Shown here: positions 1-64,000 of the stretch, in pieces
Layout of the letters: every line of letters starts with the position of its first letter
How positions within the stretch are numbered: the stretch's first letter is position 1
DNA from: Candidatus Woesebacteria bacterium
GTDB lineage: Bacteria; Patescibacteriota; Microgenomatia; UBA1400; UBA12028
NCBI GenBank assembly: GCA_040006915.1
Contig: JBDTWD010000002.1
Coordinates: forward strand, 42,613 to 106,612
DNA length: 64,000 bases
Reading direction: 5' to 3'
Notes under the pieces: model-generated
What the model was told of the DNA's origin: nothing
What the model saw: only the letters and a program-made list of their open reading frames with translations
The model's database searches: none
Program-made: the position numbers and the translations under genes

Positions 1-1
1 G

Positions 2-1858
2 TACGTTTCGCTTCCTGACTCTGTCACCGATTTGACAACTCGTTTAACAGCGATCGGTCATATGCAAGATCACCAACCCGAGACAATCGGAGATGACACT
101 GTCTTGGATCTTGAAGTCAGACAAAACCGCTCGGATTGTTTGTCCATCCTCGGTGTGGCTCGTGAAGTCTCCGCCAGTATGGACCAACCACTCACTGATC
201 CCAGTATCACTACCCCTCCTCTTCCGGAAACGACAACCCCATCAATGATTACCATCGCTGATCCTTTGATGTGCTATCGCTTCGAAGCACTCGTCATCGA
301 CAACGTCACTGTAGCTCCTTCGCCAACCTGGCTTGCAGAAAAAGTGGAGCATTACGGAATGAAGTCGATTAACAACGTCGTCGACATCACTAATTTCGTG
401 ATGATTGAGTTAGGAGAACCATTACATGCGTTTGATAAAGTCAAAGTCGCAGATAGTTTGACAATCAGAGCGGCAACAAATGGAGAAAAATTTGAAGTCT
501 TAGGCGGAAAAACAATTTCTCTTTCCTCTTCCGATATCGTGGTTGCCAATGACTCAGATATTTTGGCGATGGGAGGAATCATTGGCGGCAAAAATTCTGG
601 AATTACCGAAAGTACCACCAGTATTGTTTTGGAAGCTGCAACATATAACCAGGCGTATATCAGACGCTCAAGTATTAGGCATAGTTTACGTACTGAAGCC
701 TCATTGCGACATGAAAAATTCTTGCATCCTGATCTGGCGCCGATTGCTCTGCGCCGTGCTGCCAGCCTCCTCAAAGAAGTGTGTGGTGGAACCATCTCTG
801 CACATCATGATGAATATGTGACGATTGCAACTCCAGTTCATATCTCAATGTCTCTCACTCGTTTTCATGAGTTAACGGGAATCACAGTCGACACACAGAA
901 GGCTCTTTCAATCCTGCAAAGCTTAGGAATTGAAGCATCATTAAAAAATGAAGATATCATTGAGACATCCATTCCGTATTTCCGTACGGATCTCCTCTGT
1001 GAAGAAGATGTAATCGAAGAAGTACTTCGCATCGTCGGGTACGATACTATTCCTGATACCCTGCCTCGCACCTCTCCTCCCGTGGAAATTACCTCACCTA
1101 GTGTGATCCTTGAAGAAAAGCTGCGCGATTTACTGGTAGATCTAGGTTTTGAAGAAGTGATCACTGAGCCATTAGTGAATGAAGAACATCCCAAACTTGA
1201 TCCAGTTGTATTGCAAAACTCTTTAAACAGTGACAAGACGATGCTGAGAACCACTTTAGAAAACGGATTGTTTTCAGCCCTTTCCTATCAGAAAAAAACC
1301 AAACGGACCGATTTGTCGTTGTTTGAAGTGGGGAAAATCTATTTCAAAGAAAATGATTCATACACAGAACAAAAAGTTTTGGCGGGTGTTGTTACCGCAA
1401 AAACCGCCACCTATGCCAAAGTTAAAGGTATCGTCGAAGCCTTGTGTCTTAAAGCGGGAAGAAAACTTGACGATACGATTGCCAGTATCATTCGCCATGA
1501 TACTCACACCTGGTATTTTCAAATCATGACAGAAAAACTGATGCAAAAGCCAGCCTTTGAGATCACGACCATCAAAACCGCACTTCCACAAATCGTCTAT
1601 CAGGATATTTCCTTGTCTGTACCAAAAGCGATCCCCGTTGGACCGATTCTAGAAAAAGTGAGAAATTTCTCTCCATTGATTGTGAAAGCAGCTTTAGGCG
1701 AATATCCTATCGCTCTTCCAGACGAGAGAAAAAGTGTATTTTTGAAACTGCACTATCACAAAGCCGGAGAGCAATTGAACATTGAAGATGTCGAACCCAT
1801 CAAAAATGGCATCATTGCCATGATTGAAACAGACTTCCAAGGAACACTTCGAAAATAG
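2..1858 (+). CDS. pheT: Phenylalanine--tRNA ligase beta subunit, 5' truncated by the window edge
   Basis: The frame is open from nt 2, so the listed M at 32 is a TTG and not the true start. B3/4-domain-like motif LEVRQNRSDCLSILGVAREV. Total length is consistent with the C-terminal ~600 aa of PheT. Confidence 0.85.
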   Translation, partial: YVSLPDSVTDLTTRLTAIGHMQDHQPETIGDDTVLDLEVRQNRSDCLSILGVAREVSASMDQPLTDPSITTPPLPETTTPSMITIADPLMCYRFEALVIDNVTVAPSPTWLAEKVEHYGMKSINNVVDITNFVMIELGEPLHAFDKVKVADSLTIRAATNGEKFEVLGGKTISLSSSDIVVANDSDILAMGGIIGGKNSGITESTTSIVLEAATYNQAYIRRSSIRHSLRTEASLRHEKFLHPDLAPIALRRAASLLKEVCGGTISAHHDEYVTIATPVHISMSLTRFHELTGITVDTQKALSILQSLGIEASLKNEDIIETSIPYFRTDLLCEEDVIEEVLRIVGYDTIPDTLPRTSPPVEITSPSVILEEKLRDLLVDLGFEEVITEPLVNEEHPKLDPVVLQNSLNSDKTMLRTTLENGLFSALSYQKKTKRTDLSLFEVGKIYFKENDSYTEQKVLAGVVTAKTATYAKVKGIVEALCLKAGRKLDDTIASIIRHDTHTWYFQIMTEKLMQKPAFEITTIKTALPQIVYQDISLSVPKAIPVGPILEKVRNFSPLIVKAALGEYPIALPDERKSVFLKLHYHKAGEQLNIEDVEPIKNGIIAMIETDFQGTLRK

Positions 1859-1872
1859 GAAAAGCGTATCCG

Positions 1873-2325
1873 TTAGATTGCTAAGCGAGAGATCTCTCGA
1901 ACCACGATATTCTCTCCAACTTTACCAGCGGTTTCTTTGACTAAATCGTTAATCGATTTTTTAGCGTCACGAATATAGGGTTGTTCTAACAGTTCAGCTA
2001 CTGATTCGGGACTCATACTCGCAACTTGCATCGCCACTTCGCGAGCTAAGGTCTTGAAATCTTCGGTACGAGCCACAAAATCAGTCTCACAGGTAAGAGA
2101 AACCATAGCCGCCACTTTTCCTGTGGTGTGAACATAGGAACCAACGTATCCTTCTTTGGCTTCGCGGTCAGCTTTTTTCTCTGCAGTCTTAATCGCTTTC
2201 TCGCGAATCCAAATAAGAGCTTTTTCTACATCGCCATTGGTCTCTTCGATTGCTCGACGCACGTCCATAACGCCAGCGCCAGTTTCTTCTCGAAGTTTTT
2301 TCAGTAATTCCATGTCAATTGCCAT
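1873..2325 (-). CDS. tsf: Elongation factor Ts, unusually short (150 aa)
   Basis: N-terminal UBA-like EF-Ts signature MELLKKLREETGAGVMDVRRAIEETNGDVEKALIWIREKA. Sits immediately downstream of rpsB on the same strand, the canonical rpsB-tsf operon. Confidence 0.9.
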   Translation of the reverse strand: MAIDMELLKKLREETGAGVMDVRRAIEETNGDVEKALIWIREKAIKTAEKKADREAKEGYVGSYVHTTGKVAAMVSLTCETDFVARTEDFKTLAREVAMQVASMSPESVAELLEQPYIRDAKKSINDLVKETAGKVGENIVVREISRLAI

Positions 2326-2328
2326 ATG

Positions 2329-3078
2329 TTACTCCTTTTTTGCCTCTGGTTTTGCTTCTGGAGCTTTCTCTTCTTGAGATCTGCTCAGACTTTTTCCTTG
2401 TTTGTACGCTGCGGCCAAGGTAGAGATCAAGATCTTGATGGAACCGACGGCATCGTCGTTTCCTGGAACGGCAATTTTGACCAAATCTGGATCAGTGTTA
2501 CTGTCAGCAATAGCCAATACTGGAACTTCTTTGATGTTAGCTTCTTTAATGGCCACGAGATCCGTATTGATATCAGCAATGACCAACATATCCGGAATAC
2601 GTTTTAAGGTAGAAACTCCACCGAAGAATCGCTCGAGTTTGTTGATTTGTTTGTCAAATTTCACTTGTTCAAATTTGGTGTATTTGGAAAATTTACCCTC
2701 TTCTCGATCCTTCTTCATTTGATTGAGTTTCGAGATGGATTTACCGACTTGCTCCCAGTTAGTAATTAAACCAGCTGGCCAACGAGTAACGATAAACATC
2801 GCTCCAGCATCAATCGCGTGTTCACGAACGATCTCTTGAGCTTGACGTTTGGTTCCCACAAATACCACATTTTTGCCAAGTTTTCCGGCTTCGTACAACT
2901 CGACACAGGCAGCTTCAAGCTGGGTTGCAGTCTTTGCCAAATCGAAAATATGAACGCCATCGCGTTCAGTGTAGATAAATTGCCCCATTTTAGGGTTCCA
3001 ACGACGAGCCTGGTGTCCAAAGTGACAGCCGGCCTCGAGTAGTGCTTCTAGATCAACAGAAAATGTAGGTTCTGCCAT
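2329..3078 (-). CDS. rpsB: 30S ribosomal protein S2
   Basis: LEAGCHFGHQARRWNPKM...IFDLAKT matches uS2 throughout. A GGAGA Shine-Dalgarno precedes the ATG. Confidence 0.95.
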   Translation of the reverse strand: MAEPTFSVDLEALLEAGCHFGHQARRWNPKMGQFIYTERDGVHIFDLAKTATQLEAACVELYEAGKLGKNVVFVGTKRQAQEIVREHAIDAGAMFIVTRWPAGLITNWEQVGKSISKLNQMKKDREEGKFSKYTKFEQVKFDKQINKLERFFGGVSTLKRIPDMLVIADINTDLVAIKEANIKEVPVLAIADSNTDPDLVKIAVPGNDDAVGSIKILISTLAAAYKQGKSLSRSQEEKAPEAKPEAKKE

Positions 3079-3097
3079 AATGATCTCCTTTATGCCT

Positions 3098-3140
3098 CCC
3101 CGTCTGCTATGTGGTTCAAGGAGATAGCTCCGTAGACGGG
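3098..3140 (-). promoter_or_regulatory. Structured rpsB 5' leader: nested stem-loops (CCCGTCT...AGACGGG enclosing GCTAT...ATAGC) directly upstream of the rpsB Shine-Dalgarno
   Basis: Inverted repeats read directly from the sequence. The rpsB-tsf leaders are known autoregulatory targets of S2. Confidence 0.4.
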
Positions 3141-3177
3141 TGTGTTATTAATTACTTCGAGTATTATAGCACAGAAC

Positions 3178-5505
3178 TTATTTTCCTTGCCTATCAGCCT
3201 CAAGTACATCAGCAAGCTCGTCATGAGAGATTATTTTAATCAATTGCTGGGCTTTTTCATGCAGAGCTTCATACCTTGGCTCGAGTTGTTCATCAGTTTC
3301 AGCATCGGTCGCATTCAGCAGGCCTTTGATAAATTGAGGAATCAGACTCAATGTCTTTGTAGATAACGTTCTAGCCCTATCCGTAAGAGCTTCCATTTGC
3401 TGTCGTGCAAGTGCGATACCTGCATCTTTACGGAACTGGGTCAGAGTTGGACATCTTTGTAGGAAATCGAGTAAAAATGCACTGCGACCGCTTTCTCCTA
3501 CAACTAACATATTCCGATTTTGAAGGAAATTACGTTCAACTTCTTCCACCGTAATCCCACCCCCGTTGTAGATAGTTGCTAAGCTTTCGGCCCTTTCTCC
3601 TCGGGCGTTTTTCTCCAAAGCTGCTACAACCTTAAAGAACACTTCTGTTTCATCTCCAAATTTCGGACCGTCAACTAATATTGCATGTGTATGGTTAGGT
3701 TCAAGTAATTCGAGATCAGCAGGTTTTTGAGATGGTTCACCTCTCCAGATTTGAGGTCCTGGACAAATTCCGATTGCCTGAACATCTATACCTGCTGCAA
3801 CTAATTTCTCTCGTACTTTCCCAGCAACTTGAATGTAGCCCGAGTCTGTTCCACCCGTAACCATTACTACATTTTTACCAGCTTTTTCTAATATTTGGAC
3901 ATGCTTTACTAGGCTGTCGATGAGTTTATCTTGTTCTCCACCAGGAGCCGTGTCCATTTCTCCGGCACCCCCGTTAAAAACGAGGACATAATTATATGGA
4001 GAAACTCTCGTCTCTTTATCTATCAGTCCCAGTTCAGCTAACTGGTCTTGAACAGCTGATAAGTCAGCATCTTTCGAAATCTCACGTATCTTTATCGTTT
4101 CTTCCGATTGATTTTCTTTCTTTGCAACTGCTTCCTCTGGTATTCCACTGGGAATATCTGTCATACCATCTCCTTTTTTACTGTCTTGTAATAAGTCTGT
4201 CTGTTTTTTTTGATCTTTTTCTAGCATTCTTAATCGCGCTGTCATAGCTTGATCGACCTCCAACGGCTTTCTATTCTCATCTGGGGTTGTAATTATTTGA
4301 GGTCCTTCTGACATAGATATATCTCCAAATTCCCTTAATACTCGATCAATTTCATTGTACTCTACTCCAAGCTCTTCTCTTTTGCCACTACTTTCAATTG
4401 CTATCTTTGCTTCAACCAACACATTTTGAATTGAGCCAACGATTCGATCAATTGTTTCAGGTCGAACCGTAATACCATATTCTCCTAAGGCAAAGAGGGT
4501 CTCTTTGACGGAATGCTCTGCATACAGTCCCCACAAAGGTCTGAACATTTTCCCTTTACTCCAATCAAATGATCCTTGAATGGGAAGCTTGATGTGACGA
4601 CGGAACAAGTTCACATATCTGTCTTTAAACTTCTCTTGATCAACGATCACAAACTCACCTTCCTTGGTAATATCAGTTGCTCTCCCGAAGAGATCGATCA
4701 AATGAAAAAGCATCCTCCCCCGTTCAATCGCAATTGGATCATCAATGTTCGTTCCCATTTCTTGTTTAAAGGATTGGGTAAAAGCAGCGAATTCTTCCTC
4801 GCGGTACACATCTTCATGTTTTCCTACGATACCGGCCAGAAATCGAACGTCTTCTGTAGTAAGGATCTGTTCATCTCCTTGTCCCAAGGCAACGATTCTC
4901 TTCCCTACTGCGATTTTTTCAAAAATTTCAGCCATCACGTGTTCGTGGTCGGCTTCAATTTGAGCATTCGGGGATCCTAAAAGTTTTATCACATCATGAA
5001 GTGGAGCTGCTGCTTCTGAAAGAAGGAGCATTTGTCGGTTGGAGAGCACACTAACATGAAGTTCACGAAACCTGGCAGACATATCTCGAGCTGCTGCTGC
5101 GGTTTCTTGCAAATGCGCCAGTAACCCCCCATTTTCATTGGCAATGAGCTCAATAAAGACTTTATCTCCCTCATCGTCAAGTACATCAAGCTGGATCTGT
5201 ATACACAGTCCAGTAAGGGCTTCAACAAAATCTTCGCTAACAGGAATTTGCGCTCCTTCCATGCGAAGCCGTTTAATATTCTTTCCCATTTGTCGGCGTG
5301 CCTCCACATTTGGAAAAATAGTTTTTCCTTTTGTGGTGGTACTGGATCGCAAAAGCGTCTGTATGCGTTCTTCTTCTGCTGGAGAATAGCTCGTATCTCC
5401 ATATGTTAGGTGATAGAAAAGTTCCCATTTCGCTTGATGTATTAACTTCGAAGAGGCATCAACTTCTGCAACCATGTCTACTCCCGGCGTTTCTTTTATT
5501 GTCAT
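3178..5505 (-). CDS. Large multidomain protein (775 aa) with a C-terminal SLOG/LOG-like Rossmann domain and an N-terminal ~480 aa of unknown function
   Basis: Residues ~520-690 carry SLOG/LOG-type Gly-rich motifs: VLVFNGGAGE, VVMVTGGTDSGYIQVAGK, IGICPG, ATIYNGGGITVEEV and MLVVGESG (compare the LOG-family GGGxGLMG and PGGxGTxEE motifs). The N-terminal half has no motif I recognise. Confidence 0.6.
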   Translation of the reverse strand: MTIKETPGVDMVAEVDASSKLIHQAKWELFYHLTYGDTSYSPAEEERIQTLLRSSTTTKGKTIFPNVEARRQMGKNIKRLRMEGAQIPVSEDFVEALTGLCIQIQLDVLDDEGDKVFIELIANENGGLLAHLQETAAAARDMSARFRELHVSVLSNRQMLLLSEAAAPLHDVIKLLGSPNAQIEADHEHVMAEIFEKIAVGKRIVALGQGDEQILTTEDVRFLAGIVGKHEDVYREEEFAAFTQSFKQEMGTNIDDPIAIERGRMLFHLIDLFGRATDITKEGEFVIVDQEKFKDRYVNLFRRHIKLPIQGSFDWSKGKMFRPLWGLYAEHSVKETLFALGEYGITVRPETIDRIVGSIQNVLVEAKIAIESSGKREELGVEYNEIDRVLREFGDISMSEGPQIITTPDENRKPLEVDQAMTARLRMLEKDQKKQTDLLQDSKKGDGMTDIPSGIPEEAVAKKENQSEETIKIREISKDADLSAVQDQLAELGLIDKETRVSPYNYVLVFNGGAGEMDTAPGGEQDKLIDSLVKHVQILEKAGKNVVMVTGGTDSGYIQVAGKVREKLVAAGIDVQAIGICPGPQIWRGEPSQKPADLELLEPNHTHAILVDGPKFGDETEVFFKVVAALEKNARGERAESLATIYNGGGITVEEVERNFLQNRNMLVVGESGRSAFLLDFLQRCPTLTQFRKDAGIALARQQMEALTDRARTLSTKTLSLIPQFIKGLLNATDAETDEQLEPRYEALHEKAQQLIKIISHDELADVLEADRQGK

Positions 5506-5521
5506 ATAGTATAGGCTTTCT

Positions 5522-6541
5522 TTACTTCAATGAAGTTGGATACTGCATGTTTTTAGCTAACCAAGCCACAGTAGAGAATTGAACTCCAAGGGAAAGCAGT
5601 CTCGCGTTTTGTAACTGCTCTAAGCTCAATGGTTCTACACAGGTAGGATTAACACCGAGCCAATACCGTTTATCGATCCCTAAAGCTTCCAGCTCTGACT
5701 CTGTTGTGTCATGAATTCCGGCTGGAACGGCGAGCGGTAAAGCCGCATCTACCAACAGCACAGTCTTCTGTCCTCTTATGGCAGAGATTTTAGCTTCCTC
5801 TGCATCGCAGATATTCTCACACATACCGGCAATGAACTTTTTGGTACGACCATCGGCTATTTGGTCTTCTGTATATCCGGTACTCTCACCGGTTGTTAAT
5901 TGACTTAAAGCCCACTGCTCTGAGACCATTCCGGCACCCGGAGAAATGGTGTCTCCTTTTGCTGGCATGTCTTTTTTGGCTGGATGATATCGAAGTTCAT
6001 TAATAATCGCAGAGTCCATGGTAAAAGCGTTTCCATGTTCCATTGTGTAGGTCTTCATGGTTTGAGCCAAATCCAGTAATCGTTTGAAATCAGAGAGATC
6101 GAATCGTTGTGTCGCTATTTGATCTTCATCCCAATTGTCTAGATCTGCACGAGTAATGGTTTGAAACTGCATAGAACTTGCGTTTCTATATGAACTCGCC
6201 CAAGAGGGATTCCCTGGATGGTGAGCGTCTCTGGGCAAAATGGTCTGTACCAGACGAGTGGTTTTGGTACTCTCATTTGCTCGTGCAACCAAATTCAAAA
6301 GAAGGACACAGTGACGAATCGCATCTTCCATACCTGGATGTAACTTTGACATATCTTCAGGATCAAAGACAAAAAGACCGCCATCTTGATGGCAAAAAGC
6401 ATTGATCATATCTGCGATGTACACAACTGCATTCTTAGGATCAATCACACCTGGATCTATTTGAGGAATTTTCAAGGTATCGAATCGCCGATTCGGATTC
6501 TGATCTCCGTATACCAATACTTCTTGTTCCAAACTTCCCAT
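5522..6541 (-). CDS. Isochorismatase-family (cysteine hydrolase, PncA-like) protein with a large internal insertion
   Basis: N-terminal KNAVVYIADMINAF matches the isochorismatase xxVDMQNDF Asp motif. C-terminal GMCENICD...TVLLVDAALP resembles the catalytic Cys region. About 130 aa of extra sequence lie between them. It is 17 nt upstream of the SLOG gene on the same strand. Confidence 0.5.
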   Translation of the reverse strand: MGSLEQEVLVYGDQNPNRRFDTLKIPQIDPGVIDPKNAVVYIADMINAFCHQDGGLFVFDPEDMSKLHPGMEDAIRHCVLLLNLVARANESTKTTRLVQTILPRDAHHPGNPSWASSYRNASSMQFQTITRADLDNWDEDQIATQRFDLSDFKRLLDLAQTMKTYTMEHGNAFTMDSAIINELRYHPAKKDMPAKGDTISPGAGMVSEQWALSQLTTGESTGYTEDQIADGRTKKFIAGMCENICDAEEAKISAIRGQKTVLLVDAALPLAVPAGIHDTTESELEALGIDKRYWLGVNPTCVEPLSLEQLQNARLLSLGVQFSTVAWLAKNMQYPTSLK

Positions 6542-6625
6542 AGCTCTCCTTTTACCTGTTGGACTGGTATTTGCCTACAAAAAAAACCAGCCCGAAAGTA
6601 TTCCTTTCTCTGGCCGGTCGTAATT

Positions 6626-6671
6626 ACGGATATCTATTTTCCATTTGCCACGTTGTATACATGATATCCGT
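6626..6671. promoter_or_regulatory. 9-bp perfect inverted repeat ACGGATATC-N28-GATATCCGT in the divergent intergenic region between the isochorismatase-like/SLOG operon and the 831-aa gene
   Basis: Seen in the sequence. It overlaps a TTGACG -35-like hexamer on the minus strand. Candidate operator. Confidence 0.35.
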
Positions 6672-6757
6672 CAAGGCGTTGTTGAGATACACAAATAATA
6701 CGATACTCGAGACACTTTGTCAAGGTTTCTTGGCTCGATCTGATATACTATGTCCAT

Positions 6758-9253
6758 ATGGCCTCTGGAATATTTGAGCGATTTCGCCGCTCGGACGAAG
6801 AGAAACAGACAAAAGAACGATACACTGAACGAAAAAAGAAACGACGATCTGAACATACCTCGCCAGAACGGCAAAACACTTTCCTTCCCCAAAGAGAGAA
6901 TTTTCCTTTTATCTCCAATCCCAATATTCACGAACTCGATGGACTAAAACCAGGGTCCCCCGAATGGAATACTAAGAGACAGGCAGAGGTTGAGTTCTTA
7001 GGCTCACGGATTGACGCTCTCCCATTAAGTGATTTTGATACTATGCGCGAGGATGAGATGGATCGTTTGAACTCATACTTTGATGCGTTTGCGGAAACTT
7101 TTGGGATAGACTTGCGAGCGGTGGCGCTGACCCGAACGCAGATTATGAAGACCATCTTGATGTCAACAATGATATGGATTCAGTCCATGTTCGAAGATGA
7201 TGATCATTCAAAGATGAAAGATGACGAGTCCAAAGGAGCAGTCAGGACTTTCTTTGATAGTCGTATGCATGGGGGAAAATTCCAATTTAATGCCAATGGC
7301 ACCCGTATTATTAAGGGTCTTAAAGTTATTTTCAGCGTACTTAAACGTGAGAGCAAAGATGAACAAGGAGAGTTTGAAGTGGATTATCCAGTGTATAGCA
7401 TCCCTAGAGAAATCTGTAGTGCCCTGCATGACTGGAATCAGGCAAACTTCAAAGAGAAAGATTTAAGTGAAAATCCACTTATTAAACTCGGAACAGAAGT
7501 CGCTTCTCGTCGGGTTCATGACTGGCTTCACGCAGCAATTCTCTATGATACTCAGGCACTTACTTTAGCGTTCAAGGAATGGTCGGAAAATAGTTGGTTT
7601 GTGCCCCATCTTTTTGATGGTGAAGGAATGATCAACTATGAACTGCTTTCAAACCACATGCATTTTGAAGTGTATCAACAGATGTTTAAAAAAGACCCTG
7701 ATTCCAAAAAATTTGCATTAGGACAAATCAAAGATTATATCGGTCAAGTAGAGTCATTCACTCAATGGCTTATAACAGAGAATGAAGTCTCCTCTGAAGA
7801 TGCGAATCGATACGCAGATTATTTAATGAACATTGTGACCCGTGGAGTATTTGATTACATCAAATATGACGATCCTGAGTTACTCGCAGTAGTATCAGAC
7901 TCCAAGCGCTTTATGGATGCACGGGAAAGTATTCTTGAGGACTTTGGAAAATATTTAGATGCAGTTTATTCCCTCCAAGATAAACTTATCCCTTTTCGCA
8001 AAGGAACAGATCAAAAGCTACCGATTCCGCAAATCTTGGAAGAGTACGTACGTGGTCTTCACACCGAAGCCAGTGCAGTCAGAGATCAAGCGCATATTGA
8101 TCAACTGTGGAGAAACGAAAACGAAGATGCCATTCTTGCTAGGCTTCCACGAGAAATACAGGAAGAGCTTCGTAGGTCAGGACTGACATTGGCAGAATTT
8201 GACCCCAGACTTCTGCAAAAAATCGGAGACACGTGCGAAAAATTGCGCGAACACTATAGTCCGGAAATATACAAAACACTGGTACAACGAATAGAGGTCG
8301 ATAAAGCTGGTCTCTTTTATTTAAAGCTTGATCGAAAAGACGTGTTTACCGTTCCTGAAGCGTCCCTTTCTGGTGTGCATGTGGAGATCGGAGGGATGCG
8401 TGAAGTAATTCAGCAGAAGCAATCACTTCTGGTTCAAGTTCCTTACGGTCACACAGAAGAGATTAAAATTTCAGTAAAGCGAATGAAAAATTTATTAAAG
8501 GATCAGATTGGTGCAACAGTAAAAGTAAAACCCGGTGATGTAATTTTAATTAATACCCAGAATGAAGCCCTTGCCAATGAATTGTTAGAGCGTTCATACG
8601 ATAGCAAAACTCACACACTTAATATTGAAACCTTGTTGGTACTTGCCAACCAAAACGCCCAAAAAGGACTCGTGGAATTTGATGATGTGTATCCTGTCTC
8701 ACCACAAAATGCGTCGCAGGTCTTTGGTTTAGAAGAAAAAGGCGTGATGCATTGTGAAGATGACCAATGTCTTATTGTCCCGGGCTTCTACAAGACTCTC
8801 CCAAACACTCGTGAGGCATCGGTAATTGATGGTCCAGTATCAATGGATGCGTATAATGACGAAAGTGGTGGACGCAACCGTATATTATCAGGGGTGCTCG
8901 TTAAAAATCATGTACAAAAAAGATCAGAAGATCTCGATATCTTTCCCGTTGACGGTAAAAGTTTTCGAACACTTTATCCAAGCTCGCAAAAGGCAAAATT
9001 GAATCACATGACAGTAAATGATACGTTCCTCCTCAGGAATGGAATTACAAAAGGAAGTCCGCATCCGCGAGCCGAATTTCAAGATGCTATGGAGGAATTG
9101 CTTGATAATCTGTCAGCCATTAATCTGGTTAAGTTACATGGGTTTAGAGGTAAACCGCAGCTCCTTACATTTGAAGAGTATTTCCGAGCGAGGCAAGGTG
9201 GTGAAGGAAAGAGAGGATCGAAATCCTTGCTAAATCGCATCAGACGAAAATAA
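6758..9253 (+). CDS. Hypothetical protein, 831 aa, with a basic Lys/Arg-rich N-terminus and no recognisable domain
   Basis: Long uninterrupted ORF transcribed divergently from the isochorismatase-like/SLOG pair. I found no P-loop, HTH, TM or catalytic motif. Confidence 0.6.
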   Translation: MASGIFERFRRSDEEKQTKERYTERKKKRRSEHTSPERQNTFLPQRENFPFISNPNIHELDGLKPGSPEWNTKRQAEVEFLGSRIDALPLSDFDTMREDEMDRLNSYFDAFAETFGIDLRAVALTRTQIMKTILMSTMIWIQSMFEDDDHSKMKDDESKGAVRTFFDSRMHGGKFQFNANGTRIIKGLKVIFSVLKRESKDEQGEFEVDYPVYSIPREICSALHDWNQANFKEKDLSENPLIKLGTEVASRRVHDWLHAAILYDTQALTLAFKEWSENSWFVPHLFDGEGMINYELLSNHMHFEVYQQMFKKDPDSKKFALGQIKDYIGQVESFTQWLITENEVSSEDANRYADYLMNIVTRGVFDYIKYDDPELLAVVSDSKRFMDARESILEDFGKYLDAVYSLQDKLIPFRKGTDQKLPIPQILEEYVRGLHTEASAVRDQAHIDQLWRNENEDAILARLPREIQEELRRSGLTLAEFDPRLLQKIGDTCEKLREHYSPEIYKTLVQRIEVDKAGLFYLKLDRKDVFTVPEASLSGVHVEIGGMREVIQQKQSLLVQVPYGHTEEIKISVKRMKNLLKDQIGATVKVKPGDVILINTQNEALANELLERSYDSKTHTLNIETLLVLANQNAQKGLVEFDDVYPVSPQNASQVFGLEEKGVMHCEDDQCLIVPGFYKTLPNTREASVIDGPVSMDAYNDESGGRNRILSGVLVKNHVQKRSEDLDIFPVDGKSFRTLYPSSQKAKLNHMTVNDTFLLRNGITKGSPHPRAEFQDAMEELLDNLSAINLVKLHGFRGKPQLLTFEEYFRARQGGEGKRGSKSLLNRIRRK

Positions 9254-9258
9254 GAAGA

Positions 9259-10140
9259 TTATTTTTGAGCGAGCAGTACGATATTTTCCATCAGACTAAT
9301 AACAGTCACCGGTCCTACCCCCCCTGGAACTGGCGTTAAGAACACTGCCTTCGGTTCAACTGAAGTGCGTTCAATATCACCTGCAGGAGATCCGACATCA
9401 ATCACAATTGCCCCTTCTTTGACCATAGAGCCGGTGATCAGATCTTTCACCCCCACAGCTGAGATCAGAATATCTGAAGTATTCAGTATATTTTTCCCAA
9501 ACTCTTGTCGTCCAATATTGTTTACGTTGTGGCCCAATCTGCGCAGAAGCTGGGTCAGCGGTTTTCCCACAATGTCGGAGCGACCCACGACCACAACATT
9601 CTTCTGTTTCCATTCTTCTGATGAAACTTCCATTTGCATTCGCGCTTCTTCTAAGATGGACAGACAGGCTTTGGCAGTTGCTGGCAATACATTGGTCGGA
9701 GAGATTTTATTTAAATTTGCTTGTGTCAAACAATCCACATCTTTGGTTGGATCAATCGCATTCGTCAATTGTTCCCACCAGGTAGAAAATTCGTTTACTT
9801 GTCGCCGTCTGGAACTGATCTCTTGTTCCCAGACCAGTTTTGATGGTTTTTGAATCATGATTCCAGAAAGATCAGCATCAACAGAGGCTTCTCTAATTGT
9901 CTGCACAATGAGACCCAGATCCTCGGTGAGAGAAAATTCTTCGGGTTCATAGGAGATGCCAACTCTATTGGCAGCTGCCATCTTCAGTTTGGTATATAAC
10001 CTGCTCCCCTCGTCCTCATGAAAGGTAAAGGTTTTTACATGGAGATTCACTCCCAGTCTTTTCAGTTCTTGAACCTTTTGCGCCAAAACATGCTCTTTGT
10101 TTTCGGCATAGGCTTTTCCATTAAAAATTATGCATGACAT
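9259..10140 (-). CDS. folD: Bifunctional methylenetetrahydrofolate dehydrogenase/cyclohydrolase
   Basis: VVVGRSDIVGKPLTQLL...AVGVKDLITGSMVKEGAIVIDVG...PVPGGVGPVTVISLMEN matches FolD conserved blocks. Confidence 0.9.
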   Translation of the reverse strand: MSCIIFNGKAYAENKEHVLAQKVQELKRLGVNLHVKTFTFHEDEGSRLYTKLKMAAANRVGISYEPEEFSLTEDLGLIVQTIREASVDADLSGIMIQKPSKLVWEQEISSRRRQVNEFSTWWEQLTNAIDPTKDVDCLTQANLNKISPTNVLPATAKACLSILEEARMQMEVSSEEWKQKNVVVVGRSDIVGKPLTQLLRRLGHNVNNIGRQEFGKNILNTSDILISAVGVKDLITGSMVKEGAIVIDVGSPAGDIERTSVEPKAVFLTPVPGGVGPVTVISLMENIVLLAQK

Positions 10141-10985
10141 AAGGCTGTTAATCTTTCAATATTTTCTTTATCCGGACCTGTCCCTTCCATTCCTGGAATT
10201 TCTAGAATAAGTGGTAAGCCTGAGAGTGTTTTATGGGTTAAAAATGCATGCATCGTTTCTTTCCCAATCATGCCATCGTACAAGTTTGCATGTCTGTCTC
10301 TGTGTGAGAGATATTCATCACGGCTATCATTAACATGCACAACTTTGAGTGAGTCTTTGAGGTCTAACTCTGCGATTTCGTCAAACAGATATTTCTCGCC
10401 ATCCATGGGAACGAGTGAATATCCCGCTCCAAAGGCATGACAACTGTCCAAACACCATCCCACTCGTTTCCCTGCTTTCAGCTGATCAAGCATCCAACGA
10501 ATCTCGCGTAAATCCGAACCAATCTTTCCTTTTTGTCCGGCGGCGTTTTCAATTAAAAAGACGGACTTGTCATCCGTGGTCGACAACAGCTTGGCAATTT
10601 CCTTAACGACTTGCTCTTTCACTGCGTCCCAGCCTTTGCCCATATGTGATCCTACATGCACGACGACCCCAACGGCACCAATCTTTGCACAAACCTCCAT
10701 ATCGACAGATAAACTGACATTACTTTTTGCCAACAATTCTGGTTTCTCAGAAGCAAGGTTAATTAAATATTGTGAATGAATGACTGTTTGAAGAATTCCG
10801 TTCTTTGGCCTCTCCACATTAAACAAATCAATTTTTTCCTGTGGCAGCTTGGTCTTTGACCAAATTTGGGGGCTGGCACAGAAAATCTGAATGACATTTG
10901 CACCAATATCTTTTCCACGCTTCGGGGCGGTAAAAATACCCCCTGAGGTACTGACATGGGCACCAAGTAGTAATTGGTCATTCAT
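10128..10985 (-). CDS. nfo: Endonuclease IV (AP endonuclease)
   Basis: LGAHVSTSGG...GANVIQIFCASPQIW is the Nfo TIM-barrel signature. Overlaps the folD start by 13 nt. Confidence 0.85.
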   Translation of the reverse strand: MNDQLLLGAHVSTSGGIFTAPKRGKDIGANVIQIFCASPQIWSKTKLPQEKIDLFNVERPKNGILQTVIHSQYLINLASEKPELLAKSNVSLSVDMEVCAKIGAVGVVVHVGSHMGKGWDAVKEQVVKEIAKLLSTTDDKSVFLIENAAGQKGKIGSDLREIRWMLDQLKAGKRVGWCLDSCHAFGAGYSLVPMDGEKYLFDEIAELDLKDSLKVVHVNDSRDEYLSHRDRHANLYDGMIGKETMHAFLTHKTLSGLPLILEIPGMEGTGPDKENIERLTALCHA

Positions 10986-10987
10986 AG

Positions 10988-11200
10988 TTACTCCTTCTCA
11001 TCTAGATCGATAGCTTTTGCTTTTGTTTTTCCAAGTACATCAATCAATTTCCCATTTTGGATAATCATCCACCCTTTGCTTAGGGCCAATTTAATCAAAG
11101 AATCCTTTATTTCTGGCGAAAGCAAAATACTTGTTTTTGACCGTTCTGGAGCGCTTTCTTTGCGTGGAGTCATAGTGCCTCTATTGGAAACTGGGAACAC
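10988..11200 (-). CDS. Small hypothetical protein (70 aa) that fills the glyA-nfo gap
   Basis: The ORF spans the 184-nt spacer between glyA and nfo on the same strand, 3 nt from the nfo start. It has no recognisable motif. Confidence 0.35.
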   Translation of the reverse strand: MFPVSNRGTMTPRKESAPERSKTSILLSPEIKDSLIKLALSKGWMIIQNGKLIDVLGKTKAKAIDLDEKE

Positions 11201-12480
11201 AACTTTTGCACTTTCGTTGCAACTGAAAGCAAGAATGGATCAGTGTTCATTCTTTGAGCAAAAGCTTTAACAAATTCGGCTCGTTGTTTTTTGTCTTCAG
11301 GTAACTTTTCATCTTTGATGTGATCCGAAATTGCTGTTATCCATTCTGCAATATGTTCCATTTGGACTTCTTTCATTCCACGAGTCGTGACAGCTGGCGT
11401 TCCAATCCGAACTCCCGAGGGATAGAAAGGACTGGTATCTTTTGGAACTGTATTAAAGTTAGCAACTAATCCCGCAGCATTCATGGCCTTGGCAACTAAC
11501 ACCCCGTGACCACTTCCTAGCGTTGAAAAATCCAAGACCAGTAAGTGATTTTCTGTCCCATTTCCGACTTGTGATATTCCCTTGCTTTGTAAAGAAGCAG
11601 CAAGAGCTTTCGCGTTGGCAACAATCTGTTTTCCGTAACGTTTAAAGCCTTCGGTATTGGCTTCTTCCAAAGCTATAGCGATCCCCGCTGTCGTGTTATT
11701 ATGTGGGCCTCCCTGCATACCAGGTATAACAGCCATATCAATCTTTTTTACTAATTCTGGATCTTTTTTCAAACCAATTTCAGTTACCAAAATCATCGCT
11801 CCTCTTGGCCCCCGAAGGGTCTTATGGGTGGTCGTCATAATGACGTCAACGTATGGCACAGGTGACGGATGACTTCCCGCAATGATGAGTCCAACAATAT
11901 GAGAAATATCCGCAACCAAATATGCACCAACTTCATCAGCAATTTCTTTGGCTTTCTTCCAGTCCAAGATAAAGGGATGGGCAGTGGTTCCTAAAATAAT
12001 GACTTTTGGTTTGTGTTCTAGAGCCAGGGTTCGCATCTCTTCATAATTAATGCGAGCATCTGCCGTTAAGCCAAATTGAACTGAATTGTAAAATCTTCCA
12101 GAGAAGGTGACATTGGGATGTCCATGCGTTAAGTGTCCGCCCATGGATAGCTTTAAGCCCATGACGGTACTACCGGGAGCTGCCAATGCAAACAGAATTT
12201 CAGAGTTAGCTGGGCTTCCTGAATATGGTTGAACGTTCACATATGGAACACCAAAGAGTTTCTTGGCGCGTTCGACAGCCAAAGTTTCGATTTGGTCAAT
12301 AACTTCGTTTCCTTCGTAATACCTGCGACCCGGATACCCTTCCGAATATTTATTGGAAAGCATTGATCCAACTGCTCCTCTGACTGCTTTGGAGGTATAG
12401 TTTTCCGAAGGGATCAGCATTAAGGTATCGCGTTGGCGTTTTTCTTCGGCTGCTATCAAATCAAAAATTTCATCACTCAT
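11170..12480 (-). CDS. glyA: Serine hydroxymethyltransferase
   Basis: LIPSENYTSKAVRGAVGSMLSNKYSEGYPGRRYYEG is the classic SHMT N-terminus. Length 436 aa. Confidence 0.95.
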   Translation of the reverse strand: MSDEIFDLIAAEEKRQRDTLMLIPSENYTSKAVRGAVGSMLSNKYSEGYPGRRYYEGNEVIDQIETLAVERAKKLFGVPYVNVQPYSGSPANSEILFALAAPGSTVMGLKLSMGGHLTHGHPNVTFSGRFYNSVQFGLTADARINYEEMRTLALEHKPKVIILGTTAHPFILDWKKAKEIADEVGAYLVADISHIVGLIIAGSHPSPVPYVDVIMTTTHKTLRGPRGAMILVTEIGLKKDPELVKKIDMAVIPGMQGGPHNNTTAGIAIALEEANTEGFKRYGKQIVANAKALAASLQSKGISQVGNGTENHLLVLDFSTLGSGHGVLVAKAMNAAGLVANFNTVPKDTSPFYPSGVRIGTPAVTTRGMKEVQMEHIAEWITAISDHIKDEKLPEDKKQRAEFVKAFAQRMNTDPFLLSVATKVQKLCSQFPIEAL

Positions 12481-12542
12481 ATCTGATAGTCTACCATGTT
12501 ACGCATGCGTTTGAGATATATCTGTTAGAATAGTACACCATT

Positions 12543-13424
12543 ATGACAAACGAAGTTTTACACGGATCCATCATTAAAATTACATCTAATTTCCCGGGAG
12601 CAGGAGCGACAACCGCTAAACTGAATATTGCCAAGAATCCGCACTTTGCCGCTTTGTCAGCAGGAGATTTCCGCAGGGCGTTGGTTGTAGATTGGGAAAA
12701 CTGGAAATCCCAAGACTGGACTTCGTTTCGCAACCAATATTTTATGCTGTGGGCAAAGGGAGGCATTCAGACAGTCCTTTCATATCTGACAGAAAAAGAT
12801 CGGCTCTCTCAGACAGTAGAGAATAAAAAACTGACTGCTTTCAATGATAGGGCTGCGGAGGATTTTGCTCCCACATCCAATGACTGGAAGATCTGGGACT
12901 GGATGACCGATGCATACAGTATCTATCGTACTCGTATGCTGCTTGAAGCTGGATACTCTGTCGTTGGTGAAGGCGATTTGGTAATCGCAACCCAAGAAAT
13001 AGATCAATTACAAGATGAGTCACAAAAATTAGATGAGGCCTACCCCACTATTTTGCATAGCACTTTTTGCTACATATTATCTGTTGATCGATTCAGTGGA
13101 ACCAAGCGTGTTGAACAACGTGAGAAAGCTGCTGCACTGATAGCCGGACGAGAATATCATGCACTCACACTGATGGAACGATTAACCCAACTTGAAGATA
13201 TCGTCGCTGACGATTACAGTCGCTATGCTCTTCTTTACTCTATTGTAGGTGCACCCTTAGATACTCTTCGATACAACCAAATGCATGCTCGGGCGATTGA
13301 CGCCTCACAAGAAGAAAGTGTAATTAAGAGATCAATTGAAAATGATGTCAAAACAAGAGTAGAAAAATTGCGTCCCAATCATCCAGAACTTGTAGCTCAT
13401 CTTTTAGGGCATCTTCAAGAGTAA
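12543..13424 (+). CDS. Hypothetical protein, 293 aa
   Basis: Clean ORF. It has a degenerate glycine-rich stretch NFPGAGATTA that lacks the Walker-A lysine. No confident assignment. Confidence 0.5.
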   Translation: MTNEVLHGSIIKITSNFPGAGATTAKLNIAKNPHFAALSAGDFRRALVVDWENWKSQDWTSFRNQYFMLWAKGGIQTVLSYLTEKDRLSQTVENKKLTAFNDRAAEDFAPTSNDWKIWDWMTDAYSIYRTRMLLEAGYSVVGEGDLVIATQEIDQLQDESQKLDEAYPTILHSTFCYILSVDRFSGTKRVEQREKAAALIAGREYHALTLMERLTQLEDIVADDYSRYALLYSIVGAPLDTLRYNQMHARAIDASQEESVIKRSIENDVKTRVEKLRPNHPELVAHLLGHLQE

Positions 13425-13447
13425 TGACTCTATAGATTCGTCGTTCT

Positions 13448-14959
13448 CTATTCCCACTCCATTGTGGCAGGTGGCTTGTTGGTAATATCGTAGACTACCC
13501 GAGAAATATCGGGAACTTCATTCACAATCCGTGAAGAAATTTTTGCCAAAACTGCATAGGGAAGATCAGCCCACTGATCAGTCATGACGTCGGTCGATTC
13601 ATAGGCACGAACGGCAACAACCTCGGCAAATACCCGTCCATCCCCTTTCACCGCAGTACTATATGCGCCAGTTAAAACTGCAAAGCACTGAAACACTTTA
13701 TGATAAAACCCTGCCGTCCGCATTTCTTCCATGACGATTTTGTCAGCAGCTTTTTCCTGACTCAATCTTTTTTCCGTGACTTCCCCTCTGATCCGAATTG
13801 CATATCCAGGACCGGGAAAAGGATGTAATGATACAAATTCCTCTGGTACAGATAACTTCCTGCCAATTTCTCGTACCTCGTCTTTATAAAATGCGCGCAT
13901 CGGTTCTAACAGCTTTAACTTCATGTCTTTAGGAAGCCCTCCCACATTGTGATGCGATTTGATATGTGAAGCATGCTTACTGCCTTTTGATTCAATAACA
14001 TCAGAATAGATTGTTCCTTGTCCTAAAAATTGCACATCAATATGTTTTTTGGCTTCCTCATCAAACAACTCTATATATAGTTTTCCAATCGTTTTACGTT
14101 TAACCTCTGGGTCCGTCACTCCTTTTAAAGCCTTCATAAACCGAGCTCGAGCTTCAATCACCACCAGAGTTGCTTTCACATGTACAGAAAACAATTTCTT
14201 CACAGCCTCTTGGGTGTGTTCACGCATTAGTCCGCTTTCGACATACACAGCGATTAACTGTTTCCCTATAGCTTTGGCAATCAAAGCCGCTGCTACCGTA
14301 GAATCCACCCCTCCCGACACTGCGCAAATGACTTTGGCATTACCAACGGTGTTTTTAATGTCTGTAATAATTGGTGCAGGATCGAGCACCAACGGATTTA
14401 AGGCTTCGCCACAAATAGTTACCGCAAAGTGCCGCAGCAGTTCTTTGCCTTGTTCGCTATGATGCGCTTCAGGATGGAACAAAATTCCATACAGTCTTTT
14501 GGCCTCACACGCGACCGCCGCCAATGGTACGCTCGCAGTTGTGCCCACTACTTCAAAATCTTTTGGAAGCTTGGTTACTGTATCGCCGTGAGACATGATC
14601 ACCGAAAAACTTTTTTTGGGGAGTTTAAAAATATTTTTCTGAAACGTGATTCTCGCTGGTCCATATTCTTTTTGTCCACTCACTACTTTTCCACCCAACA
14701 ACTTAGCCATGATGTGCCAGCCATAACAGATACCCAGGATTGGAACGCCCGATGTAAAAACATCTGGATCAATAGTCGGCGCTCCCGCTTCATATACCGA
14801 TGAGGGGCCACCAGAAAAAATAATTCCCGTCGGTCGAAATTTTTGCACAGCACTCATCGCGTCCTCGGGGACTATATATTCAACACTAACCCCAATATCA
14901 CGTAGTCGTCTGCCAATTAAATGCGCCGTCTGAGATCCAAAATCGATGATAAGAATCAT
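13448..14959 (-). CDS. guaA: GMP synthase (glutamine-hydrolysing)
   Basis: N-terminal GATase MILIIDFGSQTAHLIGRRLR...GICYGWH. PP-loop ATPase SGGVDSTV. C-terminal dimerisation domain. Confidence 0.95.
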   Translation of the reverse strand: MILIIDFGSQTAHLIGRRLRDIGVSVEYIVPEDAMSAVQKFRPTGIIFSGGPSSVYEAGAPTIDPDVFTSGVPILGICYGWHIMAKLLGGKVVSGQKEYGPARITFQKNIFKLPKKSFSVIMSHGDTVTKLPKDFEVVGTTASVPLAAVACEAKRLYGILFHPEAHHSEQGKELLRHFAVTICGEALNPLVLDPAPIITDIKNTVGNAKVICAVSGGVDSTVAAALIAKAIGKQLIAVYVESGLMREHTQEAVKKLFSVHVKATLVVIEARARFMKALKGVTDPEVKRKTIGKLYIELFDEEAKKHIDVQFLGQGTIYSDVIESKGSKHASHIKSHHNVGGLPKDMKLKLLEPMRAFYKDEVREIGRKLSVPEEFVSLHPFPGPGYAIRIRGEVTEKRLSQEKAADKIVMEEMRTAGFYHKVFQCFAVLTGAYSTAVKGDGRVFAEVVAVRAYESTDVMTDQWADLPYAVLAKISSRIVNEVPDISRVVYDITNKPPATMEWE

Positions 14960-15555
14960 AGAATGTGTATCTCCCCTGCTTCACTAATAGTTTGAATACT
15001 GATAAGAGAAAACGCTTTGACTCCCGTTTCCTTTTCTATTTGGACCGCTCCGTTCTGCCATACTTTATCAAACAATGCTCCCAAACCCACAACTATAGCG
15101 CCTTTGGCTTGGAGTGCTTTGATTGCGGCCACTGCAGTATTTCCACGGGCAATTACGTCATCAATTACCAAGATCTTCATCTTGGGTTGTACAAATCCGA
15201 TATGACTCTGGATTCCTTTTTGTCCGGTAGTAAATGAATCATTTTCGTAGGAAACAATATTTTCCCAAGCTCCAGGAAGAATCGAAGAACGTTTGGCTGG
15301 GAGAATGGTAGAAATCCCTAACATATTAGCAAGGATAGATACCAGCCTCGCTCCTGCATCTGGAAGACCAACAATGGCATCAATATCGTTTTTGCGATAC
15401 TCATTTGCCCAGCAACGAGAGGCAATTTCTAGGACATCAGAATCAATACAGAGATTAAATGGCTTGGCGACGATGTAACCACTTTTTGCGTCTTTGACGA
15501 CGGAGTTTTCAATGAAAAGTTTTTTTAAGATTGTGAGATGATCTTGTGGTTTCAT
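14956..15555 (-). CDS. Type I phosphoribosyltransferase (purine/adenine PRTase-like)
   Basis: PRPP-binding motif ILVIDDVIARGNTAVAA. Overlaps the guaA start by 4 nt, indicating translational coupling. Confidence 0.7.
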   Translation of the reverse strand: MKPQDHLTILKKLFIENSVVKDAKSGYIVAKPFNLCIDSDVLEIASRCWANEYRKNDIDAIVGLPDAGARLVSILANMLGISTILPAKRSSILPGAWENIVSYENDSFTTGQKGIQSHIGFVQPKMKILVIDDVIARGNTAVAAIKALQAKGAIVVGLGALFDKVWQNGAVQIEKETGVKAFSLISIQTISEAGEIHIL

Positions 15556-15610
15556 AGGTACTTATAACACAAAAACACTGCTATTTGAAAGTAAGCAGTA
15601 TACTATCCGT

Positions 15611-16210
15611 ATGAAACCACAGATTAATCCAAATATAGAAAAAGTACTTGAGAACACGATACTCCCAGACCTTCTCAGAGGTCGTAAAGATTTTGATCTC
15701 CCACATACCAAAGCCGTCGTATTTTGGATGAAGAAGCTGCTTTTAAATGTACAGAACCCATCTCTAGATTCACAAGTCTTAATCACGGCAGCCTATGCGC
15801 ATGATTGGGGGTATATTGGCTTGTTTGATGGAGTCGATAGCACCGACATTGAAGTAATTCATAAAATGAAACCCCTGCATATGGAAAGAGGCAGTGAGAA
15901 AATTAGAAGCCTCATCGGAAAAAAACTTTCAACGTACTTTTCCAAAGAACAGCAGGAGCTTGTTTCTCACTTAGTTTTAGTTCACGATCGGATCGAGGAT
16001 CTTCGCGGTGATGCAGAAATTGTACTTATGGAGGCAGATACGTTAGGGATGCTCGATACTGATTTGGTCAAACCTACATTCTCAAAAGCCGATAACGACG
16101 TTTTTATTGCAAGAGAACTCAATGGGCGTAGACTCCCCGTCTTCAAGCATCAGTTTGCGAAAGAGACTGCGAAAGTCCTCGCTCAAAAACGTCTGTCTTT
16201 TTACGATTAA
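15611..16210 (+). CDS. HD-domain phosphohydrolase (YfbR-like 5'-deoxynucleotidase candidate)
   Basis: H...HD motif (HTKAVVFW...AAYAHDWGY) plus downstream VHDRIED. At 199 aa it matches the size of the YfbR-type HD dNMP nucleotidases. Confidence 0.6.
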   Translation: MKPQINPNIEKVLENTILPDLLRGRKDFDLPHTKAVVFWMKKLLLNVQNPSLDSQVLITAAYAHDWGYIGLFDGVDSTDIEVIHKMKPLHMERGSEKIRSLIGKKLSTYFSKEQQELVSHLVLVHDRIEDLRGDAEIVLMEADTLGMLDTDLVKPTFSKADNDVFIARELNGRRLPVFKHQFAKETAKVLAQKRLSFYD

Positions 16211-17493
16211 GTTCGTAGCTGTTCACCCGCAAGTGCATACGCATCTAGCCTTTTGAAAGAGAATTCAAATTCGGGATCAGCTAAGGCCAGTTCTACAACT
16301 CCGAGGGCTGAATCAAAAAGCTTGCGTCGTTGTTCTTGATTATCACCAGCATCAAACAGTGCCGAGACGAAGGCTTTATATCCATAAAAAAGTGCCATAT
16401 ATTTTCGAATATGTCTGTCGTTAGCGTCTCCAGCATATCGCTCAACAAACTCGTCAGCCATTTGTGAATATTCACCTGAAAGTGTGACTCCCCGTGACCT
16501 ATTTGCGTCCAAGAATGCGAGATCAGCATTCGCAAAGACGACATCATACCCTGGATCTCCAAACCCGACGGAGGCTGGATCGATTATTTCCACTCGATTC
16601 TCTGTTTTCAGGGTAGAAACGAAGATATTTGCTGACCAAAAATCTCCGTGGATAGGTGCTAATCGTTCTCTGGCATCTTGCGCATATCTGACTGCCAGTT
16701 CCATCATTTTCTGCTTGAGAAGGTCAACACGTTCGGCATCGATTGTCCCTTGGGAAAACTGCGGCATCAATGCTGCTAATCCATTTAAGCGAGTGGAATC
16801 TTCTATGACATGCGAAATTCCATTTTGATATAATTCTCGCGCCCTGCCCTTGATCGCTGGACTCAGTGGAGCGTCATGCACGAGAATCATTTTCTTCGTT
16901 ACTTCTTCATAGAGTGATCGAATAGCTTGTGTTGTTACTTCAGTTTGACCAAGATTTTCTGCTGACTGTATAGTTGAAAGACCCAGTTGTCCTAAAAATG
17001 AGAGCATTTGTGTGTATTCAGCGGGATCTAAGAGATCTTGAATCGCCAAGATGAGATCAAGATTCTGGAGTTGTGAGGATGTAACTGTTTCCTCGGTTAC
17101 ACGTATAACAGAATCCTTCATTAATCCAAATGTGCCATAACTTTTCACAATTCCGTCTCTAGGCCTTGAGCTTTTAATAATATCCATTCGTCTCGCAATA
17201 TCTAATCCGCTTTCATCCATATCTTTATCTCTTTCAGTTTTTATGAAGAATGGATAGTCTTGGCCTAAAATCTCGATAATGACTTTAAATCCAAATGAAT
17301 ACTGACCCTGTCCAATCTTCTCAACCAATTTCACCGTAATTTGAGCGTTTATGTCTGTTACTTCTTTTAAAAGAGGAATGAATATCCTCTGCAGTTGATC
17401 TTGCGGCAATTGAGATATTTGATCGATTCGGTTTTCAGCTGACATAGTTATCCTTTCAACTGGGCAGAGATATGGGAAATAATTTTGCTGCAA
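16207..17493 (-). CDS. APH/choline-kinase-like phosphotransferase (protein-kinase-like fold) with unknown substrate
   Basis: Gly-rich loop EKIGQGQYSF, lysine in FFIKT, Brenner catalytic motif IHGDFWSANIF, and IDPASVGFGDPGYD as the DFG-equivalent. Overlaps the dNK gene by 46 nt. Confidence 0.65.
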   Translation of the reverse strand: MQQNYFPYLCPVERITMSAENRIDQISQLPQDQLQRIFIPLLKEVTDINAQITVKLVEKIGQGQYSFGFKVIIEILGQDYPFFIKTERDKDMDESGLDIARRMDIIKSSRPRDGIVKSYGTFGLMKDSVIRVTEETVTSSQLQNLDLILAIQDLLDPAEYTQMLSFLGQLGLSTIQSAENLGQTEVTTQAIRSLYEEVTKKMILVHDAPLSPAIKGRARELYQNGISHVIEDSTRLNGLAALMPQFSQGTIDAERVDLLKQKMMELAVRYAQDARERLAPIHGDFWSANIFVSTLKTENRVEIIDPASVGFGDPGYDVVFANADLAFLDANRSRGVTLSGEYSQMADEFVERYAGDANDRHIRKYMALFYGYKAFVSALFDAGDNQEQRRKLFDSALGVVELALADPEFEFSFKRLDAYALAGEQLRT

Positions 17494-18095
17494 TCATCTT
17501 GATTATTTTCAAAGTCTGAAACAAATTCTTCCGTTACTTCAATGACCTTTACGTTCTTTTGCAGGAGTTTTTCGTACAAGGCTGAAAGCCCAAGTTCTAG
17601 TTGACCCAAGTATTCTCGTGTATAAAAAGCCAGCTCGTAATCTCTACCTCTCTTTTTTAGCCGTTCCATCAACGTATCCATTGAGTAAGAAAGTTTAACA
17701 ACGTGCGTATTGGCGAACAAACCATCAGTGAGCTCATCATAGAGAGTGTGGTATAAACTCCACTCATCTTCCGTAATATTTCCAACCAGTAAATGACTGT
17801 AGGTGTACACCCAGCTCATCAAAAGTCCGCTATCAATAATCGTCAGTTTTTGTTTCTTTTTCCTCAGTTCACCCCGTAAGATTTTGATTCGCTCCATAGT
17901 GAGCCAAGTTTCATTGGCGAATGCCCATCGTTTCATATCCGCTAAATACGGTTTAGCAAACGGATCAGAGGTTTGAAACAAATCATCAGCATCGACTGGA
18001 TACGCTTTGAGTGCTTTAACCAAGATCGGCATTAACGTAGACTTTCCTGAAGCCACATTTCCAATGATAGTGAGCGTTTGTGTACTCATAGACAA
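17448..18095 (-). CDS. Deoxynucleoside kinase (dNK/dCK/dGK family)
   Basis: P-loop IIGNVASGKSTL and the family-specific arginine-rich LID LMERLKKRGRDYE (compare RIQKRGRxFE in Lactobacillus dAK/dGK). Length 215 aa. Confidence 0.8.
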   Translation of the reverse strand: MSMSTQTLTIIGNVASGKSTLMPILVKALKAYPVDADDLFQTSDPFAKPYLADMKRWAFANETWLTMERIKILRGELRKKKQKLTIIDSGLLMSWVYTYSHLLVGNITEDEWSLYHTLYDELTDGLFANTHVVKLSYSMDTLMERLKKRGRDYELAFYTREYLGQLELGLSALYEKLLQKNVKVIEVTEEFVSDFENNQDDCSKIISHISAQLKG

Positions 18096-18097
18096 AG

Positions 18098-19417
18098 CTA
18101 TACGCGATTTTTGCGCACATCTTTTTTAATATACATTTGTTTTAATTTATCGAATTGTGTCCGCAGCTTTTCTTTTTCAAAAGTAAACTGCAACTGCGTC
18201 TTACTATCTGTATCTGTAGTTGTTATACAGAAACGCTCAAGGGTTGGATAGAGTGCAAATGCACTTCGTACCGTCAAAACAACTCGTTCGTAATAGAGTT
18301 GCCAAAAAAGTGTATTCCAGGTTAGAAAATGTGGGATTTGGTAATCATGATGCAAGGCATGTGTCTTATCTGAGACATAGGCAATCGGTCTGCCTCGACT
18401 TTCACTTTGACGAGCAAAGCGAGATAGCTCAAGCGCTTCATCTTCTGACATCCCTGGACGAAATAACAGGTCCCAGTTAAACATTTTTTTGTCATGAGAA
18501 AGAGAAATATTCTTCGTTTCTCCAAGCAGATTTACTTCCAGATGCTGATCTTCATCTACCGCTTTATAGCCCTTGGCTTTTTGACTAATACGATGCTTCC
18601 CAATGTCCGTTTTGTCGGCAATGATCAACGCTAAAGCTTCTGCTCCAAATCTCTTTCTCATCCGTTCAACAATTTGCTCCTCACTCTGCTCAAGGGCTTT
18701 TCTTTCTCCATCTTTTGCATATTCATAACGAAAGCTCTCAATCAACTGTGAAGCGATTGGCTCATTATGAAGCTGCATGGCCCGGCGGACAATTCTCCAA
18801 TCACGTGCTTTGTCTATTCTTTCTTTGCTTCGTATATCCAGATTTCCATCTGGAAGAACTTGGTTGACAACTTTTGAGAGAATATATGGTGAAACAAGAG
18901 AATGATATTTGCGGCTTAAGATATTGCCAAGATCATGTCCTCTGGTTGCAAGCACCGCTCTACGAATAACTGGTTTTTTCTCCCCTGCCAGTTTGAGTAA
19001 TTTGCGCACGTTTTTCGTAACATGATTGATATGGATTTTGTCATGTTTGTTAAATCCGTGTTCATAGACACGGTCCAAAGATCCGTTTGCCAAAGAATAG
19101 GTGTTATCCAAACATTTTTTTAAGGCTTTATTTAATTTTGTCGGACTTAAAGAATAGACATCAATACAGTCTGTGCAAAAATCTTTCCACCGATCCGTTT
19201 CTGTAAGCACAAAGTCGATAAATGCCTGTGGACATCCTGCCTCCTCAAAATATGTACGAGCAAGTGCCGTGTCAAATCGAGAAGGATCATGGTTTACAGA
19301 TACTGGCCCTTCTTTGGGAATTAAAGACCGAGCAAACGTTATTTGGTCTCGTAATGTAGTCGGTGGTTTTGGTCGTTCCATATGATGGGTTACCAAAAAA
19401 GGGGAATAAAAAAACAC
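18098..19417 (-). CDS. HD-domain phosphohydrolase, possibly dGTPase/dNTP-triphosphohydrolase-like
   Basis: HINHV...ATRGHDLGN...IIADKTD gives an H..HD..D arrangement in a ~440 aa protein, the size expected for dNTPases. The true start may be the internal Met at 19381, since the listed start extends through coding-like MFFYSPFL sequence. Ends 3 nt before the dNK start. Confidence 0.55.
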   Translation of the reverse strand: MFFYSPFLVTHHMERPKPPTTLRDQITFARSLIPKEGPVSVNHDPSRFDTALARTYFEEAGCPQAFIDFVLTETDRWKDFCTDCIDVYSLSPTKLNKALKKCLDNTYSLANGSLDRVYEHGFNKHDKIHINHVTKNVRKLLKLAGEKKPVIRRAVLATRGHDLGNILSRKYHSLVSPYILSKVVNQVLPDGNLDIRSKERIDKARDWRIVRRAMQLHNEPIASQLIESFRYEYAKDGERKALEQSEEQIVERMRKRFGAEALALIIADKTDIGKHRISQKAKGYKAVDEDQHLEVNLLGETKNISLSHDKKMFNWDLLFRPGMSEDEALELSRFARQSESRGRPIAYVSDKTHALHHDYQIPHFLTWNTLFWQLYYERVVLTVRSAFALYPTLERFCITTTDTDSKTQLQFTFEKEKLRTQFDKLKQMYIKKDVRKNRV

Positions 19418-19567
19418 CCTTCCCTTTTGATAACTTGGTTTCCCCCCGCTTTACACGGGGTGCTGTTTCTTGGATCAAAAGTGGGTGTCTACAAAAAGTA
19501 GTCTTTCACTTTTATTTCCCGTAGTATATCAATACTATAAGATATCTACAAGTATTTGTGTATGAAT

Positions 19568-20275
19568 CTAGATCTCTACTACTTCTTGATCTCGCACCCG
19601 TCGTATTTGTATCCACTCTTGCCACCATTCTTCGGCAGATTCTTTTTTTAAGATCTCCTGCCAGTCCTTCTTCCAATCAGGAATCAAAGTATCTGGGTCT
19701 GTTTCCCAGGTCGTCAGAAAAGTATTTACTTTCTTCAGAAGCCGTTTTAACCTTCTTTGGTACAAATCTACTCTACCGTCGCGATACTCTTTTTCTTTCT
19801 GCTCTTCTGTTTTTTCTGGACGGGCAACGATTCCCAGTTGTTCATAAAAATAGGCCAACATATCTATCAGGACTGCCTCATTTCTAACTTGGTCTGCCGC
19901 AATCTGCCACTCTGTCTTAAATGGCTTTCCAAAAAATATTTTCGTCGGATCTGAAGGGTTGTTTGGCATTCGAGTGGTATACGGATAGGGGTCCAAACGC
20001 GTTTTGTCCGGATTCCACCCCTGCTGGGAGCGAATATGAACATTTGGATCAAAGTTTCCTTCTTGGGCAATTCTAATATTGAAGTGTTGCTTCTCAGCCA
20101 TCTCCAGATTGATGAGGTGAACAATACCAAGAAAGTCTGTTTCATCAAAAAAACGTAAACGCTCATTTAGATCTGTCAGGTTATATCGATCAGGTGTTTT
20201 CGTCGCAATAGGGTCTGTGGGATCTCCAGACCAAATCTTAACAACCCCATTTCCACGGCTTTCAATGCGTTTCAT
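19568..20275 (-). CDS. Hypothetical protein, 235 aa, Trp-rich C-terminus
   Basis: Clean ORF between tdk and the HD-dNK-kinase operon. No motif recognised. Confidence 0.5.
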   Translation of the reverse strand: MKRIESRGNGVVKIWSGDPTDPIATKTPDRYNLTDLNERLRFFDETDFLGIVHLINLEMAEKQHFNIRIAQEGNFDPNVHIRSQQGWNPDKTRLDPYPYTTRMPNNPSDPTKIFFGKPFKTEWQIAADQVRNEAVLIDMLAYFYEQLGIVARPEKTEEQKEKEYRDGRVDLYQRRLKRLLKKVNTFLTTWETDPDTLIPDWKKDWQEILKKESAEEWWQEWIQIRRVRDQEVVEI

Positions 20276-20329
20276 AGTCCCATATTATATCATGAAGGGT
20301 CTTAAGAAGAATTGTCGTGACGGGTATAG

Positions 20330-20887
20330 TCATTTGACACGTCCTTGTGCCAGTTCTCGCCAGCAAGCCTGACAGCACGCACCATACAGCTCTGCTCCCC
20401 CAATAACCAGATACTCATCCATTTTTTTCTTTCTATACGAATGTTTGGCAGGTTTTCCACACCCATCACAGATGGCCTGAAGGGAAAGAACAGAATCTGC
20501 TTTGGCAATCAGCGATAAAGTTGCCCCAAAAGGGTTTTTAGCAAAGTCATAGGAGAGACCGTACCCAAAAACTTCAATGTTTTTCGCACGAACCGCCTCG
20601 ATCTGAGGGGAAAGCGAATCGAAATCAAAAAAATTCAGTTCGTCAATAAAAATAGCTTGGGTATTACCAGCCAAAGAAGAAAGCAAATCGGGACAATCTT
20701 GATCGATAAGGATCGCGGGTATTTGTTCTCCAGTGTGTGATACGACCGCCTGTTTACTGTATCTCACATCAATCTTTGGTTTGAATATTCGGATTCTATC
20801 AGCTGGATAACGTGATGCAGCAGACAGCAACGCTGTAGTTTTCCCGGCAAACATCGGGCCCGTTACGATCATCAATTTACCAATCAT
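20330..20887 (-). CDS. tdk: Thymidine kinase
   Basis: IVTGPMFAGKTTALL P-loop, IFIDELNFF, and a C-terminal zinc ribbon CDGCGKPAKHS...CCQAC. Typical TK1-type. Confidence 0.95.
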   Translation of the reverse strand: MIGKLMIVTGPMFAGKTTALLSAASRYPADRIRIFKPKIDVRYSKQAVVSHTGEQIPAILIDQDCPDLLSSLAGNTQAIFIDELNFFDFDSLSPQIEAVRAKNIEVFGYGLSYDFAKNPFGATLSLIAKADSVLSLQAICDGCGKPAKHSYRKKKMDEYLVIGGAELYGACCQACWRELAQGRVK

Positions 20888-21194
20888 AAGATCCTGAATC
20901 TAGAGAGTCATGTACCGAAGTCGCAAGAATATAGCTTGCTGGTAAATCACCTAAATGAATACATTCTTTCTCTTTGTTTTTCGGGATATACACAAACATA
21001 TTATTTATGATAAATACACATCCAAAGTCTAAAGGGCGTGGTTTTTCTTCCTGGGGAAGAGAAACAATATGATCAATAATAGCTTGTTGTTGGTCAACGC
21101 TACACTTCGCAAACGCTATTCGTTGTTTATTGCTTTCTGTGTTCATTGATTTGGTCGCGTAATTTTTTCGCCTCTGCACCAGGATTTTGTGCAA
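20877..21194 (-). CDS. Small hypothetical protein (105 aa, or ~89 aa from an internal Met)
   Basis: Fills the 239-nt gap between pyrF and tdk. Overlaps the tdk start by 11 nt and the pyrF end. No motif. Confidence 0.3.
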   Translation of the reverse strand: MHKILVQRRKNYATKSMNTESNKQRIAFAKCSVDQQQAIIDHIVSLPQEEKPRPLDFGCVFIINNMFVYIPKNKEKECIHLGDLPASYILATSVHDSLDSGSYDW

Positions 21195-21954
21195 ATATCA
21201 CCGCTCGAGAAGAACTGATGATCATCCCCTCTGTTGCAGTATTCATTCCCGCTTTCACAGTTTTTTCTATATCCCCTCCCTGCGCCCCAATGCCAGGGAT
21301 CAAAAATGTCATATCTCCGACAATCTTTCGAATCACCTCTGATTCTTTTGGATACGTGGCACCAACGACCAACATGCAGTTATGGTTTGTGTTCCATTTT
21401 GCGCTAACGTGTTTTGCAACCACTTGCCACAGTGGTTCACCATCAATTCTCAAATCCTGGAATTCGGGAGCACCTGGATTTGAAGTTCGACACAAAATAA
21501 TACTGACTTTATCTTTTCGATCTAAAAATGGCTGGAGAGCTTCTTGTCCTAAATATGGATGCAACGTCACTGCATCAAACCCATACCAGTCAAAAATACT
21601 GGTCACGTACCCATCGTTGGTATTGCCGATATCAGCACGTTTGGCATCCAGAATAGTAAAAATATCTGGATGCTTGTCTTGCAAGTACTCCATAGTTATT
21701 TTTAACTCTTTTACTCCCTGGTCTCCTCTGGCCTCATAGAAAGCTGCATTCGGTTTGTAACTACTCACAAAGGTGTGGGTTTGTTCAATGAGCCATTGAT
21801 TAAAAGCAAATTGGGGATACGCTTCCGACAAAAAACGTTCAGGGATTTTTTTTACATCACTATCCAATCCGACGCAAAGAACTGAGTTCACTTTTCGGAT
21901 GCGATCATTCAATTTTTCTTGCCCATTCATAACGGCTACCCTTTCTTTTCTCAC
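21127..21954 (-). CDS. pyrF: Orotidine-5'-phosphate decarboxylase
   Basis: LCVGLDSD...ILDAKRADIGNT...ILCRTSNPG are OMP decarboxylase motifs. Confidence 0.9.
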   Translation of the reverse strand: MRKERVAVMNGQEKLNDRIRKVNSVLCVGLDSDVKKIPERFLSEAYPQFAFNQWLIEQTHTFVSSYKPNAAFYEARGDQGVKELKITMEYLQDKHPDIFTILDAKRADIGNTNDGYVTSIFDWYGFDAVTLHPYLGQEALQPFLDRKDKVSIILCRTSNPGAPEFQDLRIDGEPLWQVVAKHVSAKWNTNHNCMLVVGATYPKESEVIRKIVGDMTFLIPGIGAQGGDIEKTVKAGMNTATEGMIISSSRAVIFAQNPGAEAKKLRDQINEHRKQ

Positions 21955-21977
21955 TTCTACTATACTACCATCACTCT

Positions 21978-22769
21978 ATGCAAAATTTTCTCTGTGTGGG
22001 ATTTGCTACAGTCGATACCATAAATGGCAGACGTTTCCCTGGTGGAGCTGCTGGCGGAATGAGTATCAATAGCAAAAAACTAGGAATAAATAGCAGTTTG
22101 TTAGCGCCGCTCTCTTCCGACGAGCTGGGATTGTGGTACAGAAAGATACTAGAAGACAGAAATGTATCTTTGTCTTTGTGTGAATTTGACTCTCCGTCAA
22201 TCCCAACCTGTTTGATTACTGATGTCCATGCAGCCGGGTCGACGCGGGTATGGAAGGATAACGGAGCAGTCCAGTATCTAGAGACCATGAAAGTTCCTGA
22301 TTCTAAAGTATTAGAACAATTTGATGCCATACTCTTCTGTACTGCTATTCCCCCTTTGAGCACGTCTGTGAGTCTTCAAACCCCAAAAAGAAATCTGTTT
22401 GTTATTCCCGGAACGTATTGTCTATCGCATCCCGAGAGCATCAATCCTTCTATTTTGGAAAAAACGGAGATCATCTTTGGTAACGAAGAGGAAGCCTCTC
22501 CTATTTTTGCAAGCAAACCATTTCAGTATGGAGTACAACTTATTGTCATCACCGCCGGAAAAGATGGAGGCATCGTTTACAGCGCTTCTGGCAAAGAAAC
22601 TCCTTTTTTAGCGGCTACCAGCGAAGCTATCGATACAACAGGTGCAGGCGACTGTTTTGCCTTAGGATTTATCTCCTCCTGGACAAAATCCCATAGTATA
22701 GGAAAATCTATCGAAGCTGGAACCACTCTTGCCTCCCAAGTCATTCAAGTAGAGGGTGTTCTGCTGTAA
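21978..22769 (+). CDS. PfkB-family (ribokinase-like) sugar/nucleoside kinase
   Basis: C-terminal anion-hole motif DTTGAGDCFALGF together with a ribokinase-like N-terminus. Confidence 0.8.
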   Translation: MQNFLCVGFATVDTINGRRFPGGAAGGMSINSKKLGINSSLLAPLSSDELGLWYRKILEDRNVSLSLCEFDSPSIPTCLITDVHAAGSTRVWKDNGAVQYLETMKVPDSKVLEQFDAILFCTAIPPLSTSVSLQTPKRNLFVIPGTYCLSHPESINPSILEKTEIIFGNEEEASPIFASKPFQYGVQLIVITAGKDGGIVYSASGKETPFLAATSEAIDTTGAGDCFALGFISSWTKSHSIGKSIEAGTTLASQVIQVEGVLL

Positions 22770-22772
22770 GTT

Positions 22773-23513
22773 ATGTCGACCCGTTCTGAAACACCCACCT
22801 TCATTTTTGATATCGATCAAACCCTAGCTGGTGGCTTGATGCTTCTCCATCTTCAACACTACAACCGCAGTTTGAGTCTTGAGATGAGTGAAGCAGAAAT
22901 TCTAGAAGCATCACAGACCTACGCCAAAACGTTTGATGTTCCCCAAATCATCGACTACCGAAAAGAAAATGAAGAGAAATTCCAGAACGAGCGTGCATAC
23001 TTGCGCACCTCACCAGACTTGCATAGAGCCTTAGCTCCAATTGACGGAGCCAAAGCCGGAATAGATATGCTTTCCGCATATGCAAGCGATATTCGTTACT
23101 ACAGTGTTCGTCCACAAGAAGTGACGGAGGCTACCACCGATTGGCTACATGTGCATGCATTCATCAGCGCTGCAGAACTTGTTATTTGCGTTTCTCCTAA
23201 AGATAAACTTGAACGGGTGGTAGAGATCGCTACAAAAAAAGGAACCCAAGTCGTTTTAATTGATGACAGTTTGAAGGATCTTTTGAATGCTGCTGTAGAA
23301 CTCGCTGCCGAAGCTTCACCACTCGTCAATGACTTCTCACAGCTTACGCTCGTCGGTTTTGGCTACGATGATCCGGCTGTGCAAGAACTGCTTGCAAACC
23401 GAGGAGAAAGCATTGGAATCGAAGTGTGCGCACTCCCTTCCTGGGAGACTGGAGCCGTCATGGGCTTAATTGCAAAGCTGCAATTCGTCCCCATACCGGC
23501 TAAACGCAGCTAA
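22773..23513 (+). CDS. HAD-superfamily hydrolase (possible nucleotidase)
   Basis: Motif I FIFDIDQTL (DxDxT) and motif IV VVLIDDSLKD. Confidence 0.65.
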   Translation: MSTRSETPTFIFDIDQTLAGGLMLLHLQHYNRSLSLEMSEAEILEASQTYAKTFDVPQIIDYRKENEEKFQNERAYLRTSPDLHRALAPIDGAKAGIDMLSAYASDIRYYSVRPQEVTEATTDWLHVHAFISAAELVICVSPKDKLERVVEIATKKGTQVVLIDDSLKDLLNAAVELAAEASPLVNDFSQLTLVGFGYDDPAVQELLANRGESIGIEVCALPSWETGAVMGLIAKLQFVPIPAKRS

Positions 23514-23516
23514 TCG

Positions 23517-24158
23517 TTAGAATCCGTGTTTGGCAGCCCACCCGTGCGGATCCTCAAGCCATTCTTTGATTTTTGCGACTTCATCTTTCGTCACCAGTGA
23601 TCGTTTTAGGGCTTGTTCCAAAATGATGGGGAAAGTAGTTAAAGTCAAAAGTCGAACACCCTCGGTAGCAAACGCATCTTCAGCTTCTTTCCAACCATAG
23701 CTGGTGATAGCAAGACACGTATCGACAATCGCGCCAGCTTCTTTGAGTTCATGAACTCCGTGCAAACTTGAGCCAGCAGTCGTAATGTGATCTTCTAAAA
23801 CAGCGGCATGTAATCCTTTTACACTTCCACCTTCAATCTTCTTCTTGGTTCCATGATCTTTTGCAGCTTTTCTAATAATGACTGAAGGTATGCGCATCTC
23901 ATACCCTACAACAGAGCTATGTGGAATACCAGCAGTTTCAATTCCGGCCAAGACATCGATAATGACTTGTTTTTGTGCTATCAAATCTTGCAATCCTTCT
24001 ATCACAATTTTCCAAGCATCCACATGGAATGGAAGTTTCCGATTATCAACATATACTGGAGAAATAATTCCGGATTTAAAAGTAAGTGGCTTGTCTAAAG
24101 CAAATCCGACAGCGCTGATATCAAGTAACGCGTTTGCAACTTTTTCTTGGGTATTCAT
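23517..24158 (-). CDS. pyrE: Orotate phosphoribosyltransferase
   Basis: FKSGIISPVYVDNR...AGIETAGIP...AAVLEDHITTAGSS match the OPRTase motifs. Confidence 0.9.
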   Translation of the reverse strand: MNTQEKVANALLDISAVGFALDKPLTFKSGIISPVYVDNRKLPFHVDAWKIVIEGLQDLIAQKQVIIDVLAGIETAGIPHSSVVGYEMRIPSVIIRKAAKDHGTKKKIEGGSVKGLHAAVLEDHITTAGSSLHGVHELKEAGAIVDTCLAITSYGWKEAEDAFATEGVRLLTLTTFPIILEQALKRSLVTKDEVAKIKEWLEDPHGWAAKHGF

Positions 24159-24179
24159 ACCTCATCCTTTCCAATGTAA

Positions 24180-24929
24180 TTATAAAGGTCTCGTTTGCAT
24201 TTCTTCTTCTATAGTACACAATGTTTCCTGTACAGACTGAAACGTCCGTTTTTGCTGTAATCCTACAGGATATAAAAATGACATATAGCGCTCTTGTATA
24301 TGAGCCTGTGTACAGTTCTTTAAAAAGAAAGCATACATCCGCACCCAGAAGCTGCTGATAAACTCAGACAGTTCTTGGCTGGTGAAAATAAGAGTTGTAT
24401 CATCTTGTAAAAGTTGATCTGGAGTAAAGGAAAGATAATCTGAAAGAGTAGTTCTCTTGGTATCTACACTCACGTTGTACATATCTTCCAAATCAACTTG
24501 ATATAAACGATTATCTTTACGAGAAAGCATGGCATTCGTCATTCTGCGGTCTTCTAGAAGAATGCCAAACCGCTCATACAAATACCGCATCTGGTCGAAA
24601 CTCTGTTGCGTAAGTGCGAGAAACTCTAGTGGAGAAACCATTCCCTTTTCAACAAGCTCCGAAATTGTATCTCCTTGAATTTTTTCTAGGGTGACTTCTC
24701 CTTTGGTTTTCGTAGCATGAAATAATTCGTCATCGGGAATGATAAGTTGAGGAACAAAGTCACACAGAAGTCCTAAAATAATATGATTCTTGACTCGTTG
24801 ATATGGTGGATGTCCCGCATAGTGTTCATGAAGAGAATATGAATTGGGAGGTTGCTTCAACTTGGCTGGATCGGCCTTAAAATGATAAATTGAATCTTCG
24901 TTCCATCGTGAATTTGTCCAGATTTCCAT
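24180..24929 (-). CDS. Hypothetical protein (249 aa) inside the pyr operon, between pyrD and pyrE
   Basis: Clean ORF with 8-21 nt spacers to its neighbours. It is not PyrK, as it lacks any Fe-S or FAD motif. ILLEDRR...NRLYQVDLEDM weakly resembles a kinase-like catalytic segment. Confidence 0.5.
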   Translation of the reverse strand: MEIWTNSRWNEDSIYHFKADPAKLKQPPNSYSLHEHYAGHPPYQRVKNHIILGLLCDFVPQLIIPDDELFHATKTKGEVTLEKIQGDTISELVEKGMVSPLEFLALTQQSFDQMRYLYERFGILLEDRRMTNAMLSRKDNRLYQVDLEDMYNVSVDTKRTTLSDYLSFTPDQLLQDDTTLIFTSQELSEFISSFWVRMYAFFLKNCTQAHIQERYMSFLYPVGLQQKRTFQSVQETLCTIEEEMQTRPL

Positions 24930-24937
24930 AATAATAA

Positions 24938-25972
24938 TTAACTATTTTTCCAATGCATAGCTAAATGTGGATTGGCAAACACTCCCACTGCTGACTGCAC
25001 GGCATCCACTCCAAGTGCTAGATACTGATCGATATGCTCGGGCTTAGTAACTCCGCCAATTCCAATGATGACAAAATTTTCCATTTCCAGTTCCTGGGAA
25101 AATTTGACCGCATTTTTCGCCTGTTTCAAAGATAAACCACGGACTGCACTTCCTGATACTCCTGCAGTTGGCCGATTGGGAAAAGCTTCTTTCCCATCTT
25201 TGGTAACTATACTCATTGAGTATGTATTGGTCGAAGAGATTCCAGAGATGATTCCTTTTGCTTGTTTTAGAAAAGTCTTTAACGCTTGCTGATTTTGATA
25301 ATATCCAACTTTGACTAACAACTGTTTGTCTCCGATAATATTTTTTACCTCTCCACATAGCCTGAGTGAGATCTCGATATCTTCATAGATCAATCCTTGT
25401 CCCCCATCGGTATTGGGACAAGCTAAATTCAGTTCAAAAATATGAGCAGTGGTCTCATTGGCAAGCAGCGCTAATCGTTTGGCATCCTCTATTAGGCTCT
25501 CACCTGGTTGTGGAGTACACATCAGTGACAGGATCAGTAGTTTCCCTTCAGGTAATTTAGCAACACAAGTTCCCACATCTTCTTGCCAATATTCTGGTTT
25601 AACGGATTGAATCCCAAAACTATTGGCCATCGTAGTCGTTTCAGCCGTATCAAAAGGAGTAAAACTGGCTTGCGCTTTGGGTAGAACGCTTGGATCAGAA
25701 AACTCTCCCTTTATATCAACATACTGCCAATGAGGGAACGCATTCCCACGCCACTCCAATGAACGTACACTTTTATAGGTAAAAATATCGTATCCAAGCG
25801 TACTCAAAAAAAGGATAAATCGAGAATTAACAGTGAGCGGACAGGCTGCAACGCCGAAAGGCGAATGAATGTTAAAACCTAAAAAAGTACGATGAAGATT
25901 AGCTTTGTCGGTATTCCAAAATGGACCGTAGGCAATGTTTTCCTCAAACGTTTTCGTAATGTCATACAACAT
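24938..25972 (-). CDS. pyrD: Dihydroorotate dehydrogenase (class 1-like, soluble)
   Basis: LNLACPNTDGG active-site region and FVIIGIGGV FMN-binding end. Lies in the pyr operon between pyrC and pyrE. Confidence 0.85.
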   Translation of the reverse strand: MLYDITKTFEENIAYGPFWNTDKANLHRTFLGFNIHSPFGVAACPLTVNSRFILFLSTLGYDIFTYKSVRSLEWRGNAFPHWQYVDIKGEFSDPSVLPKAQASFTPFDTAETTTMANSFGIQSVKPEYWQEDVGTCVAKLPEGKLLILSLMCTPQPGESLIEDAKRLALLANETTAHIFELNLACPNTDGGQGLIYEDIEISLRLCGEVKNIIGDKQLLVKVGYYQNQQALKTFLKQAKGIISGISSTNTYSMSIVTKDGKEAFPNRPTAGVSGSAVRGLSLKQAKNAVKFSQELEMENFVIIGIGGVTKPEHIDQYLALGVDAVQSAVGVFANPHLAMHWKNS

Positions 25973-25997
25973 AGGCCTTATTTCTGTTTAAGACGCA

Positions 25998-27023
25998 TCA
26001 ACTGTCGATGACTACTTTTCCCTTATAAACGACTTTTTGTAAAGAGCCAGGCAATTTCCATCCATCAAATGGTGACCAGCCGCACTTGCTCTCATATCCC
26101 TTCTCCCCCACTCTCCACGTCTTTGACATATCTACTTCAATATACGTTTTTGGTTGAGTTGGGATCTTAAAAATCTTCTTGGGATTGGTATAGAGGATAG
26201 TTTTCACTTTCGAGAGTGGAATACGTTTTTCTTGTACTCCTTTGAGAATCAATCCTAAGGCAGTCTCTAAACCTGGTACCCCAAATGGTGGTTTTTCTGA
26301 TTTCTTTTCAGAAAGCGTATGTGGAGCATGATCTGTTTCTACAATATCGATTGTCCCATCACGCAACCCCTGCCAAAGTGCCGCTTGATCTTGAGACGTG
26401 CCCAAGGGGGGTTTCATCATCGCTAAACTTCCTTTGGTTTTTACATCATCAATAGTCATCCATAAATGATGCGGACACACTCCTGCAGTGATTTTTTGTT
26501 TCATTTTTTTTGCTCGTCTGACCAATTCCACTTCTATCGCTTGACTGATATGACAGACATGTAAGCGTCTTCCATAGACATGGGCAAGACCTATAGCAGC
26601 AGCTAGTTCTATCCCTTCTGCATGCACCAAAATCGGCTTTGAACTTTTCCAAGCCTCAAACACCTTCTCCAATAGTTCTAGGTCCTCTAAGAGCATTTCT
26701 CCGGTCGTGTGATTGCAGTACAGCTTTAGGCCAAACACATTAGGATTGTTCCATACTTTGGAAAATTGATCGGTGTTTTTGCCGTTGGTACCAAAATGAA
26801 ATCCAATATCCATTTTAGCAATTTTTTTACTTCGTTTGATTTTATCCTCGAGCGCCTGTTTACTAATTGTTGGCGTCGGATTGTTTGGCATGTCAATAAT
26901 AAAAGTAAATCCACCTGCTAGAGCCGCCATACTCCCACTTTCAAAATCCTCTTTATGGGTGGCTCCTGGATCGCGTAAATGCACGTGAACATCAATTAAG
27001 CCGGGAAGACGAAACTTTTTCAT
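25998..27023 (-). CDS. pyrC: Dihydroorotase
   Basis: GLIDVHVHLRDPG metal-binding HxH, and VETDHAPH. Amidohydrolase fold. Confidence 0.9.
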   Translation of the reverse strand: MKKFRLPGLIDVHVHLRDPGATHKEDFESGSMAALAGGFTFIIDMPNNPTPTISKQALEDKIKRSKKIAKMDIGFHFGTNGKNTDQFSKVWNNPNVFGLKLYCNHTTGEMLLEDLELLEKVFEAWKSSKPILVHAEGIELAAAIGLAHVYGRRLHVCHISQAIEVELVRRAKKMKQKITAGVCPHHLWMTIDDVKTKGSLAMMKPPLGTSQDQAALWQGLRDGTIDIVETDHAPHTLSEKKSEKPPFGVPGLETALGLILKGVQEKRIPLSKVKTILYTNPKKIFKIPTQPKTYIEVDMSKTWRVGEKGYESKCGWSPFDGWKLPGSLQKVVYKGKVVIDS

Positions 27024-27040
27024 AGAATCTCTTTCTGTAG

Positions 27041-27979
27041 TTAGATATCTTTTTTTAATACCAAAGCCAACAACGCCATACGCACGTACATGCCGTTTTT
27101 CATTTGTTCACTAATATACAAGGCGCGTTTGTCTGTATCAACTTCTGGCGAAATTTCCCCCACTCTGGGAAGGGGATGCATGATAATCGACTTCTTTTTC
27201 AAATCTCGAAGTAAAGTCGGGGTGATGACGTAATGATGTTTTAATTTCTCATACGTATCTAAATCCGAAAACCGTTCTTTTTGAACTCGGGTTACATACA
27301 ACACATCCGTGGTTGGCAATACTTCTTCGAGTCTATCGCCTTCAAAAAGAGAGACTCCTTTTTTTTGAATCATTTTTTTTAAACTGTCAGGCAGCCTTAA
27401 AATGTCAGGGGAAATAAAGTTGTAATGAATCTTTGGATACAGTGACAGTAATTTGGAAAGCGAATGAATTGTTCGTCCATTGAGCAAATCTCCAACCATG
27501 GTGACATGAAGACCATCAATTTTGGAGAAATTGTTTTGAATGGTAAAAAAATCTAACAGTGCTTGAGTTGGATGCTCTCCCACTCCATCTCCGGCATTGA
27601 TCAATGGTTTGACCATAGAATCAGCCGCAATTTTTGCTGATCCTACTTCTGGATGACGCAAGACCACAACATCAGAATAACTTTCAAAGGTTCGCACCGT
27701 GTCTGCTAACGTCTCGCCTTTCGTCACTGATGAAAACTGTACGCCTTGAATGGGTATGATTCCTCCCCCTAGTCTTTGCATGGCACTGATAAATGAGGCA
27801 TAGGTTCGACTCGACGGCTCGTAAAACAGCGCAGTCATGAGCTTCCCTTTTAAGAGATCGCTACTCCCTTTCTTCTCTACAATCTTCTGCATTTTCCTCG
27901 CTATCTTCATTACCAAATCAACTGTTTTCTTATCAAATTGTTCTGCCGTTAGAATATCCTCACCAAAAAGAGCATTCAT
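27041..27979 (-). CDS. pyrB: Aspartate carbamoyltransferase catalytic subunit
   Basis: FYEPSSRTYASF (STRT motif), HPTQALLD (HPxQ), and a HPLPRV-like C-terminus. Confidence 0.95.
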   Translation of the reverse strand: MNALFGEDILTAEQFDKKTVDLVMKIARKMQKIVEKKGSSDLLKGKLMTALFYEPSSRTYASFISAMQRLGGGIIPIQGVQFSSVTKGETLADTVRTFESYSDVVVLRHPEVGSAKIAADSMVKPLINAGDGVGEHPTQALLDFFTIQNNFSKIDGLHVTMVGDLLNGRTIHSLSKLLSLYPKIHYNFISPDILRLPDSLKKMIQKKGVSLFEGDRLEEVLPTTDVLYVTRVQKERFSDLDTYEKLKHHYVITPTLLRDLKKKSIIMHPLPRVGEISPEVDTDKRALYISEQMKNGMYVRMALLALVLKKDI

Positions 27980-28257
27980 AATGTAATCGGATAATACCCG
28001 GTTAAGGTTTTCAGACAGAGTTCTTTGGTTTGTTTATAAATGAAAACATTCTCGCGAAAGAAGGGCGGTGTTCCTCGGCAAAATCGAATGTCATGCGTAC
28101 AGAGTACCTGCCACATCGCTTCAGATATTGGTTCCCAAGGACTGCGAACCTCAGTTCTCTGCACAACCTTTATTTCAGGTTCATCATCATTGCGTCGCCA
28201 ATCATGTTCAATCATAGAATTACTCCGTTCCAAAATATCGGTCTCCATAATCTCCAA
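27976..28257 (-). CDS. Small ORF (93 aa) in the 240-nt upp-pyrB spacer. It could instead be an untranslated leader.
   Basis: Overlaps the pyrB start by 4 nt and the upp end by 38 nt. No motif. Confidence 0.25.
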   Translation of the reverse strand: MEIMETDILERSNSMIEHDWRRNDDEPEIKVVQRTEVRSPWEPISEAMWQVLCTHDIRFCRGTPPFFRENVFIYKQTKELCLKTLTGYYPITL

Positions 28258-28858
28258 GACCAGGGACTATATATTTTTTGTCATTTAGGTGAGAATCGAG
28301 GGCTGCAAGAAAGATCTTAATCTCCGGAAATTCACTATGAATAGCCTGTACTCCTTCGGGTGCTCCAATCACACAAACAACTCGGATCTCTTTGGGATTT
28401 TCGGTACTCAAGCGTCGAAGCAAATGGAGGATTGACCCACCAGTCGCAAGCATTGGGTCGGTAACAATCACGACACTGTGATCATCAATCTCTGGAAGTT
28501 TCCAATAATATTCACTCGCAATTGCGGTTTTTTCATCACGTGCCATACCAACAAATCCGATTGTAGACTTAGGCAATAACTTCATCGCTCCAGGCAGCAT
28601 CGCCAGTCCAGAGCGTAATACCGGAATTATGACTACTTCATCAACTAGTTTCTTTGTGGTCATTTTTTCTAATGGAGTTTCAATTTCAACATCCTTCATC
28701 GCCAAATTTTGGATTGCACTAATAAATAGTTGTTCACAGATCTTATCCGAATGATGACGAAACTTTTGAATCTCTGTGCGTTTATCACGCAAGTGACTCA
28801 AAGAGTCTGTTATCAGAGGGTTGTTATCAACAATGTAGAGGTTCTCCATGTTATTCAT
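28220..28858 (-). CDS. upp: Uracil phosphoribosyltransferase
   Basis: IIPVLRSGLAM, VTDPMLATGGS and IVPGLGDYGDRYFGT align with Upp and not with PyrR. Confidence 0.9.
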   Translation of the reverse strand: MNNMENLYIVDNNPLITDSLSHLRDKRTEIQKFRHHSDKICEQLFISAIQNLAMKDVEIETPLEKMTTKKLVDEVVIIPVLRSGLAMLPGAMKLLPKSTIGFVGMARDEKTAIASEYYWKLPEIDDHSVVIVTDPMLATGGSILHLLRRLSTENPKEIRVVCVIGAPEGVQAIHSEFPEIKIFLAALDSHLNDKKYIVPGLGDYGDRYFGTE

Positions 28859-28887
28859 AGTGAGTATGGTTTATAGATAAAAATGGG

Positions 28888-28909
28888 CAAAAAAAATCCC
28901 CGATGTGGG
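28888..28909 (-). terminator. Intrinsic-terminator-like hairpin CCCCACAUCGGGG followed by a U9 run on the minus strand, only ~30 nt upstream of the upp start. Candidate attenuator.
   Basis: GC stem of 4 bp with a 5-nt loop plus T9, read from the sequence. Its position between the tmk-operon end and the upp-pyrBCDE start suggests attenuation. Confidence 0.45.
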
Positions 28910-29052
28910 GAGTAACAAGAAAAAAACCAAGAATTTGGTTTTTGTATTTGAGGATAATAGTCAAAAAAAAACTAGTGGTAGGCACTAGAATAGTACTATA
29001 CAGATAGGTATATGTGAGACGCAAGCAGCAATTTGTTTCGTATCTGTGAAAA

Positions 29053-29076
29053 GGGACAGATATTTATCTCTGTCCC
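29053..29076 (-). terminator. Rho-independent terminator of the fic-tmk operon (8-bp stem GGGACAGA / TCTGTCCC, 8-nt loop, followed by TTTTC on the minus strand)
   Basis: Perfect 8-bp stem lying 13 nt downstream of the last minus-strand ORF. Confidence 0.5.
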
Positions 29077-29088
29077 TCCTCTTCTAGC

Positions 29089-29322
29089 CTATGTCGGATA
29101 TACTTTGTAGATTACCGTCATGGTTTCGAGAATTCGTCGGTGATCTCCAGCACTTGTAGTATGTACGGAAAGAACATGAACGCCAAAACCTTTTTGACTG
29201 AGTGACTGCACCCACTTTTCATATTTGTCACTTAGTGGAGGTTCTGAGTTCTCAACGTATCCTGAACCAGGATACGTTGTCGAACTGAACACTGCCAACA
29301 GATTCACATTTAGTTGAGCCAT
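29089..29322 (-). CDS. Small hypothetical protein (77 aa), last gene of the fic-tmk operon
   Basis: Followed 13 nt downstream by a stem-loop terminator. Confidence 0.35.
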   Translation of the reverse strand: MAQLNVNLLAVFSSTTYPGSGYVENSEPPLSDKYEKWVQSLSQKGFGVHVLSVHTTSAGDHRRILETMTVIYKVYPT

Positions 29323-29363
29323 GGAGACTTATTACACAAGAAATTGAAGTAAAACGTCTATTT

Positions 29364-29690
29364 TTACTTATTATGTCCAGTGAAGCTTCCGTGCACTTTG
29401 GCAAACTGGAGTGGCTTTCCCTGTGCAGTGAGATTGATCGCTTGTCGGACATCGGACGAAGTTGCCCCGTGTTTCCATCGTAGCCAACCATATTTATCCA
29501 TGAGTTTCTCAGTGTTTGTATCATATTGTTCATCACTGAGAGATTCGAGCAAGAGCTGATTTAAAAATCCCCGAAGAAGAAATGCCGTAGCCAGAAATTC
29601 TTGCTCCGACACATCCTTGGGGCGAAATTCTTTTACTCTTTGAGTGAAATCACTGAGTGAAATTAAACGAGAGCTTTCAGCTTCTGTCAT
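29364..29690 (-). CDS. Hypothetical protein (108 aa)
   Basis: Starts 9 nt after the tmk stop on the same strand. Confidence 0.4.
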   Translation of the reverse strand: MTEAESSRLISLSDFTQRVKEFRPKDVSEQEFLATAFLLRGFLNQLLLESLSDEQYDTNTEKLMDKYGWLRWKHGATSSDVRQAINLTAQGKPLQFAKVHGSFTGHNK

Positions 29691-29699
29691 ACAATCTCC

Positions 29700-30326
29700 T
29701 TACAACAGTTGTTTTTGTACAGATTTCCAAATTTCTTTCTCCACGTCGGCCAAATCCTTATTCGCATCAATAAGTACCCAGCGATCATGATCATTGACTT
29801 TGGCAAGCGACAAGTACGCTTGTCGCACATCTTCATGGAAACTCATGTTTTCCATTTCCATGCGATTTGACCCACCCGCGGCAGCTTGTCGTCCAAGTCC
29901 CGTTTTGGCATCGACATCTAAAAGTAAAGTCAAATCAGGATACGTATCTTTGGTAGAAATTTTGTTCAGTTCATCAATGAGCTCTACCCCAAACTTACGG
30001 ACCATTCCTTGATAGACCACAGAGCTATCACGAGTTCGATCCATTAACACCATTTTGTGGGCTTCAAGACTCGGGAGAACTAACTCTCGGTAGACTTGCG
30101 CTCTAGCTGCTTGAAACAAAAGTACTTCTGTTGTGTACGCAATCCCAATGTTTTTTGCCGATAAAACCACCTCTCGAATTTGCTCAGAAATCACGGTTCC
30201 CCCTGGTTCGCGAACGACAACCACATCAAATCCTTCTTTGGAAAGACGATCACGAAGCCGTACGATTTGCGTCGACTTCCCCGCACCTTCTCCACCTTCA
30301 AATGAGATCAGATATCCGTGTTTCAT
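29700..30326 (-). CDS. tmk: Thymidylate kinase
   Basis: ISFEGGEGAGKSTQ P-loop, VVVVREPGGT, DRTRDSSVVYQG (DR motif). Length 208 aa. Confidence 0.95.
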   Translation of the reverse strand: MKHGYLISFEGGEGAGKSTQIVRLRDRLSKEGFDVVVVREPGGTVISEQIREVVLSAKNIGIAYTTEVLLFQAARAQVYRELVLPSLEAHKMVLMDRTRDSSVVYQGMVRKFGVELIDELNKISTKDTYPDLTLLLDVDAKTGLGRQAAAGGSNRMEMENMSFHEDVRQAYLSLAKVNDHDRWVLIDANKDLADVEKEIWKSVQKQLL

Positions 30327-30357
30327 ACATGTGTTATAGCAAGAAAATATATCCTTG

Positions 30358-30651
30358 TCACTGTACTCGTATCATTCCAAACTGGGGATGATTTTCCGCC
30401 GAAAGTTTTTCGCAACTATTTTTCTGTACTCTCCAGCCTCCAAGCTCAATTTGAGATACATCGCCAAGTCCGGCTTCTGGGGATAATTGGGCAAGCTGTG
30501 CAAAGAAAATCCTTCCATACGCCATAATTGAAGCTTCTTGTTGTCCCATTTGAAATTCCATTTCACTCGAGCAGAATACACGCAAATTCTTCAGTGTTTG
30601 CTGCGTTGCAGTGTCTGGGATTGATGAGATAGCAATAACACGTTCATTCAT
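30358..30651 (-). CDS. Hypothetical protein (97 aa)
   Basis: Clean ORF 31 nt upstream of tmk. Confidence 0.4.
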   Translation of the reverse strand: MNERVIAISSIPDTATQQTLKNLRVFCSSEMEFQMGQQEASIMAYGRIFFAQLAQLSPEAGLGDVSQIELGGWRVQKNSCEKLSAENHPQFGMIRVQ

Positions 30652-30708
30652 AGTTCACCTCCAAAAAAAAATGACCCGGGGTATATATAGCAAGATTTGT
30701 AGAGTTTG

Positions 30709-31002
30709 TCACTTCTTTCCATACTGCTCGGTGATGAAAGCTTTCATTCGTTCATGAACTGGCTTATTCATAATTGAGTCTTTCGGTAGAGAGGCAGTTC
30801 CCTGAGGAGCGCTAACTGATTGGTTCAGTTTAGCTGCCTCATTCCCGGCATACTGACTTGGGGTGTTCGCAAACGTATTCGGATCTAGATTCTTGATGGC
30901 AAAAGGTCGAAGTTCTTCACCATCCGGCAGTGGGTTGGCTTTAATTTTTTCTTGTAACTTCTGACGGAATTGACCTGGAACAAACTTTGACATATTTTTC
31001 AT
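30709..31002 (-). CDS. Hypothetical protein (~97 aa) immediately downstream of fic
   Basis: I placed the start at the internal Met just after the fic stop, because the ORF-track version overlaps fic by 50 nt. No anti-Fic SxxxE(G/N) motif is present. Confidence 0.4.
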   Translation of the reverse strand: MKNMSKFVPGQFRQKLQEKIKANPLPDGEELRPFAIKNLDPNTFANTPSQYAGNEAAKLNQSVSAPQGTASLPKDSIMNKPVHERMKAFITEQYGKK

Positions 31003-31006
31003 TCTA

Positions 31007-32014
31007 CTATTTTTGACTACCATTTGCAGAATACCGTACCCCTCTAGTATTCCCATGTTTCATAACGAGTCCGAGTTTTCCCAATGCCTGGATATCATAT
31101 GCCAGAGTACGTACAGGAATTTTTGGGAAACGCCTGGCAATAAAGTCAAAGGAACACAATGGATGATCTGTAATAATGGCAACGATTTCACTCCTCCTGG
31201 GTAAGAGGCTTGAGAGTGGTTTTGATCCCACACTCACACTTTCTTCTCCCACCGTTTTGATATCGGTCAGAATGTGCTCGAGAGCCCACACATATCCTTC
31301 CAACACAAACAGAGTGAACTCTTCTGCATGTCTCGTTGAACGCTCTAAGTATGCATAATATGCCGACTTATGTTCATCAAAGTACTCATCGACCGGTAAA
31401 ATGAATTTTCCAAAGAGCTTACTTTGTTTGAGCTGCCATTGAAGGAGAATCCGTCCGGTTCGTCCATTCCCATCCAAGAACGGATGCATTTTTTCGAAAT
31501 AGTAGTGAAGTCTGGCACTATCAACTATATGTTCTATAAAATCCCGCTCCTTATTGGTCTCGGTCAGCCATACGTCGAGCATAGCTTTGAGCGTATTTCG
31601 ATCAGGAGTCAAATACACCACATTTCCACCACTGTCAAAGACTCCTGACTGCTCTTGCCGTATTTTTCCAGCATCTGCATGAATACCATTCATGACAATC
31701 GCATGGATTCGCTTCAAATGTTCAATCGTAAGGGTGGTGGAGAACGTCTCAAGTTCTTGAATCGCACGATTACAGTTCTCGATTTCTCTTTTTTGAATAT
31801 CCTGTCCACTTCCCTTCTCATAGTCAGAAAAAGTCAGTTGATTCCCTTCAATACGCGCCGAGAAGAGTGAGCTTTTGAGGATCTGGCGATGAAAGATTCT
31901 TTGTGCGACCGTGGCTGAAACCGGAATAGACTCTAACACTTTAGAAAGAAACCTGATTCTTTCCAGATTTGAGGCAACAAGCGTGTTGGAAACAGGATAG
32001 GGAAATTGCAACAT
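31007..32014 (-). CDS. fic: Fic/Doc-family protein (class II Fic, intramolecular inhibitory helix) with a C-terminal winged-HTH-like region
   Basis: Canonical active-site motif HPFLDGNGRTGR. N-terminal inhibitory motif SARIEGN fits [S/T]xxxE[G/N]. Confidence 0.9.
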   Translation of the reverse strand: MLQFPYPVSNTLVASNLERIRFLSKVLESIPVSATVAQRIFHRQILKSSLFSARIEGNQLTFSDYEKGSGQDIQKREIENCNRAIQELETFSTTLTIEHLKRIHAIVMNGIHADAGKIRQEQSGVFDSGGNVVYLTPDRNTLKAMLDVWLTETNKERDFIEHIVDSARLHYYFEKMHPFLDGNGRTGRILLQWQLKQSKLFGKFILPVDEYFDEHKSAYYAYLERSTRHAEEFTLFVLEGYVWALEHILTDIKTVGEESVSVGSKPLSSLLPRRSEIVAIITDHPLCSFDFIARRFPKIPVRTLAYDIQALGKLGLVMKHGNTRGVRYSANGSQK

Positions 32015-32053
32015 TGCCTAATATTGCAAGATATTGCTAAATATTGCAAGATG
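32003..32053. promoter_or_regulatory. Three phased copies of an ATTGCAA(GAT) motif (32004, 32023, 32044; about 20-bp spacing) immediately upstream of the fic start
   Basis: Direct repeats aaTATTGCAAGAT x2 plus ATTGCAAcATTGCC, read from the sequence. TTGCAA is self-complementary. Candidate operator array. Confidence 0.4.
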
Positions 32054-32125
32054 CTGCCGGATGCTCGAGCGAAAGAAAGTCACATATGGAGAAGAACAAA
32101 GGAGAAAACTCTGCAAAATAAGTTC

Positions 32126-33688
32126 CTATGCTGGATCTTGTTCGTACGGAGTTCCATTCTTGAGCGCATCTTCGGCTTTTTGCAGTTCTAGTCCCACATA
32201 CATCATATGTCCAGGAATACCGGAATAGTTCCAGTCGGAGATCTGCCAGGCAACCTCCTGAGCAACTCGTCCTTCAAAGATTTTCATTGCCGGCCCCCCA
32301 TTGGGTTCAAAAATCGTGGCTCGGATCATTCGGTCGTTCGTTTTAGGCAACTTGCGTAACATTCGCTCTACTGCCATCGGAACGGCTTGTGTCTCGTACC
32401 GCTTTGACCATACATCCCACATTTGTGCGTCACTTTGTTTAATCACTTCAACGACGACATTTCCTCGGGGATCAAATTCGAAGTGAACCTGAGGGGTATA
32501 CCCAAGCTCTCCTTCGTAATGCTTCATGAGAAGGTCATCGACCAAACCGAAATCGTCTGCATACATATGAGCACTATGGGTGATCATGGTTAAAGGCCCC
32601 ATCTGCATTCCAGCACTATCTGCAATATCTTTTTGCAATTTACGTAACGCAAATGTATTTCGCGGCCAGCCATGCACCATATCTTGGCTTCTGAAATGAC
32701 AAGTGAAGAAGAATTTATCGTCTTGAACAGAGCCTAATACCATGGTCAGACACGGCGTATCGCCTTTATTTGCCTCTGCCCAATCACGAACCGGATTAAT
32801 TGTAATTGCGACCATTTTTTTACTGTCTGGCCGATTTTTGAGCAATTTTTTAATTTCATCAATTTGGTTCACGCCTAAATCTTCACGTAAACGTTTACCG
32901 TAGTTATACGCTACCCCAGGGATTTGTCGCGCGGTCATCATTTCTGCGTAGTAGGCTTCAAGCTCAAAGCGTGCAAACGGTAAATATTCTGGGAAATAGA
33001 TATCTTCAGGATTTTCATCAGTAATGACTGCGGTTAAATTCAACACTTCCTTCAAACTATTATCTTTACTGTATCGTGTATGTTTGGGTCTGCCATACTT
33101 TGATATCTCATTTAAAAGTTTAAGCCAGGTCTTTGCAACTTTGGGTGATGAGACACGAAAGCCTGTCTGTTCACTCGGTAACAACTGTACTTTCGGTTCG
33201 CTTCTCGGGAATTCACGACGACGCTTGGCGAATGGTTCAATAGTTTTTTCAGAGAGCTCACGAGCTTTGGCGATAAAATCTGCACCACTCTTGCCCCGAC
33301 AATCAACGACGGCAACCATTTCAGCGAATTCTTTCAAGATTTCATCCGGAAGTTCGGCTTCAATCTCTCCTCTAGCGCCAACGATTCGACGATTCTCATC
33401 CACTCCTTTTTCCACCAACATTTTAAGGGCTTGTCCTGATTGACTCATCTCTGCTCCCCAAATCAAGATTACACGAATGTGAGGATTCGCAAAGATATTA
33501 CGAATCATGGCATTGATCCCTTGCGCAGAATACAAATTACCAATCGTGTTGTACTCCACATCCTTTAGCAACCCCTCAACGGCTTGTCGCTCAGTCCAGA
33601 GGCAGCAAATAGCGAGATGATGTTTAGGATTTTTGACTTTGAGAACGTCTTTATAAAAGAGGGGCCAATTTTTTACATCAATGGGCAT
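32126..33688 (-). CDS. Extended thymidylate-synthase-fold protein (ThyA/dCMP-hydroxymethylase superfamily), 520 aa with large extra segments
   Basis: NQIDEIKKLLKNRPDSKKMVAITINP resembles DQLxxVIxxIKxNPxxRRxIxxAWNP. TPCLTMVLGSV resembles the catalytic PCH..QFYV block. FRSQDMVHGWPRNTFALRKL resembles YQRSxDxxLGVPFNIASYALL. The protein is about twice normal TS length. Confidence 0.6.
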   Translation of the reverse strand: MPIDVKNWPLFYKDVLKVKNPKHHLAICCLWTERQAVEGLLKDVEYNTIGNLYSAQGINAMIRNIFANPHIRVILIWGAEMSQSGQALKMLVEKGVDENRRIVGARGEIEAELPDEILKEFAEMVAVVDCRGKSGADFIAKARELSEKTIEPFAKRRREFPRSEPKVQLLPSEQTGFRVSSPKVAKTWLKLLNEISKYGRPKHTRYSKDNSLKEVLNLTAVITDENPEDIYFPEYLPFARFELEAYYAEMMTARQIPGVAYNYGKRLREDLGVNQIDEIKKLLKNRPDSKKMVAITINPVRDWAEANKGDTPCLTMVLGSVQDDKFFFTCHFRSQDMVHGWPRNTFALRKLQKDIADSAGMQMGPLTMITHSAHMYADDFGLVDDLLMKHYEGELGYTPQVHFEFDPRGNVVVEVIKQSDAQMWDVWSKRYETQAVPMAVERMLRKLPKTNDRMIRATIFEPNGGPAMKIFEGRVAQEVAWQISDWNYSGIPGHMMYVGLELQKAEDALKNGTPYEQDPA

Positions 33689-33732
33689 AGAAGAATTTTC
33701 TACAAATTAGGATTGCCTGTACACAAGAGGTG

Positions 33733-33761
33733 AACATAGCAAACCCAAAGACAAGTTGCAA
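33733..33761 (-). promoter_or_regulatory. Candidate minus-strand promoter for the TS-like gene: TTGCAA, a 17-nt spacer, then TATGTT
   Basis: Hexamers read on the reverse complement. They lie about 45-70 nt upstream of the 33688 start. Confidence 0.3.
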
Positions 33762-33842
33762 GCAGAGAGAAAGATTGAAATATAAATTTCTATGTTATTT
33801 CCGTTTTATCGATGTTTCTTTTAAATGTTCAAGGCCTATATC

Positions 33843-33871
33843 ATTGATTACACTTCCATTTTAGGATATAA
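33843..33871 (+). promoter_or_regulatory. Near-consensus sigma70-type promoter: TTGATT, a 17-nt spacer, then TATAAT
   Basis: Hexamers and spacing read directly from the sequence. They lie about 150 nt upstream of the 34026 gene in a 337-nt AT-rich intergenic region. Confidence 0.55.
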
Positions 33872-33958
33872 TATTCCTCTTGTTTACCGAAACTTCCTCC
33901 ATCACGGAAGAATGATTTTGTTCTCAAGATCGCTCTTTTACTTTGCTCCCATTTTTTA

Positions 33959-33999
33959 GGATTACATTCAGTCTCAATTCCTGAGGTTGAATGTAGTCC
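33959..33999. promoter_or_regulatory. Imperfect 12-bp inverted repeat GGATTACATTCA-N17-TGAATGTAGTCC, 30-60 nt upstream of the 34026 start
   Basis: 11 of 12 positions are complementary. Located downstream of the consensus promoter, at a typical operator position. Confidence 0.35.
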
Positions 34000-34025
34000 T
34001 AAAACACATTATGAGGAGAAGAATC

Positions 34026-34520
34026 ATGCCTGAAAAAACTGAATACGGGTTCACTGACGAGCAATTTTCGGCGGTGATAAGTCTCATAGCCATTCTCGAT
34101 CGTCCAATGCAACTGAGGCCAGTCCTCCGCTGGTTGCCTCTCTTAACAGTGAGTCAACAAGTCACGTTCCTGCGAGGGTGCGGCGAACTCCTGAGAAAAG
34201 TCCAACCGGGGATACGAACGGATCAATCTCAGAATGAACCGCGAGTACAAAAGCTCAGTTTTGCTGAGCCATTGAAAGAACTGCTGCGGCAGGTACTATC
34301 GTTTGATCAACTCGCCCATGTTTGGATAGTGATCAAAACACGAACTGGAGAAGAATTTCTAGAGACTGAACGTATTTTTGTTGACGCGGTAGAACGTGAG
34401 ATTCTAGTTTCATCAACTGGAGAACAAGTTGATCTGTTCGTGGCATTCGCAATTGAAACGAAATCCGAGGTGCTTATCAGTTGCGTGGCAGATGCAATTG
34501 CAGTCTGGATTGGCGAATAG
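34026..34520 (+). CDS. Hypothetical protein (~165 aa)
   Basis: ATG at 34026 follows a GAGGAG Shine-Dalgarno 7 nt upstream. The ORF-track TTG start at 33987 is probably an over-extension. Confidence 0.5.
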   Translation: MPEKTEYGFTDEQFSAVISLIAILDRPMQLRPVLRWLPLLTVSQQVTFLRGCGELLRKVQPGIRTDQSQNEPRVQKLSFAEPLKELLRQVLSFDQLAHVWIVIKTRTGEEFLETERIFVDAVEREILVSSTGEQVDLFVAFAIETKSEVLISCVADAIAVWIGE

Positions 34521-34615
34521 CATTGCTAGGCAGGACAAATTTCAAAGTAAAAGAGAAAAGCGTCTTTCCATATGGAGAGGCGCTTTTTTCGTAGTCCACT
34601 TTCTATAGATAAGAT

Positions 34616-36685
34616 CTACGCCTTCTTGGCTTTCGTAGCTTTTTTTTCTTCGGCCTTGGCGGCCTTGGCAGCTTCAATTTGCTCTGGAGTCTTTGGAGGA
34701 TTTACTGAATAGGTCATGACCACTGGGTTCTCATCAGTACCTGGTTTTTTCCAACTGGTGAATTTACAGCTTGGGTAGCGAGAGCAGCCATAGAATTTTC
34801 CGCGCTTGCTCGTTTTCTCTCGGACTTCCCCTTCTCCACACTCAGGACAAACAATCCCTTCTACTTTGTAAATTAATTTCCCTGTCATCGTGCATTCTGG
34901 GAACCTTGAACAACTGACAAACTTTCCAAAGCGTCCAGAACGAATCACCAAATCGCCAATACCACAGGTCGGACATTTTTCATCTCCGATTTTTTCCACA
35001 GGAACTTGGGCACGTTCGGCATCTTGAGTTACTTCGGCAACAGTTTTTTCAAAAGGTCCAAAGAAAGATTTGATGGTCTTCACCCATTCTTTTTCACCTC
35101 GGGCAATCGCATCCAAATCATCTTCTAAATTCGCAGTGAACTGATAATCAAGTTCTTTCGGGAAGTTTTTCACCAAAAAGTCGGAAACCGTGGTTCCTAT
35201 TGCAGTTGGAACAAAAGCTTTGGCTTCACGTTCAACATAGCTTCTGATTTCCAGAACGTTAATGATGGAGGCATAGGTACTTGGACGCCCGATTCCGAGT
35301 TTTTCCAAAGTTTTGACCAGCGATGCATCGTTGTAGCGAGCCGGAGGTTGAGTAAACTTTTGTAACGCTTCTAAATCTTGATACGTTAATTTCTCACCAA
35401 CCGCTGTTTTTGGCAAAATGGTGTCATCAGATCCCGGAAAGATTTTCATCCAACCATCAAAGATCAATACTGAGCCGTTGGCTTTGAGTTGATAGGTCTC
35501 TTTGTCTTTTGCGTCCACAATGATAGCGGTTTGATTGTAGATTGCTTCATTCATTTGAGTGGCAATAAAGCGTCGCCAAATCAAATCATAGAGTTTCACA
35601 TGTGATTCATCAAAAGTGGCATTCTGTTCGATTCCCTGCCTGGTTGCTTCAGTCGGACGAATGGCTTCGTGCGCTTCCTGAGCATTCTTACTTTTTGTCG
35701 TAAACACTCGTGGTTTCTCGTACAAATACTTTTCACCGAATTCAGTTTTAATAAAGTCACGGGCTGCATCCACTGCCGAGGTGGAAAGGTTTACCGAGTC
35801 TGTACGGTGATAGGTAATTAATCCTTGTTCGTAGAGATCCTGGGCCAGTTTCATGGTGCGCTTGCTCGTAAAGCCTAAGCGATTAGCTGCTGCTTGCTGA
35901 ATCGTACTGGTGGTAAACGGCGCATACGGACTGCGTTTCTTTTGTGTCTCTTGGATATCAGAGATCACATAATTTGAAATTTTAAGCTGCGAAAGAATCG
36001 GATCAACCTCTTCTTTTTTGTGTAGCTCTAATTCTTTGCCATCTTTTTTCCATAGCTGGATGGTGAGATCTTCACTTTTTGGAGTCTTCACTTTAACAAA
36101 CACTTCCCAGTATTCTTCAGGGATAAAAGCCAGTCGTTCCTTTTCTCGCTCAACGATCAAGCGCAGTGCTACAGATTGCACACGTCCAGCGGACAACCCT
36201 CTGCGGACCTTTTTCCATAACACTGGAGAGAGGTAGTATCCCACCAAGCGATCTAACACCCGACGTGCTTGCTGAGCATCCACTAAATGCATGTTTAAAG
36301 TTCCTGGATTCTCAATGGCATGGAGAATTGCTTCTTTGGTAATCTCATGAAAGGTTGCTCGAACAAATTTCGTGTCTTTCGATTTCTTATCTGTTAAGAG
36401 AGACTGGATGTGCCAAGAGATCGCTTCTCCTTCTCGGTCAGGGTCAGTGGCAAGAAAGACTGTGTCAGCATCTTTGGCTAACTTCTTTAACTTGCTGACC
36501 ACAGCTGTCTTCCCTTCACTCTTTACATACTCAGGTTCAAAATCGTGGGCAATATCAATTCCTAAGGTGCTTTTGGGGAGATCTCTAACGTGTCCCATCG
36601 ATGCTTCGATGGCATAATCAGCACCCAAGAACCGCTTTAAGGTCTTGGCTTTGGTAGGTGATTCGACGATAACAAGATGCTTCAT
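34616..36685 (-). CDS. topA: DNA topoisomerase I
   Basis: MKHLVIVESPTKAKT Toprim start, and catalytic Tyr region LITYHRTDS. C-terminal zinc ribbons CPTCG...C..C and CPECG...C..C. The ORF-track start at 36712 is a TTG 9 codons upstream. Confidence 0.9.
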   Translation of the reverse strand: MKHLVIVESPTKAKTLKRFLGADYAIEASMGHVRDLPKSTLGIDIAHDFEPEYVKSEGKTAVVSKLKKLAKDADTVFLATDPDREGEAISWHIQSLLTDKKSKDTKFVRATFHEITKEAILHAIENPGTLNMHLVDAQQARRVLDRLVGYYLSPVLWKKVRRGLSAGRVQSVALRLIVEREKERLAFIPEEYWEVFVKVKTPKSEDLTIQLWKKDGKELELHKKEEVDPILSQLKISNYVISDIQETQKKRSPYAPFTTSTIQQAAANRLGFTSKRTMKLAQDLYEQGLITYHRTDSVNLSTSAVDAARDFIKTEFGEKYLYEKPRVFTTKSKNAQEAHEAIRPTEATRQGIEQNATFDESHVKLYDLIWRRFIATQMNEAIYNQTAIIVDAKDKETYQLKANGSVLIFDGWMKIFPGSDDTILPKTAVGEKLTYQDLEALQKFTQPPARYNDASLVKTLEKLGIGRPSTYASIINVLEIRSYVEREAKAFVPTAIGTTVSDFLVKNFPKELDYQFTANLEDDLDAIARGEKEWVKTIKSFFGPFEKTVAEVTQDAERAQVPVEKIGDEKCPTCGIGDLVIRSGRFGKFVSCSRFPECTMTGKLIYKVEGIVCPECGEGEVREKTSKRGKFYGCSRYPSCKFTSWKKPGTDENPVVMTYSVNPPKTPEQIEAAKAAKAEEKKATKAKKA

Positions 36686-36735
36686 ATGATAGTAAGCGTA
36701 CAACAGGCTCAACGGGAAAGTATAGCATGGGAGTG

Positions 36736-37620
36736 CTACTTCTCCCCTAGCTCCGCCAAGATATCATCTACTTTCGCTACTAATTTTGCTCCCATGTGAA
36801 CGAGTTCTTTGGTTCCCTCACCAGATGGAGAATCATTTGGTCCCGATACGACAAACACTTTTCTTCCTTGATTTACAGCTTGACTCGCAGTTATCAAACT
36901 GCCACTTTTGGCAGCTGCTTCTGTCACTACCACTTCCTGTGATAAGCCTGACACGATTCGATTCCAACGCGCAAAGTTTTGTGGGAGTGAAACTTGCCAA
37001 GGCGGATATTCAGTGAGCAAACAACTCCCATTTTTGAGCATCTTCTCTGCTAGCTTTTCGTTTGAGTGGGGATACAAAGGAGCGCCGAGACCATATCCCA
37101 GTACTGCCACACTTCTCCCTCGAGCTGCGATTGTTGCCTCATGGGCAATCACATCCACTCCATACATAAAGCTCGAAACGATCATATAGCCGGCTTTTAC
37201 TAACTGCGTTGTGAAGTCCCAAGTCACTTTTTTTCCATACTCTGTTACTTTACGTGTTCCCACAACCGCAATCATAGGTTTGGTAAAGTCAGGGCTCTCT
37301 CCTTGTACATATAAAACGATGGGAGGATCAGGAATCTCTGACAATGGTGGGAGTGAAGAAATCAGATGGACATTATTTTCGCTGCAAAACTGTTCGATTT
37401 CCTGAGGATGGTGTTGGTATTTATACGTAGAAATTTCCGTAGCTACTTCTTCAGGAATTCCAATCGTTACGAGCTCGGGAACTGTAACTTTAAGGAGATG
37501 TCCCAAATCAGGAAAACTTTGCTTTAAAATCGCGAATTGTTTTGGACCGATCCCTGGAATCGAAGCCACCCAAGCGGTTAAAAAAAGATTGTCCATGTAT
37601 TTACTATACCGTATCAGCAT
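36736..37620 (-). CDS. dprA: DNA processing protein A (Smf)
   Basis: Rossmann/SLOG core VVGTRKVTEYGKKVT...AGYMIVSSFMYGVDVIAHE...VAVLGYGL. Conserved dprA-topA linkage. Confidence 0.85.
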   Translation of the reverse strand: MLIRYSKYMDNLFLTAWVASIPGIGPKQFAILKQSFPDLGHLLKVTVPELVTIGIPEEVATEISTYKYQHHPQEIEQFCSENNVHLISSLPPLSEIPDPPIVLYVQGESPDFTKPMIAVVGTRKVTEYGKKVTWDFTTQLVKAGYMIVSSFMYGVDVIAHEATIAARGRSVAVLGYGLGAPLYPHSNEKLAEKMLKNGSCLLTEYPPWQVSLPQNFARWNRIVSGLSQEVVVTEAAAKSGSLITASQAVNQGRKVFVVSGPNDSPSGEGTKELVHMGAKLVAKVDDILAELGEK

Positions 37621-38036
37621 TACTCTCGGCTGCCTTTTGCGTGTTTGATCTTTTCGATTGCGTCTTTTAGAGAATCAGATACAAAAATCCTATCAATGAT
37701 TTCTCTTCGACTTTCTTCGGCAAGTCTCTGTATCAATGCGGTCTCTCCAACAGAAAACAATGCTAAAGTTGAGATATCAGGAAAGAAATATAAGATTTGA
37801 TGAACAATGGCAAAAAAAAGTTCAAATCTTTCAGCTGTTTCGAGATCTTGAAAATATCGCATCCCGTCAATGACCAGTGATCGTTCCTCTTTTACAACTT
37901 CGGAGAACTCATCTTCATCTAGCATCAGGCCCAAACCATAGCGTATCTGCTCACGCGCATATCCTTTGGCTTTTTTGACACCCGCATCTTTCAGACCTTC
38001 AAAGATCAATTCACTTGGATTTTTTTGTTCTTTCAT
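37620..38036 (-). CDS. Hypothetical protein (138 aa)
   Basis: Ends 1 nt into the dprA start, indicating coupling. Confidence 0.45.
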   Translation of the reverse strand: MKEQKNPSELIFEGLKDAGVKKAKGYAREQIRYGLGLMLDEDEFSEVVKEERSLVIDGMRYFQDLETAERFELFFAIVHQILYFFPDISTLALFSVGETALIQRLAEESRREIIDRIFVSDSLKDAIEKIKHAKGSRE

Positions 38037-38082
38037 AAATCCTCAGATTCTTTCTATTTATTGATGCTATAGTGTAGCAGAT

Positions 38083-39789
38083 ATGTTGATTCTCATTATT
38101 TTTGCATTCTTAGCTGGAATTGTCACAGTCTTATCTCCTTGTATCTTGCCTGTTCTCCCAATCGTTTTATCTGGAAGTTTAACTGGCGGTAAAAAACGGC
38201 CTTTAGGGATCGTTACTGGGTTTATTATCAGTTTTACCTTCTTTACTTTGCTTCTTTCTGCAATTGTGAAAGCCACTGGTATCTCATCTGAAGTATTACG
38301 TACCGTCTCCATTATCGTCATTGGATTATTTGGCGTCAGCCTCCTAGTTCCCCAAACTCAAATTCTTCTTGAAAAATTGTTCGCTAAAATCTCCGGCTTG
38401 GCTCCTCGATCAACAGGACAAGAAGGTTTTGGCAGTGGCGTGATCATTGGCTTAAGCCTGGGATTACTGTGGACTCCCTGTGTTGGTCCTATCCTTGCAT
38501 CAGTAATCACTTTAGCACTTACCGGCTCAACCAATGCCTCTGCCTTCTTTATCACCTTTGCCTATTCATTGGGGACTGGTCTTCCGATGTTAGCTATCAC
38601 CTACGGTGGACGACAATTGTTACAACGTGTCCCTTGGCTTCTGCGGAATACTGCCACGATTCAAAAAGCGTTTGGCGTATTAATGATTGCCATGGCAATT
38701 GCGCTCTATGCCAATATCGATCGCAAGTTCCAAACTATTATTTTGACCACCTTCCCTAACTATGGAACAGGATTAACAGCAATTGAAAACAATCCTTTAG
38801 TACAAAAAGAATTGGGGAATTTGGGAGCAAATCCAGGGGCGGTTCCGAGCAACTTGTCCGATCAAGGGGCGATTCCGAATCCGACTTTTTCGGGAGGTGG
38901 TACGTGGATTAACTCTGAACCACTTAATTTCAATACAAATTTAAAAGGCAAAGTCGTTCTCGTTGATTTCTGGACTTACAGTTGTATTAACTGTATTCGA
39001 ACACTTCCCTACCTAAAAGATTGGTATGCCAAATACAAAGACAAAGGATTTGTCATCATTGGAGTTCATTCACCTGAATTCGAATTTGAAAAAAATACAG
39101 AGAATGTAACCATGGCTGTGAAAGATTTTGGGATTGAATATCCGGTCGTTCAAGACAATGATCTCCTCATTTGGAACTCATATCAAAATCAATACTGGCC
39201 GGCGCACTACTTAGTTGATAGTCGTGGACACTTACGTGACACCCATTTTGGAGAAGGCGCATATGCAGAAACAGAACGAAACATTCAAGCACTCTTAAAA
39301 GAGGCAGGAGATACATCACTCCCTGAAGTTACTACCAAAGATCCTGCTAGTGGATTGCAATTACGATTAGGAGATCAAATGACTCCGGAAACATATTTAG
39401 GATCAATGAGAGCTCAAAGCTATACTTCTACTGAAAATCCAGACGTTCCATCAATGCAAACGATGTACGACTTTACTGGAACTCTAGAGAACGACAAAGT
39501 CGGGATACGAGGAAAATGGAGCATAGAAGATGAACGAATTACTTCAAACAGTGACTCGAGCACCTTGAGTTTAAACTTCAATGCGGGAAAAGTGTATTTA
39601 GTTTTAGGTGGCAAGAGCAACAAACCAGTGACGATCAAACTTGATGGGAATCGGATAGAGCCTGATATTACTGTAACGATGGACAAAAAATATGATGTGG
39701 TGGATTTGGGTGACAAACCTGGTCGCCATACAGTAGAACTCACCGTTCCATCCGGTATTTCTGCGTACGCCTTTACATTTGGAGAGTGA
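38083..39789 (+). CDS. CcdA/DsbD-type thiol:disulfide transporter fused to a thioredoxin-like (TlpA/ResA-type) domain and a C-terminal beta-rich domain
   Basis: N-terminal membrane domain with SPCILPVLP and a second Cys in WTPCVGP. Thioredoxin-fold region FWTYSCINCIRTLPYL (CxxC). Confidence 0.8.
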   Translation: MLILIIFAFLAGIVTVLSPCILPVLPIVLSGSLTGGKKRPLGIVTGFIISFTFFTLLLSAIVKATGISSEVLRTVSIIVIGLFGVSLLVPQTQILLEKLFAKISGLAPRSTGQEGFGSGVIIGLSLGLLWTPCVGPILASVITLALTGSTNASAFFITFAYSLGTGLPMLAITYGGRQLLQRVPWLLRNTATIQKAFGVLMIAMAIALYANIDRKFQTIILTTFPNYGTGLTAIENNPLVQKELGNLGANPGAVPSNLSDQGAIPNPTFSGGGTWINSEPLNFNTNLKGKVVLVDFWTYSCINCIRTLPYLKDWYAKYKDKGFVIIGVHSPEFEFEKNTENVTMAVKDFGIEYPVVQDNDLLIWNSYQNQYWPAHYLVDSRGHLRDTHFGEGAYAETERNIQALLKEAGDTSLPEVTTKDPASGLQLRLGDQMTPETYLGSMRAQSYTSTENPDVPSMQTMYDFTGTLENDKVGIRGKWSIEDERITSNSDSSTLSLNFNAGKVYLVLGGKSNKPVTIKLDGNRIEPDITVTMDKKYDVVDLGDKPGRHTVELTVPSGISAYAFTFGE

Positions 39790-40324
39790 CAATTTTCCCT
39801 GATACGCTTGCAGGTAACTTTGCTGTTTCTTCTGGAGTCAGAAATCCTTGAGGGACAAAAATCTTAACCGCTTTTGCCAGTGGAACGGTATGATTTACTG
39901 TTGCCACTCCTGACATCGGTTGATAGATCGATTGACCGGCATAGATTTTAGAACGAATCTCAATAGCACTACCAATATTCGTTGCATCGAGTTGCGCACT
40001 CACTGCAACATCATGCTGTAACTTCTCATATTGCTCCGAACCTTCAATTACCCAAGTTGGTGACAATGTTTCACTGTCAAATACGGCAAAAAACAGAGAA
40101 TCTTGATCCGATGAGAGTGCAGACAGTGCATCGAATACAAATACACCTTGCGCACCTTTATCTGCCGTTTGCACCAGAAATTCTCCATCTGTAAGTAAAA
40201 TGTTTTTATTTGTATCAGCATGGATGACCCACTTGCGTGGTTTGATCGCTTTAAAATCGGGAGCGACTGGAATATCTACTCCGGCTTGCAGAAGTAGCGG
40301 GGTAAGGTTTTGAATCAGCGACAT
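39773..40324 (-). CDS. Hypothetical protein (183 aa)
   Basis: Clean ORF convergent with the CcdA-Trx gene. Confidence 0.45.
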   Translation of the reverse strand: MSLIQNLTPLLLQAGVDIPVAPDFKAIKPRKWVIHADTNKNILLTDGEFLVQTADKGAQGVFVFDALSALSSDQDSLFFAVFDSETLSPTWVIEGSEQYEKLQHDVAVSAQLDATNIGSAIEIRSKIYAGQSIYQPMSGVATVNHTVPLAKAVKIFVPQGFLTPEETAKLPASVSGKIVTLQM

Positions 40325-40373
40325 AGTTTTGTCCTTTTATAGTATCACTACTGGTACAATTACCAACTAAACC

Positions 40374-40730
40374 ATGACAGAGCTTAATCTGCAAGAAATA
40401 GAAAATAGTTTTAAACAAGAACTTCGAATCAGTATTATGGATGATCCAGAATTTGCTGGGTTACTTTTGGAGTCCCTGATCACCGGATATCTCTCTTCAG
40501 AATCCATCGCAGCCTTGCGATTTTTTGTTTGGACTAAAACTATGAATCCCGAAAGACGCTATAGCGACTGGATACGACCAGCAGAAATTATTTTAAACCC
40601 TGGAAGTATTACTTTTAAAGGTGAAATAGAAGACCATGTATGGGATGGTATTCCCACTAATTTGATATATCTGTGGATTCAGGAAGTTGTATCAGAATAT
40701 ATACCTCCCCACCAAAGATATATTCAATAA
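40374..40730 (+). CDS. Hypothetical protein (118 aa)
   Basis: Clean ORF followed by a perfect palindromic hairpin. Confidence 0.45.
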   Translation: MTELNLQEIENSFKQELRISIMDDPEFAGLLLESLITGYLSSESIAALRFFVWTKTMNPERRYSDWIRPAEIILNPGSITFKGEIEDHVWDGIPTNLIYLWIQEVVSEYIPPHQRYIQ

Positions 40731-40738
40731 AAGAGAGC

Positions 40739-40760
40739 GGCCGGGTTTTTAAACCCGGCC
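40739..40760. terminator. Bidirectional terminator: perfect palindrome GGCCGGGTTTTTAAACCCGGCC between convergent genes
   Basis: The 10-bp GC-rich stem lies 8 nt after the plus-strand gene stop and 27 nt after the minus-strand gene stop, with a T-rich flank on the minus side. Confidence 0.55.
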
Positions 40761-40787
40761 ATTTGAGAAGAAATGTACTTGCAGTAA

Positions 40788-41000
40788 TTACATTTGGCGC
40801 AGTTTTTTGCGTTCTTTAGGGGGCAGGGTTACAGTTTTTCCCTCCTTATAAAAGAGAGTTGCATCAGTTGCCTGTGTCAGGGAATCGACTTCGACACTCA
40901 GCTCGCACCCCATTGGCAAAGGAACTGGAGTGTTTTTAGCAACCCCAACGCCATAGCCTGTAGCACGCTCCTGCACCAAAACCTTGATCATTGCCGCCAT
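40788..41000 (-). CDS. Small hypothetical protein (70 aa)
   Basis: The ORF ends 27 nt before the shared terminator hairpin. Confidence 0.35.
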   Translation of the reverse strand: MAAMIKVLVQERATGYGVGVAKNTPVPLPMGCELSVEVDSLTQATDATLFYKEGKTVTLPPKERKKLRQM

Positions 41001-41163
41001 TTCGTTCTACTCCTTTTTCGCCCTTTTCCTCCTCTTCAACGCATAGGAATCAGATTCAGGGAGGGCAAGAAAATAGGCACGATATGCACCTAGAAGTATT
41101 ATAGTTTACTATAGGCTCAAGTCAACCATACAAATTGGTGGTAGATCAGCTACAATAAAATGT

Positions 41164-42633
41164 GTGAAAAAAATATTTTGCATCGTTCTTTTACTTCTTT
41201 GCTCTTTTATCCGTCCCCAACCGGCACTCGCAGCTGTTGCCAGTTCCCCTCATTTGGTCATAAATTTTTCCGAAATGACGCTCCTTGATTGGACTGTACC
41301 AGAGGAACAATGGCAAACTGAGCTCAGACCAAAGATCGAAGCTCAAATCAAGGAGATGAAAGCTGCGGTGATGTCCAATCAACGATCACCAGAGGGAGCT
41401 ATTCTCACTTGGTCTACTCTCATGGAGTATATGAATACTCCTATGGACGCCCCTTCAGAACATTCTCCCTATGCCATCAAGATGCGTCGGATCCTCGAAA
41501 TAGCTGAAGATTTGGATTTCCCAGTCTTTGTGCCTTTAAATGGTTTTCAGTGGTGGGATGAATTACCAGAACTGTATAACTGGTGGGACTCTGATGGAAC
41601 CCACACTGATCCCAAGTTTTTTGCTCGGCAAAAAGATCCAGCCGACTTTAAGCGTCGATTCATAGCCGGATACAATCCAGACAACAAATGGAATGTGGCT
41701 TGGCAAGATGCACAAACTCCAATGAAGTTAAATTTCCGCAACTGGGGTGGAGGGGGATTCGTGCTCGCTCCTCCACCAAATTTAACCGACAACACAAAAG
41801 CTCCTCTGAGTTACCGTAAACTGCAGTTTGAACGACAACGTGTCATCGTTCAGGAGATTGTAAAAAAACATGTCCAATGGAAAGCGGAAGGAAAAGAGTA
41901 TTTATTTGCCGGACTCACCATCGGAACAGAAATCTCTTTGAACGCTTCAGTCACTCCCAAAGACGAATTCAAATCATATGGAGGATCGGAGAAGGTTGCA
42001 GTGGTCTCTACATATTTGGAAACCAACGCACAATTTATTATGCGTTCTGGAATCCCAAAAGATTTAATTTATGCCCATGTGTTAGGAGAACAAGAAAAAA
42101 ATGATCCCCACTACAGTGGAATTGCTCCCGCAGCTTTTAATTTATATTCCAGTCCAGCCACAAGTTTGTATGGGTTTGCCGAAAATCCGCTGGCTTCTTC
42201 CGTTTGGAAAAATGTCATAGTTCAGAACGGAAATCCAAACTGGGGAGCGGTTGAATACACCTCCTCACCCACCCTTTCGGGCCTTACAACAACCTTTGCC
42301 AGCGCGCATATCGTGGATATATATAACTGGGATCAAATGAAAGGAACCAGTAGCGTTCAAACTGTTAAAACATTTTTGAAGGCCCCCGTGAAAACGGACA
42401 ACTGCGAAGTTAAAAGTTCAGTCATCCATACTCAACGCGGTTTACTCGCCAAACTTTCGAATCCCGATTTAAATCCAGGTGAATTGGGTCATGGAATCTA
42501 TGTTAGATTTACGGAAGATATCTGTGCGAATGGGAATAGAAAATACAGTGAACCAGAAACATTCTATATCCCTCTTCCCTCACCCGTTGATACGACTCCC
42601 CAATGGGTGAAATGGTTTCTTGGCCATTTCTGA
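41164..42633 (+). CDS. Secreted hypothetical protein (489 aa) with an N-terminal signal peptide
   Basis: MKKIFCIVLLLLCSFIRPQPALAAV is a signal peptide. It contains a segment AILTWSTLMEYMNT that is paralogous to the next gene. Confidence 0.6.
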   Translation: MKKIFCIVLLLLCSFIRPQPALAAVASSPHLVINFSEMTLLDWTVPEEQWQTELRPKIEAQIKEMKAAVMSNQRSPEGAILTWSTLMEYMNTPMDAPSEHSPYAIKMRRILEIAEDLDFPVFVPLNGFQWWDELPELYNWWDSDGTHTDPKFFARQKDPADFKRRFIAGYNPDNKWNVAWQDAQTPMKLNFRNWGGGGFVLAPPPNLTDNTKAPLSYRKLQFERQRVIVQEIVKKHVQWKAEGKEYLFAGLTIGTEISLNASVTPKDEFKSYGGSEKVAVVSTYLETNAQFIMRSGIPKDLIYAHVLGEQEKNDPHYSGIAPAAFNLYSSPATSLYGFAENPLASSVWKNVIVQNGNPNWGAVEYTSSPTLSGLTTTFASAHIVDIYNWDQMKGTSSVQTVKTFLKAPVKTDNCEVKSSVIHTQRGLLAKLSNPDLNPGELGHGIYVRFTEDICANGNRKYSEPETFYIPLPSPVDTTPQWVKWFLGHF

Positions 42634-42669
42634 TATAATCGCCTCCAATCGCTACCTAGAGGAGAAAAT

Positions 42670-43098
42670 ATGCATGAACAAAACAACCACGAATATAGTC
42701 ATACAGGTGACCTAACTCAAGAAGAGACTGCAGCTACTGTGATTACAGGAAGTATTGAACAACTAAAAAACTTTTTGTTAAAAAACCAAAGCTATGATGC
42801 AATGGAAAGGACAATGAAAAGTTTGGTTCTGGCAATTCCGGCTCCTGAATTTGAAGCCATTCGAGAACGTCTGAAAGCAAACCAGGAAAATACTGCAGGA
42901 GCCACTATCTCAACTTGGTCCCAATGGATGGAATGGTTTAATACTTCTGGGGTTCCGACAATCCATAAAGTAAAAGATGCTCTTTTAAATGTTGCCAGGC
43001 TCCGATATCCTAACAGACCTAGAATCGGATTAATGCTGGAAGAAGAGTTCGTACAAACAGTGATCAAAATCGCTCAATCACAAGAAAAGAACAGGTAA
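42670..43098 (+). CDS. Hypothetical protein (142 aa) carrying a domain paralogous to the N-terminus of the upstream secreted protein
   Basis: ATISTWSQWMEWFNTSGVP versus AILTWSTLMEYMNTPMDAP in the 41164 gene, with EAQIKEMK/EFEAIRERLK-like helices preceding the motif in both. Confidence 0.5.
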   Translation: MHEQNNHEYSHTGDLTQEETAATVITGSIEQLKNFLLKNQSYDAMERTMKSLVLAIPAPEFEAIRERLKANQENTAGATISTWSQWMEWFNTSGVPTIHKVKDALLNVARLRYPNRPRIGLMLEEEFVQTVIKIAQSQEKNR

Positions 43099-43099
43099 G

Positions 43100-44716
43100 T
43101 TATTTATCATATTTTTCTTTCCACGCTTGAAAAACCTTGAGCGCAATAGGAGACGCGTTTGTACTTCCTTCCAAAAATGGGTGATCGTCTGTTGATTCAA
43201 CAAAAACTGTGATTGCCACTTTGGGTTTCTGTTTTGGATAAAACATCGTAAACCATCCGTGGGTACGTTTTTTCCCTTGCGCTAGTGTTGCTCCGAATTC
43301 TGCAGTTCCGGTTTTACAAGCGATTTTTTTCTCTTCCGGTAAAGTACTCGTGAGAGGAAAGAATGGAAAAGCAGTGCCACCGGCATTGCAAACACCAACC
43401 ATTCCCTCAATTACTTCGTCAATATATTTGGAATCAATTTGTACATCAGTACACAGCGGATCTTTGCTGAGTTTCAAAGTCAGTGGACACCAAGATCCGT
43501 GTCTAGCAAGCGTCGCTGTCATATTATTCACTTGCACGGGTGTTGCAAGTAAATACCCTTGTCCAATTCCTAAGTTATACGTGTCTCCTAAAAACCATTT
43601 ATCTCCGATTTTCTTTTCTTTCCAAGCACTATTCGGGAGCAAACCAGCAGCTTCCCCCGGAAGTTCTAATCCGGTAGATTTTCCAAAGCCAAATTGTCCG
43701 GCCATCGCATCAATCTTGTCGGGTCCCACTGACTCTGCGGTTTTGTAAAAATAAATATCGTTACTCCGAGCCAAAGCTCGCACTAATGAAATGTTACCTT
43801 CAACTTTTCCATATTGGCGCCAATACCAGTTTCCAAAAACGCTCTCCCCTGCTTTGATTTCTCCCGTATCCTCAAATTGAGTTTGAGCGGTAATTGTTCC
43901 AGCCTGTAGCGCTGCAAGCGCTACCATTGGTTTAAACGTACTTCCCGGTGGAAACGCAGTGATACTACGATTGATGAGTGGTTTCTTTTGATCAGTGAGC
44001 GCACTCGAAATTGACGCTACTGAATATGATGGACTGCTAATCAAGGTCAAAACTTGTCCACTAGGAATATCACTCACGACCACGGCTCCTGGCTCACCAG
44101 CTAATGCTACAGCTGCCACATCCGAAAGGTGTTTATCCACAGAAAGCGTAACGTCAGTTCCGGCCTGGGGATCTTCTAGCATAACGATGGACCGCTGCAT
44201 TACACCCTTAGCAGAAATTTCGATCAGCTGTGTTCCTGATTTTCCTCTCAAGATAGGTTCAAAGCTTTTCTCAACCCCTGACTTCCCCACCCGATTTTCA
44301 TAGCGTTGATCCAGAACATCTAATGAGTCGGCAAATCCAGTAAAACCAATCACATGAACCAGCGAGGCTGATACTGGGCTGTCTCGTCGTGACCGAAAAA
44401 AAACACTACTCGGACTTGCAGCTCGCACACGTAGCGCTTCCTCAGGTGAAATTTCTGGGAGTGACCAAATATCAGCAAATAATTTGGAAGCTGATCCTGT
44501 TGCTAAAAAATACTGCGGAGTATTGGCTACCAGAACATTTCCGTCTCTATCCAAAATCACTCCTCGTTTTCCCGGAACACTCACTCGAAACAATCGATTT
44601 TCATCAGCTAATTCACGATTTTGATCCCCAGAAAGCACCGTTAAATCAACGGCTCTGGCGATACACACCGCCATCGCAAAGGAATATAAAAATAACAGAA
44701 TTGACCATGGTTTCAT
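43100..44716 (-). CDS. mrdA: Penicillin-binding protein 2 (elongasome transpeptidase)
   Basis: SxxK motif STFKP and KTG motif KTGTAEF. Sits directly downstream of mreBCD. Confidence 0.9.
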   Translation of the reverse strand: MKPWSILLFLYSFAMAVCIARAVDLTVLSGDQNRELADENRLFRVSVPGKRGVILDRDGNVLVANTPQYFLATGSASKLFADIWSLPEISPEEALRVRAASPSSVFFRSRRDSPVSASLVHVIGFTGFADSLDVLDQRYENRVGKSGVEKSFEPILRGKSGTQLIEISAKGVMQRSIVMLEDPQAGTDVTLSVDKHLSDVAAVALAGEPGAVVVSDIPSGQVLTLISSPSYSVASISSALTDQKKPLINRSITAFPPGSTFKPMVALAALQAGTITAQTQFEDTGEIKAGESVFGNWYWRQYGKVEGNISLVRALARSNDIYFYKTAESVGPDKIDAMAGQFGFGKSTGLELPGEAAGLLPNSAWKEKKIGDKWFLGDTYNLGIGQGYLLATPVQVNNMTATLARHGSWCPLTLKLSKDPLCTDVQIDSKYIDEVIEGMVGVCNAGGTAFPFFPLTSTLPEEKKIACKTGTAEFGATLAQGKKRTHGWFTMFYPKQKPKVAITVFVESTDDHPFLEGSTNASPIALKVFQAWKEKYDK

Positions 44717-45132
44717 ACGGATCCTATTTCAAAAACGTGGGATCTATTCAATGAGGAGCGAATGGTTAAGAAAGAGAAAAAAAGTATACATCCCAAAGCG
44801 AGTGGAGAGAAATGCGGATAGATACCATAGGCTACTACCGAAAACAAAGAAAAGAACACAATGGTTTTTACCAATCCTAACAAAGACTTGGCGTAAACGT
44901 AAGGAAACAATACGCCCGCTCCTCCAACAACGAGAAGACTCATTCCTAGTGGTAAAAAGAAGAAGAGATCTACGGCCAGACTACCCATCACAAACAGTAG
45001 TATCGGCATTGGCATCGTCAAAAACAAAAAGAATAGAGTCATCCACACGACTGCTACCCCAGTAAATAAACGCCCGATCAAAACTGCGACTATACAGAAC
45101 AAAAGGATCCGACTCAGAGAAGTAAAGGTCAT
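44713..45132 (-). CDS. mreD: Rod shape-determining protein MreD
   Basis: 139-aa polytopic membrane protein between mreC and pbp2 in the canonical gene order. Overlaps pbp2 by 4 nt. Confidence 0.7.
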   Translation of the reverse strand: MTFTSLSRILLFCIVAVLIGRLFTGVAVVWMTLFFLFLTMPMPILLFVMGSLAVDLFFFLPLGMSLLVVGGAGVLFPYVYAKSLLGLVKTIVFFSLFSVVAYGIYPHFSPLALGCILFFSFLTIRSSLNRSHVFEIGSV

Positions 45133-45135
45133 AGA

Positions 45136-45927
45136 TTATGGTTTTTCGGCTACTATATCTACCAGTAACGATACCTTCGAAGGTGCAAGGGCAGTCACTT
45201 CTACCTGACTGACACTATCGGACGGGCTCGTCAAAATTTTTGAGACTTTAGCAACTGGATACGATCGATCACTCGTTTTTCCATCAGGAACCGAAACCAA
45301 TGCATCATCGCTCTGAATTGATTCAATGCGAGCTGAAAATTGAACCAGAAGTTTGCCCCGCTCAAGCTGTAATAATCCTAATTCATGGCTTTGTTGATGC
45401 ATGACCAAGATTGGAACCGGTGCATCATCAATTGTTTCGACAGTACTAAACGAGCGAGAAACAGTATCGATAGTTCCAAGATAGTTGCCATCTAGCAGTA
45501 CAATCTCTCCAGTTTTGACACCCCCATCACTTCCAAGCAATACAATCCATTTCCCTTGAAACTTTGAAAGTGACGTCGAGTGCTTTTCTTCAGATTTTTT
45601 TTGTGCTGACCCGGTCGCTTGACATAACTGCTCTAGGCTTTGAATTTGGGCCTGACTAGTAACCGTTTGGGCATATAGTTGCCGATTGTATTTTTCCAAT
45701 GCTGATAGTGCCGGTAACGAACCAAGACCATTTTGAAGTCTTTGTCCAATGGCAGTTGCGTATGAGGTAAGTAAGATACTGTGGGAATCAAATTGCGATG
45801 AAAGTTGGGTGCGTGCCCGCGAGATTTTTCCTGAAAAAAAAGGGACACTGCTAACTATGCATAAAAAGAATCCTAGACAAAAATAGGTGTAGGATTGCGA
45901 ACGTAAGGTATGTAAATCTCGATTCAT
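45136..45927 (-). CDS. mreC: Rod shape-determining protein MreC
   Basis: N-terminal TM segment, a coiled-coil region, then a beta domain. Position between mreB and mreD. Confidence 0.7.
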   Translation of the reverse strand: MNRDLHTLRSQSYTYFCLGFFLCIVSSVPFFSGKISRARTQLSSQFDSHSILLTSYATAIGQRLQNGLGSLPALSALEKYNRQLYAQTVTSQAQIQSLEQLCQATGSAQKKSEEKHSTSLSKFQGKWIVLLGSDGGVKTGEIVLLDGNYLGTIDTVSRSFSTVETIDDAPVPILVMHQQSHELGLLQLERGKLLVQFSARIESIQSDDALVSVPDGKTSDRSYPVAKVSKILTSPSDSVSQVEVTALAPSKVSLLVDIVAEKP

Positions 45928-46928
45928 ACATCTTGATGCGAAATAGAGGTTGCAGCTCCTAAAACTGAAGCAATATGTGGCCTACTCACAAGTTCTGGAG
46001 TTCGTCCAAGCGCTTTGGCGAAACTAGTTTTTGCCTCAGGAATCACACTTAAGCCTCCGCTTAAAAACAGCGAAACAGGTGGATGAGTAGCGGCAATGAT
46101 TTCTTGATATGAGCGAAGACGAAAACCAACTGCAGACGAAAGCTGCGCAAAAAACTGGCTACAAACGGATGACATGTCAGCGTCCGATAGTTGGACTGAT
46201 CGCAATACCCCGGTATGAATATCCTTCCCCCGCAGTACAGCGGAGAACTGAGACTGGCTCGCTTTTGCTTTTACATACAATTCTTTTAATGGAGGCAGTG
46301 AATGCTGCGAAACAATTACCCCGTAGGTCGCATGAATATAGATTTGCAATAATTGATCTAAATCGCTTCCTCCCGCCGGGAGACAACAGGTAAAAACTTC
46401 AGTCCCTCCCGTATATAAACCTACTTGGGTTAAAGACTCACCGATTCGAATCATGACCACCGTATGTTCAGGGACAGTATTTCCCACAGCATAACGAAAC
46501 TCGCCAAATATTTGCGATACCGTGGCAATCGGTAAGAAATTGGCTTCTCGCAGAACCTGGGTAAAGATTTTCTTATATGGAGTTGGAAACTCACTGGGAA
46601 CAACAAGGACAGCAGGAATTGGGAGAATTTTCCGTTTGAACGTCGTTGAGAGTTTTTTTCGCAAACTATAGACGTACTTTACACACTTTGCTTCATCCTG
46701 CGGAATCCCACGCCAAAACAATGGACTCACATCAATGTCGAAAGACCCAGAAAAATCTAAACTGGCTGCTTTTGCACCAAACCCCATAGCTTCTCCACTG
46801 ACAAGTGAGAGAGCGATACGGGCTGGCTCATCTATCAAGGTTTTGCGACCAGAAGTCAAAATAATCGTGCGTGATGAACCAATTTTTATAATCACCGGCT
46901 GAAAGAAGGAAAAACGTGATGGAATCAT
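45924..46928 (-). CDS. mreB: Rod shape-determining protein MreB (divergent actin-like ATPase)
   Basis: IIKIGSSRTIIL resembles the MreB IGIDLGTANT phosphate-1 loop. IRIGESLTQVG and LSGGLSVIPE resemble phosphate-2 and adenosine motifs. The start is set at the internal Met, because the ORF-track start at 47033 adds 35 non-MreB residues and would overlap the divergent gene. Confidence 0.65.
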   Translation of the reverse strand: MIPSRFSFFQPVIIKIGSSRTIILTSGRKTLIDEPARIALSLVSGEAMGFGAKAASLDFSGSFDIDVSPLFWRGIPQDEAKCVKYVYSLRKKLSTTFKRKILPIPAVLVVPSEFPTPYKKIFTQVLREANFLPIATVSQIFGEFRYAVGNTVPEHTVVMIRIGESLTQVGLYTGGTEVFTCCLPAGGSDLDQLLQIYIHATYGVIVSQHSLPPLKELYVKAKASQSQFSAVLRGKDIHTGVLRSVQLSDADMSSVCSQFFAQLSSAVGFRLRSYQEIIAATHPPVSLFLSGGLSVIPEAKTSFAKALGRTPELVSRPHIASVLGAATSISHQDV

Positions 46929-46966
46929 GGCGCCCCCATCATACCAGCATCTGATATCATAGTGAA

Positions 46967-49147
46967 ATGAATAGCAGAGTGCTCCAAAAAATCCAAGCAG
47001 GTACATTTCATTTTTTATTAGTGATACTTCCACTCGTATTTACGATTTCTAATGATGAATTATTTGAGTTCCCAAAAATGCTGCTTATCTACGCTGCAGC
47101 CCTTGTTCTGCTTTCCATATGGATCATTCGATCCATACAAACGCAGAAAATTGCAATCCCTCGCACGCCTTTTGATCTTCCAATCTTATTATTTGTTGGG
47201 AGTCAGATTCTCTCAACCGTTTTTTCCATCGATCCGCATACCTCTTTGTACGGATATTACTCCCGTTTTAATGGCGGACTCTTCTCCGTACTCTCTTATA
47301 CGATTCTTTTTTATAGTGCAGCGGATATCATTACGAAAGAAAACCTCAATTGGTTTATAAAAAGTTTCTTTTTAGGTGCCGGTTTAACCGCTCTCTATGC
47401 ATTTCCCGAACACTTTGGTCACAGCCCGAGCTGTTTGTTAATTACTGGATCATTTGACGCCCATTGTTGGGTACAAGATGTACAAACTCGAGTTTTCGGG
47501 ACGCTCGGACAACCAAATTGGTTGGCTGCTTATATGGCTGTGGCATTACCACTCGTTGCCACCAAAATCATCGGCAGAAAATGGTCAGTAGATAAGCTTT
47601 TCCCGGCTGTTCTTTGGCCTCTGGCTTTCGCCCTCTATGCCTTGGTCCTGCTCTACACCAAATCACGCTCTGGAATTTTAGCAGCTGGAATTGCGCTTAC
47701 CGTTCAGATAGTGGTCTTTTTTCTCGTTCGACCCCATCAAAAAATCAAGGACATCAGTTCGTCACTCTTCCCTTTCATTGTATTTGCACTTCTTACTCTA
47801 TGTATTACAAATCCAGTCAAAGACAAATTGTTTTCAATCTTACATATATCATCTCAAACTTCAGTGAGTACTGGACAAACTCAGCCTTCTGGAACGCAAC
47901 TGGAAAGTGGGGGTTCAGAATCTGGAGATATCAGGCGAGTTGTTTGGACTGGAGCCTTACGTGTTTGGCAGCGGTATCCAATTTTTGGTTCCGGAGTCGA
48001 AACCTTTGCCTACTCATACTACAAAGATCGTCCCAAGGAACACAACTTACTTTCTGAGTGGGATTTCTTATACAACAAAGCCCACAATGAATTTTTAAAT
48101 TATCTTGCTACTACAGGAATTGTTGGCTTTGGCCTCTACATCAGTATGTATGGAAGTTTCATTCTTCTTCCGTTCTGGTGGATCTATCGCAAACAGCCAC
48201 GCTCAGTTTTATCTGGTCACCGATCGATTGCCATTGAAGTGACTGATACTGAACCCTACAGTTTCTCTACGATTTTGTTCTTAACCGCAGGAAGCTGTGC
48301 GCTTTTGGGTCTGGGAGTGAGTAATTTTTTTGGCTTCTCAACCGTGGTCGTTTCATTTCTCACTTTTTTCCTTCCCGCTCTTACTGTCATCTCTGCGAAT
48401 AAAAAAAGGATTTTAACAATTCATTTGCCAACCCTCCTAAAAGATACGTGGGTACAACGCATCTTCATCGGCATCGTTCTCTTCTGTACTCTTTCTTCCT
48501 TGTTCTCGGTTTTCTCCATGTGGGACGCGGATCGAATCTATGCGAAAGGAAAGGGTTTGTTGGACCAAAGTGAGCTTCAAAGCGGAGCACTTTTAATCCA
48601 AGAGGCAGCCAAACGGGTTCCCAATGAACCAGTTTATGAAGATAAACTATCAGCCACCGCGGCAGAGCTTTCCTATGCGCTAAGCGCATCTGCTGACAGT
48701 ACCAGTGCTGCCGCTTTGGCGCAAACTGCCATTGATCACTCTGATGCGGTAATCACGGCTCATCCTGCCAATGTTAATTTCTACAAAACCAGAGTCCATA
48801 TTTTCACTTTGCTTGCCCAGATCTCTCCAGTTTTTTATGACGAGGCTACCAAAGCATTATTGGCTGCCCTTGATTTAAGCCCCACAGATCCAAAACTCAC
48901 GCACAACTTGGCTTTCATTGCCAAAGCGCAAGGAAAAACTGCCGATCAAGAGAAGTATTTGAAGGAAACACTTGAGCTGCGACCGATTGATATATCTACG
49001 CGTCTGGAACTCGGAGCGTTTTATGAAGAACAGAAGCGCATAGATGATGCAAAGACCCAGTATCAGGCAGTGTTACAATTAGATCCGGAAAATGCATCTG
49101 CGAAAACGCGAATTGCATCCATAAGTGCAGTTCCCAAAAAGAAATAA
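46967..49147 (+). CDS. Polytopic membrane protein with an O-antigen-ligase-like (Wzy_C) domain and C-terminal TPR repeats
   Basis: WTGALRVWQRYPIFGSGVETFAYSY...YNKAHNEFLNYLATTGIVGF is Wzy_C/O-antigen-ligase-like. The C-terminal ~200 aa carry TPR-like repeats, e.g. LELGAFYEEQKRIDDAKTQYQAVLQLDPENA. Confidence 0.75.
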   Translation: MNSRVLQKIQAGTFHFLLVILPLVFTISNDELFEFPKMLLIYAAALVLLSIWIIRSIQTQKIAIPRTPFDLPILLFVGSQILSTVFSIDPHTSLYGYYSRFNGGLFSVLSYTILFYSAADIITKENLNWFIKSFFLGAGLTALYAFPEHFGHSPSCLLITGSFDAHCWVQDVQTRVFGTLGQPNWLAAYMAVALPLVATKIIGRKWSVDKLFPAVLWPLAFALYALVLLYTKSRSGILAAGIALTVQIVVFFLVRPHQKIKDISSSLFPFIVFALLTLCITNPVKDKLFSILHISSQTSVSTGQTQPSGTQLESGGSESGDIRRVVWTGALRVWQRYPIFGSGVETFAYSYYKDRPKEHNLLSEWDFLYNKAHNEFLNYLATTGIVGFGLYISMYGSFILLPFWWIYRKQPRSVLSGHRSIAIEVTDTEPYSFSTILFLTAGSCALLGLGVSNFFGFSTVVVSFLTFFLPALTVISANKKRILTIHLPTLLKDTWVQRIFIGIVLFCTLSSLFSVFSMWDADRIYAKGKGLLDQSELQSGALLIQEAAKRVPNEPVYEDKLSATAAELSYALSASADSTSAAALAQTAIDHSDAVITAHPANVNFYKTRVHIFTLLAQISPVFYDEATKALLAALDLSPTDPKLTHNLAFIAKAQGKTADQEKYLKETLELRPIDISTRLELGAFYEEQKRIDDAKTQYQAVLQLDPENASAKTRIASISAVPKKK

Positions 49148-49148
49148 T

Positions 49149-49730
49149 ATGGCCATCAAACCCATCCTCACCGTCCCACACGAAATTTTACGCAAGAAAA
49201 GTGTCGAAGTGGTTTTTGACAAAAAAATACGAGAAATCTCTAAAGAATTGGCCGACACCTTGTTTGCCAAGGGTAATCCAAAAGGAGTTGGTCTCTCCGC
49301 TCCCCAGATTGGCAAAAGCAAACGATTGTTTGTGACCTGGTTAGCTTCTGATCCTGAAGATGAACCTGTTCCCGAGGATTTACAAGTGTTTATCAATCCT
49401 ACATACATTGAACATTCAAGCGAAGTGACCTTTGGTCCCGACAAAGATGATCCGATTTTAGAAGGATGTTTATCTATCCCTAATTTCTATGGGCCTGTAC
49501 CACGGTTTGAATGGGTGGATATTGCCTATGAATCAGTAGACAAAGATGGCGAACTTATTTCTAAGACAGGCCGATTTGCAGGATTCTCTGCTCGGGTAAT
49601 TCAACACGAATTTGACCATTTGGAAGGCATTCTTTTTACTGATTATTCTCTCAAATACGATCTTCCCGTCTATGAATTCATCGGAAAGAAGATGAAAGAA
49701 ATTAACAAAGAGTTAGTCAAAGCCTTTTAA
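49149..49730 (+). CDS. def: Peptide deformylase
   Basis: GVGLSAPQIG, EGCLSIP and QHEFDHLEG are the three PDF motifs. The start is set at MAIKPIL, since the ORF track extends 8 codons upstream into the previous gene. Confidence 0.9.
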   Translation: MAIKPILTVPHEILRKKSVEVVFDKKIREISKELADTLFAKGNPKGVGLSAPQIGKSKRLFVTWLASDPEDEPVPEDLQVFINPTYIEHSSEVTFGPDKDDPILEGCLSIPNFYGPVPRFEWVDIAYESVDKDGELISKTGRFAGFSARVIQHEFDHLEGILFTDYSLKYDLPVYEFIGKKMKEINKELVKAF

Positions 49731-49732
49731 AC

Positions 49733-50623
49733 ATGTCATATTCCATTGTTATCGCCGGATCGACTGAGCGAACAAAACTCTGTGCTACTGCCCTTGTACA
49801 TGACCCTCGCTTTTCTCTCCAAGCAATCCTCACTCCTTCTCCTAAATCAATTGGGAGAAAGCAAATCGTGTCTAAAAACGCTTTTCATGAGTGGTCAGAA
49901 GAAAACCAAATACCAGTTCACCTTGTTGAAAAGAAAATCGATGAAAAAATAAGAACAGACCTGGAAACCATACATCCTAAACCCGACTTTTTACTTGTTG
50001 TCGACTTTGGCTATATCGTTCCCAAATGGCTACTGGCATGGCCAAGCATTGCTCCAGTTAATATCCATCCTTCAGCGTTGCCAAAATACAGGGGTTCTTC
50101 ACCTGGGCAATTCGTTTTGATGGCGGGAGAAAAAGAATCTGCTGTCTCTTTTATAGTGATGGATGAGAAATTAGATCATGGTCCACTCATTACGGCTCTC
50201 CCTTTTACGATAAAAGAAGACTGGACGGCTTCAGACTACTATTTCAAAGCCTTTTCACTCGCACAAGAAAAAATTGGGGATATTCTGTTTGAGTTTGCAA
50301 AGCATCAAGAAAGCCTGCCACAGCCAGACGAAAGCCCAACACCAGTAGCCCACATGCTTACCCGTGAAGATGGATTCGTTCCATTCGAGACACTTCTCCT
50401 ATCGATAAATACTGGGAAGGATGCTGAAAAACTATATAACCGTTGGAGAGGATTAACTCCCTGGCCCGGAATCTGGACAACAGTTCACATAGCGGGACAA
50501 GAGAAACGCATGAAAGTTCTCAAAACCCACATAGATGGGGAGAAATTTGTTTTGGACGAAGTACAGGTTGAGGGGAAAAATCCGACACACTTTACACTTG
50601 TGCAGGAACAGCTGGACGATTGA
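49733..50623 (+). CDS. fmt: Methionyl-tRNA formyltransferase
   Basis: VNIHPSALPKYRGSSP formyltransferase motif. def-fmt linkage. Confidence 0.9.
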   Translation: MSYSIVIAGSTERTKLCATALVHDPRFSLQAILTPSPKSIGRKQIVSKNAFHEWSEENQIPVHLVEKKIDEKIRTDLETIHPKPDFLLVVDFGYIVPKWLLAWPSIAPVNIHPSALPKYRGSSPGQFVLMAGEKESAVSFIVMDEKLDHGPLITALPFTIKEDWTASDYYFKAFSLAQEKIGDILFEFAKHQESLPQPDESPTPVAHMLTREDGFVPFETLLLSINTGKDAEKLYNRWRGLTPWPGIWTTVHIAGQEKRMKVLKTHIDGEKFVLDEVQVEGKNPTHFTLVQEQLDD

Positions 50624-50792
50624 GACGCTTTAAGCAACTCGAGCAAATAGCGACACGACGACGAACTCCATCAACTTGCAAGTTTTTGTTGTGCAAGTTT
50701 GGTCTTCGAAGACGTTTGGTACGATTTTTTGCATGCGAAACGTTATTACCGTTGTCGGCATGCTTGTTACAGAAAAAACACGAGGTTGCCAT
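50592..50792 (-). CDS. rpmB: 50S ribosomal protein L28
   Basis: GNNVSHAKNRTKRLRRPNLH matches the bL28 core [20 protein letters not shown]. Length 66 aa. Convergently overlaps the fmt 3' end by 32 nt. Confidence 0.8.
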   Translation of the reverse strand: MATSCFFCNKHADNGNNVSHAKNRTKRLRRPNLHNKNLQVDGVRRRVAICSSCLKRLNRPAVPAQV

Positions 50793-50856
50793 AAGAAAGG
50801 TAGTATATCAGAAACAACCTCAAGACGAAACCCCCAGATGATGCTATGATAGCCTC

Positions 50857-51477
50857 ATGCTTTTCAGTCTTTTGTTCTCTAATCCTCTCGAGTTCCTCCT
50901 TGTCGCTGGAGCTTTGATTGTGTCACTTACCATTCACGAATTCTCACATGCTTTGGTTGCCGAGAAGTTGGGAGATCCCACTCCTCGTCTTCAAGGCCGA
51001 ATCAGCTTAAATCCTCTTGTTCATTTGGATCCTTTGGGAACAGTAGCTATGCTGTTAGTCGGGTTTGGCTGGGGAAAACCCGTCATGTTTGATCCCTACA
51101 ATCTACGTAACCCTAAACGCGACGCTGCGCTGATTGCCGCCGCTGGACCGGTGAGTAATATACTCCTCGCAACGACGCTCTCAATCCTCCTCCATCTCAT
51201 CAGTATGCCACTTTTCATTCAAGAAGTGCTGGGATTCGTGATCGCTACCAATGTTGGCTTAGCTGTCTTTAACTTAATTCCAATTCATCCGCTCGATGGA
51301 GGGAAAATCTTAATCGGCTTAGCTCCTAGAGAAGTGGCAGCCGAGTGGGACCAAATTTTGCGCCAGTATGGAACAGTGATTTTATTGTTTTTGATTCTTC
51401 CTTTAAACAATGGAACTTCGGCTGTAAGCAGCCTTATCTCTCCAATCGTCAGTGCTATACTACGTTTCTTACTGTAG
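50857..51477 (+). CDS. M50-family (site-2-protease-like) membrane zinc metalloprotease
   Basis: HExxH motif LTIHEFSHALVA inside a TM segment, with a downstream LDGG motif. Polytopic. Confidence 0.8.
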   Translation: MLFSLLFSNPLEFLLVAGALIVSLTIHEFSHALVAEKLGDPTPRLQGRISLNPLVHLDPLGTVAMLLVGFGWGKPVMFDPYNLRNPKRDAALIAAAGPVSNILLATTLSILLHLISMPLFIQEVLGFVIATNVGLAVFNLIPIHPLDGGKILIGLAPREVAAEWDQILRQYGTVILLFLILPLNNGTSAVSSLISPIVSAILRFLL

Positions 51478-51481
51478 CCAT

Positions 51482-51847
51482 ATGAAATCCGAAAATTCTC
51501 GACTCTTCGAACAACTACCAGAGACTTTATCAATCGCGCAGCTTGCCCGCAAGTTGAACGTTAATTCCACAACGGTGCGTCAATGGATTCGCAAATATTT
51601 ATTAGAACAACCAGAAAAGAGAACCGAAGGTGGTGGACATGTGACCGGATCCCGTCGTGGCGCACTTGCGCTCACCCATGAGCAAATCGCAAAACTCACA
51701 TTCATCTCGATTTTAAAAGACCAAGCTTCCGCTACAAAGCTTGGGAATATCAGAATAGAGGTTGGCTTAAATTCTCCTGACTGGTTTTCAAAACATGAAA
51801 CACTTATTACCAAAAAGCTCCAAGTTCCGTTGCCACGTCGCAACTAA
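51482..51847 (+). CDS. Small HTH DNA-binding protein
   Basis: LSIAQLARKLNVNSTTVRQWIRKY is a helix-turn-helix. The start is taken at the Met just after the M50 stop. Confidence 0.5.
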   Translation: MKSENSRLFEQLPETLSIAQLARKLNVNSTTVRQWIRKYLLEQPEKRTEGGGHVTGSRRGALALTHEQIAKLTFISILKDQASATKLGNIRIEVGLNSPDWFSKHETLITKKLQVPLPRRN

Positions 51848-51849
51848 CA

Positions 51850-53640
51850 TCATTGGATAATCCGCACTCCACCTAACTGCTCAAACGAGAATTCATGACT
51901 GTCATGAATAGAACCGATAAAGATATTGTTTCTATTCGTTCGAAAGCGAGTTGCATAGGTTTTCACTAATTCAGGACCAAAGGTTTCTTTCTCTTCAACT
52001 AAGAATTCAATACGAAGATTTTCAAACACATTGGCCTCTTTGAAAACCTCAATGTATTCACTGAATTTTTTAAGCAGTGTTCCCGATTCTTCATCCGATT
52101 CTTTACAAAAAATGACAGTGATATTACGACTGGTTTCGTTACGTCTGATATATTCAAGACTGCGATACAGTTTGTGTGGATGGTGAGCAAACAGAAGGAT
52201 TCGAGGTTTGACCACATGGTTAAATAACGGTTCAAGGCGGACGTAGAGAAACGGAATCCCATCAAACAGATGCAGGGTCCACTCTAAAATAGAGTCACGA
52301 TAGATCATCATCATAACAAGCGTTGCAACCGGAATAAAATACAAGAGAAAATAGAGCAAGTTGTTCGGATCGATCAAAATATTTCCAACAATCCCAAGCA
52401 GTGTAGCAACGGCAGCCAAAGCTGTATAAATAAGCGGCCCTCGGTACGAGCGCTTCAGATCTGGACGATTCGCACGCAAAATCATATTGCCTACAGCAAA
52501 TAAACTCATTACTCCCAAAAAGCTAATGGTGTATACGCCAGCAAGTGACAACAATTCTCCGCCTGTTAAAACGAGGATAGATATACAGAGCACGGCAAAC
52601 GTGACAATGATCCGATTCGCATTTTGATTTCGATTTTTTAATTTTGGCAATAAAATACTACTCGGAAAACAATGATCCAGTGTCATTCGATACAACAGTC
52701 CTGACGCTCCCACAAAACTAGCCAGCACTGCCCCTGAGAGAACCAAAAAAGCGTCTGCAACGATCAGATACTGTAATCCTGCTCCGCCGATACTAATCGC
52801 ACTTTGCGCGAGAACAAAATCTTTGGAGGCAGTAATAGCAGACAGATTCATGGTATTTAAAATGACGATCGCAATCAGTGGATTAAAAAGCACTACACCA
52901 AACAACATATTTCGTAAGGTTTTGCGGAAAACTCCTGGTTGTTGTTCTTCGACGAAATTGGCACTACTTTCAAAACCAGAAACGCCCAGCAGCGATGCAC
53001 AAAATGCAAAAAACAGCATTTTTAATGCTCCTTCACGGGCAAATAGCTCTCGGGTTGAATCAACACTTTGAGCCAAGAATCCAACGCCATGATTAAACAG
53101 CATTAAAAGCCCGATACATACGAAAAGCGTTAAAACAAAAATGTGAAACAAGAAAATTCCCTTGGCCACTTTGGCACTGTCTTTCACTCCAATGATGACT
53201 AAAAGCGCAAACGCTACAATGATAGCTGCGGTGACTGGAATAACTGGTATCGAAGTAAAAACTGTATGTAAATATGCAGCAGCAGTTTTGGCAGAAATCA
53301 CGCTGGTTGCCATATACGATAACGTCGTCATTACTCCAGCAATTGCGGCCATTGGTTTAGCAGTGGCATTGAGCAAACAGTTGTATGCACCTCCGTTCAA
53401 AGGGAGTGCTTCCACCACTTCAGTATAGACATGCTTGTACAACCACAAAACCCCACCTATCGCCAAGAAAATGACCGGTGCCCAAATCCCAGCAAAGATA
53501 ATGGTTATTCCGCAAACATATAAACAACTCGACAAAATATCGTTCCCCGCAATTGCGGTAGAAGACAGTTCATCAAGCAGTGTATGCGTCGTTTTTTTTG
53601 TTGCGTCAGGCATCACATCTACTGTAGCAAGCCACCTCAT
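51850..53640 (-). CDS. APC-superfamily amino acid permease with a C-terminal ~150-aa cytoplasmic domain
   Basis: About 12 TM helices. LNGGAYNCLLNATAKP resembles APC family signatures. A hydrophilic C-terminal extension follows. Confidence 0.75.
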   Translation of the reverse strand: MRWLATVDVMPDATKKTTHTLLDELSSTAIAGNDILSSCLYVCGITIIFAGIWAPVIFLAIGGVLWLYKHVYTEVVEALPLNGGAYNCLLNATAKPMAAIAGVMTTLSYMATSVISAKTAAAYLHTVFTSIPVIPVTAAIIVAFALLVIIGVKDSAKVAKGIFLFHIFVLTLFVCIGLLMLFNHGVGFLAQSVDSTRELFAREGALKMLFFAFCASLLGVSGFESSANFVEEQQPGVFRKTLRNMLFGVVLFNPLIAIVILNTMNLSAITASKDFVLAQSAISIGGAGLQYLIVADAFLVLSGAVLASFVGASGLLYRMTLDHCFPSSILLPKLKNRNQNANRIIVTFAVLCISILVLTGGELLSLAGVYTISFLGVMSLFAVGNMILRANRPDLKRSYRGPLIYTALAAVATLLGIVGNILIDPNNLLYFLLYFIPVATLVMMMIYRDSILEWTLHLFDGIPFLYVRLEPLFNHVVKPRILLFAHHPHKLYRSLEYIRRNETSRNITVIFCKESDEESGTLLKKFSEYIEVFKEANVFENLRIEFLVEEKETFGPELVKTYATRFRTNRNNIFIGSIHDSHEFSFEQLGGVRIIQ

Positions 53641-53656
53641 TTTTTGCTACCCTAAC

Positions 53657-56299
53657 ATGGTGAGTAATTGGCATCTTCTTCCCCTAAACAATGTGTTTGT
53701 AAAAGTTCATTCCGACCCTGCAGGTCTACAGCTTTCGCAAGTTGTAACGCAAAGGAAATCATTTGGTCCAAACACTTTCCCATCCAGTCCAAAACATTCA
53801 GTTCTAAAACTATTTTTCTCGCAGTTTTTTAGCCCTCTGATTTTCATTCTTATTGTGGCTGCCATTCTCGTGGCGTTCATAGGGGAAAAAGCCGATAGCG
53901 TTGTCATTTTCATCATCCTAACGTTCAATGCAATCATTGGCACATATCAGGAAGGAAAAGCGGAAGCGACATTGGATTCGCTCAAGCATTTCTCCACTAC
54001 CACAGCGATAGTAATTCGGGAGGGGAACGAACAAACAATCAGCGATGAAGAAATTGTCGTTGGCGATCTCATTATTATTCGAGAAGGAGAAAAAGTTCCT
54101 GCTGATGCCCGAATCATCACAGCAAATGTGTGTTTCGTTGACGAATCGAGTCTCACTGGAGAGTCGGCTCCAGTCTACAAAGAAGTTTCGATTGGAGAGT
54201 TATCTGCTACCACCCCCTTGTCTGAACAACATACTATGTTGTTTCGTGGAACCTATATAACCCGAGGAAATGCCACTGCAGTTGTTGTTTCAACGGGGAA
54301 AGACACGGTGATTGGAAAAATTGCATTACAAGTCTCTGCAATTGACACCAACGTTCCGCTTAAAGGAAAAATCCAACGGTTATCAAAACAAATCATGTTT
54401 GCCGTGGCTGGCTTTAGCGTGTTCTTTTTGGTTTTAAGCACCCTTCGAGGGTACGAACTGACTGAGAGTATCTATACAATTATTACCCTATGTGTTTCCC
54501 TCATCCCTGAAGGATTACCCATCATTTTAACCTTGGTATTAGCATCCAGTGTGTATCGCATGAGCAAACGCAATGCATTAGTCAAAAAACTAGCAGCAGT
54601 TGAGGCATTAGGACAAGCCAGCGTCATAGCGGTCGACAAAACTGGAACCATTACCTTAAATGAACTCACGGTCGAAAAAGTGTATACCGCCGATGGAAAT
54701 CTGTTTACAGTGACTGGGCAAGGCTATGAAAATACTGGGAACATTCTCCAAGACGAGAATCCTATTCATGCCGATACCACCTCTCCATTATATCTTCTTT
54801 CTCAAATCGCCAAAGTCTGTACTCAAAGCAAGGTGAGCTATAGCAAAGAAGAAAAACGTTGGCATGTCATTGGAGAGCCTACAGAAGCAGCCCTGCTCAT
54901 TTTTGGAAATAAATACCCAGACACAAAACCCCAGATGTCGATTATCCAAAGCGATCCTTTTGACTACAAAAAAAAGTATTCCGCTCATTTGGCGCACTAT
55001 AAAGACACTTATCTTCGTGTTCACATTGGTGCTCCTGAGGTGGTCCTCGGACATTGTATTCTGCCGTCAAGACAAATGACTCAAATCCAACAACAGATTC
55101 AGACACTCACAAGTGTCGGATTACGAGTTGTGGCAATTGGTGCTCTTCAATCCACACACAAAATGCAAACAACCGATACTGGGGATTTGGAGTTCTTAGG
55201 TTTGGTTGCGATGAGAGACAGTATCCATCCGGAAGCGAGGGACGCCGTCCTCGTTGCCAAACAAGCAGGAATCAAAGTCTGTATGATCACGGGTGATCAT
55301 GAGGCCACAGCGCTGTCGATTGCCAAAGAGGTGGGAATATATACCGATGGCAATTCAACATTGACCGGCAAAGACATCGAGCAGCTCTCTCCCACAGATC
55401 TTCAAAAGCGATTGCGATCCACAACTGTAACAGTCTTTGCCAGGGTTACACCTGAACATAAATTAAAAATCATTGCTGCATTACGTGCCAATGGAGAAAC
55501 GGTAGCGATGACCGGAGATGGAGTCAATGATGCTGCGTCTTTAGTTGCAGCTGATCTTGGAATTGCAATGGGAAAGCATGGAACGGAAGTAGCGAAAGAA
55601 GCAGCCGATATTGTATTGCTTGATGATAACTTCAAGAGCATTACAGCCGCAATTCGTGAAGGAAGAAGTCTGTATTTGAGTATTAAGAATGTCATTCTCT
55701 ATTTACTCTCTACCAGCGTTGGAGAAGCGATGACCATTGCCGGGGCACTGCTTTTAGGGTTTCCTACTCCACTTCTGCCAGTACAAATTCTATGGCTTAA
55801 CTTTGTCACAGACGGATTCTTGGATGTTGCACTCTCCATGGAACCAAAAGAAAAAGGTGTCTTAGGTCATTCCTTTGCGAGGTTCAACAAATATGTGATC
55901 GATAGAACCATGGTTCTTCGAATGGTTTTAGTAGGCTTTACCATGTCGATTGGATCACTGTTTGTCTACAGTCGATTTGTTGACAGTGACCCTGCCAAAG
56001 CTCTCACCTTGGCACTCACTACGATGGCAGCTTTTCAATGGTTTAACGCGTGGAATTGTCGAAGTGCCACAAAGTCATTAACAGAGCTGGATTTCTTTGG
56101 GAACAAACCATTGCTACGAGCTACCATCTTGATCGTTCTTTTACACATCCTCGCTCTCCATACCGGTTTCATGCAAAGAGTGCTGCACACCACTCCGCTT
56201 TCTCTTTTGGAGTGGTGTATGTGTATTGGGATCGCATCCACTATTATTTTGATAGAAGAAATTCGCAAAGCTTTTGCCAGGACAAACCCAACTCTCTAA
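53657..56299 (+). CDS. P-type cation-transporting ATPase (type II, Ca2+/Mg2+-like)
   Basis: DKTGTITLN phosphorylation site, TGDGVNDAASL hinge, PEGLP in TM4, TGES actuator motif. The start is set at the ATG at 53657, because the ORF-track start at 53435 overlaps the permease by 200 nt. Confidence 0.9.
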   Translation: MVSNWHLLPLNNVFVKVHSDPAGLQLSQVVTQRKSFGPNTFPSSPKHSVLKLFFSQFFSPLIFILIVAAILVAFIGEKADSVVIFIILTFNAIIGTYQEGKAEATLDSLKHFSTTTAIVIREGNEQTISDEEIVVGDLIIIREGEKVPADARIITANVCFVDESSLTGESAPVYKEVSIGELSATTPLSEQHTMLFRGTYITRGNATAVVVSTGKDTVIGKIALQVSAIDTNVPLKGKIQRLSKQIMFAVAGFSVFFLVLSTLRGYELTESIYTIITLCVSLIPEGLPIILTLVLASSVYRMSKRNALVKKLAAVEALGQASVIAVDKTGTITLNELTVEKVYTADGNLFTVTGQGYENTGNILQDENPIHADTTSPLYLLSQIAKVCTQSKVSYSKEEKRWHVIGEPTEAALLIFGNKYPDTKPQMSIIQSDPFDYKKKYSAHLAHYKDTYLRVHIGAPEVVLGHCILPSRQMTQIQQQIQTLTSVGLRVVAIGALQSTHKMQTTDTGDLEFLGLVAMRDSIHPEARDAVLVAKQAGIKVCMITGDHEATALSIAKEVGIYTDGNSTLTGKDIEQLSPTDLQKRLRSTTVTVFARVTPEHKLKIIAALRANGETVAMTGDGVNDAASLVAADLGIAMGKHGTEVAKEAADIVLLDDNFKSITAAIREGRSLYLSIKNVILYLLSTSVGEAMTIAGALLLGFPTPLLPVQILWLNFVTDGFLDVALSMEPKEKGVLGHSFARFNKYVIDRTMVLRMVLVGFTMSIGSLFVYSRFVDSDPAKALTLALTTMAAFQWFNAWNCRSATKSLTELDFFGNKPLLRATILIVLLHILALHTGFMQRVLHTTPLSLLEWCMCIGIASTIILIEEIRKAFARTNPTL

Positions 56300-56316
56300 A
56301 ACTATTGATTCATCTT

Positions 56317-56700
56317 TTATCCAGTCTTATTTTTCTCTCTCATCCCCTCCACCATTTCTTCAATATGCTTTAATCTTCTATCTCTGCCTCTTAACATACT
56401 GCCCGCAAAGGTGGAAAGCACATAAAAGCCCAAGCCAATTCCTGAAAACATTATGATGAGTGTAAAGACTTTCGAAAGAGGTGACGTGGGATAGAGATCT
56501 CCGTAGCCAACCGTCGTGACTGTAGCGGCTGAGAAATACAATGAATCGAGATATGACCATCCTTCAAGATAGTGATATCCCACAGTTCCGATGGTAATAA
56601 TGCCCGCTAAACTTCCACATCCAGCCAAAAATCCTTCTGGTGGATGAACTCCCGTAAGACGTACATGCAGATGAGTAGCAGTCCAAGTCACTATTTTCAT
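56317..56700 (-). CDS. Minimal two-TM potassium channel (KcsA-like pore)
   Basis: Selectivity filter ATVTTVGYGDLYP. The start is taken at the internal Met to avoid a 73-nt overlap with the next gene. Confidence 0.8.
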   Translation of the reverse strand: MKIVTWTATHLHVRLTGVHPPEGFLAGCGSLAGIITIGTVGYHYLEGWSYLDSLYFSAATVTTVGYGDLYPTSPLSKVFTLIIMFSGIGLGFYVLSTFAGSMLRGRDRRLKHIEEMVEGMREKNKTG

Positions 56701-57044
56701 AATCCCAGGCTCTGTTTGAGCATAACCCACCACTTCCCCCAAAAGCCAGCCCGACGGTATTCTTGCCAATATGCGCGCTTCTTGGCATCTTGTGTGCCAG
56801 CATGAGGCGGATCAATCCAAGCAGAGATAACAATCCATTCATGGCGATCATTTTGCTTGGTAATCACAGTCACTCGCTGAGAACCGAATTGTTTCTCAAA
56901 CACGGTTGTCCCGGCTTCCTTGCCAGAGTATTTCTTATCAGGAGAATGAAAAGCGTGTTCGATTTGGGACGTGTTCATGCGTCGATCGTGAATCCGATCT
57001 TTGACGTGATTGGTGAAGATAAGTGAAGACATACTCTCTATCAT
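56697..57044 (-). CDS. DUF4258-like small protein (toxin-like fold family)
   Basis: FTNHVKDRIHDRRMNTSQIEHAF fits the DUF4258 pattern HA..R...R.I.... Confidence 0.45.
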   Translation of the reverse strand: MIESMSSLIFTNHVKDRIHDRRMNTSQIEHAFHSPDKKYSGKEAGTTVFEKQFGSQRVTVITKQNDRHEWIVISAWIDPPHAGTQDAKKRAYWQEYRRAGFWGKWWVMLKQSLGL

Positions 57045-57136
57045 ACCTCACCTCAATCCACCATATCGATGGACTCAGGCAAGGCCCGTAGTTTTAGCTA
57101 CGGGCTTACACTTTTATACAAATGTGAGATCAAATA

Positions 57137-58165
57137 CTAGTCTAGCAGCAACCATCGTTGGTCAGGAATACCTTCCGGCGCCCAGGCAGTCACTGATTCT
57201 TTCAATCCTTTAGGGGTAAAAGTAATCTGCCACCAGCAAATCATTACGTGGTGTTTCGGTGACATCAGGAATTGAGGGCCACCAACTACTTCGAAGCTGC
57301 CAGTTAAAACGACATCCAACTGCGAATCGGAATCGTTGGCGGCGGTACGCACATGGGTTTCACCCCACTGGGCATTGTTATACCCTTTTGCGCCAACGGA
57401 GAGTTGGCACGGAAGTGCTGCTTCACAGGCTATAACGGTTGGAGTTGGTGTCAACACAGTTGTTGGCATAACGGTCGGAGTCGTAGACGAGTCTACAGTA
57501 TGGGAGAATACTCCCCCAGCAATCCATCCGTGACTTCTGTCATTGAGCAGAACTTCGTTCCACTCGTACCCACCGTTGGGTGGATACCAAGTACCGAGTA
57601 AGGTGAATGTACTATCACGTAACACCCTAACAATCACCTTTGCATCGGTATTGTGATCGATATGGACACGCAAACAATCTCGATCCACAATTACTTGTGG
57701 TGTTCGTGTTTGCGTATATTCCTGGCACGGCAAGCTTTGCGGCGTGATTGTTGGAACAGACGGGATTATAGTCGGTGCTGTCTGCGCCTGTGGCATAATG
57801 GTAGGCGTGGAATGATCACAAGTACGAATACAAATGGTCACCGATTCGATTCCACCAAAGGAATTTTGGGCAGTATATGTAACCCACCCTTGATTCATTT
57901 CATTCCATAGCGTTTTGTTTTGGAGTTGACCAGAACGGTGGGAAATAAGTCCACCAGAACCGACACCTCTCCCCGTCGCACAGGAGACAGCTTGAGTCAA
58001 ATTTTCCGACCAAGTAATTTCCCCTTCCAATGCGGTTGTAAGACCTACTTCAGTCATACAACCACCCATATCCCGAAGGGAGTATTGCAGCGAATTCTGC
58101 GCAAAAACCGACGTTACGCTGGCGAATACCAGCGATGAGACGATAAGAGCAAGCTTTCGAAACAT
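57137..58165 (-). CDS. Secreted hypothetical protein (342 aa) with a signal peptide. Paralog of the 58403 gene.
   Basis: MFRKLALIVSSLVFASVTSVFA signal peptide. Shares SCATGR..HRS...NEMN..YSA/YTAQ and a C-terminal GW(I/M)AGG block with the next gene. Confidence 0.6.
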   Translation of the reverse strand: MFRKLALIVSSLVFASVTSVFAQNSLQYSLRDMGGCMTEVGLTTALEGEITWSENLTQAVSCATGRGVGSGGLISHRSGQLQNKTLWNEMNQGWVTYTAQNSFGGIESVTICIRTCDHSTPTIMPQAQTAPTIIPSVPTITPQSLPCQEYTQTRTPQVIVDRDCLRVHIDHNTDAKVIVRVLRDSTFTLLGTWYPPNGGYEWNEVLLNDRSHGWIAGGVFSHTVDSSTTPTVMPTTVLTPTPTVIACEAALPCQLSVGAKGYNNAQWGETHVRTAANDSDSQLDVVLTGSFEVVGGPQFLMSPKHHVMICWWQITFTPKGLKESVTAWAPEGIPDQRWLLLD

Positions 58166-58200
58166 CGACTATTTCTCCTTGAAAAGGTTAAACGAATCTC

Positions 58201-58250
58201 CCAGATGGGAAAGAAAAAGTCATGCCGAAAACTCCTTCTTTCCCACCTGG
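58201..58250. repeat. Long imperfect inverted repeat CCAGATGGGAAAGAA-N20-TTCTTTCCCACCTGG (15-bp stem with 1 mismatch) between the two paralogous secreted-protein genes
   Basis: Read from the sequence. No clean U-tract follows on the minus strand, so this may be a regulatory structure and not a simple terminator. Confidence 0.35.
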
Positions 58251-58402
58251 AAAAAATTTGATCTTCACATTGTAAAAGAGCGATTGGGGTCCCTAGCAAA
58301 TTACCCATTTTTTGCCGTGATGGCGGAATGGAAAACGTACTAAAACCCTCCCTATATTTAGGGAACGTATATTATAGGACATTTTTGAGGTTTTGGGAAG
58401 GC

Positions 58403-59089
58403 TTACAGGGTCACTTTCGAATACCCTCCACCAGCCATCCAACCAGTTGTACCGTCTGGCAACTTGATCTGGTACCAAGGGAAATTACCCGAGGTTAGAA
58501 AGGTAGAGATCCAGGTTAATCGACTGGCGAATGTTGCTCGAGCCAAGATGTTGTTTTTACTGGTATCTGGAGCTTGGCGAATGTTCAAACAATGGACCAG
58601 AACTTGGACAAATGGAGTGTTACTAGCTTCTCCCCCGCGAAACTGACAGTTCAGATTTGACGCAGTTGCTGAGCCTGTGGCTCCACTTGAGCTAGAGCTA
58701 CCTAAAGTAAGACTCGTGCTGGTGCGATGAGAGGCAATGTGAACAACCTGAGATACTCGGTTCCCCTGAATATCTTTGGCTGAATACTCGATGTTCCCAC
58801 AGTTCATTTCGTTAAATTTGTTCTGCTCATCTGGGAGTGTACTGCGATGGAAAAGATCCACATCATCTTTTACCGCTCGTCCAGTTGCACAGGAGCTGGC
58901 ATCAAGATAATGAACATGCCACTTTAAAGGTCCACTTAAGCCGTTAGCTTTCATGCTCACTTCTGTCGTATCGATACTCATCCAAGAACCCGTTACTTCC
59001 AAGTTTCCTTGAGCAAAAGCTGGGACTACAGCTGTCACAAACAGAAATAGAGTCAAGCCAACAATGGAGAGAGCATTCAAAAATTTCAT
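58403..59089 (-). CDS. Secreted hypothetical protein (228 aa). Paralog of the 57137 gene.
   Basis: MKFLNALSIVGLTLFLFVTAVVPAFAQG signal peptide. Same conserved blocks as the neighbouring paralog. Confidence 0.6.
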   Translation of the reverse strand: MKFLNALSIVGLTLFLFVTAVVPAFAQGNLEVTGSWMSIDTTEVSMKANGLSGPLKWHVHYLDASSCATGRAVKDDVDLFHRSTLPDEQNKFNEMNCGNIEYSAKDIQGNRVSQVVHIASHRTSTSLTLGSSSSSGATGSATASNLNCQFRGGEASNTPFVQVLVHCLNIRQAPDTSKNNILARATFASRLTWISTFLTSGNFPWYQIKLPDGTTGWMAGGGYSKVTL

Positions 59090-59146
59090 AGAGTTATTAT
59101 ACTATAGGACTTGAAAGATAGCGATAAGGAGTATGTAAGAAAGACA

Positions 59147-59365
59147 CTAATCGACCCAGTTGTTCCAGAGGACAATCAGGGCCCCAAAGCATAAGGCCAG
59201 AGCCACTGCTGCAGGAGGGATTGTAACCCCAGCAAACACTCTCCCGGCAATATCTATGCCTGTAAGGGTGAGAAACCCCCAATTTAAGGCTGAGAAAGCT
59301 ATTAAGATCAAACAAAGATGATAGATGCCTCCACGTAAAAAGGAGTGTCTGGACATTCTGTACAT
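59147..59365 (-). CDS. DUF378-family small membrane protein
   Basis: ALNWGFLTLTGIDIAGRVFAG...ALCFGALIV matches the DUF378 consensus (LNWGL.G.F..DLVA.LFG). Confidence 0.6.
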   Translation of the reverse strand: MYRMSRHSFLRGGIYHLCLILIAFSALNWGFLTLTGIDIAGRVFAGVTIPPAAVALALCFGALIVLWNNWVD

Positions 59366-59389
59366 ATTCTTACTGTATCATAGGAGCAT

Positions 59390-59611
59390 ATGAAAAAAAT
59401 AGAACTTGGTACCTACAAACACTACAAGGGAAATAAATATCTGGTATTAGGTGTTGCCAAACATAGTGAGACTAAAGAAGATCTCGTTGTCTATGTCAGC
59501 CTGTATGCCAATGATATGGCCAGCCTATGGGTCCGTCCTCTTGCTATGTTTTTAGAAGATGTCGTGATTGATGGGAAAACTGTTCCTCGCTTTGAAAAGC
59601 TTGCAGACTAG
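59390..59611 (+). CDS. DUF1653-family protein
   Basis: GTYKHYKGNKYLVLGVAKHSETKEDLVVYVSLY matches the DUF1653 signature (YRHYKG..Y.V...A.HSET.E..VVY). Confidence 0.6.
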   Translation: MKKIELGTYKHYKGNKYLVLGVAKHSETKEDLVVYVSLYANDMASLWVRPLAMFLEDVVIDGKTVPRFEKLAD

Positions 59612-59968
59612 TTAAAAGCTCCATGGAGTCTGTAGTTTGCCCATATAAACAGCCGGCCCTCCATACTGATCTGCAGTGATATCGACAACTGTTTGATCTT
59701 CAAGGTATAAAAAGGTATGGCATTCCCCTGCATATTTCCCTTGGATAACTTTTCCTCGTCCTAAGAGATGCTGTAGGTACACACTGGCGATACCACAATT
59801 TAATTTTGGAAAAAGTTTTGCTGATTGACGAATAAACTCACCAAGATTAGGGATCTGAGCATAGGACTGATATAAGGAAAGCAAAAGCGCCTCAGGGATT
59901 TTCCCTGTTTCAAATGAACTGCGTACCGCATGAACAACTACGCTCAGGTTCTGATCACTCATGCTCAC
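59612..59968 (-). CDS. Hypothetical protein (118 aa)
   Basis: Clean ORF. It has a Cys...His arrangement (NCGIASVY...GECHTFLYLED) that could suggest a papain-like hydrolase, but this is not confident. Confidence 0.4.
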   Translation of the reverse strand: MSMSDQNLSVVVHAVRSSFETGKIPEALLLSLYQSYAQIPNLGEFIRQSAKLFPKLNCGIASVYLQHLLGRGKVIQGKYAGECHTFLYLEDQTVVDITADQYGGPAVYMGKLQTPWSF

Positions 59969-60014
59969 AGTCTAACACCAGTTTCCCAAAGACAAAAAAG
60001 TTTGGACATCTTCA

Positions 60015-60743
60015 TTATTTTCGCAGCTCGACTGTAGATAGAATTGCGTCAACATCATTTTGATACCCTTTTCCTTGAGGATCCGGAGCGATAAAGGTAA
60101 TATTGAGAGCAGTCTTTGACTCTGAATCTTTCTGAAGAATCAAATACGTTGAACTTCCTAAGCCGCGCAACTCATAGGTAAAACCAAAGTATCCGTTCAA
60201 ACTTGTTTGTCTTTTAGATTGTATGATTTCTGTAGTTCCATCAGCCGTAGAGGTCTGAATGCTTGAGTCAACAAATGCCGCTAAGGAACTATTTTTCAAA
60301 TCAACTGATTCAAATACCATCAGTACTCCATCATAGAGTTCCGTTTGCCCTTTCTGGGTGGCTCCTTTTTTGCTGATGCGAATGTGCTTTGCATCACTGG
60401 TATTGAGAACGTAGTCATTTGGATACAAGAATCCAAACCCACCTTTAGGATCGCTGTAGCTATTACCCCCGGCTTTGAGCACGTTGGTATCAGGATTGGA
60501 CTTGATGAATTGATCCACAGTCGGAATTGGAGCTGTCACCTCTTGAGGGACACTTGTCCCGGTCACCGGAACGTAGGATTTGGTAGATAAATAGTAGAGT
60601 GCGGCACCAACTCCTACCACTGCACCAAGCAAACAAATAATGATTGTGTTTCTCATACGTACAAAAGTATAGAACAATATGATGATGATAGGGTAAGAGA
60701 CTGGTGTCTTCTTGCACAGAAAGTGCCTAGTAGCGGATATCAA
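60015..60743 (-). CDS. Membrane-anchored hypothetical protein (N-terminal TM, extracytoplasmic domain)
   Basis: Hydrophobic N-terminus IIICLLGAVVGVGAALYYL. Overlaps the upstream heme-protein gene by 4 nt. Confidence 0.55.
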   Translation of the reverse strand: MISATRHFLCKKTPVSYPIIIILFYTFVRMRNTIIICLLGAVVGVGAALYYLSTKSYVPVTGTSVPQEVTAPIPTVDQFIKSNPDTNVLKAGGNSYSDPKGGFGFLYPNDYVLNTSDAKHIRISKKGATQKGQTELYDGVLMVFESVDLKNSSLAAFVDSSIQTSTADGTTEIIQSKRQTSLNGYFGFTYELRGLGSSTYLILQKDSESKTALNITFIAPDPQGKGYQNDVDAILSTVELRK

Positions 60744-61342
60744 AACCTATTTTTATTTGCTAAACGAATCCTCAGCCACATAAGCAGACGCATGACAATG
60801 ACGACGGCAATAAAGATCGTTTCCAATAGACTTAGTGATGGGAGTGTTTTCATTCCTCCGTTATACCAAGTCATCCAACGAGCCGATTTGAGGAGTACCA
60901 CATGAGCCGCTACAAATAGCATCGCGATATAGCCAGCTCGTAGAATTCGTCTCCACTTCTGCACTCCAATTCGAACCATGGCCGAGCGACTAGAGATCAG
61001 CGCCATGATACTAAAAATACCTGTGGCGAAAAGGCCTGTCACTGGGGCGGGAGCTACTCTGAGCGCTGAAAAAGACAGTGCGACATGAACGAGAGCAAAT
61101 GCGAATCCGATTAAACCCAACTGTTTTCGATACATTATTTTTGAATCAAAGAGATTAAAAAAATAGGCGAGGCTAGAAAGCCACATCGATAATCCAATAA
61201 GAATAATTGAGGTGTCAGCCATTCCTTTGTTGAGGAGGTTTGGTGTTTTGAGATAACTATTATATCCATAACTGAATCCGTAGATGATGAATCCAAAGAT
61301 CAGTACTTTTAGATAAGGCCAAAGTTCTTTATTTACTTTCAT
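60740..61342 (-). CDS. Ferric-reductase-domain / MsrQ (YedZ)-like polytopic membrane protein (putative b-heme binding)
   Basis: 200 aa with ~6 TM helices. Conserved His in adjacent helices (LIGFAFALVHVALSF and YIAMLFVAAHVVLLK) preceded by Arg, as in the FRD/MsrQ heme ligation pattern. Coupled by 14 nt to the VKOR-DHODH gene and by 4 nt to the next gene. Confidence 0.5.
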   Translation of the reverse strand: MKVNKELWPYLKVLIFGFIIYGFSYGYNSYLKTPNLLNKGMADTSIILIGLSMWLSSLAYFFNLFDSKIMYRKQLGLIGFAFALVHVALSFSALRVAPAPVTGLFATGIFSIMALISSRSAMVRIGVQKWRRILRAGYIAMLFVAAHVVLLKSARWMTWYNGGMKTLPSLSLLETIFIAVVIVMRLLMWLRIRLANKNRF

Positions 61343-62867
61343 ACATTGTTCCTTTTCCGTTGTCGACAGTTTTATATGTTAAGTACTGATTAATTTCTCC
61401 GATCAACTGTGGTCCCTCATAGATCATCCCTGTAATCAGCTGAACAAGATTAGCACCAAGTTTCATTTTTTCTGTCGCATCCTGCGGGGAGAAAATTCCT
61501 CCCGTTCCGATGATCACGAAGCGTTCTTTAAAGTGCTTTTTTGTGAGGATAATCGCATGGTTGGAGCGATTCCAAGTTGGTTTCCCACTGACATTTCCTG
61601 CCCGATCTTTCCACAATGCACGGTCTTGGACGTTGACATCAGGATTATTTTTATCCTTTGTTAGATTTCCAAAGACGACTCCAGCAATTTGATGGTGAGC
61701 TGCAGTAGTGAGAAGTAAAAGTGTTTCTGTATCACTTAAATCGATGGGCATTTTGATAAAAACTGGTTTCTTACTTTTCAGTTTATCCAACCGGCTAAGT
61801 AAACGTTCAAGACGGTCGCCTGTGGTAAAAGGTTGCCCTCCGCTCAAGTTTGGACAACTAATATTGAGTTCATAATAGCTGTGTCGTACATTACTTTGTT
61901 CGAAAAGATAAAACGTTTGCAAAATATCATCAATTTGTGTCATCAAGGTCGTGTACTTCTTGTTTGTACTACCAATACTAATTCCAATTGGGATTGTAAA
62001 GTTTTTATTGGATAGTCTTGCAATGATGACTTTGGCTCCGCTACTTTTGAATCCTTTGTTCACCAACAGTGCTTGTGATCTGGGGAACCTGCTAAGTCTT
62101 GGTTTTGTATTTCCACCATATGGTTCAAGCGTCACGGTTCCAATCGTCGCGAAACCAAATCCGACACTCGGTAAAATGTCTGTGAGCTGCCCATCATAAT
62201 CAAACCCTGCCGACAATCCGACTGGATTAGGAAATGAAATTCCTGCAATTTTCTTTGACAGCTTCGGATGAGAAAAATAAAAAAGAATTTTAGTTAAAAA
62301 GCGTGTGATTGAAAATTTTCCAAGGAAGATTCCTATCTCTGTCATACGATTATGTACAAATTCAGCATCGAGCAAAAAGAAGATTGGTTTACAAATCTGT
62401 ACATAGAAGAAATGAAAGAGATTCCGTTTACGTACAGTGAGAAAAAGTGGAATACAGATTGAAAACAGCAAAAAACTACTTAATGCTGAACCAACACAAT
62501 ACAGGCACCACGCATTCAAAACGAAAGCCATTACGAAAACAAGATAGAGAGAAAAGAGGAAACCACCAGTCGTCAGGACGAGTAAAAAATCTTGTGCTCT
62601 CTCTGAGGCATCAAGAAAAACAAGAATCGCTACGGTTAAAATCGTGGCGTAATACACTATTCCAATTGCAGAGAGTGGTACAGGTCCCACATGTGACCAC
62701 GGGCTGCTCAAAACCCTGCCGCAGTCAAATGGAGGTTGGCACGATGGGACGATCCCAGATAACTCACTCCAAGTCATGTATGACGTATCCAAAAGACCTA
62801 AGAAAGCGATAATCACAATCGCTAGTTTAAAAAACAGAGAATATCGCGGCATTTTTACAGTATACAA
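61329..62867 (-). CDS. Fusion protein: N-terminal VKOR (vitamin K epoxide reductase) membrane domain plus class-2 (membrane/quinone-type) dihydroorotate dehydrogenase
   Basis: VKOR part: loop Cys pair SCQPPFDCGRVLSSPWSHVGPVPLSAIG and active-site CxxC at a TM start (NAWCLYCVGS). DHODH part: class-2 N-terminal helices YVQICKPIFFLLDAEF, GLSAGFDYDGQ, ELNISCPNLSGG, IIGTGGIFSPQDATEKMKLGANLVQLITGMIYEGPQL. Confidence 0.75.
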   Translation of the reverse strand: MYTVKMPRYSLFFKLAIVIIAFLGLLDTSYMTWSELSGIVPSCQPPFDCGRVLSSPWSHVGPVPLSAIGIVYYATILTVAILVFLDASERAQDFLLVLTTGGFLFSLYLVFVMAFVLNAWCLYCVGSALSSFLLFSICIPLFLTVRKRNLFHFFYVQICKPIFFLLDAEFVHNRMTEIGIFLGKFSITRFLTKILFYFSHPKLSKKIAGISFPNPVGLSAGFDYDGQLTDILPSVGFGFATIGTVTLEPYGGNTKPRLSRFPRSQALLVNKGFKSSGAKVIIARLSNKNFTIPIGISIGSTNKKYTTLMTQIDDILQTFYLFEQSNVRHSYYELNISCPNLSGGQPFTTGDRLERLLSRLDKLKSKKPVFIKMPIDLSDTETLLLLTTAAHHQIAGVVFGNLTKDKNNPDVNVQDRALWKDRAGNVSGKPTWNRSNHAIILTKKHFKERFVIIGTGGIFSPQDATEKMKLGANLVQLITGMIYEGPQLIGEINQYLTYKTVDNGKGTMYESK

Positions 62868-62905
62868 AGAAAAACAGCCAAACTGTTGTGATCTTGCTCA
62901 CATTA

Positions 62906-63529
62906 TTACACGTAGTCAAAGAGCGCTTTTCGATCCAGCAACATGATCTCATGTGCATCGACAGAGACTAACTGAAGTTGTTTGAGTGCAGTCAGTTCGC
63001 GAGTAACGGTTTCACGCGAGAGACCCGTCAAATTGGCGAGTTTTTGATGTGTTAGTACAAGGTTTATTGCGTTATCAGATGTCGGAAACCGCTGTGATAA
63101 GGTGAGAAGCGTTTGAACAATAAGCGCTCGAGCGTTACCTTCCATTAAGCTTGCGGTTTTTAGCAGCATGCCGTGGAGTCCTTTGAGGAGGCGAACTGAT
63201 AGTTCATAGGATACTTCTGGGTTCGTTTGCAGCCATGCTTTGACTTCATTGACCGGTGCTTTATAGCCAGTACTGTCTGTCAGAGCCGCAAAGGTATATT
63301 GGTTGGGGATATCTGCCAGTCCATCCATCAGAGGAAAAAAGCTGCCACTTTTATATAAATTTAAACACAACTCTTGCCCACTTTGAGCAATGAAGGTTTG
63401 TTTGACGACTCCATCTTCGAGAAAGAAGATCTGCGAGGCTCGTTCTTCGGCGCGGATACAAATTTCATTGGCAGCTAGTTGGAATGGAGTTTTGCTGTAA
63501 AAGAATTCGGTTATTGGATCAGTTCCCAT
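62906..63529 (-). CDS. Crp/Fnr-family transcriptional regulator
   Basis: N-terminal cNMP-binding-like beta-roll and C-terminal HTH LANLTGLSRETVTRELTALKQ. Confidence 0.8.
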   Translation of the reverse strand: MGTDPITEFFYSKTPFQLAANEICIRAEERASQIFFLEDGVVKQTFIAQSGQELCLNLYKSGSFFPLMDGLADIPNQYTFAALTDSTGYKAPVNEVKAWLQTNPEVSYELSVRLLKGLHGMLLKTASLMEGNARALIVQTLLTLSQRFPTSDNAINLVLTHQKLANLTGLSRETVTRELTALKQLQLVSVDAHEIMLLDRKALFDYV

Positions 63530-63614
63530 CGTTGTATTGTACGCTGCAGGCGCTCGTGATCAAAATCACTAGCTTTCTGTTTTATGATGTGCAATAGTTT
63601 CTACGAGGACAAAT

Positions 63615-64000
63615 ATGAATGTATCGACTAAAAAAGTAGCCATCATCGGGCTCGGAAAAGTTGGGATCACAGCCGCATACGCCATGCTTCTACGAAACAC
63701 TGCAGACGAAATCATCCTCGTCTCTCGGTCCGCTCAAAAAGCTGAGGGAGAACAGCTCGATTTAGAGCATGGACTCACTTTTCTTGAGAACACCCATATC
63801 ACATCCACAGATGATTTCAGTAAGATTGAGGGGGCAAACGTCATCGTCATTACGGCTGGTGAGGCCCAAAAACCAGGACAAACACGATTAGATTTAATTG
63901 GGAGCAATAAAAAAATCATCGAAGAACTTGCTGAGTCGATTCGTCCCTACGTCCAAAATAGTGTTGTGGTGCTCGTTAGTAATCCGGTCGATATATTGAC
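63615..64000 (+). CDS. ldh: L-lactate/malate dehydrogenase family, 3' truncated by the window edge
   Basis: MNVSTKKVAIIGLGKVGITAAYAMLL is an NAD-binding Rossmann motif, with ITAGEAQKPGQTRLDL as the substrate-loop arginine region. The frame is open to the window end and is not in the ORF track because it has no stop. Confidence 0.85.
   Translation, partial: MNVSTKKVAIIGLGKVGITAAYAMLLRNTADEIILVSRSAQKAEGEQLDLEHGLTFLENTHITSTDDFSKIEGANVIVITAGEAQKPGQTRLDLIGSNKKIIEELAESIRPYVQNSVVVLVSNPVDIL

Follow-up and report, generated by a model that had tools for sequence, protein, structure and literature searches.

Class II proteins make up about 80% of Fic proteins, and their control was described as almost unknown in the study of CccR (PMC9755527). 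CccR of Yersinia pseudotuberculosis, an effector secreted through a T6SS with FtsZ as its AMPylation target, uses its C-terminal HTH to repress its own promoter, as established with a lacZ fusion, EMSA, DNase footprinting and ITC (PMC9755527). The CccR operator consists of two inverted 10-bp boxes near -35 and -10, AGATAATCAT-N26-ATGATAATCT, bound by a back-to-back dimer; in the crystal structure (7XUX), the inhibitory residues S59 and E63 bind R203 of the catalytic motif (PMC9755527). SoFic of Shewanella oneidensis, whose target is EF-Tu, binds DNA as a dimer, and specifically, within the 100 bp that precede its start codon; autoregulation was suggested, and the motif was left undefined (bioRxiv 10.64898/2026.07.09.737422). 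CbFic2 of Coxiella burnetii, a host-directed effector that modifies histone H3, binds DNA through its winged-helix (wHTH) domain with no known sequence specificity, and this binding sets the balance between AMPylase and deAMPylase (PMC10628234). Autoregulation of a Fic-wHTH protein has been demonstrated once, for CccR, and suggested once, for SoFic; the novelty of the locus described here is the layout of its candidate operator.

The Fic protein and its C-terminal domain

The fic gene of this Candidatus Woesebacteria bacterium occupies 31007..32014 on the minus strand of the window, by which we mean the whole 64-kb stretch of DNA that was analysed. Its ORF encodes a 335-aa AMPylase-type class II Fic protein with a predicted C-terminal winged-helix domain. 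The Pfam Fic family (PF02661) matched with an E value of 3.6e-18 (66.6 bits against a cut-off of 24), and the NCBI entry for the identical protein reads 'Fic family protein [Candidatus Woesebacteria bacterium]'. The family to which it belongs has about 1800 members, mostly from uncultivated Patescibacteria.

The motif HxFx(D/E)GNGRxxR of Fic/Fido domain enzymes (PF02661) was read in the sequence as H177PFLDGNGRTGR188 (31451..31486, minus strand), and the inhibitory-helix motif (S/T)xxxE(G/N) as S52-A-R-I-E-G57 (31844..31861, minus strand). An alignment of 32 homologues (36–63% identity) indicated that both motifs were invariant, as were the individual residues S52, E56, G57 and N58, and an AF2 model placed S52ARIEG57 on a predicted helix of residues 34-55. 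Because the inhibitory motif is part of the same polypeptide as the Fic core and N-terminal to it, the protein belongs to class II. The motif is identical to S59ARIEG of CccR; by analogy with the S59/E63-R203 contacts of that protein, the inhibitory glutamate would obstruct ATP at the active site. The initial annotation had read an intact catalytic motif and an N-terminal SARIEG, and had concluded that this is a class II protein without a separate antitoxin; our results agree on both points. In class I systems such as FicT/FicA and VbhT/VbhA, the inhibitory motif resides in a separate small antitoxin whose gene adjoins that of the toxin; here the motif is in Fic itself, and it was absent from the neighbouring small ORFs orfA, orfB and orfC. 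We also considered an SGYVEN segment in orfD as a class I antitoxin and rejected it: the match is at chance level, 1.7 kb away and not conserved, and orfD is an orphan.

The protein carries, according to structure prediction, its own C-terminal winged-helix DNA-binding fold (31019..31207, minus strand), which the initial annotation had overlooked. The final 65 residues were conserved as well as the catalytic core in the 32-homologue alignment, with the consensus LLPRRxEIxxIIxDHPxxSFDxIARRFxxIPxRTLxYDxxxLxKxxLVxKHGxTRGxxYS. In the AF2 model of the whole protein (pLDDT 91), this region formed three helices and a beta-hairpin (H272-283, H289-294, H301-313, E317-320 and E327-330). The best PDB fold matches of the whole model were full-length Fic-wHTH proteins, namely 7cb8, 7xux (CccR), 4rgl, SoFic and 8cil. 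When modelled on its own (pLDDT 89.5), the domain resembled the DNA-binding domains of Fur/Mur, BlaI/MecI, ArsR/SmtB, MarR and IclR proteins, with TM scores of 0.7–0.8. A Pfam scan did not detect the domain (best match HTH_20, E 0.18); the assignment as a winged helix therefore relies on the predicted structure.

The comparison with the described systems gave similar architectures at low identity. The protein resembles CccR in being class II, in its identical SARIEG motif and in its C-terminal HTH (full-length Foldseek match, E 5e-12), but the two are only 21% identical. The CccR-type traits include dimerisation through an N-terminal helix for DNA binding, a C-terminal winged-helix domain and repeated boxes in the protein's own promoter region. 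The AF2 models predicted an N-terminal helix at residues 14-29 and, together with the fold matches, the winged-helix domain; repeated boxes were found as six units, in a different layout. SoFic (3EQX, 3ZEC), likewise a class II protein with a wHTH domain, scored best by sequence among the solved structures (E 1.2e-14), but identity in the fold alignment was 17–19%. The NCBIfam equivalog model for SoFic (NF046030) scored 68.6 bits, below its cut-off of 550; thus, this Fic protein is not a SoFic orthologue. CbFic2 (8CIL) is likewise of class II, matches the fold over the full length and has a wHTH domain, which is DeoR-like; it differs in that its DNA binding controls the enzyme balance and not transcription.

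Gene neighbourhood of fic

The co-directional run on the minus strand comprises a thyA-like gene, fic, orfA, orfB, tmk, orfC and orfD, followed by hairpins and upp. The thyA-like gene (32126..33688) encodes a 520-aa fusion of MtrA-like, thymidylate-synthase-like and pterin-binding parts, as judged by Pfam and NCBIfam, and is 82% identical in the related loci L002 and L005. A gap of 111 bp separates it from fic, and a terminator scan predicted no terminator there. On the other side of fic, orfA (30709..31002, 97 aa) starts with an ATG at 31002, 4 nt after the fic stop. Relatives of orfA (49–54% identical) were found immediately before tmk in L002, L005 and L117, also where fic lies elsewhere or beyond a convergent gene; judged by this conservation and by its codon score (+0.158), orfA is a real conserved gene. 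Next come orfB (30358..30651, 97 aa), which has a GGAGGTG ribosome-binding site and a codon score of +0.084, and tmk (29700..30326), which encodes thymidylate kinase (Pfam Thymidylate_kin, E 6e-42). They are followed by orfC (29364..29690, 108 aa), with an AAGGAG site and a codon score of +0.134, and by orfD (29089..29322, 77 aa), with a codon score of +0.107. Two terminator-like hairpins on the minus strand (28972-28988 and 28897-28911), located after orfD and before upp, probably end the run.

This arrangement differs from the initial annotation, in which fic headed a seven-gene operon ending in tmk: tmk is the fourth of six genes counted from fic and is followed by orfC and orfD. The same annotation had described four small orphan ORFs. 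That description holds for orfB and orfD, strict orphans that matched only themselves among 5.8 billion proteins and whose coding status is uncertain, with weakly positive codon scores. It does not hold for orfA, nor for orfC, whose one syntenic relative, an ORF of 108 aa, follows tmk in L005 and is 37% identical along its full length.

The genes further around form a pyrimidine cluster with tdk, pyrF, pyrD, pyrC, pyrB, upp, tmk and the thyA-like gene. The position of fic in this setting shifts between related genomes: in L002 a convergent signal-peptidase gene lies between fic and tmk, and in L117 fic lies upstream of a thymidylate-synthase-like gene. In most loci of the family fic is nowhere near tmk, and the linkage is limited to four related genomes. 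Thus fic looks like a lineage-specific guest in the pyrimidine cluster, which corrects the idea of a functional tie between this Fic protein and thymidylate kinase.

The repeat array and its conservation

At the start of fic we found an array of six GCAAnAT units on the minus strand (32003..32057), with a period of 10 bp and a last step of 8 bp, which is probably an operator. Read on the gene strand from 32057 down to 32003, the sequence is GCAGCAT-ctt-GCAATAT-tta-GCAATAT-ctt-GCAATAT-tag-GCAATGT-t-GCAATTT. A GCAGCAT unit (32051-57) is followed by three GCAATAT units (32041-47, 32031-37 and 32021-27), by unit 5, GCAATGT (32011-17), and by unit 6, GCAATTT (32003-09). The fic start codon (32012..32014, minus strand) lies inside unit 5 (GCA-ATG-T), with an in-frame TAG two codons 5' of it. 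The array therefore extends from ~45 bp before fic to ~12 bp into the gene and takes in the ATG.

The periodicity is exceptional in the window. Lag-10 self-identity reached 0.72 in a 50-bp stretch of the array, the top value in 64 kb (window mean 0.254, sd 0.07), and TRF called a repeat of period 10 at 32021-32052. At least three GCAA at an exact 10-bp spacing occurred in the array only, against 0.005 expected from shuffles of the 64-kb window. A three-unit PWM, built from 103 units, scored 41.7 at the array and 5.4 at the next best site elsewhere in the window. The initial annotation had reported three copies of a self-complementary ATTGCAA core about 20 bp apart. These copies are present on the plus strand (32005, 32023 and 32043), but the true pattern is one of six units with a 10-bp period that overlaps the start codon; of the core, only TTGCAA, present in some units, is self-complementary, whereas the conserved GCAAnAT is asymmetric. 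ATTGCAA itself was not enriched in the 64-kb window (18 found, 18.3 expected).

The fic loci of relatives were gathered through exact-protein look-ups, through a peptide-derived DNA pattern and, in the case of L006, from a genome scan. The DNA pattern, a hand-made degenerate one for HYYFEK[IM]HPF, is independent of the upstream sequence and yielded 27 loci. A metagenome scan with a single Fic protein gave no match. In all 28 non-redundant relatives (35–63% identity, at least seven different gene neighbourhoods), the array was found directly before fic; seven of these 28 loci (38–49% identity) were added to a first set of 21. The 21 non-redundant fic upstream regions of that set were compared for self-identity: the means at lags 10, 20 and 30 were 0.51, 0.50 and 0.42, other lags stayed at about 0.25, and the periodicity peak was seen in every one of the 21 regions. 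Cut in register, each locus contained three to seven units, with the consensus nTn-G(96%)C(87%)A(94%)A(92%)T(64%)A(88%)T(96%). The units all pointed the same way relative to fic. Most relatives also shared a fixed register with the start codon, GCAAG|ATGTT GCAAT, whose ATG supplies the conserved 'AT' of one unit. L114, for instance, has seven ATCTTGCAAY units and a lag-10 identity of 0.90; in this locus and in L089 the array ends 20–25 nt before the ATG. In L002, L005 and L113 the array fills the gap of 39–43 bp behind the upstream gene.

At protein identities of 35–48%, neutral intergenic DNA would already be randomised. A family-alignment scan of genome contigs used over-general HPFxDGNGR peptides, and the matches listed were mostly distant Fic genes at 23–31% identity. 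Among these listed matches from other phyla, 10-bp periodicity was at background level (median maximum 0.42, compared with 0.40 in controls), indicating that the array is a conserved feature of one subfamily, largely in Patescibacteria. The initial annotation had put forward a multi-site operator, to be abandoned if the repeats were not conserved in orthologous promoters; their presence in 28 of 28 non-redundant loci strengthens this candidate. We also looked at a 20-bp super-period with alternating CTT and TAA spacers; lag 20 equalled or exceeded lag 10 in some loci, this was not general, and no claim is made for it.

No Shine-Dalgarno sequence precedes fic, and the same is true of tmk, upp and the thyA-like gene. 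A leaderless fic mRNA was considered and dropped in view of these other genes and of the distance between array and ATG in L114 and L089. The array might instead act in the mRNA, as GCAAUAU repeats around the AUG that are bound by a protein or fold and so control translation; the embedded start codon and the missing Shine-Dalgarno sequence would suit such an element. We regard it as scarcely credible, given that a search against Rfam gave no match, that folding was not in excess (z-score -0.48), that the other genes just named lack a Shine-Dalgarno sequence as well, that two arrays stop short of the ATG and that Fic carries a predicted DNA-binding fold.

A protein-independent promoter feature, either intrinsic DNA curvature caused by AT-rich tracts in phase or a set of overlapping weak promoters, is very unlikely in our judgement. 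AATAT tracts phased at 10 bp do fit curved DNA; TTGCAA is similar to a -35 element, TGcAATATT is similar to an extended -10 element, and a weak promoter can be made out in TTGCAA-N17-CAATAT. However, the best-conserved positions include the G (96%) and C (87%) of the core and not the AT tract as such, a consensus scan called no sigma-70-type promoter in the array, and other genes in these genomes do without such arrays. The core also changes along with a residue of the Fic protein, as described below. Since the scan called no promoter, the overlap of array and promoter is inferred.

Fic as the likely binder of the array

The initial annotation had looked to a separately encoded regulator, such as a Crp/Fnr or another HTH protein, and had advised searching the genome for one; in that case the winged helix of Fic would have some other role. 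Genes for other HTH proteins do occur in small CPR genomes. Nevertheless, no ORF within ~10 kb of fic in the window carried a regulator-type Pfam domain, and no conserved partner or regulator gene was found beside fic: the clusters that recurred consisted of shadow ORFs within fic, or of a rarA-like gene in four loci. The genes upstream of fic included a thyA-like gene, a 103-aa ORF and other unknown ORFs, pfkB, secA, lon, rarA (in both orientations), deoC (divergent) and another fic, and among the relatives the thyA-like/tmk neighbourhood was common only to L002, L005 and L117. The array thus accompanies fic in at least seven neighbourhoods that are unrelated to one another. It is almost confined to fic in the ~400 kb of loci covered and absent there from other promoters, apart from L006, where a second copy lies in a divergent promoter region.

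The conserved core also varied with the recognition helix of Fic itself, which starts R302-T-L-x-Y-D. The helix was listed for 120 homologues; loci lacking Arg302 were then fetched, with the prediction that their cores would lack GC, so that part of the non-Arg set was selected beforehand to test this prediction. GC-majority cores were found in 20 of the 22 Arg302 loci, and the other two, which were mis-anchored, also begin with GC. None of the six loci with Ser, Lys or His had a GC majority; their cores were C[CT]AA in L113 (Lys) and in L116, L119, L120 and L121 (Ser), and GTAA and ATAA, that is [GA]TAA, in L118 (His302), a main-clade locus that represents an independent R-to-H change. The association of residue 302 with the core gave a Fisher p of 7e-5 when loci are treated as independent and phylogeny is ignored; the co-variation reflects few independent events, at least two. 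Contacts between arginine and guanine are the commonest base-specific contacts in protein-DNA complexes, and the direction of the core change is therefore sensible. A second pairing, of Tyr306 or His with T or A at core position 5, was promising in L086, L094 and L095 and was rejected because L097 contradicts it.

Because the array follows fic, is nearly exclusive to it, has no regulator gene nearby and co-varies in its core with the recognition helix, Fic itself is likely the binder. A separate regulator is accordingly quite improbable, Fic having a predicted winged helix of its own with which the core shifts. We propose that Fic binds the array through this winged helix and represses its own gene, and give this reading a probability of roughly 65%. 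Self-binding and repression are, from the context independence and the residue-base co-variation taken together, the most likely explanation of the array. The analysis established the domain architecture, the array with its uniqueness, conservation and independence of gene context, and the residue-base co-variation, whereas Fic as the binder, the repressive sign, the site of the promoter and the stoichiometry are inferred.

Several Fic molecules would occupy the phased units through their recognition helices, in which Arg302 would read the core's G:C pairs; the 10-bp spacing would place the units roughly on one face of the DNA helix. Bound Fic would then occlude the promoter and the start region and repress fic transcription, a negative feedback that would hold down the amount of a potentially toxic enzyme. 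Such negative autoregulation is proposed on the precedents of CccR, SoFic and CbFic2. In L002, L005 and L113, where only 39–43 bp separate fic from the gene upstream, fic may be co-transcribed with that gene, and repression would there need a roadblock or occlusion of the start.

The geometry departs from that of CccR. In place of two inverted boxes with a 26-bp spacer, four to seven GCAAnAT units follow one another as direct repeats every 10 bp and extend into the coding sequence. Tandem direct repeats require head-to-tail or other asymmetric binding, whereas two-fold symmetric dimers, such as those of CccR and SoFic, bind inverted repeats; no Fic-wHTH protein is known to bind in the asymmetric way. 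Winged helices such as those of the OmpR/PhoB family bind head to tail to direct repeats about 10–11 bp apart, all on the same face of the DNA and often as several adjoining pairs. The resemblance is limited to binding-site geometry; those winged helices are effector domains of response regulators and belong to a different winged-helix subfamily.

It is also conceivable, though unlikely, that array DNA mainly controls the enzyme, by templating Fic oligomerisation and switching between AMPylating and deAMPylating states, with any effect on transcription being secondary; this would be compatible with autorepression. CbFic2 dimerises on DNA through its wHTH domain and turns from AMPylase to deAMPylase (PMC10628234), SoFic activity depends on dimerisation (bioRxiv 10.64898/2026.07.09.737422), and four to seven adjoining sites would increase the local protein concentration. 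On the other hand, one chromosomal site holds few molecules, the strict placement over the fic start favours control of the gene, and the DNA effect on CbFic2 needs no specific sequence. A broader version, which we consider rather doubtful, combines both functions: Fic may form a head-to-tail filament on the four to seven phased sites, its own start codon included, so that one element would sense the Fic concentration for autorepression and also template the oligomeric state on which AMPylase or deAMPylase activity depends. Other targets, of which the second array copy in L006 may be one, and a re-programmable Arg302/G:C code belong to the same reading.

If Fic does bind the array and repress its own gene, a family of about 1800 members, mostly from Patescibacteria and with an easily recognised operator signature, extends the idea of autoregulation among Fic-wHTH proteins. 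The natural variants predict which Fic residue reads which base, and the pairing of Arg302 with G:C would, if true, amount to a simple, re-programmable recognition code for these proteins. The array signature also offers a route to further target genes in uncultured genomes.

Additional array copy and repeats at Fic paralogues

A second copy of the fic array was found in L006, one of the related fic loci, at 6340-6385, 1.6 kb downstream of fic. The two L006 copies have about 31 identical bases in common (GGATTAGGCAATATTCGGCAAGATTAGGCAA), and the second lies in the promoter region from which two divergent genes are read, one for a PEP-utiliser-domain protein (5245-6288, minus strand) and one for a 2-hydroxyacid-dehydrogenase fusion (6419-8128, plus strand). 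This second array may be an additional target of the Fic-winged helix protein, or else it may reflect a recent duplication.

Operator-like repeats of other kinds accompany two Fic paralogues. The related locus L116 encodes a distant 350-aa paralogue (5110-6162, minus strand; 24% identity) in the same genome as a member of the array-bearing subfamily. This protein likewise consists of a Fic domain and a winged helix, of MarR/TrmB type, and its gene has its own 10-bp array abutting the ATG (6163-6210; CCTTATATAA CCTTATATAA TCTTATATAG), which differs from the subfamily array. The ftsZ gene is convergent with this paralogue gene. In a third related locus, L114, a 301-aa Fic paralogue with no recognisable HTH is encoded directly upstream of the subfamily fic. 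An inverted repeat, AATTCACGyC-N13-GrCGTGAAT, occurs twice ahead of this paralogue (8900-9006), an operator style unlike that of the subfamily fic array.

The small ORFs orfA and orfD

The minus-strand gene orfA (window 30709-31002) encodes a conserved small protein to which no family could be assigned. Its C-terminus is strongly conserved (LPKxSIMNKPVHERMKAFxxxQYGKK), and tmk lies directly downstream of orfA in four related genomes; OrfA may be a partner of Tmk. The orphan orfD (window 29089-29322, minus strand) has SGYVEN at residue 20, which matches the Fic-inhibitory pattern (S/T)xxxE(G/N). We estimated the chance of such a match in an ORF of this size at roughly 6%, and the motif is most likely a chance occurrence.

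Pyrimidine genes and the thyA-like fusion

The genes tdk, pyrF, pfkB, pyrD, pyrC, pyrB, upp and tmk form a large pyrimidine cluster at window 20330-30326, mostly on the minus strand, with pfkB on the plus strand. Three relatives' loci, L002, L005 and L117, contain these genes too, with other gene orders. Between topA and the thyA-like gene lie 927 bp (window 33689-34615), whose sole ORF (177 aa, TTG start; window 33987-34520, plus strand) had no family match. At the matching position L002 and L117 carry an ORF of about 230 aa and pfkB, no trace of which was found in the 927 bp.

The thyA-like gene itself (window 32126-33688, minus strand) encodes a 520-aa fusion made up of an MtrA-like domain, a thymidylate-synthase domain of methanogen type and the pterin-binding domain DUF4346. 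The thymidylate-synthase match, to TIGR03283, scored 137 bits, short of that family's cut-off of 174.55. The fusion is conserved at 82% in L002 and L005, and L117 also has one. This protein could represent an unusual form of thymidylate synthase that carries its own C1-carrier-binding module.

Follow-up and report, generated by a model that had tools for sequence, protein, structure and literature searches.

Does the long thymidylate synthase (TS)-like gene in this stretch of Candidatus Woesebacteria DNA make dTMP for the cell, or does it encode an enzyme that modifies pyrimidines in another way? The whole stretch that we analysed, hereafter the window, is 64 kb long, and the gene lies on its minus strand. 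The first-pass annotation described the product as a TS-fold protein of double length, enlarged by segments at the N and C termini, and offered two options: a highly divergent dTMP synthase or a pyrimidine-C5 hydroxymethylase. Thymidylate synthesis is essential and a major drug target. To our knowledge, thymidylate synthases are thought to be of two kinds only, the DHFR-requiring ThyA and ThyX.

The gene is complete (32126..33688, minus strand). The ORF at 32126-33688 encodes 520 aa, as first annotated; it runs from ATG to TAG. The product is 100% identical to an NCBI entry from "Candidatus Woesebacteria" carrying Pfam PF04208, PF00303 and PF14251, and all three domains are kept in at least 120 relatives with 58-87% identity among the matches listed. 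The gene is therefore not a chance ORF. Hundreds of CPR proteins automatically annotated as thymidylate synthase align with it over the full length. The objection raised at first, that it would align end to end with known long-form archaeal or CPR ThyA, applies by half, as none of these proteins is characterised.

The protein is a fusion of an MtrA-like domain, a short archaeal-type thymidylate synthase core and DUF4346, all encoded on the minus strand. The MtrA-like Rossmann domain and its linker (aa 1-175; 33164..33688) were delimited by Pfam, PDB and Foldseek matches and by pLDDT. The short, methanogen-type ThyA core (aa 180-395; 32504..33151) was delimited by TIGR03283, PF00303, Foldseek and an alignment with ThyA, and the C-terminal PterinBD-DUF4346 (aa 400-520; 32129..32491) by Pfam. 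The TS fold is thus confined to roughly aa 180-395; far from having double length, it falls short of canonical ThyA. The segments first taken for extensions of the TS are unrelated MtrA-like (47.2 bits, cutoff 25) and DUF4346 (PF14251; 40.9 bits, cutoff 29.6) domains. We rejected an extended TS fold, as Pfam, NCBIfam, PDB and Foldseek all give three unrelated domains.

Among representatives of at least 400 aa that carry DUF4346, 33 of 34 have all three domains. We rejected an apparent two-domain form, TS plus DUF4346, as an artefact. All 33 such representatives are at most 368 aa long and lie on short contigs, which makes truncation at the N terminus likely. Six representatives contain only the MtrA-like domain and DUF4346. 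Our literature search found no publication on the three-domain architecture, and nothing relevant on DUF4346, PF14251, slr0651, MJ0757, AfhB or a fusion of MtrA and TS.

The core belongs to the ThyA superfamily, as first proposed. It scores 49 bits with Pfam Thymidylat_synt (PF00303; cutoff 24.3) and matches many TS-fold structures with a Foldseek probability of 1.00, including T4 dCH, MilA, ThyA and AfhB. TIGR03283 is covered from position 4 to 198 of 201 with 137.2 bits. Since this is below the curated trusted cutoff of 174.55, the core is not an equivalog of that family, for which distant and viral relatives score 115-162 bits. Modelling with AF2 gave moderate confidence for the TS core (pLDDT about 50-85, pTM 0.56).

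Both motifs quoted in the first annotation are present: TPCLT (aa 311-315) and FRSQDMVHGWPRNTFAL (aa 332-348). HMMER mapping to E. coli ThyA equates PC313 with PC146, which makes Cys313 (32750..32752, minus strand) the putative catalytic nucleophile (E. coli Cys146); it does not vary among relatives from CPR, distant bacteria or viruses. The TS signature R333-S334-Q-D336-x3-G-W-P-R-N344 (32657..32692, minus strand) is invariant in all relatives including viral ones, with R333-S334-x-D336 corresponding to R166-S167-x-D169 and N344 to N177. H374/Y376 map to H207/Y209, and Tyr261 (E. coli Tyr94) is kept as well. The mapped active-site residues are invariant in 30 CPR, four distant and 15 viral relatives. 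By these residues the active site of the core is intact, and Asn344 is predicted to specify uracil, which would exclude dCMP as a substrate.

Outside these residues the core departs from ThyA. The profile alignment to E. coli ThyA spans residues 108-213 only, and the TIGR03283 profile ends just past the Y209 equivalent. The segment of ThyA carrying the folate contacts Trp80/Trp83 is absent, and the helix-B equivalent and Tyr261 lie about 11 residues apart, compared with about 35 in E. coli. Soon past the Tyr209 equivalent the chain runs on into DUF4346, and the C-terminal tail that closes the ThyA active site is absent. Of the folate contacts, which were proposed for inspection at first, Asp336 is kept, but the Trp80/Trp83 segment and the tail are not. 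At the position of Arg126'/Arg127' from the partner subunit (DSR126R127 in E. coli), our protein has DSK290K291, distant relatives have RR, RG or KS, and viral relatives have AS. The Arg21 equivalent is not conserved. With Lys-Lys or Ala-Ser in place of Arg126'/Arg127' and a variable Arg21 equivalent, phosphate binding must differ in detail.

The window confirms the nucleoside-salvage neighbourhood noted at first: it holds tmk, tdk, dNK and an HD protein, together with pyr genes, glyA, folD and fmt. Thymidylate kinase (tmk; 29700..30326, minus strand; PF02223, E-value 6e-42) is encoded downstream on the same strand. Serine hydroxymethyltransferase (glyA; 11170..12480, minus strand; Pfam SHMT, E-value 7e-139) is a supplier of 5,10-methylene-tetrahydrofolate, and folD (9259..10140, minus strand; PF02882 and PF00763) encodes methylene-THF dehydrogenase/cyclohydrolase. 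The presence of folD shows that C1 units of the folate type are available to the organism. Between the fusion gene and tmk lies a Fic-domain gene (31007..32014, minus strand; Pfam Fic E-value 3.6e-18; motifs HPFLDGNGRTGR and SARIEG), on the same strand and 111 bp downstream of the fusion. The adjacency to a Fic gene is therefore real here, but it is not conserved, as it recurs in only three of 79 related loci, and the Fic gene is probably not functionally linked to the TS.

Other neighbours recur more often. Across 76 related loci, dCTP deaminase (dcd) is directly upstream on the same strand in 42 and tmk is downstream on the same strand in 48, while RNR is directly upstream in 15; dNK occurs in 21 and tdk in 14. 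In the distant relative P0143 (36% identity), tmk overlaps the fusion gene, and RNR subunits adjoin the phage copies of the fusion. The contexts of two further relatives, P0160 and P0128, were uninformative. The conserved order dcd-TS-tmk points to the route dUMP to dTMP to dTDP.

The architecture is widespread in CPR bacteria, and occurs in some Chloroflexota and in uncultivated phages. Relatives were found in at least 534 cellular species genomes. All three domains, also with Asn at the base-specificity position, are present on 82 uncultivated viral contigs; a search of GenBank phages for the viral form gave no match. The fusion gene is the sole match to E. coli ThyA in the window and in each related locus, and thus no second TS was found there.

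Taken together, the gene probably provides the cell with its thymidylate synthase, a ThyA-type enzyme of unusual three-domain build, and the product most likely makes dTMP. This reading, the first of the two options originally offered, is supported by the intact catalytic residues with Asn344, by the conserved dcd-TS-tmk order and by glyA and folD in the window. Cys313 would attack C6 of dUMP, which would be held by Arg333 and Ser334 while Asn344 reads the uracil. The C5 carbanion would then take up the methylene of 5,10-methylene-tetrahydrofolate, supplied by the SHMT encoded in the window. Reduction of the methylene to a methyl group would give dTMP, for phosphorylation by the downstream thymidylate kinase. 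The MtrA-like and DUF4346 domains may form an accessory module that helps to bind or position the pterin cofactor, a role that we infer weakly. Such a module would compensate for two folate-contact segments missing from the short core, namely the Trp80/Trp83 loop and the C-terminal tail. Published accounts describe the cofactor specificity of methanogen-type ThyA as unknown (PMC9012536, PMC9931769).

The N-terminal flanking domain matches Pfam MtrA over aa 17-148 (E-value 2.6e-12) and PDB 5laa by sequence (E-value 9e-13) and structure (Foldseek TMt 0.76), and is modelled with a pLDDT of about 80-95. The DUF4346 domain has a CPR-specific two-helix insertion at about aa 420-450 and an invariant tail, YxQDPA. 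A reading of this tail as a ThyA-like active-site tail is unsupported, as DUF4346 stops soon after QD in every context. The motifs DPRGN, H494-x2-Y-x-G-x-E-L and Y-x-Q-D are common to stand-alone, MtrA-linked and DHPS-like-linked copies of DUF4346. Conserved residues of the two accessory domains include Tyr53, Ser54, Asn59, Arg63, Asn64, Asn68 and Glu112 in the N-terminal one and Asp406, His494, Glu501, Gln517 and Asp518 in the C-terminal one. The MtrA-like and DUF4346 domains are also paired without a TS, in corrinoid-type MtrA homologues, and derive from a corrinoid-protein module. Our best guess, weakly drawn, is that the pair handles the pterin cofactor for the TS core. A FolP-linked substitute for DHFR exists in Halobacterium and Helicobacter; we found no link between it and DUF4346 in the literature.

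It is unlikely, if conceivable, that the pair gives the ThyA-type core a new cofactor logic, for instance through a pterin, redox or nucleotide-like cofactor, with no separate DHFR. A specific version, somewhat less probable still, is a DHFR-independent thymidylate synthase in which the pair binds a redox cofactor, supplies reducing equivalents or re-reduces dihydrofolate in situ. Tetrahydrofolate would be left intact, as with ThyX, or regenerated in the manner of DHFR-TS, and folA would be needless. The first-pass annotation had proposed looking for thyA, thyX and DHFR elsewhere. With hand-entered probe sequences, no DHFR or ThyX was detected in the 64-kb window, in the 1.14 Mb flanking 79 related loci or in the flanks of 77 viral loci, and no separate thyA was detected in the window or in the cellular flanks. 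Canonical thyA is often syntenic with folA (PMC11974145), against which the undetected flanking folA stands out. Likewise, folA is present in only 54.8% of 4,581 CPR genomes, compared with about 80% for glyA or folD (PMC11974145). The presence of the whole three-domain unit on the 82 viral contigs fits a DHFR-independent enzyme too, as phages tend toward self-sufficient modules, and so does the flavodoxin/Rossmann-like N-terminal domain with its conserved pocket.

However, neither accessory domain contains a recognisable NAD(P)H, flavin or Fe-S motif or a conserved Cys, and no structural relative of DUF4346 with a redox function was found. The absence of folA holds for the flanks, searched with these probes. 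In addition, the conservation of the pterin contact Asp336 (E. coli D169) agrees with hydride transfer from folate as in an ordinary ThyA. Were the pair to provide a new cofactor logic, the fusion would represent a third type of thymidylate synthase by mechanism, distinct from ThyA and ThyX and present in CPR bacteria, Chloroflexota and phages.

We consider it very unlikely that the enzyme is corrinoid-dependent, with the MtrA-like domain holding a His-off cobamide that would transfer methyl groups or electrons to dUMP. In its favour, the domain shares ancestry with B12-binding MtrA. There, His84 is the cobalt ligand and is hydrogen-bonded to Glu54; Asn55 and the DMB-stacking Tyr18 make corrin/DMB contacts; and Thr53, Gly57 and Asn64 contact the nucleotide tail (PMC4915002). 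Of the nucleotide-tail pocket, the TS fusions keep Ser/Thr53, Gly57, Asn64 and the hydrophobic character of position 61, and the ancestral MtrA+DUF4346 module without a TS retains the B12 ligands (E17-Y18, T53-E54-N55 and G83-H84). DUF4346 also occurs fused to a pterin barrel of the MeTr/DHPS-like kind, which corresponds to the second half of a pterin:corrinoid methyltransferase. The RNR next to the fusion in 15 CPR loci consists of one large polypeptide with a zinc finger at its C terminus, a form that may point to a B12-dependent class II enzyme.

Against this, no TS fusion from CPR, distant bacteria or viruses retains Tyr18, Glu54, Asn55, Gly83 or His84. Glu54 is replaced by Ala or Ser, and in both HMMER and MAFFT alignments His84 falls within a two-residue deletion that shortens its loop. 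A His at position 86, considered as a replacement cobalt ligand, was rejected. Column counts and both alignments place this residue, Gln86 in our protein (33431..33433, minus strand), opposite MtrA Gln88 and not His84. Moreover, the position varies: it is His in 115 of 120 listed relatives, Gln in two, Tyr in two and Phe in one, and Gln, Val or Lys in distant relatives. The protein has no pterin:corrinoid methyltransferase or Fe-S domain for reloading or reducing a corrinoid, neither metF, for methyl-folate, nor mtr genes were found in the window, and the pterin contact of ThyA is conserved. There is also no C-terminal membrane helix, and the domain is N-terminal, ahead of the TS. The loss of the cobalt and corrin contacts weakly suggests that the domain does not bind cobalamin in the manner of MtrA. 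Even with the His ligand lost, a corrinoid may still bind in the His-off state; in corrinoid iron-sulfur proteins, B12 is bound although the protein contributes no ligand (PMC4915002).

The second option originally offered, a C5-hydroxymethylase of dUMP (or dCMP) or another base modifier for DNA hypermodification, is the least probable reading and found no positive support. The nearest solved structures include T4 dCMP hydroxymethylase, MilA and AfhB, a phage hydroxylase, the family occurs on viral contigs, and sequence does not reliably discriminate methylase from hydroxymethylase. However, all members including viral ones have the base-specificity Asn, which rules out the dCMP-type Asp, and the D169/N177 signature is not lost as it is in AfhB. 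Across hundreds of small cellular genomes the gene has the dcd-tmk placement, where a housekeeping thyA belongs and which does not fit a dUMP hydroxymethylase. Moreover, the family is conserved over the at least 534 cellular species genomes, no alternative TS candidate was found nearby, and genes for glycosyl- or other modification transferases do not recur in cellular or viral neighbourhoods.

With the gene read as a three-domain thymidylate synthase, a large share of one CPR superclade, along with some Chloroflexota and a set of uncultivated phages, would rely on a ThyA core missing two of the canonical elements for folate binding. Every full-length protein has this core set between the two additional conserved domains. 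Solving the role of the pair would provide the first function for DUF4346 and narrow the knowledge gap on archaeal-type thymidylate synthases, and could explain how many CPR genomes with glyA and folD do without folA. If the pair is merely structural, the annotation should still be corrected to "three-domain ThyA", rather than "extended TS" or "MtrA".

Compared with known systems, the core has the same fold as canonical ThyA (EC 2.1.1.45; PF00303; E. coli, B. subtilis) and shares its Pro-Cys, Arg166-Ser167-x-Asp169, Asn177, Tyr94 and His207/Tyr209. Both are found in deoxynucleotide operons adjoining tmk and dcd. In contrast, canonical ThyA is about 264-320 aa long and the core here about 215 aa. 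The three-domain protein lacks the Trp80/Trp83 segment and the C-terminal beta-strands and tail, has Lys-Lys for Arg126'/Arg127', and carries the MtrA-like and DUF4346 domains on either side of the core. T4 dCMP hydroxymethylase (gp42), MilA CMP hydroxymethylase and phage AfhB are the top Foldseek matches (TMt 0.54-0.73) and share a compact TS fold. However, their substrates are cytosine nucleotides, and neither an MtrA-like nor a DUF4346 domain is present in them. Where the three-domain family always has Asn, dCH and MilA have Asp. AfhB, a flavin-dependent hydroxylase (PDB 9iqu, 9iqc), has lost the D169/N177 signature, with RSQNCAVVMQLD in place of RSQDMVHGWPRN in our protein.

Protozoan bifunctional DHFR-TS (PDB 2h2q, 3qgt) is also about 520 aa long and joins a TS to an alpha/beta domain of folate metabolism, and may serve as an analogy for an accessory domain that takes part in cofactor recycling. 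Homology is limited to the TS core, which is C-terminal in DHFR-TS but mid-chain and of another subfamily here, and Pfam gave no match to the DHFR domain PF00186 in the 520-aa protein. With MtrA, the cobalamin-binding subunit of methyl-H4MPT:CoM methyltransferase (PF04208; PDB 5laa, 5l8x), and its cytoplasmic homologues, the N-terminal domain shares the Rossmann-like fold, the helix alpha2 motif (xNxxxNP), Gly57 and Asn64. It differs in its fusion to a TS and in lacking His84, Glu54, Asn55, Gly83, Tyr18, the transmembrane helix and accompanying mtr genes. The MtrA+DUF4346 proteins without a TS (NF002128-like; Sedimentibacter, Proteiniclasticum) have the two domains in the same order, but retain all corrinoid ligands and have no TS between the domains. 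They and the archaeal DHPS-like+DUF4346 proteins (TIGR00284) share the DUF4346 motif DPxGxF...HAxYxGxELxKAE...YxQD.

The best-matching TS subfamily is the short methanogen-type ThyA of TIGR03283, which we take to be the MJ0757-type protein and which shares the deletions seen here in comparison with bacterial ThyA. We know of no enzymatic data on this type beyond a partial study from 1994. TIGR03283 proteins stand alone, are about 200 aa long and belong to archaea with methanopterin-type carriers, whereas the protein described here is a 520-aa fusion in a bacterium with folate-type glyA, folD and fmt.

The 520-aa ORF on the minus strand at window positions 32126-33688 runs from ATG to TAG in the ORF listing and encodes a protein with a 100% identical counterpart at NCBI, from a "Candidatus Woesebacteria" MAG. 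Among the matches listed, 120 relatives covered its full length at 58-87% identity; together with the identical entry, they establish the ORF as a real, conserved gene. Base composition was uniform throughout the window. The first-pass annotation had described a double-length thymidylate synthase (TS) fold. The motifs it quoted were recovered (TPCLT at aa 311-315 and FRSQDMVHGWPRNTFAL at aa 332-348), while Pfam, NCBIfam, PDB and Foldseek resolved the protein into a short TS core of ~215 aa flanked by two unrelated domains. Pfam placed an MtrA domain at aa 17-148 (47 bits), a Thymidylat_synt domain at aa 263-391 (49 bits) and a PterinBD-DUF4346 domain at aa 465-518 (41 bits). PDB sequence searches matched aa 56-150 to MtrA structures (5laa, E 9e-13) and aa 245-390 to many ThyA/hydroxymethylase structures. 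An AlphaFold model computed from an input alignment of 30 sequences was confident in the N and C domains and moderately so in the TS core (mean pLDDT 74, pTM 0.56), and Foldseek related its core to TS-fold enzymes and its N domain to MtrA (TMt 0.76). Automatic annotation names such proteins 'thymidylate synthase', 'DUF4346 domain-containing protein' or 'hypothetical protein', and our literature search returned no publication on the three-domain architecture, DUF4346 or an MtrA-TS fusion.

The TS part covered positions 4-198 of the 201 in TIGR03283, the methanogen-type ThyA model, but failed its equivalog threshold (137 bits, below the cutoff of 174.55). Residues were mapped by HMMER alignment to ThyA proteins of solved structure and to the E. 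coli enzyme, whose sequence served only as a numbering ruler, with landmark residues at their textbook positions. Only residues 108-213 of E. coli ThyA were alignable. Within them, P312-C313 corresponds to P145-C146, R333-S334-Q-D336 to R166-S167-C-D169, G340-W-P342-R-N344 to G173-L-P175-F-N177, H374 and Y376 to H207 and Y209, and D-S-K290-K291 to D-S-R126-R127. The mapped residues were invariant in CPR relatives, in relatives of 28-55% identity and in viral relatives. By predicted fold and catalytic residues, the protein is a member of the ThyA superfamily, and the Asn aligned with N177 points to uracil as the substrate.

The window forms an island of nucleotide metabolism. Fic, tmk, upp, pyrB, pyrC, pyrD-like, pyrE-like, pyrF and tdk genes share the strand of the fusion gene; dNK, guaA, glyA (SHMT) and folD lie farther along and fmt elsewhere within the window. 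The presence of glyA, folD and fmt shows that the organism has a folate-type C1 pool and can make 5,10-methylene-H4folate. When species-representative genomes were scanned, at least 534 had a relative; they belong to Microgenomates-type CPR lineages (Woese-, Gottesman-, Chisholm-, Beckwith-, Cerri- and Pacebacteria) and to Chloroflexota, the latter at 41-45% identity. Of the 76 loci with a full gene, 42 had a same-strand dCTP deaminase gene (dcd) directly upstream, at a median gap of -74 bp, and 48 had a same-strand thymidylate kinase gene downstream. HAD hydrolase (30 loci), dNK (21) and tdk (14) genes were also found, and ribonucleotide reductase (RNR) was directly upstream in 15. In a 36% identical relative, tmk overlapped the 3' end of the gene in a ribosomal-protein cluster. 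With dUMP/dUTP coming from dcd, dTMP from TS and dTDP from tmk, the fusion gene occupies the position expected of thyA. The only ThyA-like match in the window or any locus was the fusion itself.

The upstream RNR in 15 CPR loci (e.g. L021, 6552-8747) is a 731-aa protein with an ATP-cone, a barrel domain and a C-terminal CxxC...CxxC zinc-finger-like tail, a form that suggests a B12-dependent class II enzyme. Many downstream thymidylate kinases (e.g. L009, 13055-13960) are extended at the N terminus by ~80 aa for which Pfam has no match. Record titles of MAGs at loci L001-L079 often read 'uncultured Pseudomonadales' or 'uncultured Gammaproteobacteria', with one 'Nanoarchaeia' or 'Ktedonobacter racemifer'; for a CPR-type gene such titles resemble placeholders or wrong assignments more than genuine taxonomy. 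The Fic gene noted in the first-pass annotation does adjoin the TS gene on the same strand in the window, but Fic was a neighbour in only three loci, so the adjacency is incidental. The Fic protein (31007-32014, minus strand) combines the active-site motif HPFLDGNGRTGR (aa 177) with SARIEG (aa 52), an inhibitory-type motif in its N-terminal part. This pairing suggests an auto-inhibited AMPylase rather than a toxin from a two-gene system. A 115-aa ORF (30709-31056, minus strand) without any family match overlaps the 3' end of the Fic gene. Elsewhere in the window, a 512-aa protein (61329-62867, minus strand) unusually joins an N-terminal quinone-handling domain, VKOR (vitamin K epoxide reductase, PF07884), to a full dihydroorotate dehydrogenase (PF01180). 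A second DHO_dh-like gene with a weaker match lies in the pyr cluster (24938-25972), and a 775-aa protein with a prokaryotic SLOG/LSDAT domain (PF18171; 3178-5505, minus strand) adjoins rpsB and tsf.

The conserved residues and operon context argue for a dTMP synthase, and we consider it likely that the protein is a ThyA-type thymidylate synthase whose accessory domains may serve its cofactor. Cys313 would add to C6 of dUMP; C5 would receive the methylene carbon of 5,10-methylene-H4folate, which would then be reduced, and the dTMP would pass to tmk. By inference, the MtrA-like/DUF4346 pair probably helps to bind or position the pterin in a core that is without two canonical folate-contact elements. 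Alternatively, the enzyme could be independent of DHFR, with the accessory pair supplying or recycling reducing power. No DHFR or ThyX family member was found among the window genes. Three DHFR probes and a small profile made of them gave no match below E 0.27 across the window and 1.14 Mb of flanking sequence, where no ThyX RHR motif was seen either, and the flanks of 77 viral loci gave no DHFR match. Across 4,581 CPR genomes, folA is present in 54.8%, glyA in 81.3% and folD in 79.7% (PMC11974145). Judged from the window and flanks, the absence of folA around the fusion is suggestive only; it favours DHFR independence, but no redox motif was found, and we regard this alternative as unlikely. 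Conserved and widespread as it is, the accessory module may bear on the ThyA-type cycle in organisms without folA.

A corrinoid enzyme was also considered. In the MtrA structure, cobalt is ligated by His84, which Glu54 keeps in place. Contacts to the corrin side chains come from Asn55 and the main chain at residue 82, and those to the nucleotide tail from Asp17-N, Lys52-N, Thr53, Gly57-O and Asn64; the base lies sandwiched between Tyr18 and Val61 (PMC4915002). We rejected the near-invariant His86 of the CPR family as a cobalt ligand. This position is His in 115 of 120 relatives and Tyr or Phe in three, but Gln in the window protein (33431-33433, minus strand) and one 86% identical relative, and Gln, Val, Lys or absent in distant three-domain relatives. 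Both HMMER and MAFFT aligned it to MtrA Gln88, with His84 falling within a two-residue deletion; the replacements and this alignment contradict a ligand role. As an internal control, MtrA+DUF4346 proteins that lack TS retain E17-Y18, T53-E54-N55 and G83-H84. Conversely, every TS fusion, whether CPR, distant bacterial or viral, has lost Tyr18, Glu54, Asn55, Gly83 and His84 and keeps only Ser/Thr53, Gly57, a hydrophobic residue at 61 and Asn64. These losses argue that the N domain is an MtrA fold without the MtrA mode of holding cobalt. The retained pocket may accept a His-off corrinoid or another nucleotide-like ligand; a His-off corrinoid enzyme nevertheless seems improbable.

Searched exhaustively by profile, 1.84 billion representatives yielded DUF4346 in only 174 clusters, whose domain content was scored with domain profiles that we built. 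All three domains were present in 33 representatives (435-786 aa). Another 33 appeared to be 'TS+DUF4346', but their length (all ≤368 aa) and short source contigs mark this two-domain architecture as probably fragments. Six were MtrA+DUF4346 without TS, 81 were short and DUF4346-only, and one 515-aa protein was of the archaeal 'dihydropteroate synthase-like' TIGR00284 type, its barrel scoring slightly higher with a methyl-folate:corrinoid methyltransferase model than with DHPS. The MtrA+DUF4346 proteins, both domains of which NCBIfam NF002128 matches, belong to anaerobic Firmicutes, among them Sedimentibacter and Proteiniclasticum. They are annotated as MtrA or DUF4346 proteins, some have a Cys-rich N-terminal region, and P0192, P0229, P0245 and P0160 (locus L080, 5089-6216) kept all cobalamin ligands. 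Two architectures stood apart: P0225 (394 aa) has the N domain and DUF4346 around a middle region unmatched by the TS profile, and P0147/P0272 (786 aa, Abditibacteriota; locus L084, 6715-9075) matches TS faintly and carries DUF4346 in two stretches. The motif DPxG(N/Y)(F/W)...HAxYxGxELxKAE...YxQD was common to all DUF4346 contexts, in which the partner is a corrinoid-binding domain, a pterin-binding barrel or the His-less MtrA-TS unit. In full-length TS proteins, DUF4346 always occurred together with the MtrA-like domain. Most simply, an MtrA-DUF4346 protein would have received a short TS between its two domains and afterwards lost the cobalt ligands of its MtrA part.

Relatives of 26-33% identity were encoded on 82 IMG/VR contigs, many of 50-200 kb (loci L085-L161, e.g. 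L125 7947-9476 and L086 7947-9512). These 470-540-aa proteins have the same N domain and TS core and a divergent DUF4346, with the Cys, the RSxD...WPxN signature and the Asn intact. Their neighbours include RNR large- and small-subunit genes, a RusA-like resolvase and structural-looking genes. None of 50,697 GenBank phage records contained the protein. With all three domains also present in viral copies, the unit behaves as a portable module.

A dUMP hydroxymethylase, which falls under the other option of the first-pass annotation (a pyrimidine-C5 hydroxymethylating or modifying enzyme), is improbable. Nothing in the phage copies pointed to a cytosine substrate or to linked genes for hypermodification. 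Compared with known enzymes, dCMP and CMP hydroxymethylases have Asp at the N177 position where TS fusions have Asn, and AfhB, a flavin-dependent TS-fold hydroxylase, has lost the entire signature that TS fusions retain. MtrA possesses its defining cobalt ligand, which the fusions lack. Archaeal ThyA biochemistry and cofactor use are described as essentially uncharacterised (PMC9012536, PMC9931769), and a sequence search of the PDB found no structure from the short methanogen-type subfamily. Canonical ThyA has a Trp80/Trp83 segment and C-terminal strands and tail that are absent from the TS core, and the methanogen-type profile is missing the same segments.

Follow-up and report, generated by a model that had tools for sequence, protein, structure and literature searches.

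Class-2 dihydroorotate dehydrogenases (DHODHs), such as those of E. coli (PyrD, 1f76), M. tuberculosis (8ofw), and humans, combine an FMN-containing TIM barrel with an alpha1/alpha2 tunnel domain in which a His and an Arg are conserved, and are either peripheral proteins (in bacteria) or anchored by a single inert helix (in mitochondria). The catalytic base is Ser in class 2 and Cys in class 1, with rare fungal exceptions; these Cys-type class-II enzymes of fungi work independently of respiration (PMC8520639). Bacterial homologues of vitamin K epoxide reductase (VKOR), including Synechococcus VKOR-Trx (PDB 3kp9/4nv5) and the M. tuberculosis and Actinomyces VKORs with DsbA/MdbA, have a core of four transmembrane (TM) helices, an outward-facing loop with a Cys pair, and a CxxC motif at the start of TM4. 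In the known VKOR fusions, a periplasmic thioredoxin (Trx)- or DsbA-like electron donor is joined to the core via an extra helix, TM5.

CPR bacteria have been described as fermenters that have neither electron-transport chains nor quinone synthesis. They nevertheless keep two quinone-dependent enzymes, namely VKOR, which serves disulfide formation in envelope proteins and pili, and a DHODH of class-2 type, which serves pyrimidine synthesis. An MdbA-like oxidase and VKOR are carried by CPR genomes and have been proposed to act in pilin folding, with VKOR probably re-oxidising the MdbA-like enzyme, and the MdbA-like family is common in CPR (PMC6744442). Quinone scavenging has been proposed for one CPR bacterium (PMC6031116). 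Here, we describe a gene of a tiny, uncultivated Candidatus Woesebacteria bacterium that encodes VKOR and DHODH in one polypeptide. It was found in a 64-kb stretch of DNA, hereafter the window. The VKOR-DHODH pairing is real, conserved, and apparently undescribed; an earlier note on this DNA knew of no such fusion, and our literature search likewise found no publication describing one.

The Fusion Gene and Its Relatives

The fusion ORF occupies 61329-62867 on the minus strand and encodes 512 aa from a TTG start. A deposited identical protein (P0001) starts from the ATG at 62852 and has 507 aa. The database name is only 'quinone-dependent dihydroorotate dehydrogenase', so the VKOR half is hidden by annotation. 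Two further minus-strand ORFs, g2 and g3, lie downstream of the fusion, as the earlier note had described.

GTDB species genomes were scanned for relatives of the fusion, and 460 were confirmed, all of them from Microgenomates-group CPR bacteria. Gene arrangement was analysed at 81 loci: VKOR and DHODH were fused in 69, split but adjacent in 4 (L027, L051, L052, and L079), and separate within one cluster in 6. VKOR was located no more than 10 kb from this type of DHODH in 82 of 84 loci. At L061, one of the clusters with separate genes, the order was VKOR>LDH>flavodoxin>DHODH, with overlapping stops and starts. Wherever the genes were split, a stand-alone VKOR with the same cysteines was retained in the cluster. 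In a neighbour-joining tree, unfused forms branched within the fused ones at four or more positions, indicating that the partnership survives repeated fission or fusion. That unfused pairs still share an operon or cluster is strong support for a functional coupling of the two enzymes, and the fused or same-operon arrangement points to a shared local electron economy.

The four split-but-adjacent loci, in which separate VKOR and DHODH genes adjoin in different frames, might suggest that two neighbouring genes were joined artefactually, by an assembly error or a frameshift. This explanation is already refuted and has practically no probability left, since one continuous ORF was present at 69 of the 81 independent genome loci and both domains were carried by all 120 listed homologues, which show 50-64% identity and come from many independent assemblies. 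In addition, an identical protein was present in an independent Logan assembly, and AF2 packed the two domains confidently (pLDDT 93.5, pTM 0.85). The fusion is a genuine bifunctional membrane enzyme of Microgenomates-group CPR bacteria, its activities being predicted from sequence.

The VKOR Half and Membrane Topology

Pfam PF07884 matched residues 16-137 (62457-62822, minus strand) with 88.2 bits against a gathering score of 27.5; the NCBIfam VKOR equivalog models matched only below their cut-offs. In a phmmer search of the PDB, the domain hit Synechococcus VKOR (4nv6/3kp9, E 2e-8 to 3e-7). The AF2 model placed TM helices at residues 8-36, 65-84, 89-117, and 122-143; the loop that faces outward between TM1 and TM2 bears a short cap helix (49-53). 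This loop contains the electron-shuttle pair C43-x5-C49 (CQPPFDC; 62721-62741, minus strand), for which the spacing CX6C had been given previously in error, and the active-site motif C121-L-Y-C124 (CLYC; 62496-62507, minus strand) is located at the outer end of TM4. Both Cys pairs, as well as S55, the conserved Ser after the loop cysteines, were invariant in 120 of 120 listed homologues. The domain thus has the profile match, the four-helix core, the CxxC at the outward end of the last helix, and the loop Cys pair and Ser of the VKOR family.

Four helices put both VKOR termini on the same side of the membrane, and the C-terminus is tied to a cytoplasmic flavoenzyme. The topology is therefore fixed by the fusion architecture: the CxxC and loop cysteines face outward and the DHODH is cytoplasmic, which bears out the orientation that the earlier note proposed to check. 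Basic residues border the cytoplasmic ends of the membrane helices. The idea that the FMN site might abut the VKOR CxxC was not upheld, since in the AF2 model the two are at opposite ends of the 22-residue TM4, as judged from helix length. With CxxC at the outer end and the FMN domain starting from the inner end, the two redox centres would be a membrane apart, and a mobile carrier would be needed between them.

The linker between the VKOR domain and the DHODH is only three residues long, so that TM4 sets the quinone tunnel at the membrane. Eukaryotic class-2 DHODHs have an N-terminal TM anchor, which in mitochondrial DHODH is an inert helix. With this precedent, the VKOR domain might be only a membrane anchor or a quinone-holding scaffold, without a thiol-disulfide function of its own. 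We consider this very improbable, because the four redox cysteines and Ser55 are invariant in 120 listed homologues that are only 50-64% identical overall, and because the loci with split genes all retain an unfused VKOR that has these cysteines.

No Trx- or DsbA-like family recurred within about 6 kb of the fusion in the 81 loci. In the window, a search for a thioredoxin-fold partner found only a reductive CcdA/DsbD-TM::thioredoxin-like pathway, encoded by a gene fusion at 38083-39789.

The DHODH Half

The class-2-type DHODH comprises residues 155-509 (61341-62405, minus strand). Pfam PF01180 matched residues 203-496 with 180.1 bits against a gathering score of 27, and both class-2 models of NCBIfam matched residues 155-509 above their cut-offs (TIGR01036, 225.8 against 200; NF003652, 274.6 against 267), confirming the domain calls of the earlier note for both halves. 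In Foldseek, class-2 DHODHs, among them full-length M. tuberculosis 8ofw, gave target-normalised TM-scores of 0.84-0.91. In the AF2 model, membrane-surface helices alpha1 (147-163) and alpha2 (168-184) form a quinone tunnel, followed by the FMN TIM barrel. H172 and R260 were invariant in 120 of 120 listed homologues and align with the quinone-site region of M. tuberculosis DHODH. The half therefore has both structural marks of class 2, namely the FMN barrel with models above cut-off and the alpha1/alpha2 domain with conserved His and Arg.

In contrast, Ser as the catalytic base, the third mark of class 2, is missing. The NISCPN catalytic loop (61848-61865, minus strand), confirmed like CLYC at verified coordinates, aligned to NVSSPN of M. 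tuberculosis DHODH, with Cys338 opposite the second Ser and in the position of the catalytic Ser of class-2 enzymes. NISCPN was present in 81 of 81 loci, and C338 was invariant in 120 of 120 listed homologues. By its sequence, the DHODH half is thus a class-2 scaffold with a class-1 base and not a canonical class-2 enzyme; the earlier assignment to class 2 stands for the scaffold and the models but not for the base. It is solely from the conserved tunnel residues that we infer quinone as the electron acceptor. The conservation of His172, Arg260, and the whole alpha1/alpha2 tunnel domain also speaks against the direct, quinone-free coupling suggested before.

A divergent soluble DHO_dh-like protein (LNLACPN, Cys base) is encoded at 24938-25972 on the minus strand, between pyrC and pyrE in a pyrB-pyrC-X-orf-pyrE cluster. 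It scored 57 bits with Pfam DHO_dh, every NCBIfam PyrD model was far below cut-off, and its family is small and CPR-only (85 clusters). This gene is likely a second DHOD of the genome, so the second DHOD-like gene of the earlier note does exist in the pyr cluster, though in divergent form. The conclusion drawn from it, that the fusion is not the biosynthetic DHODH, is unproven; as the second family is small and CPR-restricted, many fusion-bearing genomes may rely on the fusion.

Downstream Genes

The g2 gene (60740-61342, minus strand), whose start overlaps the fusion stop by 14 nt, encodes a 200-aa, six-helix membrane protein resembling the STEAP/YedZ (MsrQ) reductases with a single haem b. 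The MsrQ/ferric-reductase-like description given earlier was supported by the six-TM fold and the His haem ligands on two helices, but not by the profile: PF01794 gave 17.8 bits against a gathering score of 28. Precomputed PF01794 matches were present in about half of 43 g2 homologues. An MsrPQ system would include a gene for MsrP (YedY), but none was found beside g2, either in the window or at the other examined loci of this family. The recurrent neighbours of g2 were VKOR/DHODH, Crp, or flavodoxin, the last directly upstream of one g2 homologue, and VKOR/DHODH was present within 6 kb in about 30% of those g2 loci that span at least 4 kb. However, g2 adjoined the fusion in only 4 of 84 loci (about 5%), with no g2 beside the other 95% or so.

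The g3 gene (60015-60743, minus strand) encodes a membrane-anchored extracytoplasmic protein, which has 242 aa if translation begins at a TTG and 213 aa if it begins at the ATG at 60656. On an identical contig, the gene was called from this ATG, leaving an 83-nt gap. Of the two gene overlaps reported earlier, the one of 14 nt between the fusion and g2 is therefore correct, whereas that of 4 nt between g2 and g3 exists only from the TTG start. Profile searches gave no family match for g3, and no homologue was found in 83 related loci scanned; g3 is not a conserved part of the fusion system. With g2 beside the fusion in 4 of 84 loci and g3 in 0 of 83, the three genes do not make up the dedicated module that had been supposed.

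Crp Regulator, Palindromes, and Lactate Dehydrogenase

A gene for a Crp/Fnr-family regulator (cNMP-binding domain and HTH_Crp_2 in Pfam) is located at 62906-63529 on the minus strand, 38 nt upstream of the fusion. The 5' part of an NAD-dependent L-lactate dehydrogenase (LDH) gene, cut by the window end, diverges from crp at 63615-64000 on the plus strand, and the gene order is ldh <- / -> crp, fusion, g2. The full-length LDH copy on L084 scored 340 bits with TIGR01771 (cut-off 303.55). One Crp-type palindrome, GTGATCTTGCTCAC (62888-62901), lies in the gap that separates the crp stop codon from the start of the fusion, and another, GTGATCAAAATCAC (63556-63569), overlaps a -35-like hexamer in the divergent ldh/crp promoter region. 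The window contains no match to GTGA-N6-TCAC other than these two, which coincide with the ldh and fusion promoters. The same box was present 33-65 nt upstream of the fusion in L001, L004, L006, L007, L008, L060, and L084, and a variant palindrome in unfused VKOR/DHODH clusters. Orthologues of crp adjoined the fusion or VKOR/DHODH clusters in 14 of 84 loci, LDH adjoined VKOR/DHODH in 15, and a flavodoxin gene was inside or next to such clusters in 5. The Crp-family protein probably regulates the fusion, and the regulator, the two boxes, and the divergent LDH gene form a putative lineage-specific regulon.

Proposed Electron Flow Through the Fusion

What both families do elsewhere suggests a quinone as mediator, a direction of flow, a sink, and a partner thiol oxidase. 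We propose, with a probability of roughly 45%, that two parallel quinone-reducing heads share one, probably scavenged, membrane quinone. VKOR exposes shuttle cysteines C43/C49 and active-site C121xxC124 on the outward side of the membrane, and TM4 passes directly into the quinone-tunnel helices at the membrane surface and then the cytoplasmic FMN barrel. At the first head, the DHODH would pass electrons from dihydroorotate via FMN to quinone at the inner face, yielding orotate. At the second, VKOR would take electrons from an extracytoplasmic MdbA/DsbA-like thiol oxidase and hand them on through the VKOR cysteines to outer-face quinone, and so support the formation of disulfide bonds. The fusion would give the DHODH a four-TM anchor and keep the two quinone users together and co-expressed. 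The co-transcribed g2 product would be the most promising candidate either to re-oxidise the quinol or to carry flavin electrons to an outside acceptor such as Fe(III), Cu(II), or O2.

Several observations do not fit parallel heads well. Two consumers of oxidised quinone gain no thermodynamic benefit from fusion, which usually marks consecutive steps. No quinol oxidase, quinone-biosynthesis, or Trx/DsbA-like gene recurred within about 6 kb in the 81 loci, and the candidate sink g2 is absent from about 95% of fusion loci. The dihydroorotate/orotate couple is at about -260 mV, and lacking a sink it would keep the quinone reduced, thereby blocking or reversing VKOR. Parallel heads also offer no role for the embedded L-LDH and flavodoxin.

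A tentative alternative, to which we give distinctly lower odds, is a one-polypeptide transmembrane redox loop, in which a captive quinone moves between the inner-leaflet DHODH tunnel and the outer-leaflet VKOR pocket, and cytoplasmic dihydroorotate oxidation and extracytoplasmic thiol/disulfide chemistry serve as each other's electron source and sink. In its most plausible version, external disulfides could be the terminal acceptor for pyrimidine synthesis and, via the linked STEAP-like haem protein, external metals or O2 could be acceptors as well. If true, the loop would be a minimal respiratory-chain substitute in CPR bacteria, controlled by a Crp-family protein together with lactate fermentation.

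Flow from DHODH to VKOR in such a loop, with inner-face quinol re-oxidised at the outer face by the CxxC disulfide running in reverse, is in our view rather doubtful. In a cell that has no respiratory chain, dihydroorotate oxidation would then end in extracytoplasmic disulfides or in thiol-mediated reduction of metals or oxidants, and the protein could equally be a dihydroorotate-powered exporter of reducing equivalents. Fusion, and operon linkage that outlasts fission, are typical of consecutive steps, and no quinol oxidase is found near most loci. A DsbA-type disulfide has a potential of about -120 mV, and transfer to it from dihydroorotate is downhill overall, with a sink-less quinone poised reducing. 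To our knowledge, however, no VKOR or DsbB runs physiologically in reverse, and the electron flux of pyrimidine synthesis would need a large external disulfide supply. No partner gene was identified. The DHOD-like enzyme encoded among the pyr genes could relieve the fusion of a solely biosynthetic duty, and the fusion shares its regulation with LDH, which also disposes of electrons in the cell; on the other hand, the genome already has the CcdA/DsbD-TM::thioredoxin-like pathway for reduction. The Cys base parallels the respiration-independent class-II DHODs of fungi, which have non-respiratory acceptors (PMC8520639), but in CPR bacteria, VKOR and an MdbA-like oxidase appear to work together in oxidative folding (PMC6744442).

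Flow in the opposite direction is unlikely to a marked degree. VKOR would oxidise the extracytoplasmic thiol oxidase and reduce the quinone, and the DHODH would return the quinol electrons through its tunnel to FMN and then, at the active site with the Cys, to fumarate, free flavin, flavodoxin, or orotate as soluble acceptor, acting as the terminal reductase for disulfide-bond formation. The potential of DHOD-bound FMN is about -240 to -330 mV (quoted in PMC8520639), which places quinol-to-FMN transfer roughly 200 mV uphill; from thiols, electrons would likewise have to go uphill to reach orotate. Class-1A enzymes, which share the Cys base, use fumarate. Among fungi, the Cys-type class-II enzymes use free flavins and their evolved hosts mutate fumarase (PMC8520639), but no fumarate-metabolism genes were linked to VKOR/DHODH in the loci scanned. 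The flavodoxin genes, found at 5 of 84 loci and also directly before a g2 homologue, would suit this direction.

Whichever way electrons flow, the fusion is a natural scaffold for studying quinone movement between two sites on opposite leaflets. The electron acceptor of disulfide formation and of dihydroorotate oxidation in CPR bacteria is now testable with one recombinant protein.

Comparison with Known Systems

The VKOR half shares its four-TM core, outward Cys pair, and CxxC position with the bacterial VKOR homologues. Unlike the known VKOR fusions, the CPR protein continues after TM4 into a cytoplasmic flavoenzyme that is itself a quinone reductase, and it has no Trx domain and no adjacent Trx-fold gene. 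The DHODH half has the FMN barrel, tunnel domain, and tunnel His and Arg in common with class-2 enzymes, and differs in the Cys338 base and in its covalent link to a four-TM protein predicted to be catalytically competent.

The Cys-type class-II DHODs of anaerobic fungi (SjUra9, DbUra9, and ArUra9; PMC8520639) likewise combine a class-II scaffold with Cys for Ser, in organisms or conditions without respiration, and the invariant Ser-to-Cys change described here is a bacterial parallel to these recently found enzymes. In contrast, the fungal proteins are eukaryotic and have no VKOR; ArUra9 has no N-terminal domain left and works with free flavins, whereas a complete quinone-tunnel domain is retained in the CPR enzyme.

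The g2 protein resembles the transmembrane domains of MsrQ (YedZ) and STEAP in the ferric-reductase-domain superfamily, without an MsrP/YedY partner or a fused NADPH/FAD domain. The anaerobic disulfide route of E. coli, from DsbB/VKOR through menaquinone to a terminal reductase, follows the same logic of envelope thiols to quinone to terminal acceptor. Unlike that route, no terminal reductase or oxidase was recognisable near the fusion, and the only linked candidate is this small STEAP-like haem protein, present in a minority of loci.

Domain Architecture and Predicted Topology of the Fusion

The VKOR::DHODH fusion (61329-62867, 512 aa from a TTG start), the gene of a STEAP/YedZ (MsrQ)-like protein (g2, 60740-61342, 200 aa), and g3 (60015-60743, 242 aa from a TTG start) are three consecutive minus-strand ORFs, and a Crp-family regulator gene (crp, 62906-63529) lies just upstream of the fusion. 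Residues 16-137 of the fusion matched Pfam VKOR at 88.2 bits (gathering score, 27.5), residues 203-496 matched Pfam DHO_dh at 180.1 bits (gathering score, 27), and two NCBIfam equivalog models for quinone-dependent (class 2) DHODH were above their cut-offs over residues 155-509, indicating that the class-2 N-terminal extension was included. These scores upheld the VKOR and DHODH domain calls of the earlier note, but the loop cysteine pair, which it had read as CX6C, is C-x5-C. Among solved structures, the DHODH half aligned best with the class-2 enzymes of M. tuberculosis, E. coli, and human, and the N-terminal half aligned with Synechococcus VKOR. An identical deposited protein from a Candidatus Woesebacteria MAG is named "quinone-dependent dihydroorotate dehydrogenase" and starts at an ATG five codons downstream of the TTG.

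The confident AlphaFold2 model of the fusion (pLDDT 93.5, pTM 0.85) contained four transmembrane helices. TM4 spans residues 122-143, carries the CxxC at its outer end, and is followed after only three residues by DHODH helix alpha1 (147-163). The DHODH part gave target-normalised TM-scores of 0.84-0.91 against class-2 structures. Because the VKOR termini lie on the same side and the C-terminus runs into an FMN enzyme with cytoplasmic substrates, the cysteines must face outward; basic residues, present N-terminally and following TM4 (RKR), are consistent with this arrangement. The predicted topology places thiol chemistry outside and flavin chemistry inside.

Conservation and Lineage

Each of the 120 best database homologues (50-64% identity) contained both domains. 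In the alignment of these 120 sequences, C43, C49, S55, C121, and C124 of the VKOR domain were invariant, as were H172, R260, and the FMN/orotate motifs of the DHODH domain, including N335-I-S-C338-P-N340. The possibility that VKOR is an inert anchor is hardly credible, as it is contradicted by the invariant cysteines. A frameshift or assembly artefact was excluded by a continuous ORF in 69 of 81 loci together with the two domains in 120 of the 120 listed homologues. When residues 1-200 were searched against the representative library, the nearest VKORs were for the most part stand-alone and about 150 aa long, and the fusions were covered by a few 50%-identity clusters.

Relatives were scanned in one genome per GTDB species, and 460 were confirmed by tblastn. 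The 80 best loci belonged to Pace-, Woese-, Roizman-, Gottesman-, and Cerribacteria, all of the Microgenomates group of CPR. The system is also carried by the closed or near-closed genomes OY969569.1, BOKR01000001.1, and BOKX01000001.1, the last with an unfused operon. Many TPA records titled "Pseudomonadales" or "Gammaproteobacteria" carried a CPR-type locus under evidently wrong labels; related loci L004-L083 included dozens of TPA MAGs titled "uncultured Pseudomonadales" or "Gammaproteobacteria" bacterium, and single Limisphaerales, Methylococcaceae, and Vitreimonas titles. Since the genes around these loci correspond to those in named Pace-/Woesebacteria records, the record taxonomy of these TPA MAGs looks wrong.

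Linkage of VKOR and DHODH in Unfused Loci

The 81 loci comprised 69 fused forms, 4 with adjacent genes in different frames, 6 with separate genes in one cluster, and 2 without detectable VKOR, one of the latter being a truncated contig. Inspection of three adjacent-gene loci (L051, L052, and L079) revealed overlapping VKOR and DHODH ORFs; the fourth (L027) was classed by script only. When the DHODH domains were placed in a rough neighbour-joining tree with an E. coli sequence as outgroup, the unfused forms were nested among the fused in at least four places, implying repeated fission or fusion with the linkage retained. This retained linkage is the strongest evidence that the VKOR and DHODH activities work together.

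In unfused lineages (L061, L075, L045, and L094 1591-5527), an NAD-dependent L-lactate dehydrogenase (LDH) gene was translationally coupled between VKOR and DHODH, often together with a short-chain flavodoxin gene. The order in L061 (8163-11083), beside a divergent Crp-family gene, was VKOR, L-LDH, flavodoxin, and DHODH with overlapping stops and starts, and that in L075 (4951-7445) was VKOR, LDH, and DHODH. L045 (9989-13740), L049, and L050 carried DHODH, Crp, and then VKOR followed by LDH, with a flavodoxin gene next in L045 and L050.

Gene Neighbourhood and Putative Crp-Type Sites

The recurrent neighbours of the fusion in the 81 loci were genes for a SAM methyltransferase (37), an Elp3-like radical-SAM protein (34), RecQ (27), VIT1 (24), MgsA (24), and MazG (22), which are most simply explained as lineage synteny. 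The methyltransferase gene was located immediately upstream of the fusion with tight spacing (e.g., L052 9104-9982 and L002 5191-5949), and was usually preceded by the Elp3-like radical-SAM gene, MazG, RecQ, and MgsA, with the VIT1 iron-transporter gene downstream of the fusion. We considered whether it was a MenG/UbiE quinone methylase and rejected this, since it had no UbiE/MenG match and adjoins the Elp3-like gene, a neighbour that makes tRNA-related synteny more likely. No thioredoxin-fold (Trx/DsbA) partner, quinone-biosynthesis gene, or quinol oxidase recurred near the fusion across the 81 loci, and none was found among the annotated ORFs of the window.

In one clade, which includes the window, an L-lactate dehydrogenase gene was next door in 15 of 84 loci and a Crp-family regulator in 14 of 84. 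The LDH gene of the window is divergent from crp and, according to an identical contig, runs off the window end, its first 128 codons occupying 63615-64000. The palindrome GTGA-N6-TCAC occurred exactly twice in the 64-kb window, one copy separating the crp stop from the fusion start (62888-62901) and the other lying in the ldh/crp divergent promoter (63556-63569). Seven related loci carry the same box upstream of the fusion, at a distance of 33-65 nt; its background frequency is 0.03 per kb. Because the palindrome is shared by the fusion and ldh/crp promoters and recurs in related loci, the fusion and LDH probably belong to one regulon. The exact box was not found in the unfused clusters. A GTAA-N6-TTAC variant was seen there by eye upstream of VKOR operons or of the DHODH gene: upstream of DHODH in L045, in both intergenic regions of L048, and at 8100-8170 of L061.

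Downstream Genes

The 14-nt overlap between the fusion and g2 is real. In contrast, the 4-nt overlap reported for g2 and g3 hinges on an unsupported TTG start, and the gene call of the identical contig leaves an 83-nt gap. For g2, the window protein itself scored 17.8 bits with Pfam Ferric_reduct, under the threshold of 28, whereas its homologues place it in the superfamily by their domain and histidines. The Ferric_reduct domain was detected in about half of 43 g2 homologues, for which the JGI name is YedYZ haem subunit, and two invariant histidines of the family aligned with the STEAP2 haem ligands (E 8e-5). Judged from these alignments, g2 is a predicted minimal single-haem transmembrane reductase of the Ferric_reduct superfamily.

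No family match was obtained for g3, and none of the 83 related loci scanned contained a counterpart of it. Of the 84 fusion loci, only 4 had g2 next to the fusion. These results excluded a conserved three-gene operon as a general feature and spoke against the dedicated module that the earlier note had envisaged. Viewed from its own side, g2 was enriched near VKOR and DHODH: both lay within 6 kb in 6 of about 20 metagenomic g2 loci of at least 4 kb. One of these was an unfused cluster with g2, crp, and a VKOR-LDH-DHODH run; in one further genome, crp followed by g2 was divergent from the fusion. Thus, g2 is a recurrent accessory and not a core part. In L088 (4562-5690), a flavodoxin gene ends 4 nt before the start of a g2 homologue, which suggests that the two gene products could link cytoplasmic flavin to transmembrane haem.

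A Probable Second DHOD in the pyr Cluster

The pyr cluster of the window contains pyrB, pyrC, a DHO_dh-like gene (24938-25972, minus strand), a 249-aa ORF, and pyrE, with pyrF nearby. The DHO_dh-like protein (344 aa, motif LNLACPN) is divergent; its family is small, comprising 85 clusters, and confined to CPR. This genome probably encodes two DHODs, a statement limited to this genome within the fusion family. It had been argued from the pyr-cluster enzyme that the fusion is probably not the biosynthetic DHODH; its presence does not show a non-biosynthetic role, and the two could be condition-specific isozymes, one under Crp-family control. The 249-aa ORF (24180-24929, minus strand) lies between the DHO_dh-like gene and pyrE, a position suggestive of a DHOD partner subunit. 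It had no family match, and no Fe-S, FAD, or flavin motif was seen on inspection of its translation; identification as the PyrK electron-transfer subunit was rejected.

Other window genes were also noted. A 520-aa protein (32126-33688, minus strand) combines an MtrA-like domain (tetrahydromethanopterin methyltransferase subunit A), a partial thymidylate-synthase domain, and PterinBD-DUF4346, an unusual architecture within a large nucleotide-metabolism region containing tmk, upp, tdk, dNK, pyr genes, guaA, SHMT, and FolD. Two neighbouring secreted proteins (57137-58165 and 58403-59089, minus strand) have signal-anchor N-termini, the second with a bacterial SH3 domain. By eye, both contain the short cysteine-bearing stretch SCATGR, and the pair may represent disulfide-containing paralogues at the cell surface. 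A prokaryotic SLOG/LSDAT domain (TRPM-type) occurs in a 775-aa protein (3178-5505, minus strand), which may act in nucleotide sensing or in a conflict system.

Possible Electron Flow through the Fusion

Both catalytic sets are conserved, as are the DHODH quinone-tunnel residues. In the model, the two redox centres are predicted to lie at opposite ends of the 22-residue transmembrane helix, the FMN-to-CxxC separation being judged by helix-length reasoning. Such an arrangement would allow no direct electron passage and would make quinone the mediator; together with the conserved tunnel, it argues against the direct, quinone-free coupling proposed previously. Reports on CPR genomes generally describe no quinone synthesis, and quinone scavenging has been suggested for a CPR bacterium (PMC6031116).

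Our preferred reading, to which we assign a probability of roughly 45%, is that the two halves are parallel quinone reductases sharing one local quinone. The VKOR head would serve an MdbA-like extracytoplasmic thiol oxidase, as has been proposed for CPR pilin folding (PMC6744442), and the STEAP-like haem protein g2 would be a candidate outlet in this genome.

A series loop, in which quinol made by DHODH is re-oxidised by VKOR running in reverse with outside disulfides as the electron sink, is the main alternative, though rather unlikely. Two points speak for it: a fusion usually marks consecutive steps, and, on standard potentials, the dihydroorotate couple would keep the quinone reduced if there were no sink. 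A 568-aa fusion at 38083-39789 (plus strand), in which a CcdA/DsbD transmembrane domain is joined to a TlpA/ResA-like thioredoxin and a C-terminal Thioredoxin_10 domain, provides the same genome with a reductive thiol pathway directed to the exterior and has a bearing on the direction in which VKOR must run. Flow in the opposite order, from VKOR through quinone and FMN to a soluble acceptor, would explain both the cysteine base of DHODH and the flavodoxin, but its quinol-to-FMN step is about 200 mV uphill, making it quite improbable.

Novelty and the Catalytic Base

VKOR and DHODH are each well-known families, and databases already contain the fusion proteins under the name of DHODH alone. Full-text literature searches and targeted reading of papers on VKOR phylogeny, Dsb systems, and CPR bacteria yielded no description of a VKOR-DHODH fusion, and the co-mentions of VKOR and DHODH all concerned ferroptosis. 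The papers covered included a VKOR phylogeny, recent Dsb surveys counting VKOR fusions, a 2026 paper listing known VKOR fusions, and a CPR protein-family study discussing VKOR. The fusion would surprise a VKOR/Dsb or pyrimidine specialist, and it makes the CPR electron-acceptor question experimentally accessible.

Residue 338 of the fusion aligned with the class-2 catalytic serine (NVSSPN in M. tuberculosis) and was cysteine in 81 of 81 related loci, fused and unfused alike. Among DHODs, cysteine is the hallmark of class 1 and serine that of class 2 (PMC8520639). As cysteine replaces the class-2 serine, we regard the DHODH domain as a class-2 scaffold with a class-1 base and do not call it a canonical class-2 member. 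A few fungal class-II DHODs with cysteine are known from anaerobic or microaerobic fungi, where they sustain pyrimidine synthesis in the absence of respiration; one uses free flavins, and in another the cysteine is essential for anaerobic function (PMC8520639). Unlike the truncated fungal Cys-type enzyme, the CPR fusion retains the whole quinone-tunnel domain with its conserved His and Arg.
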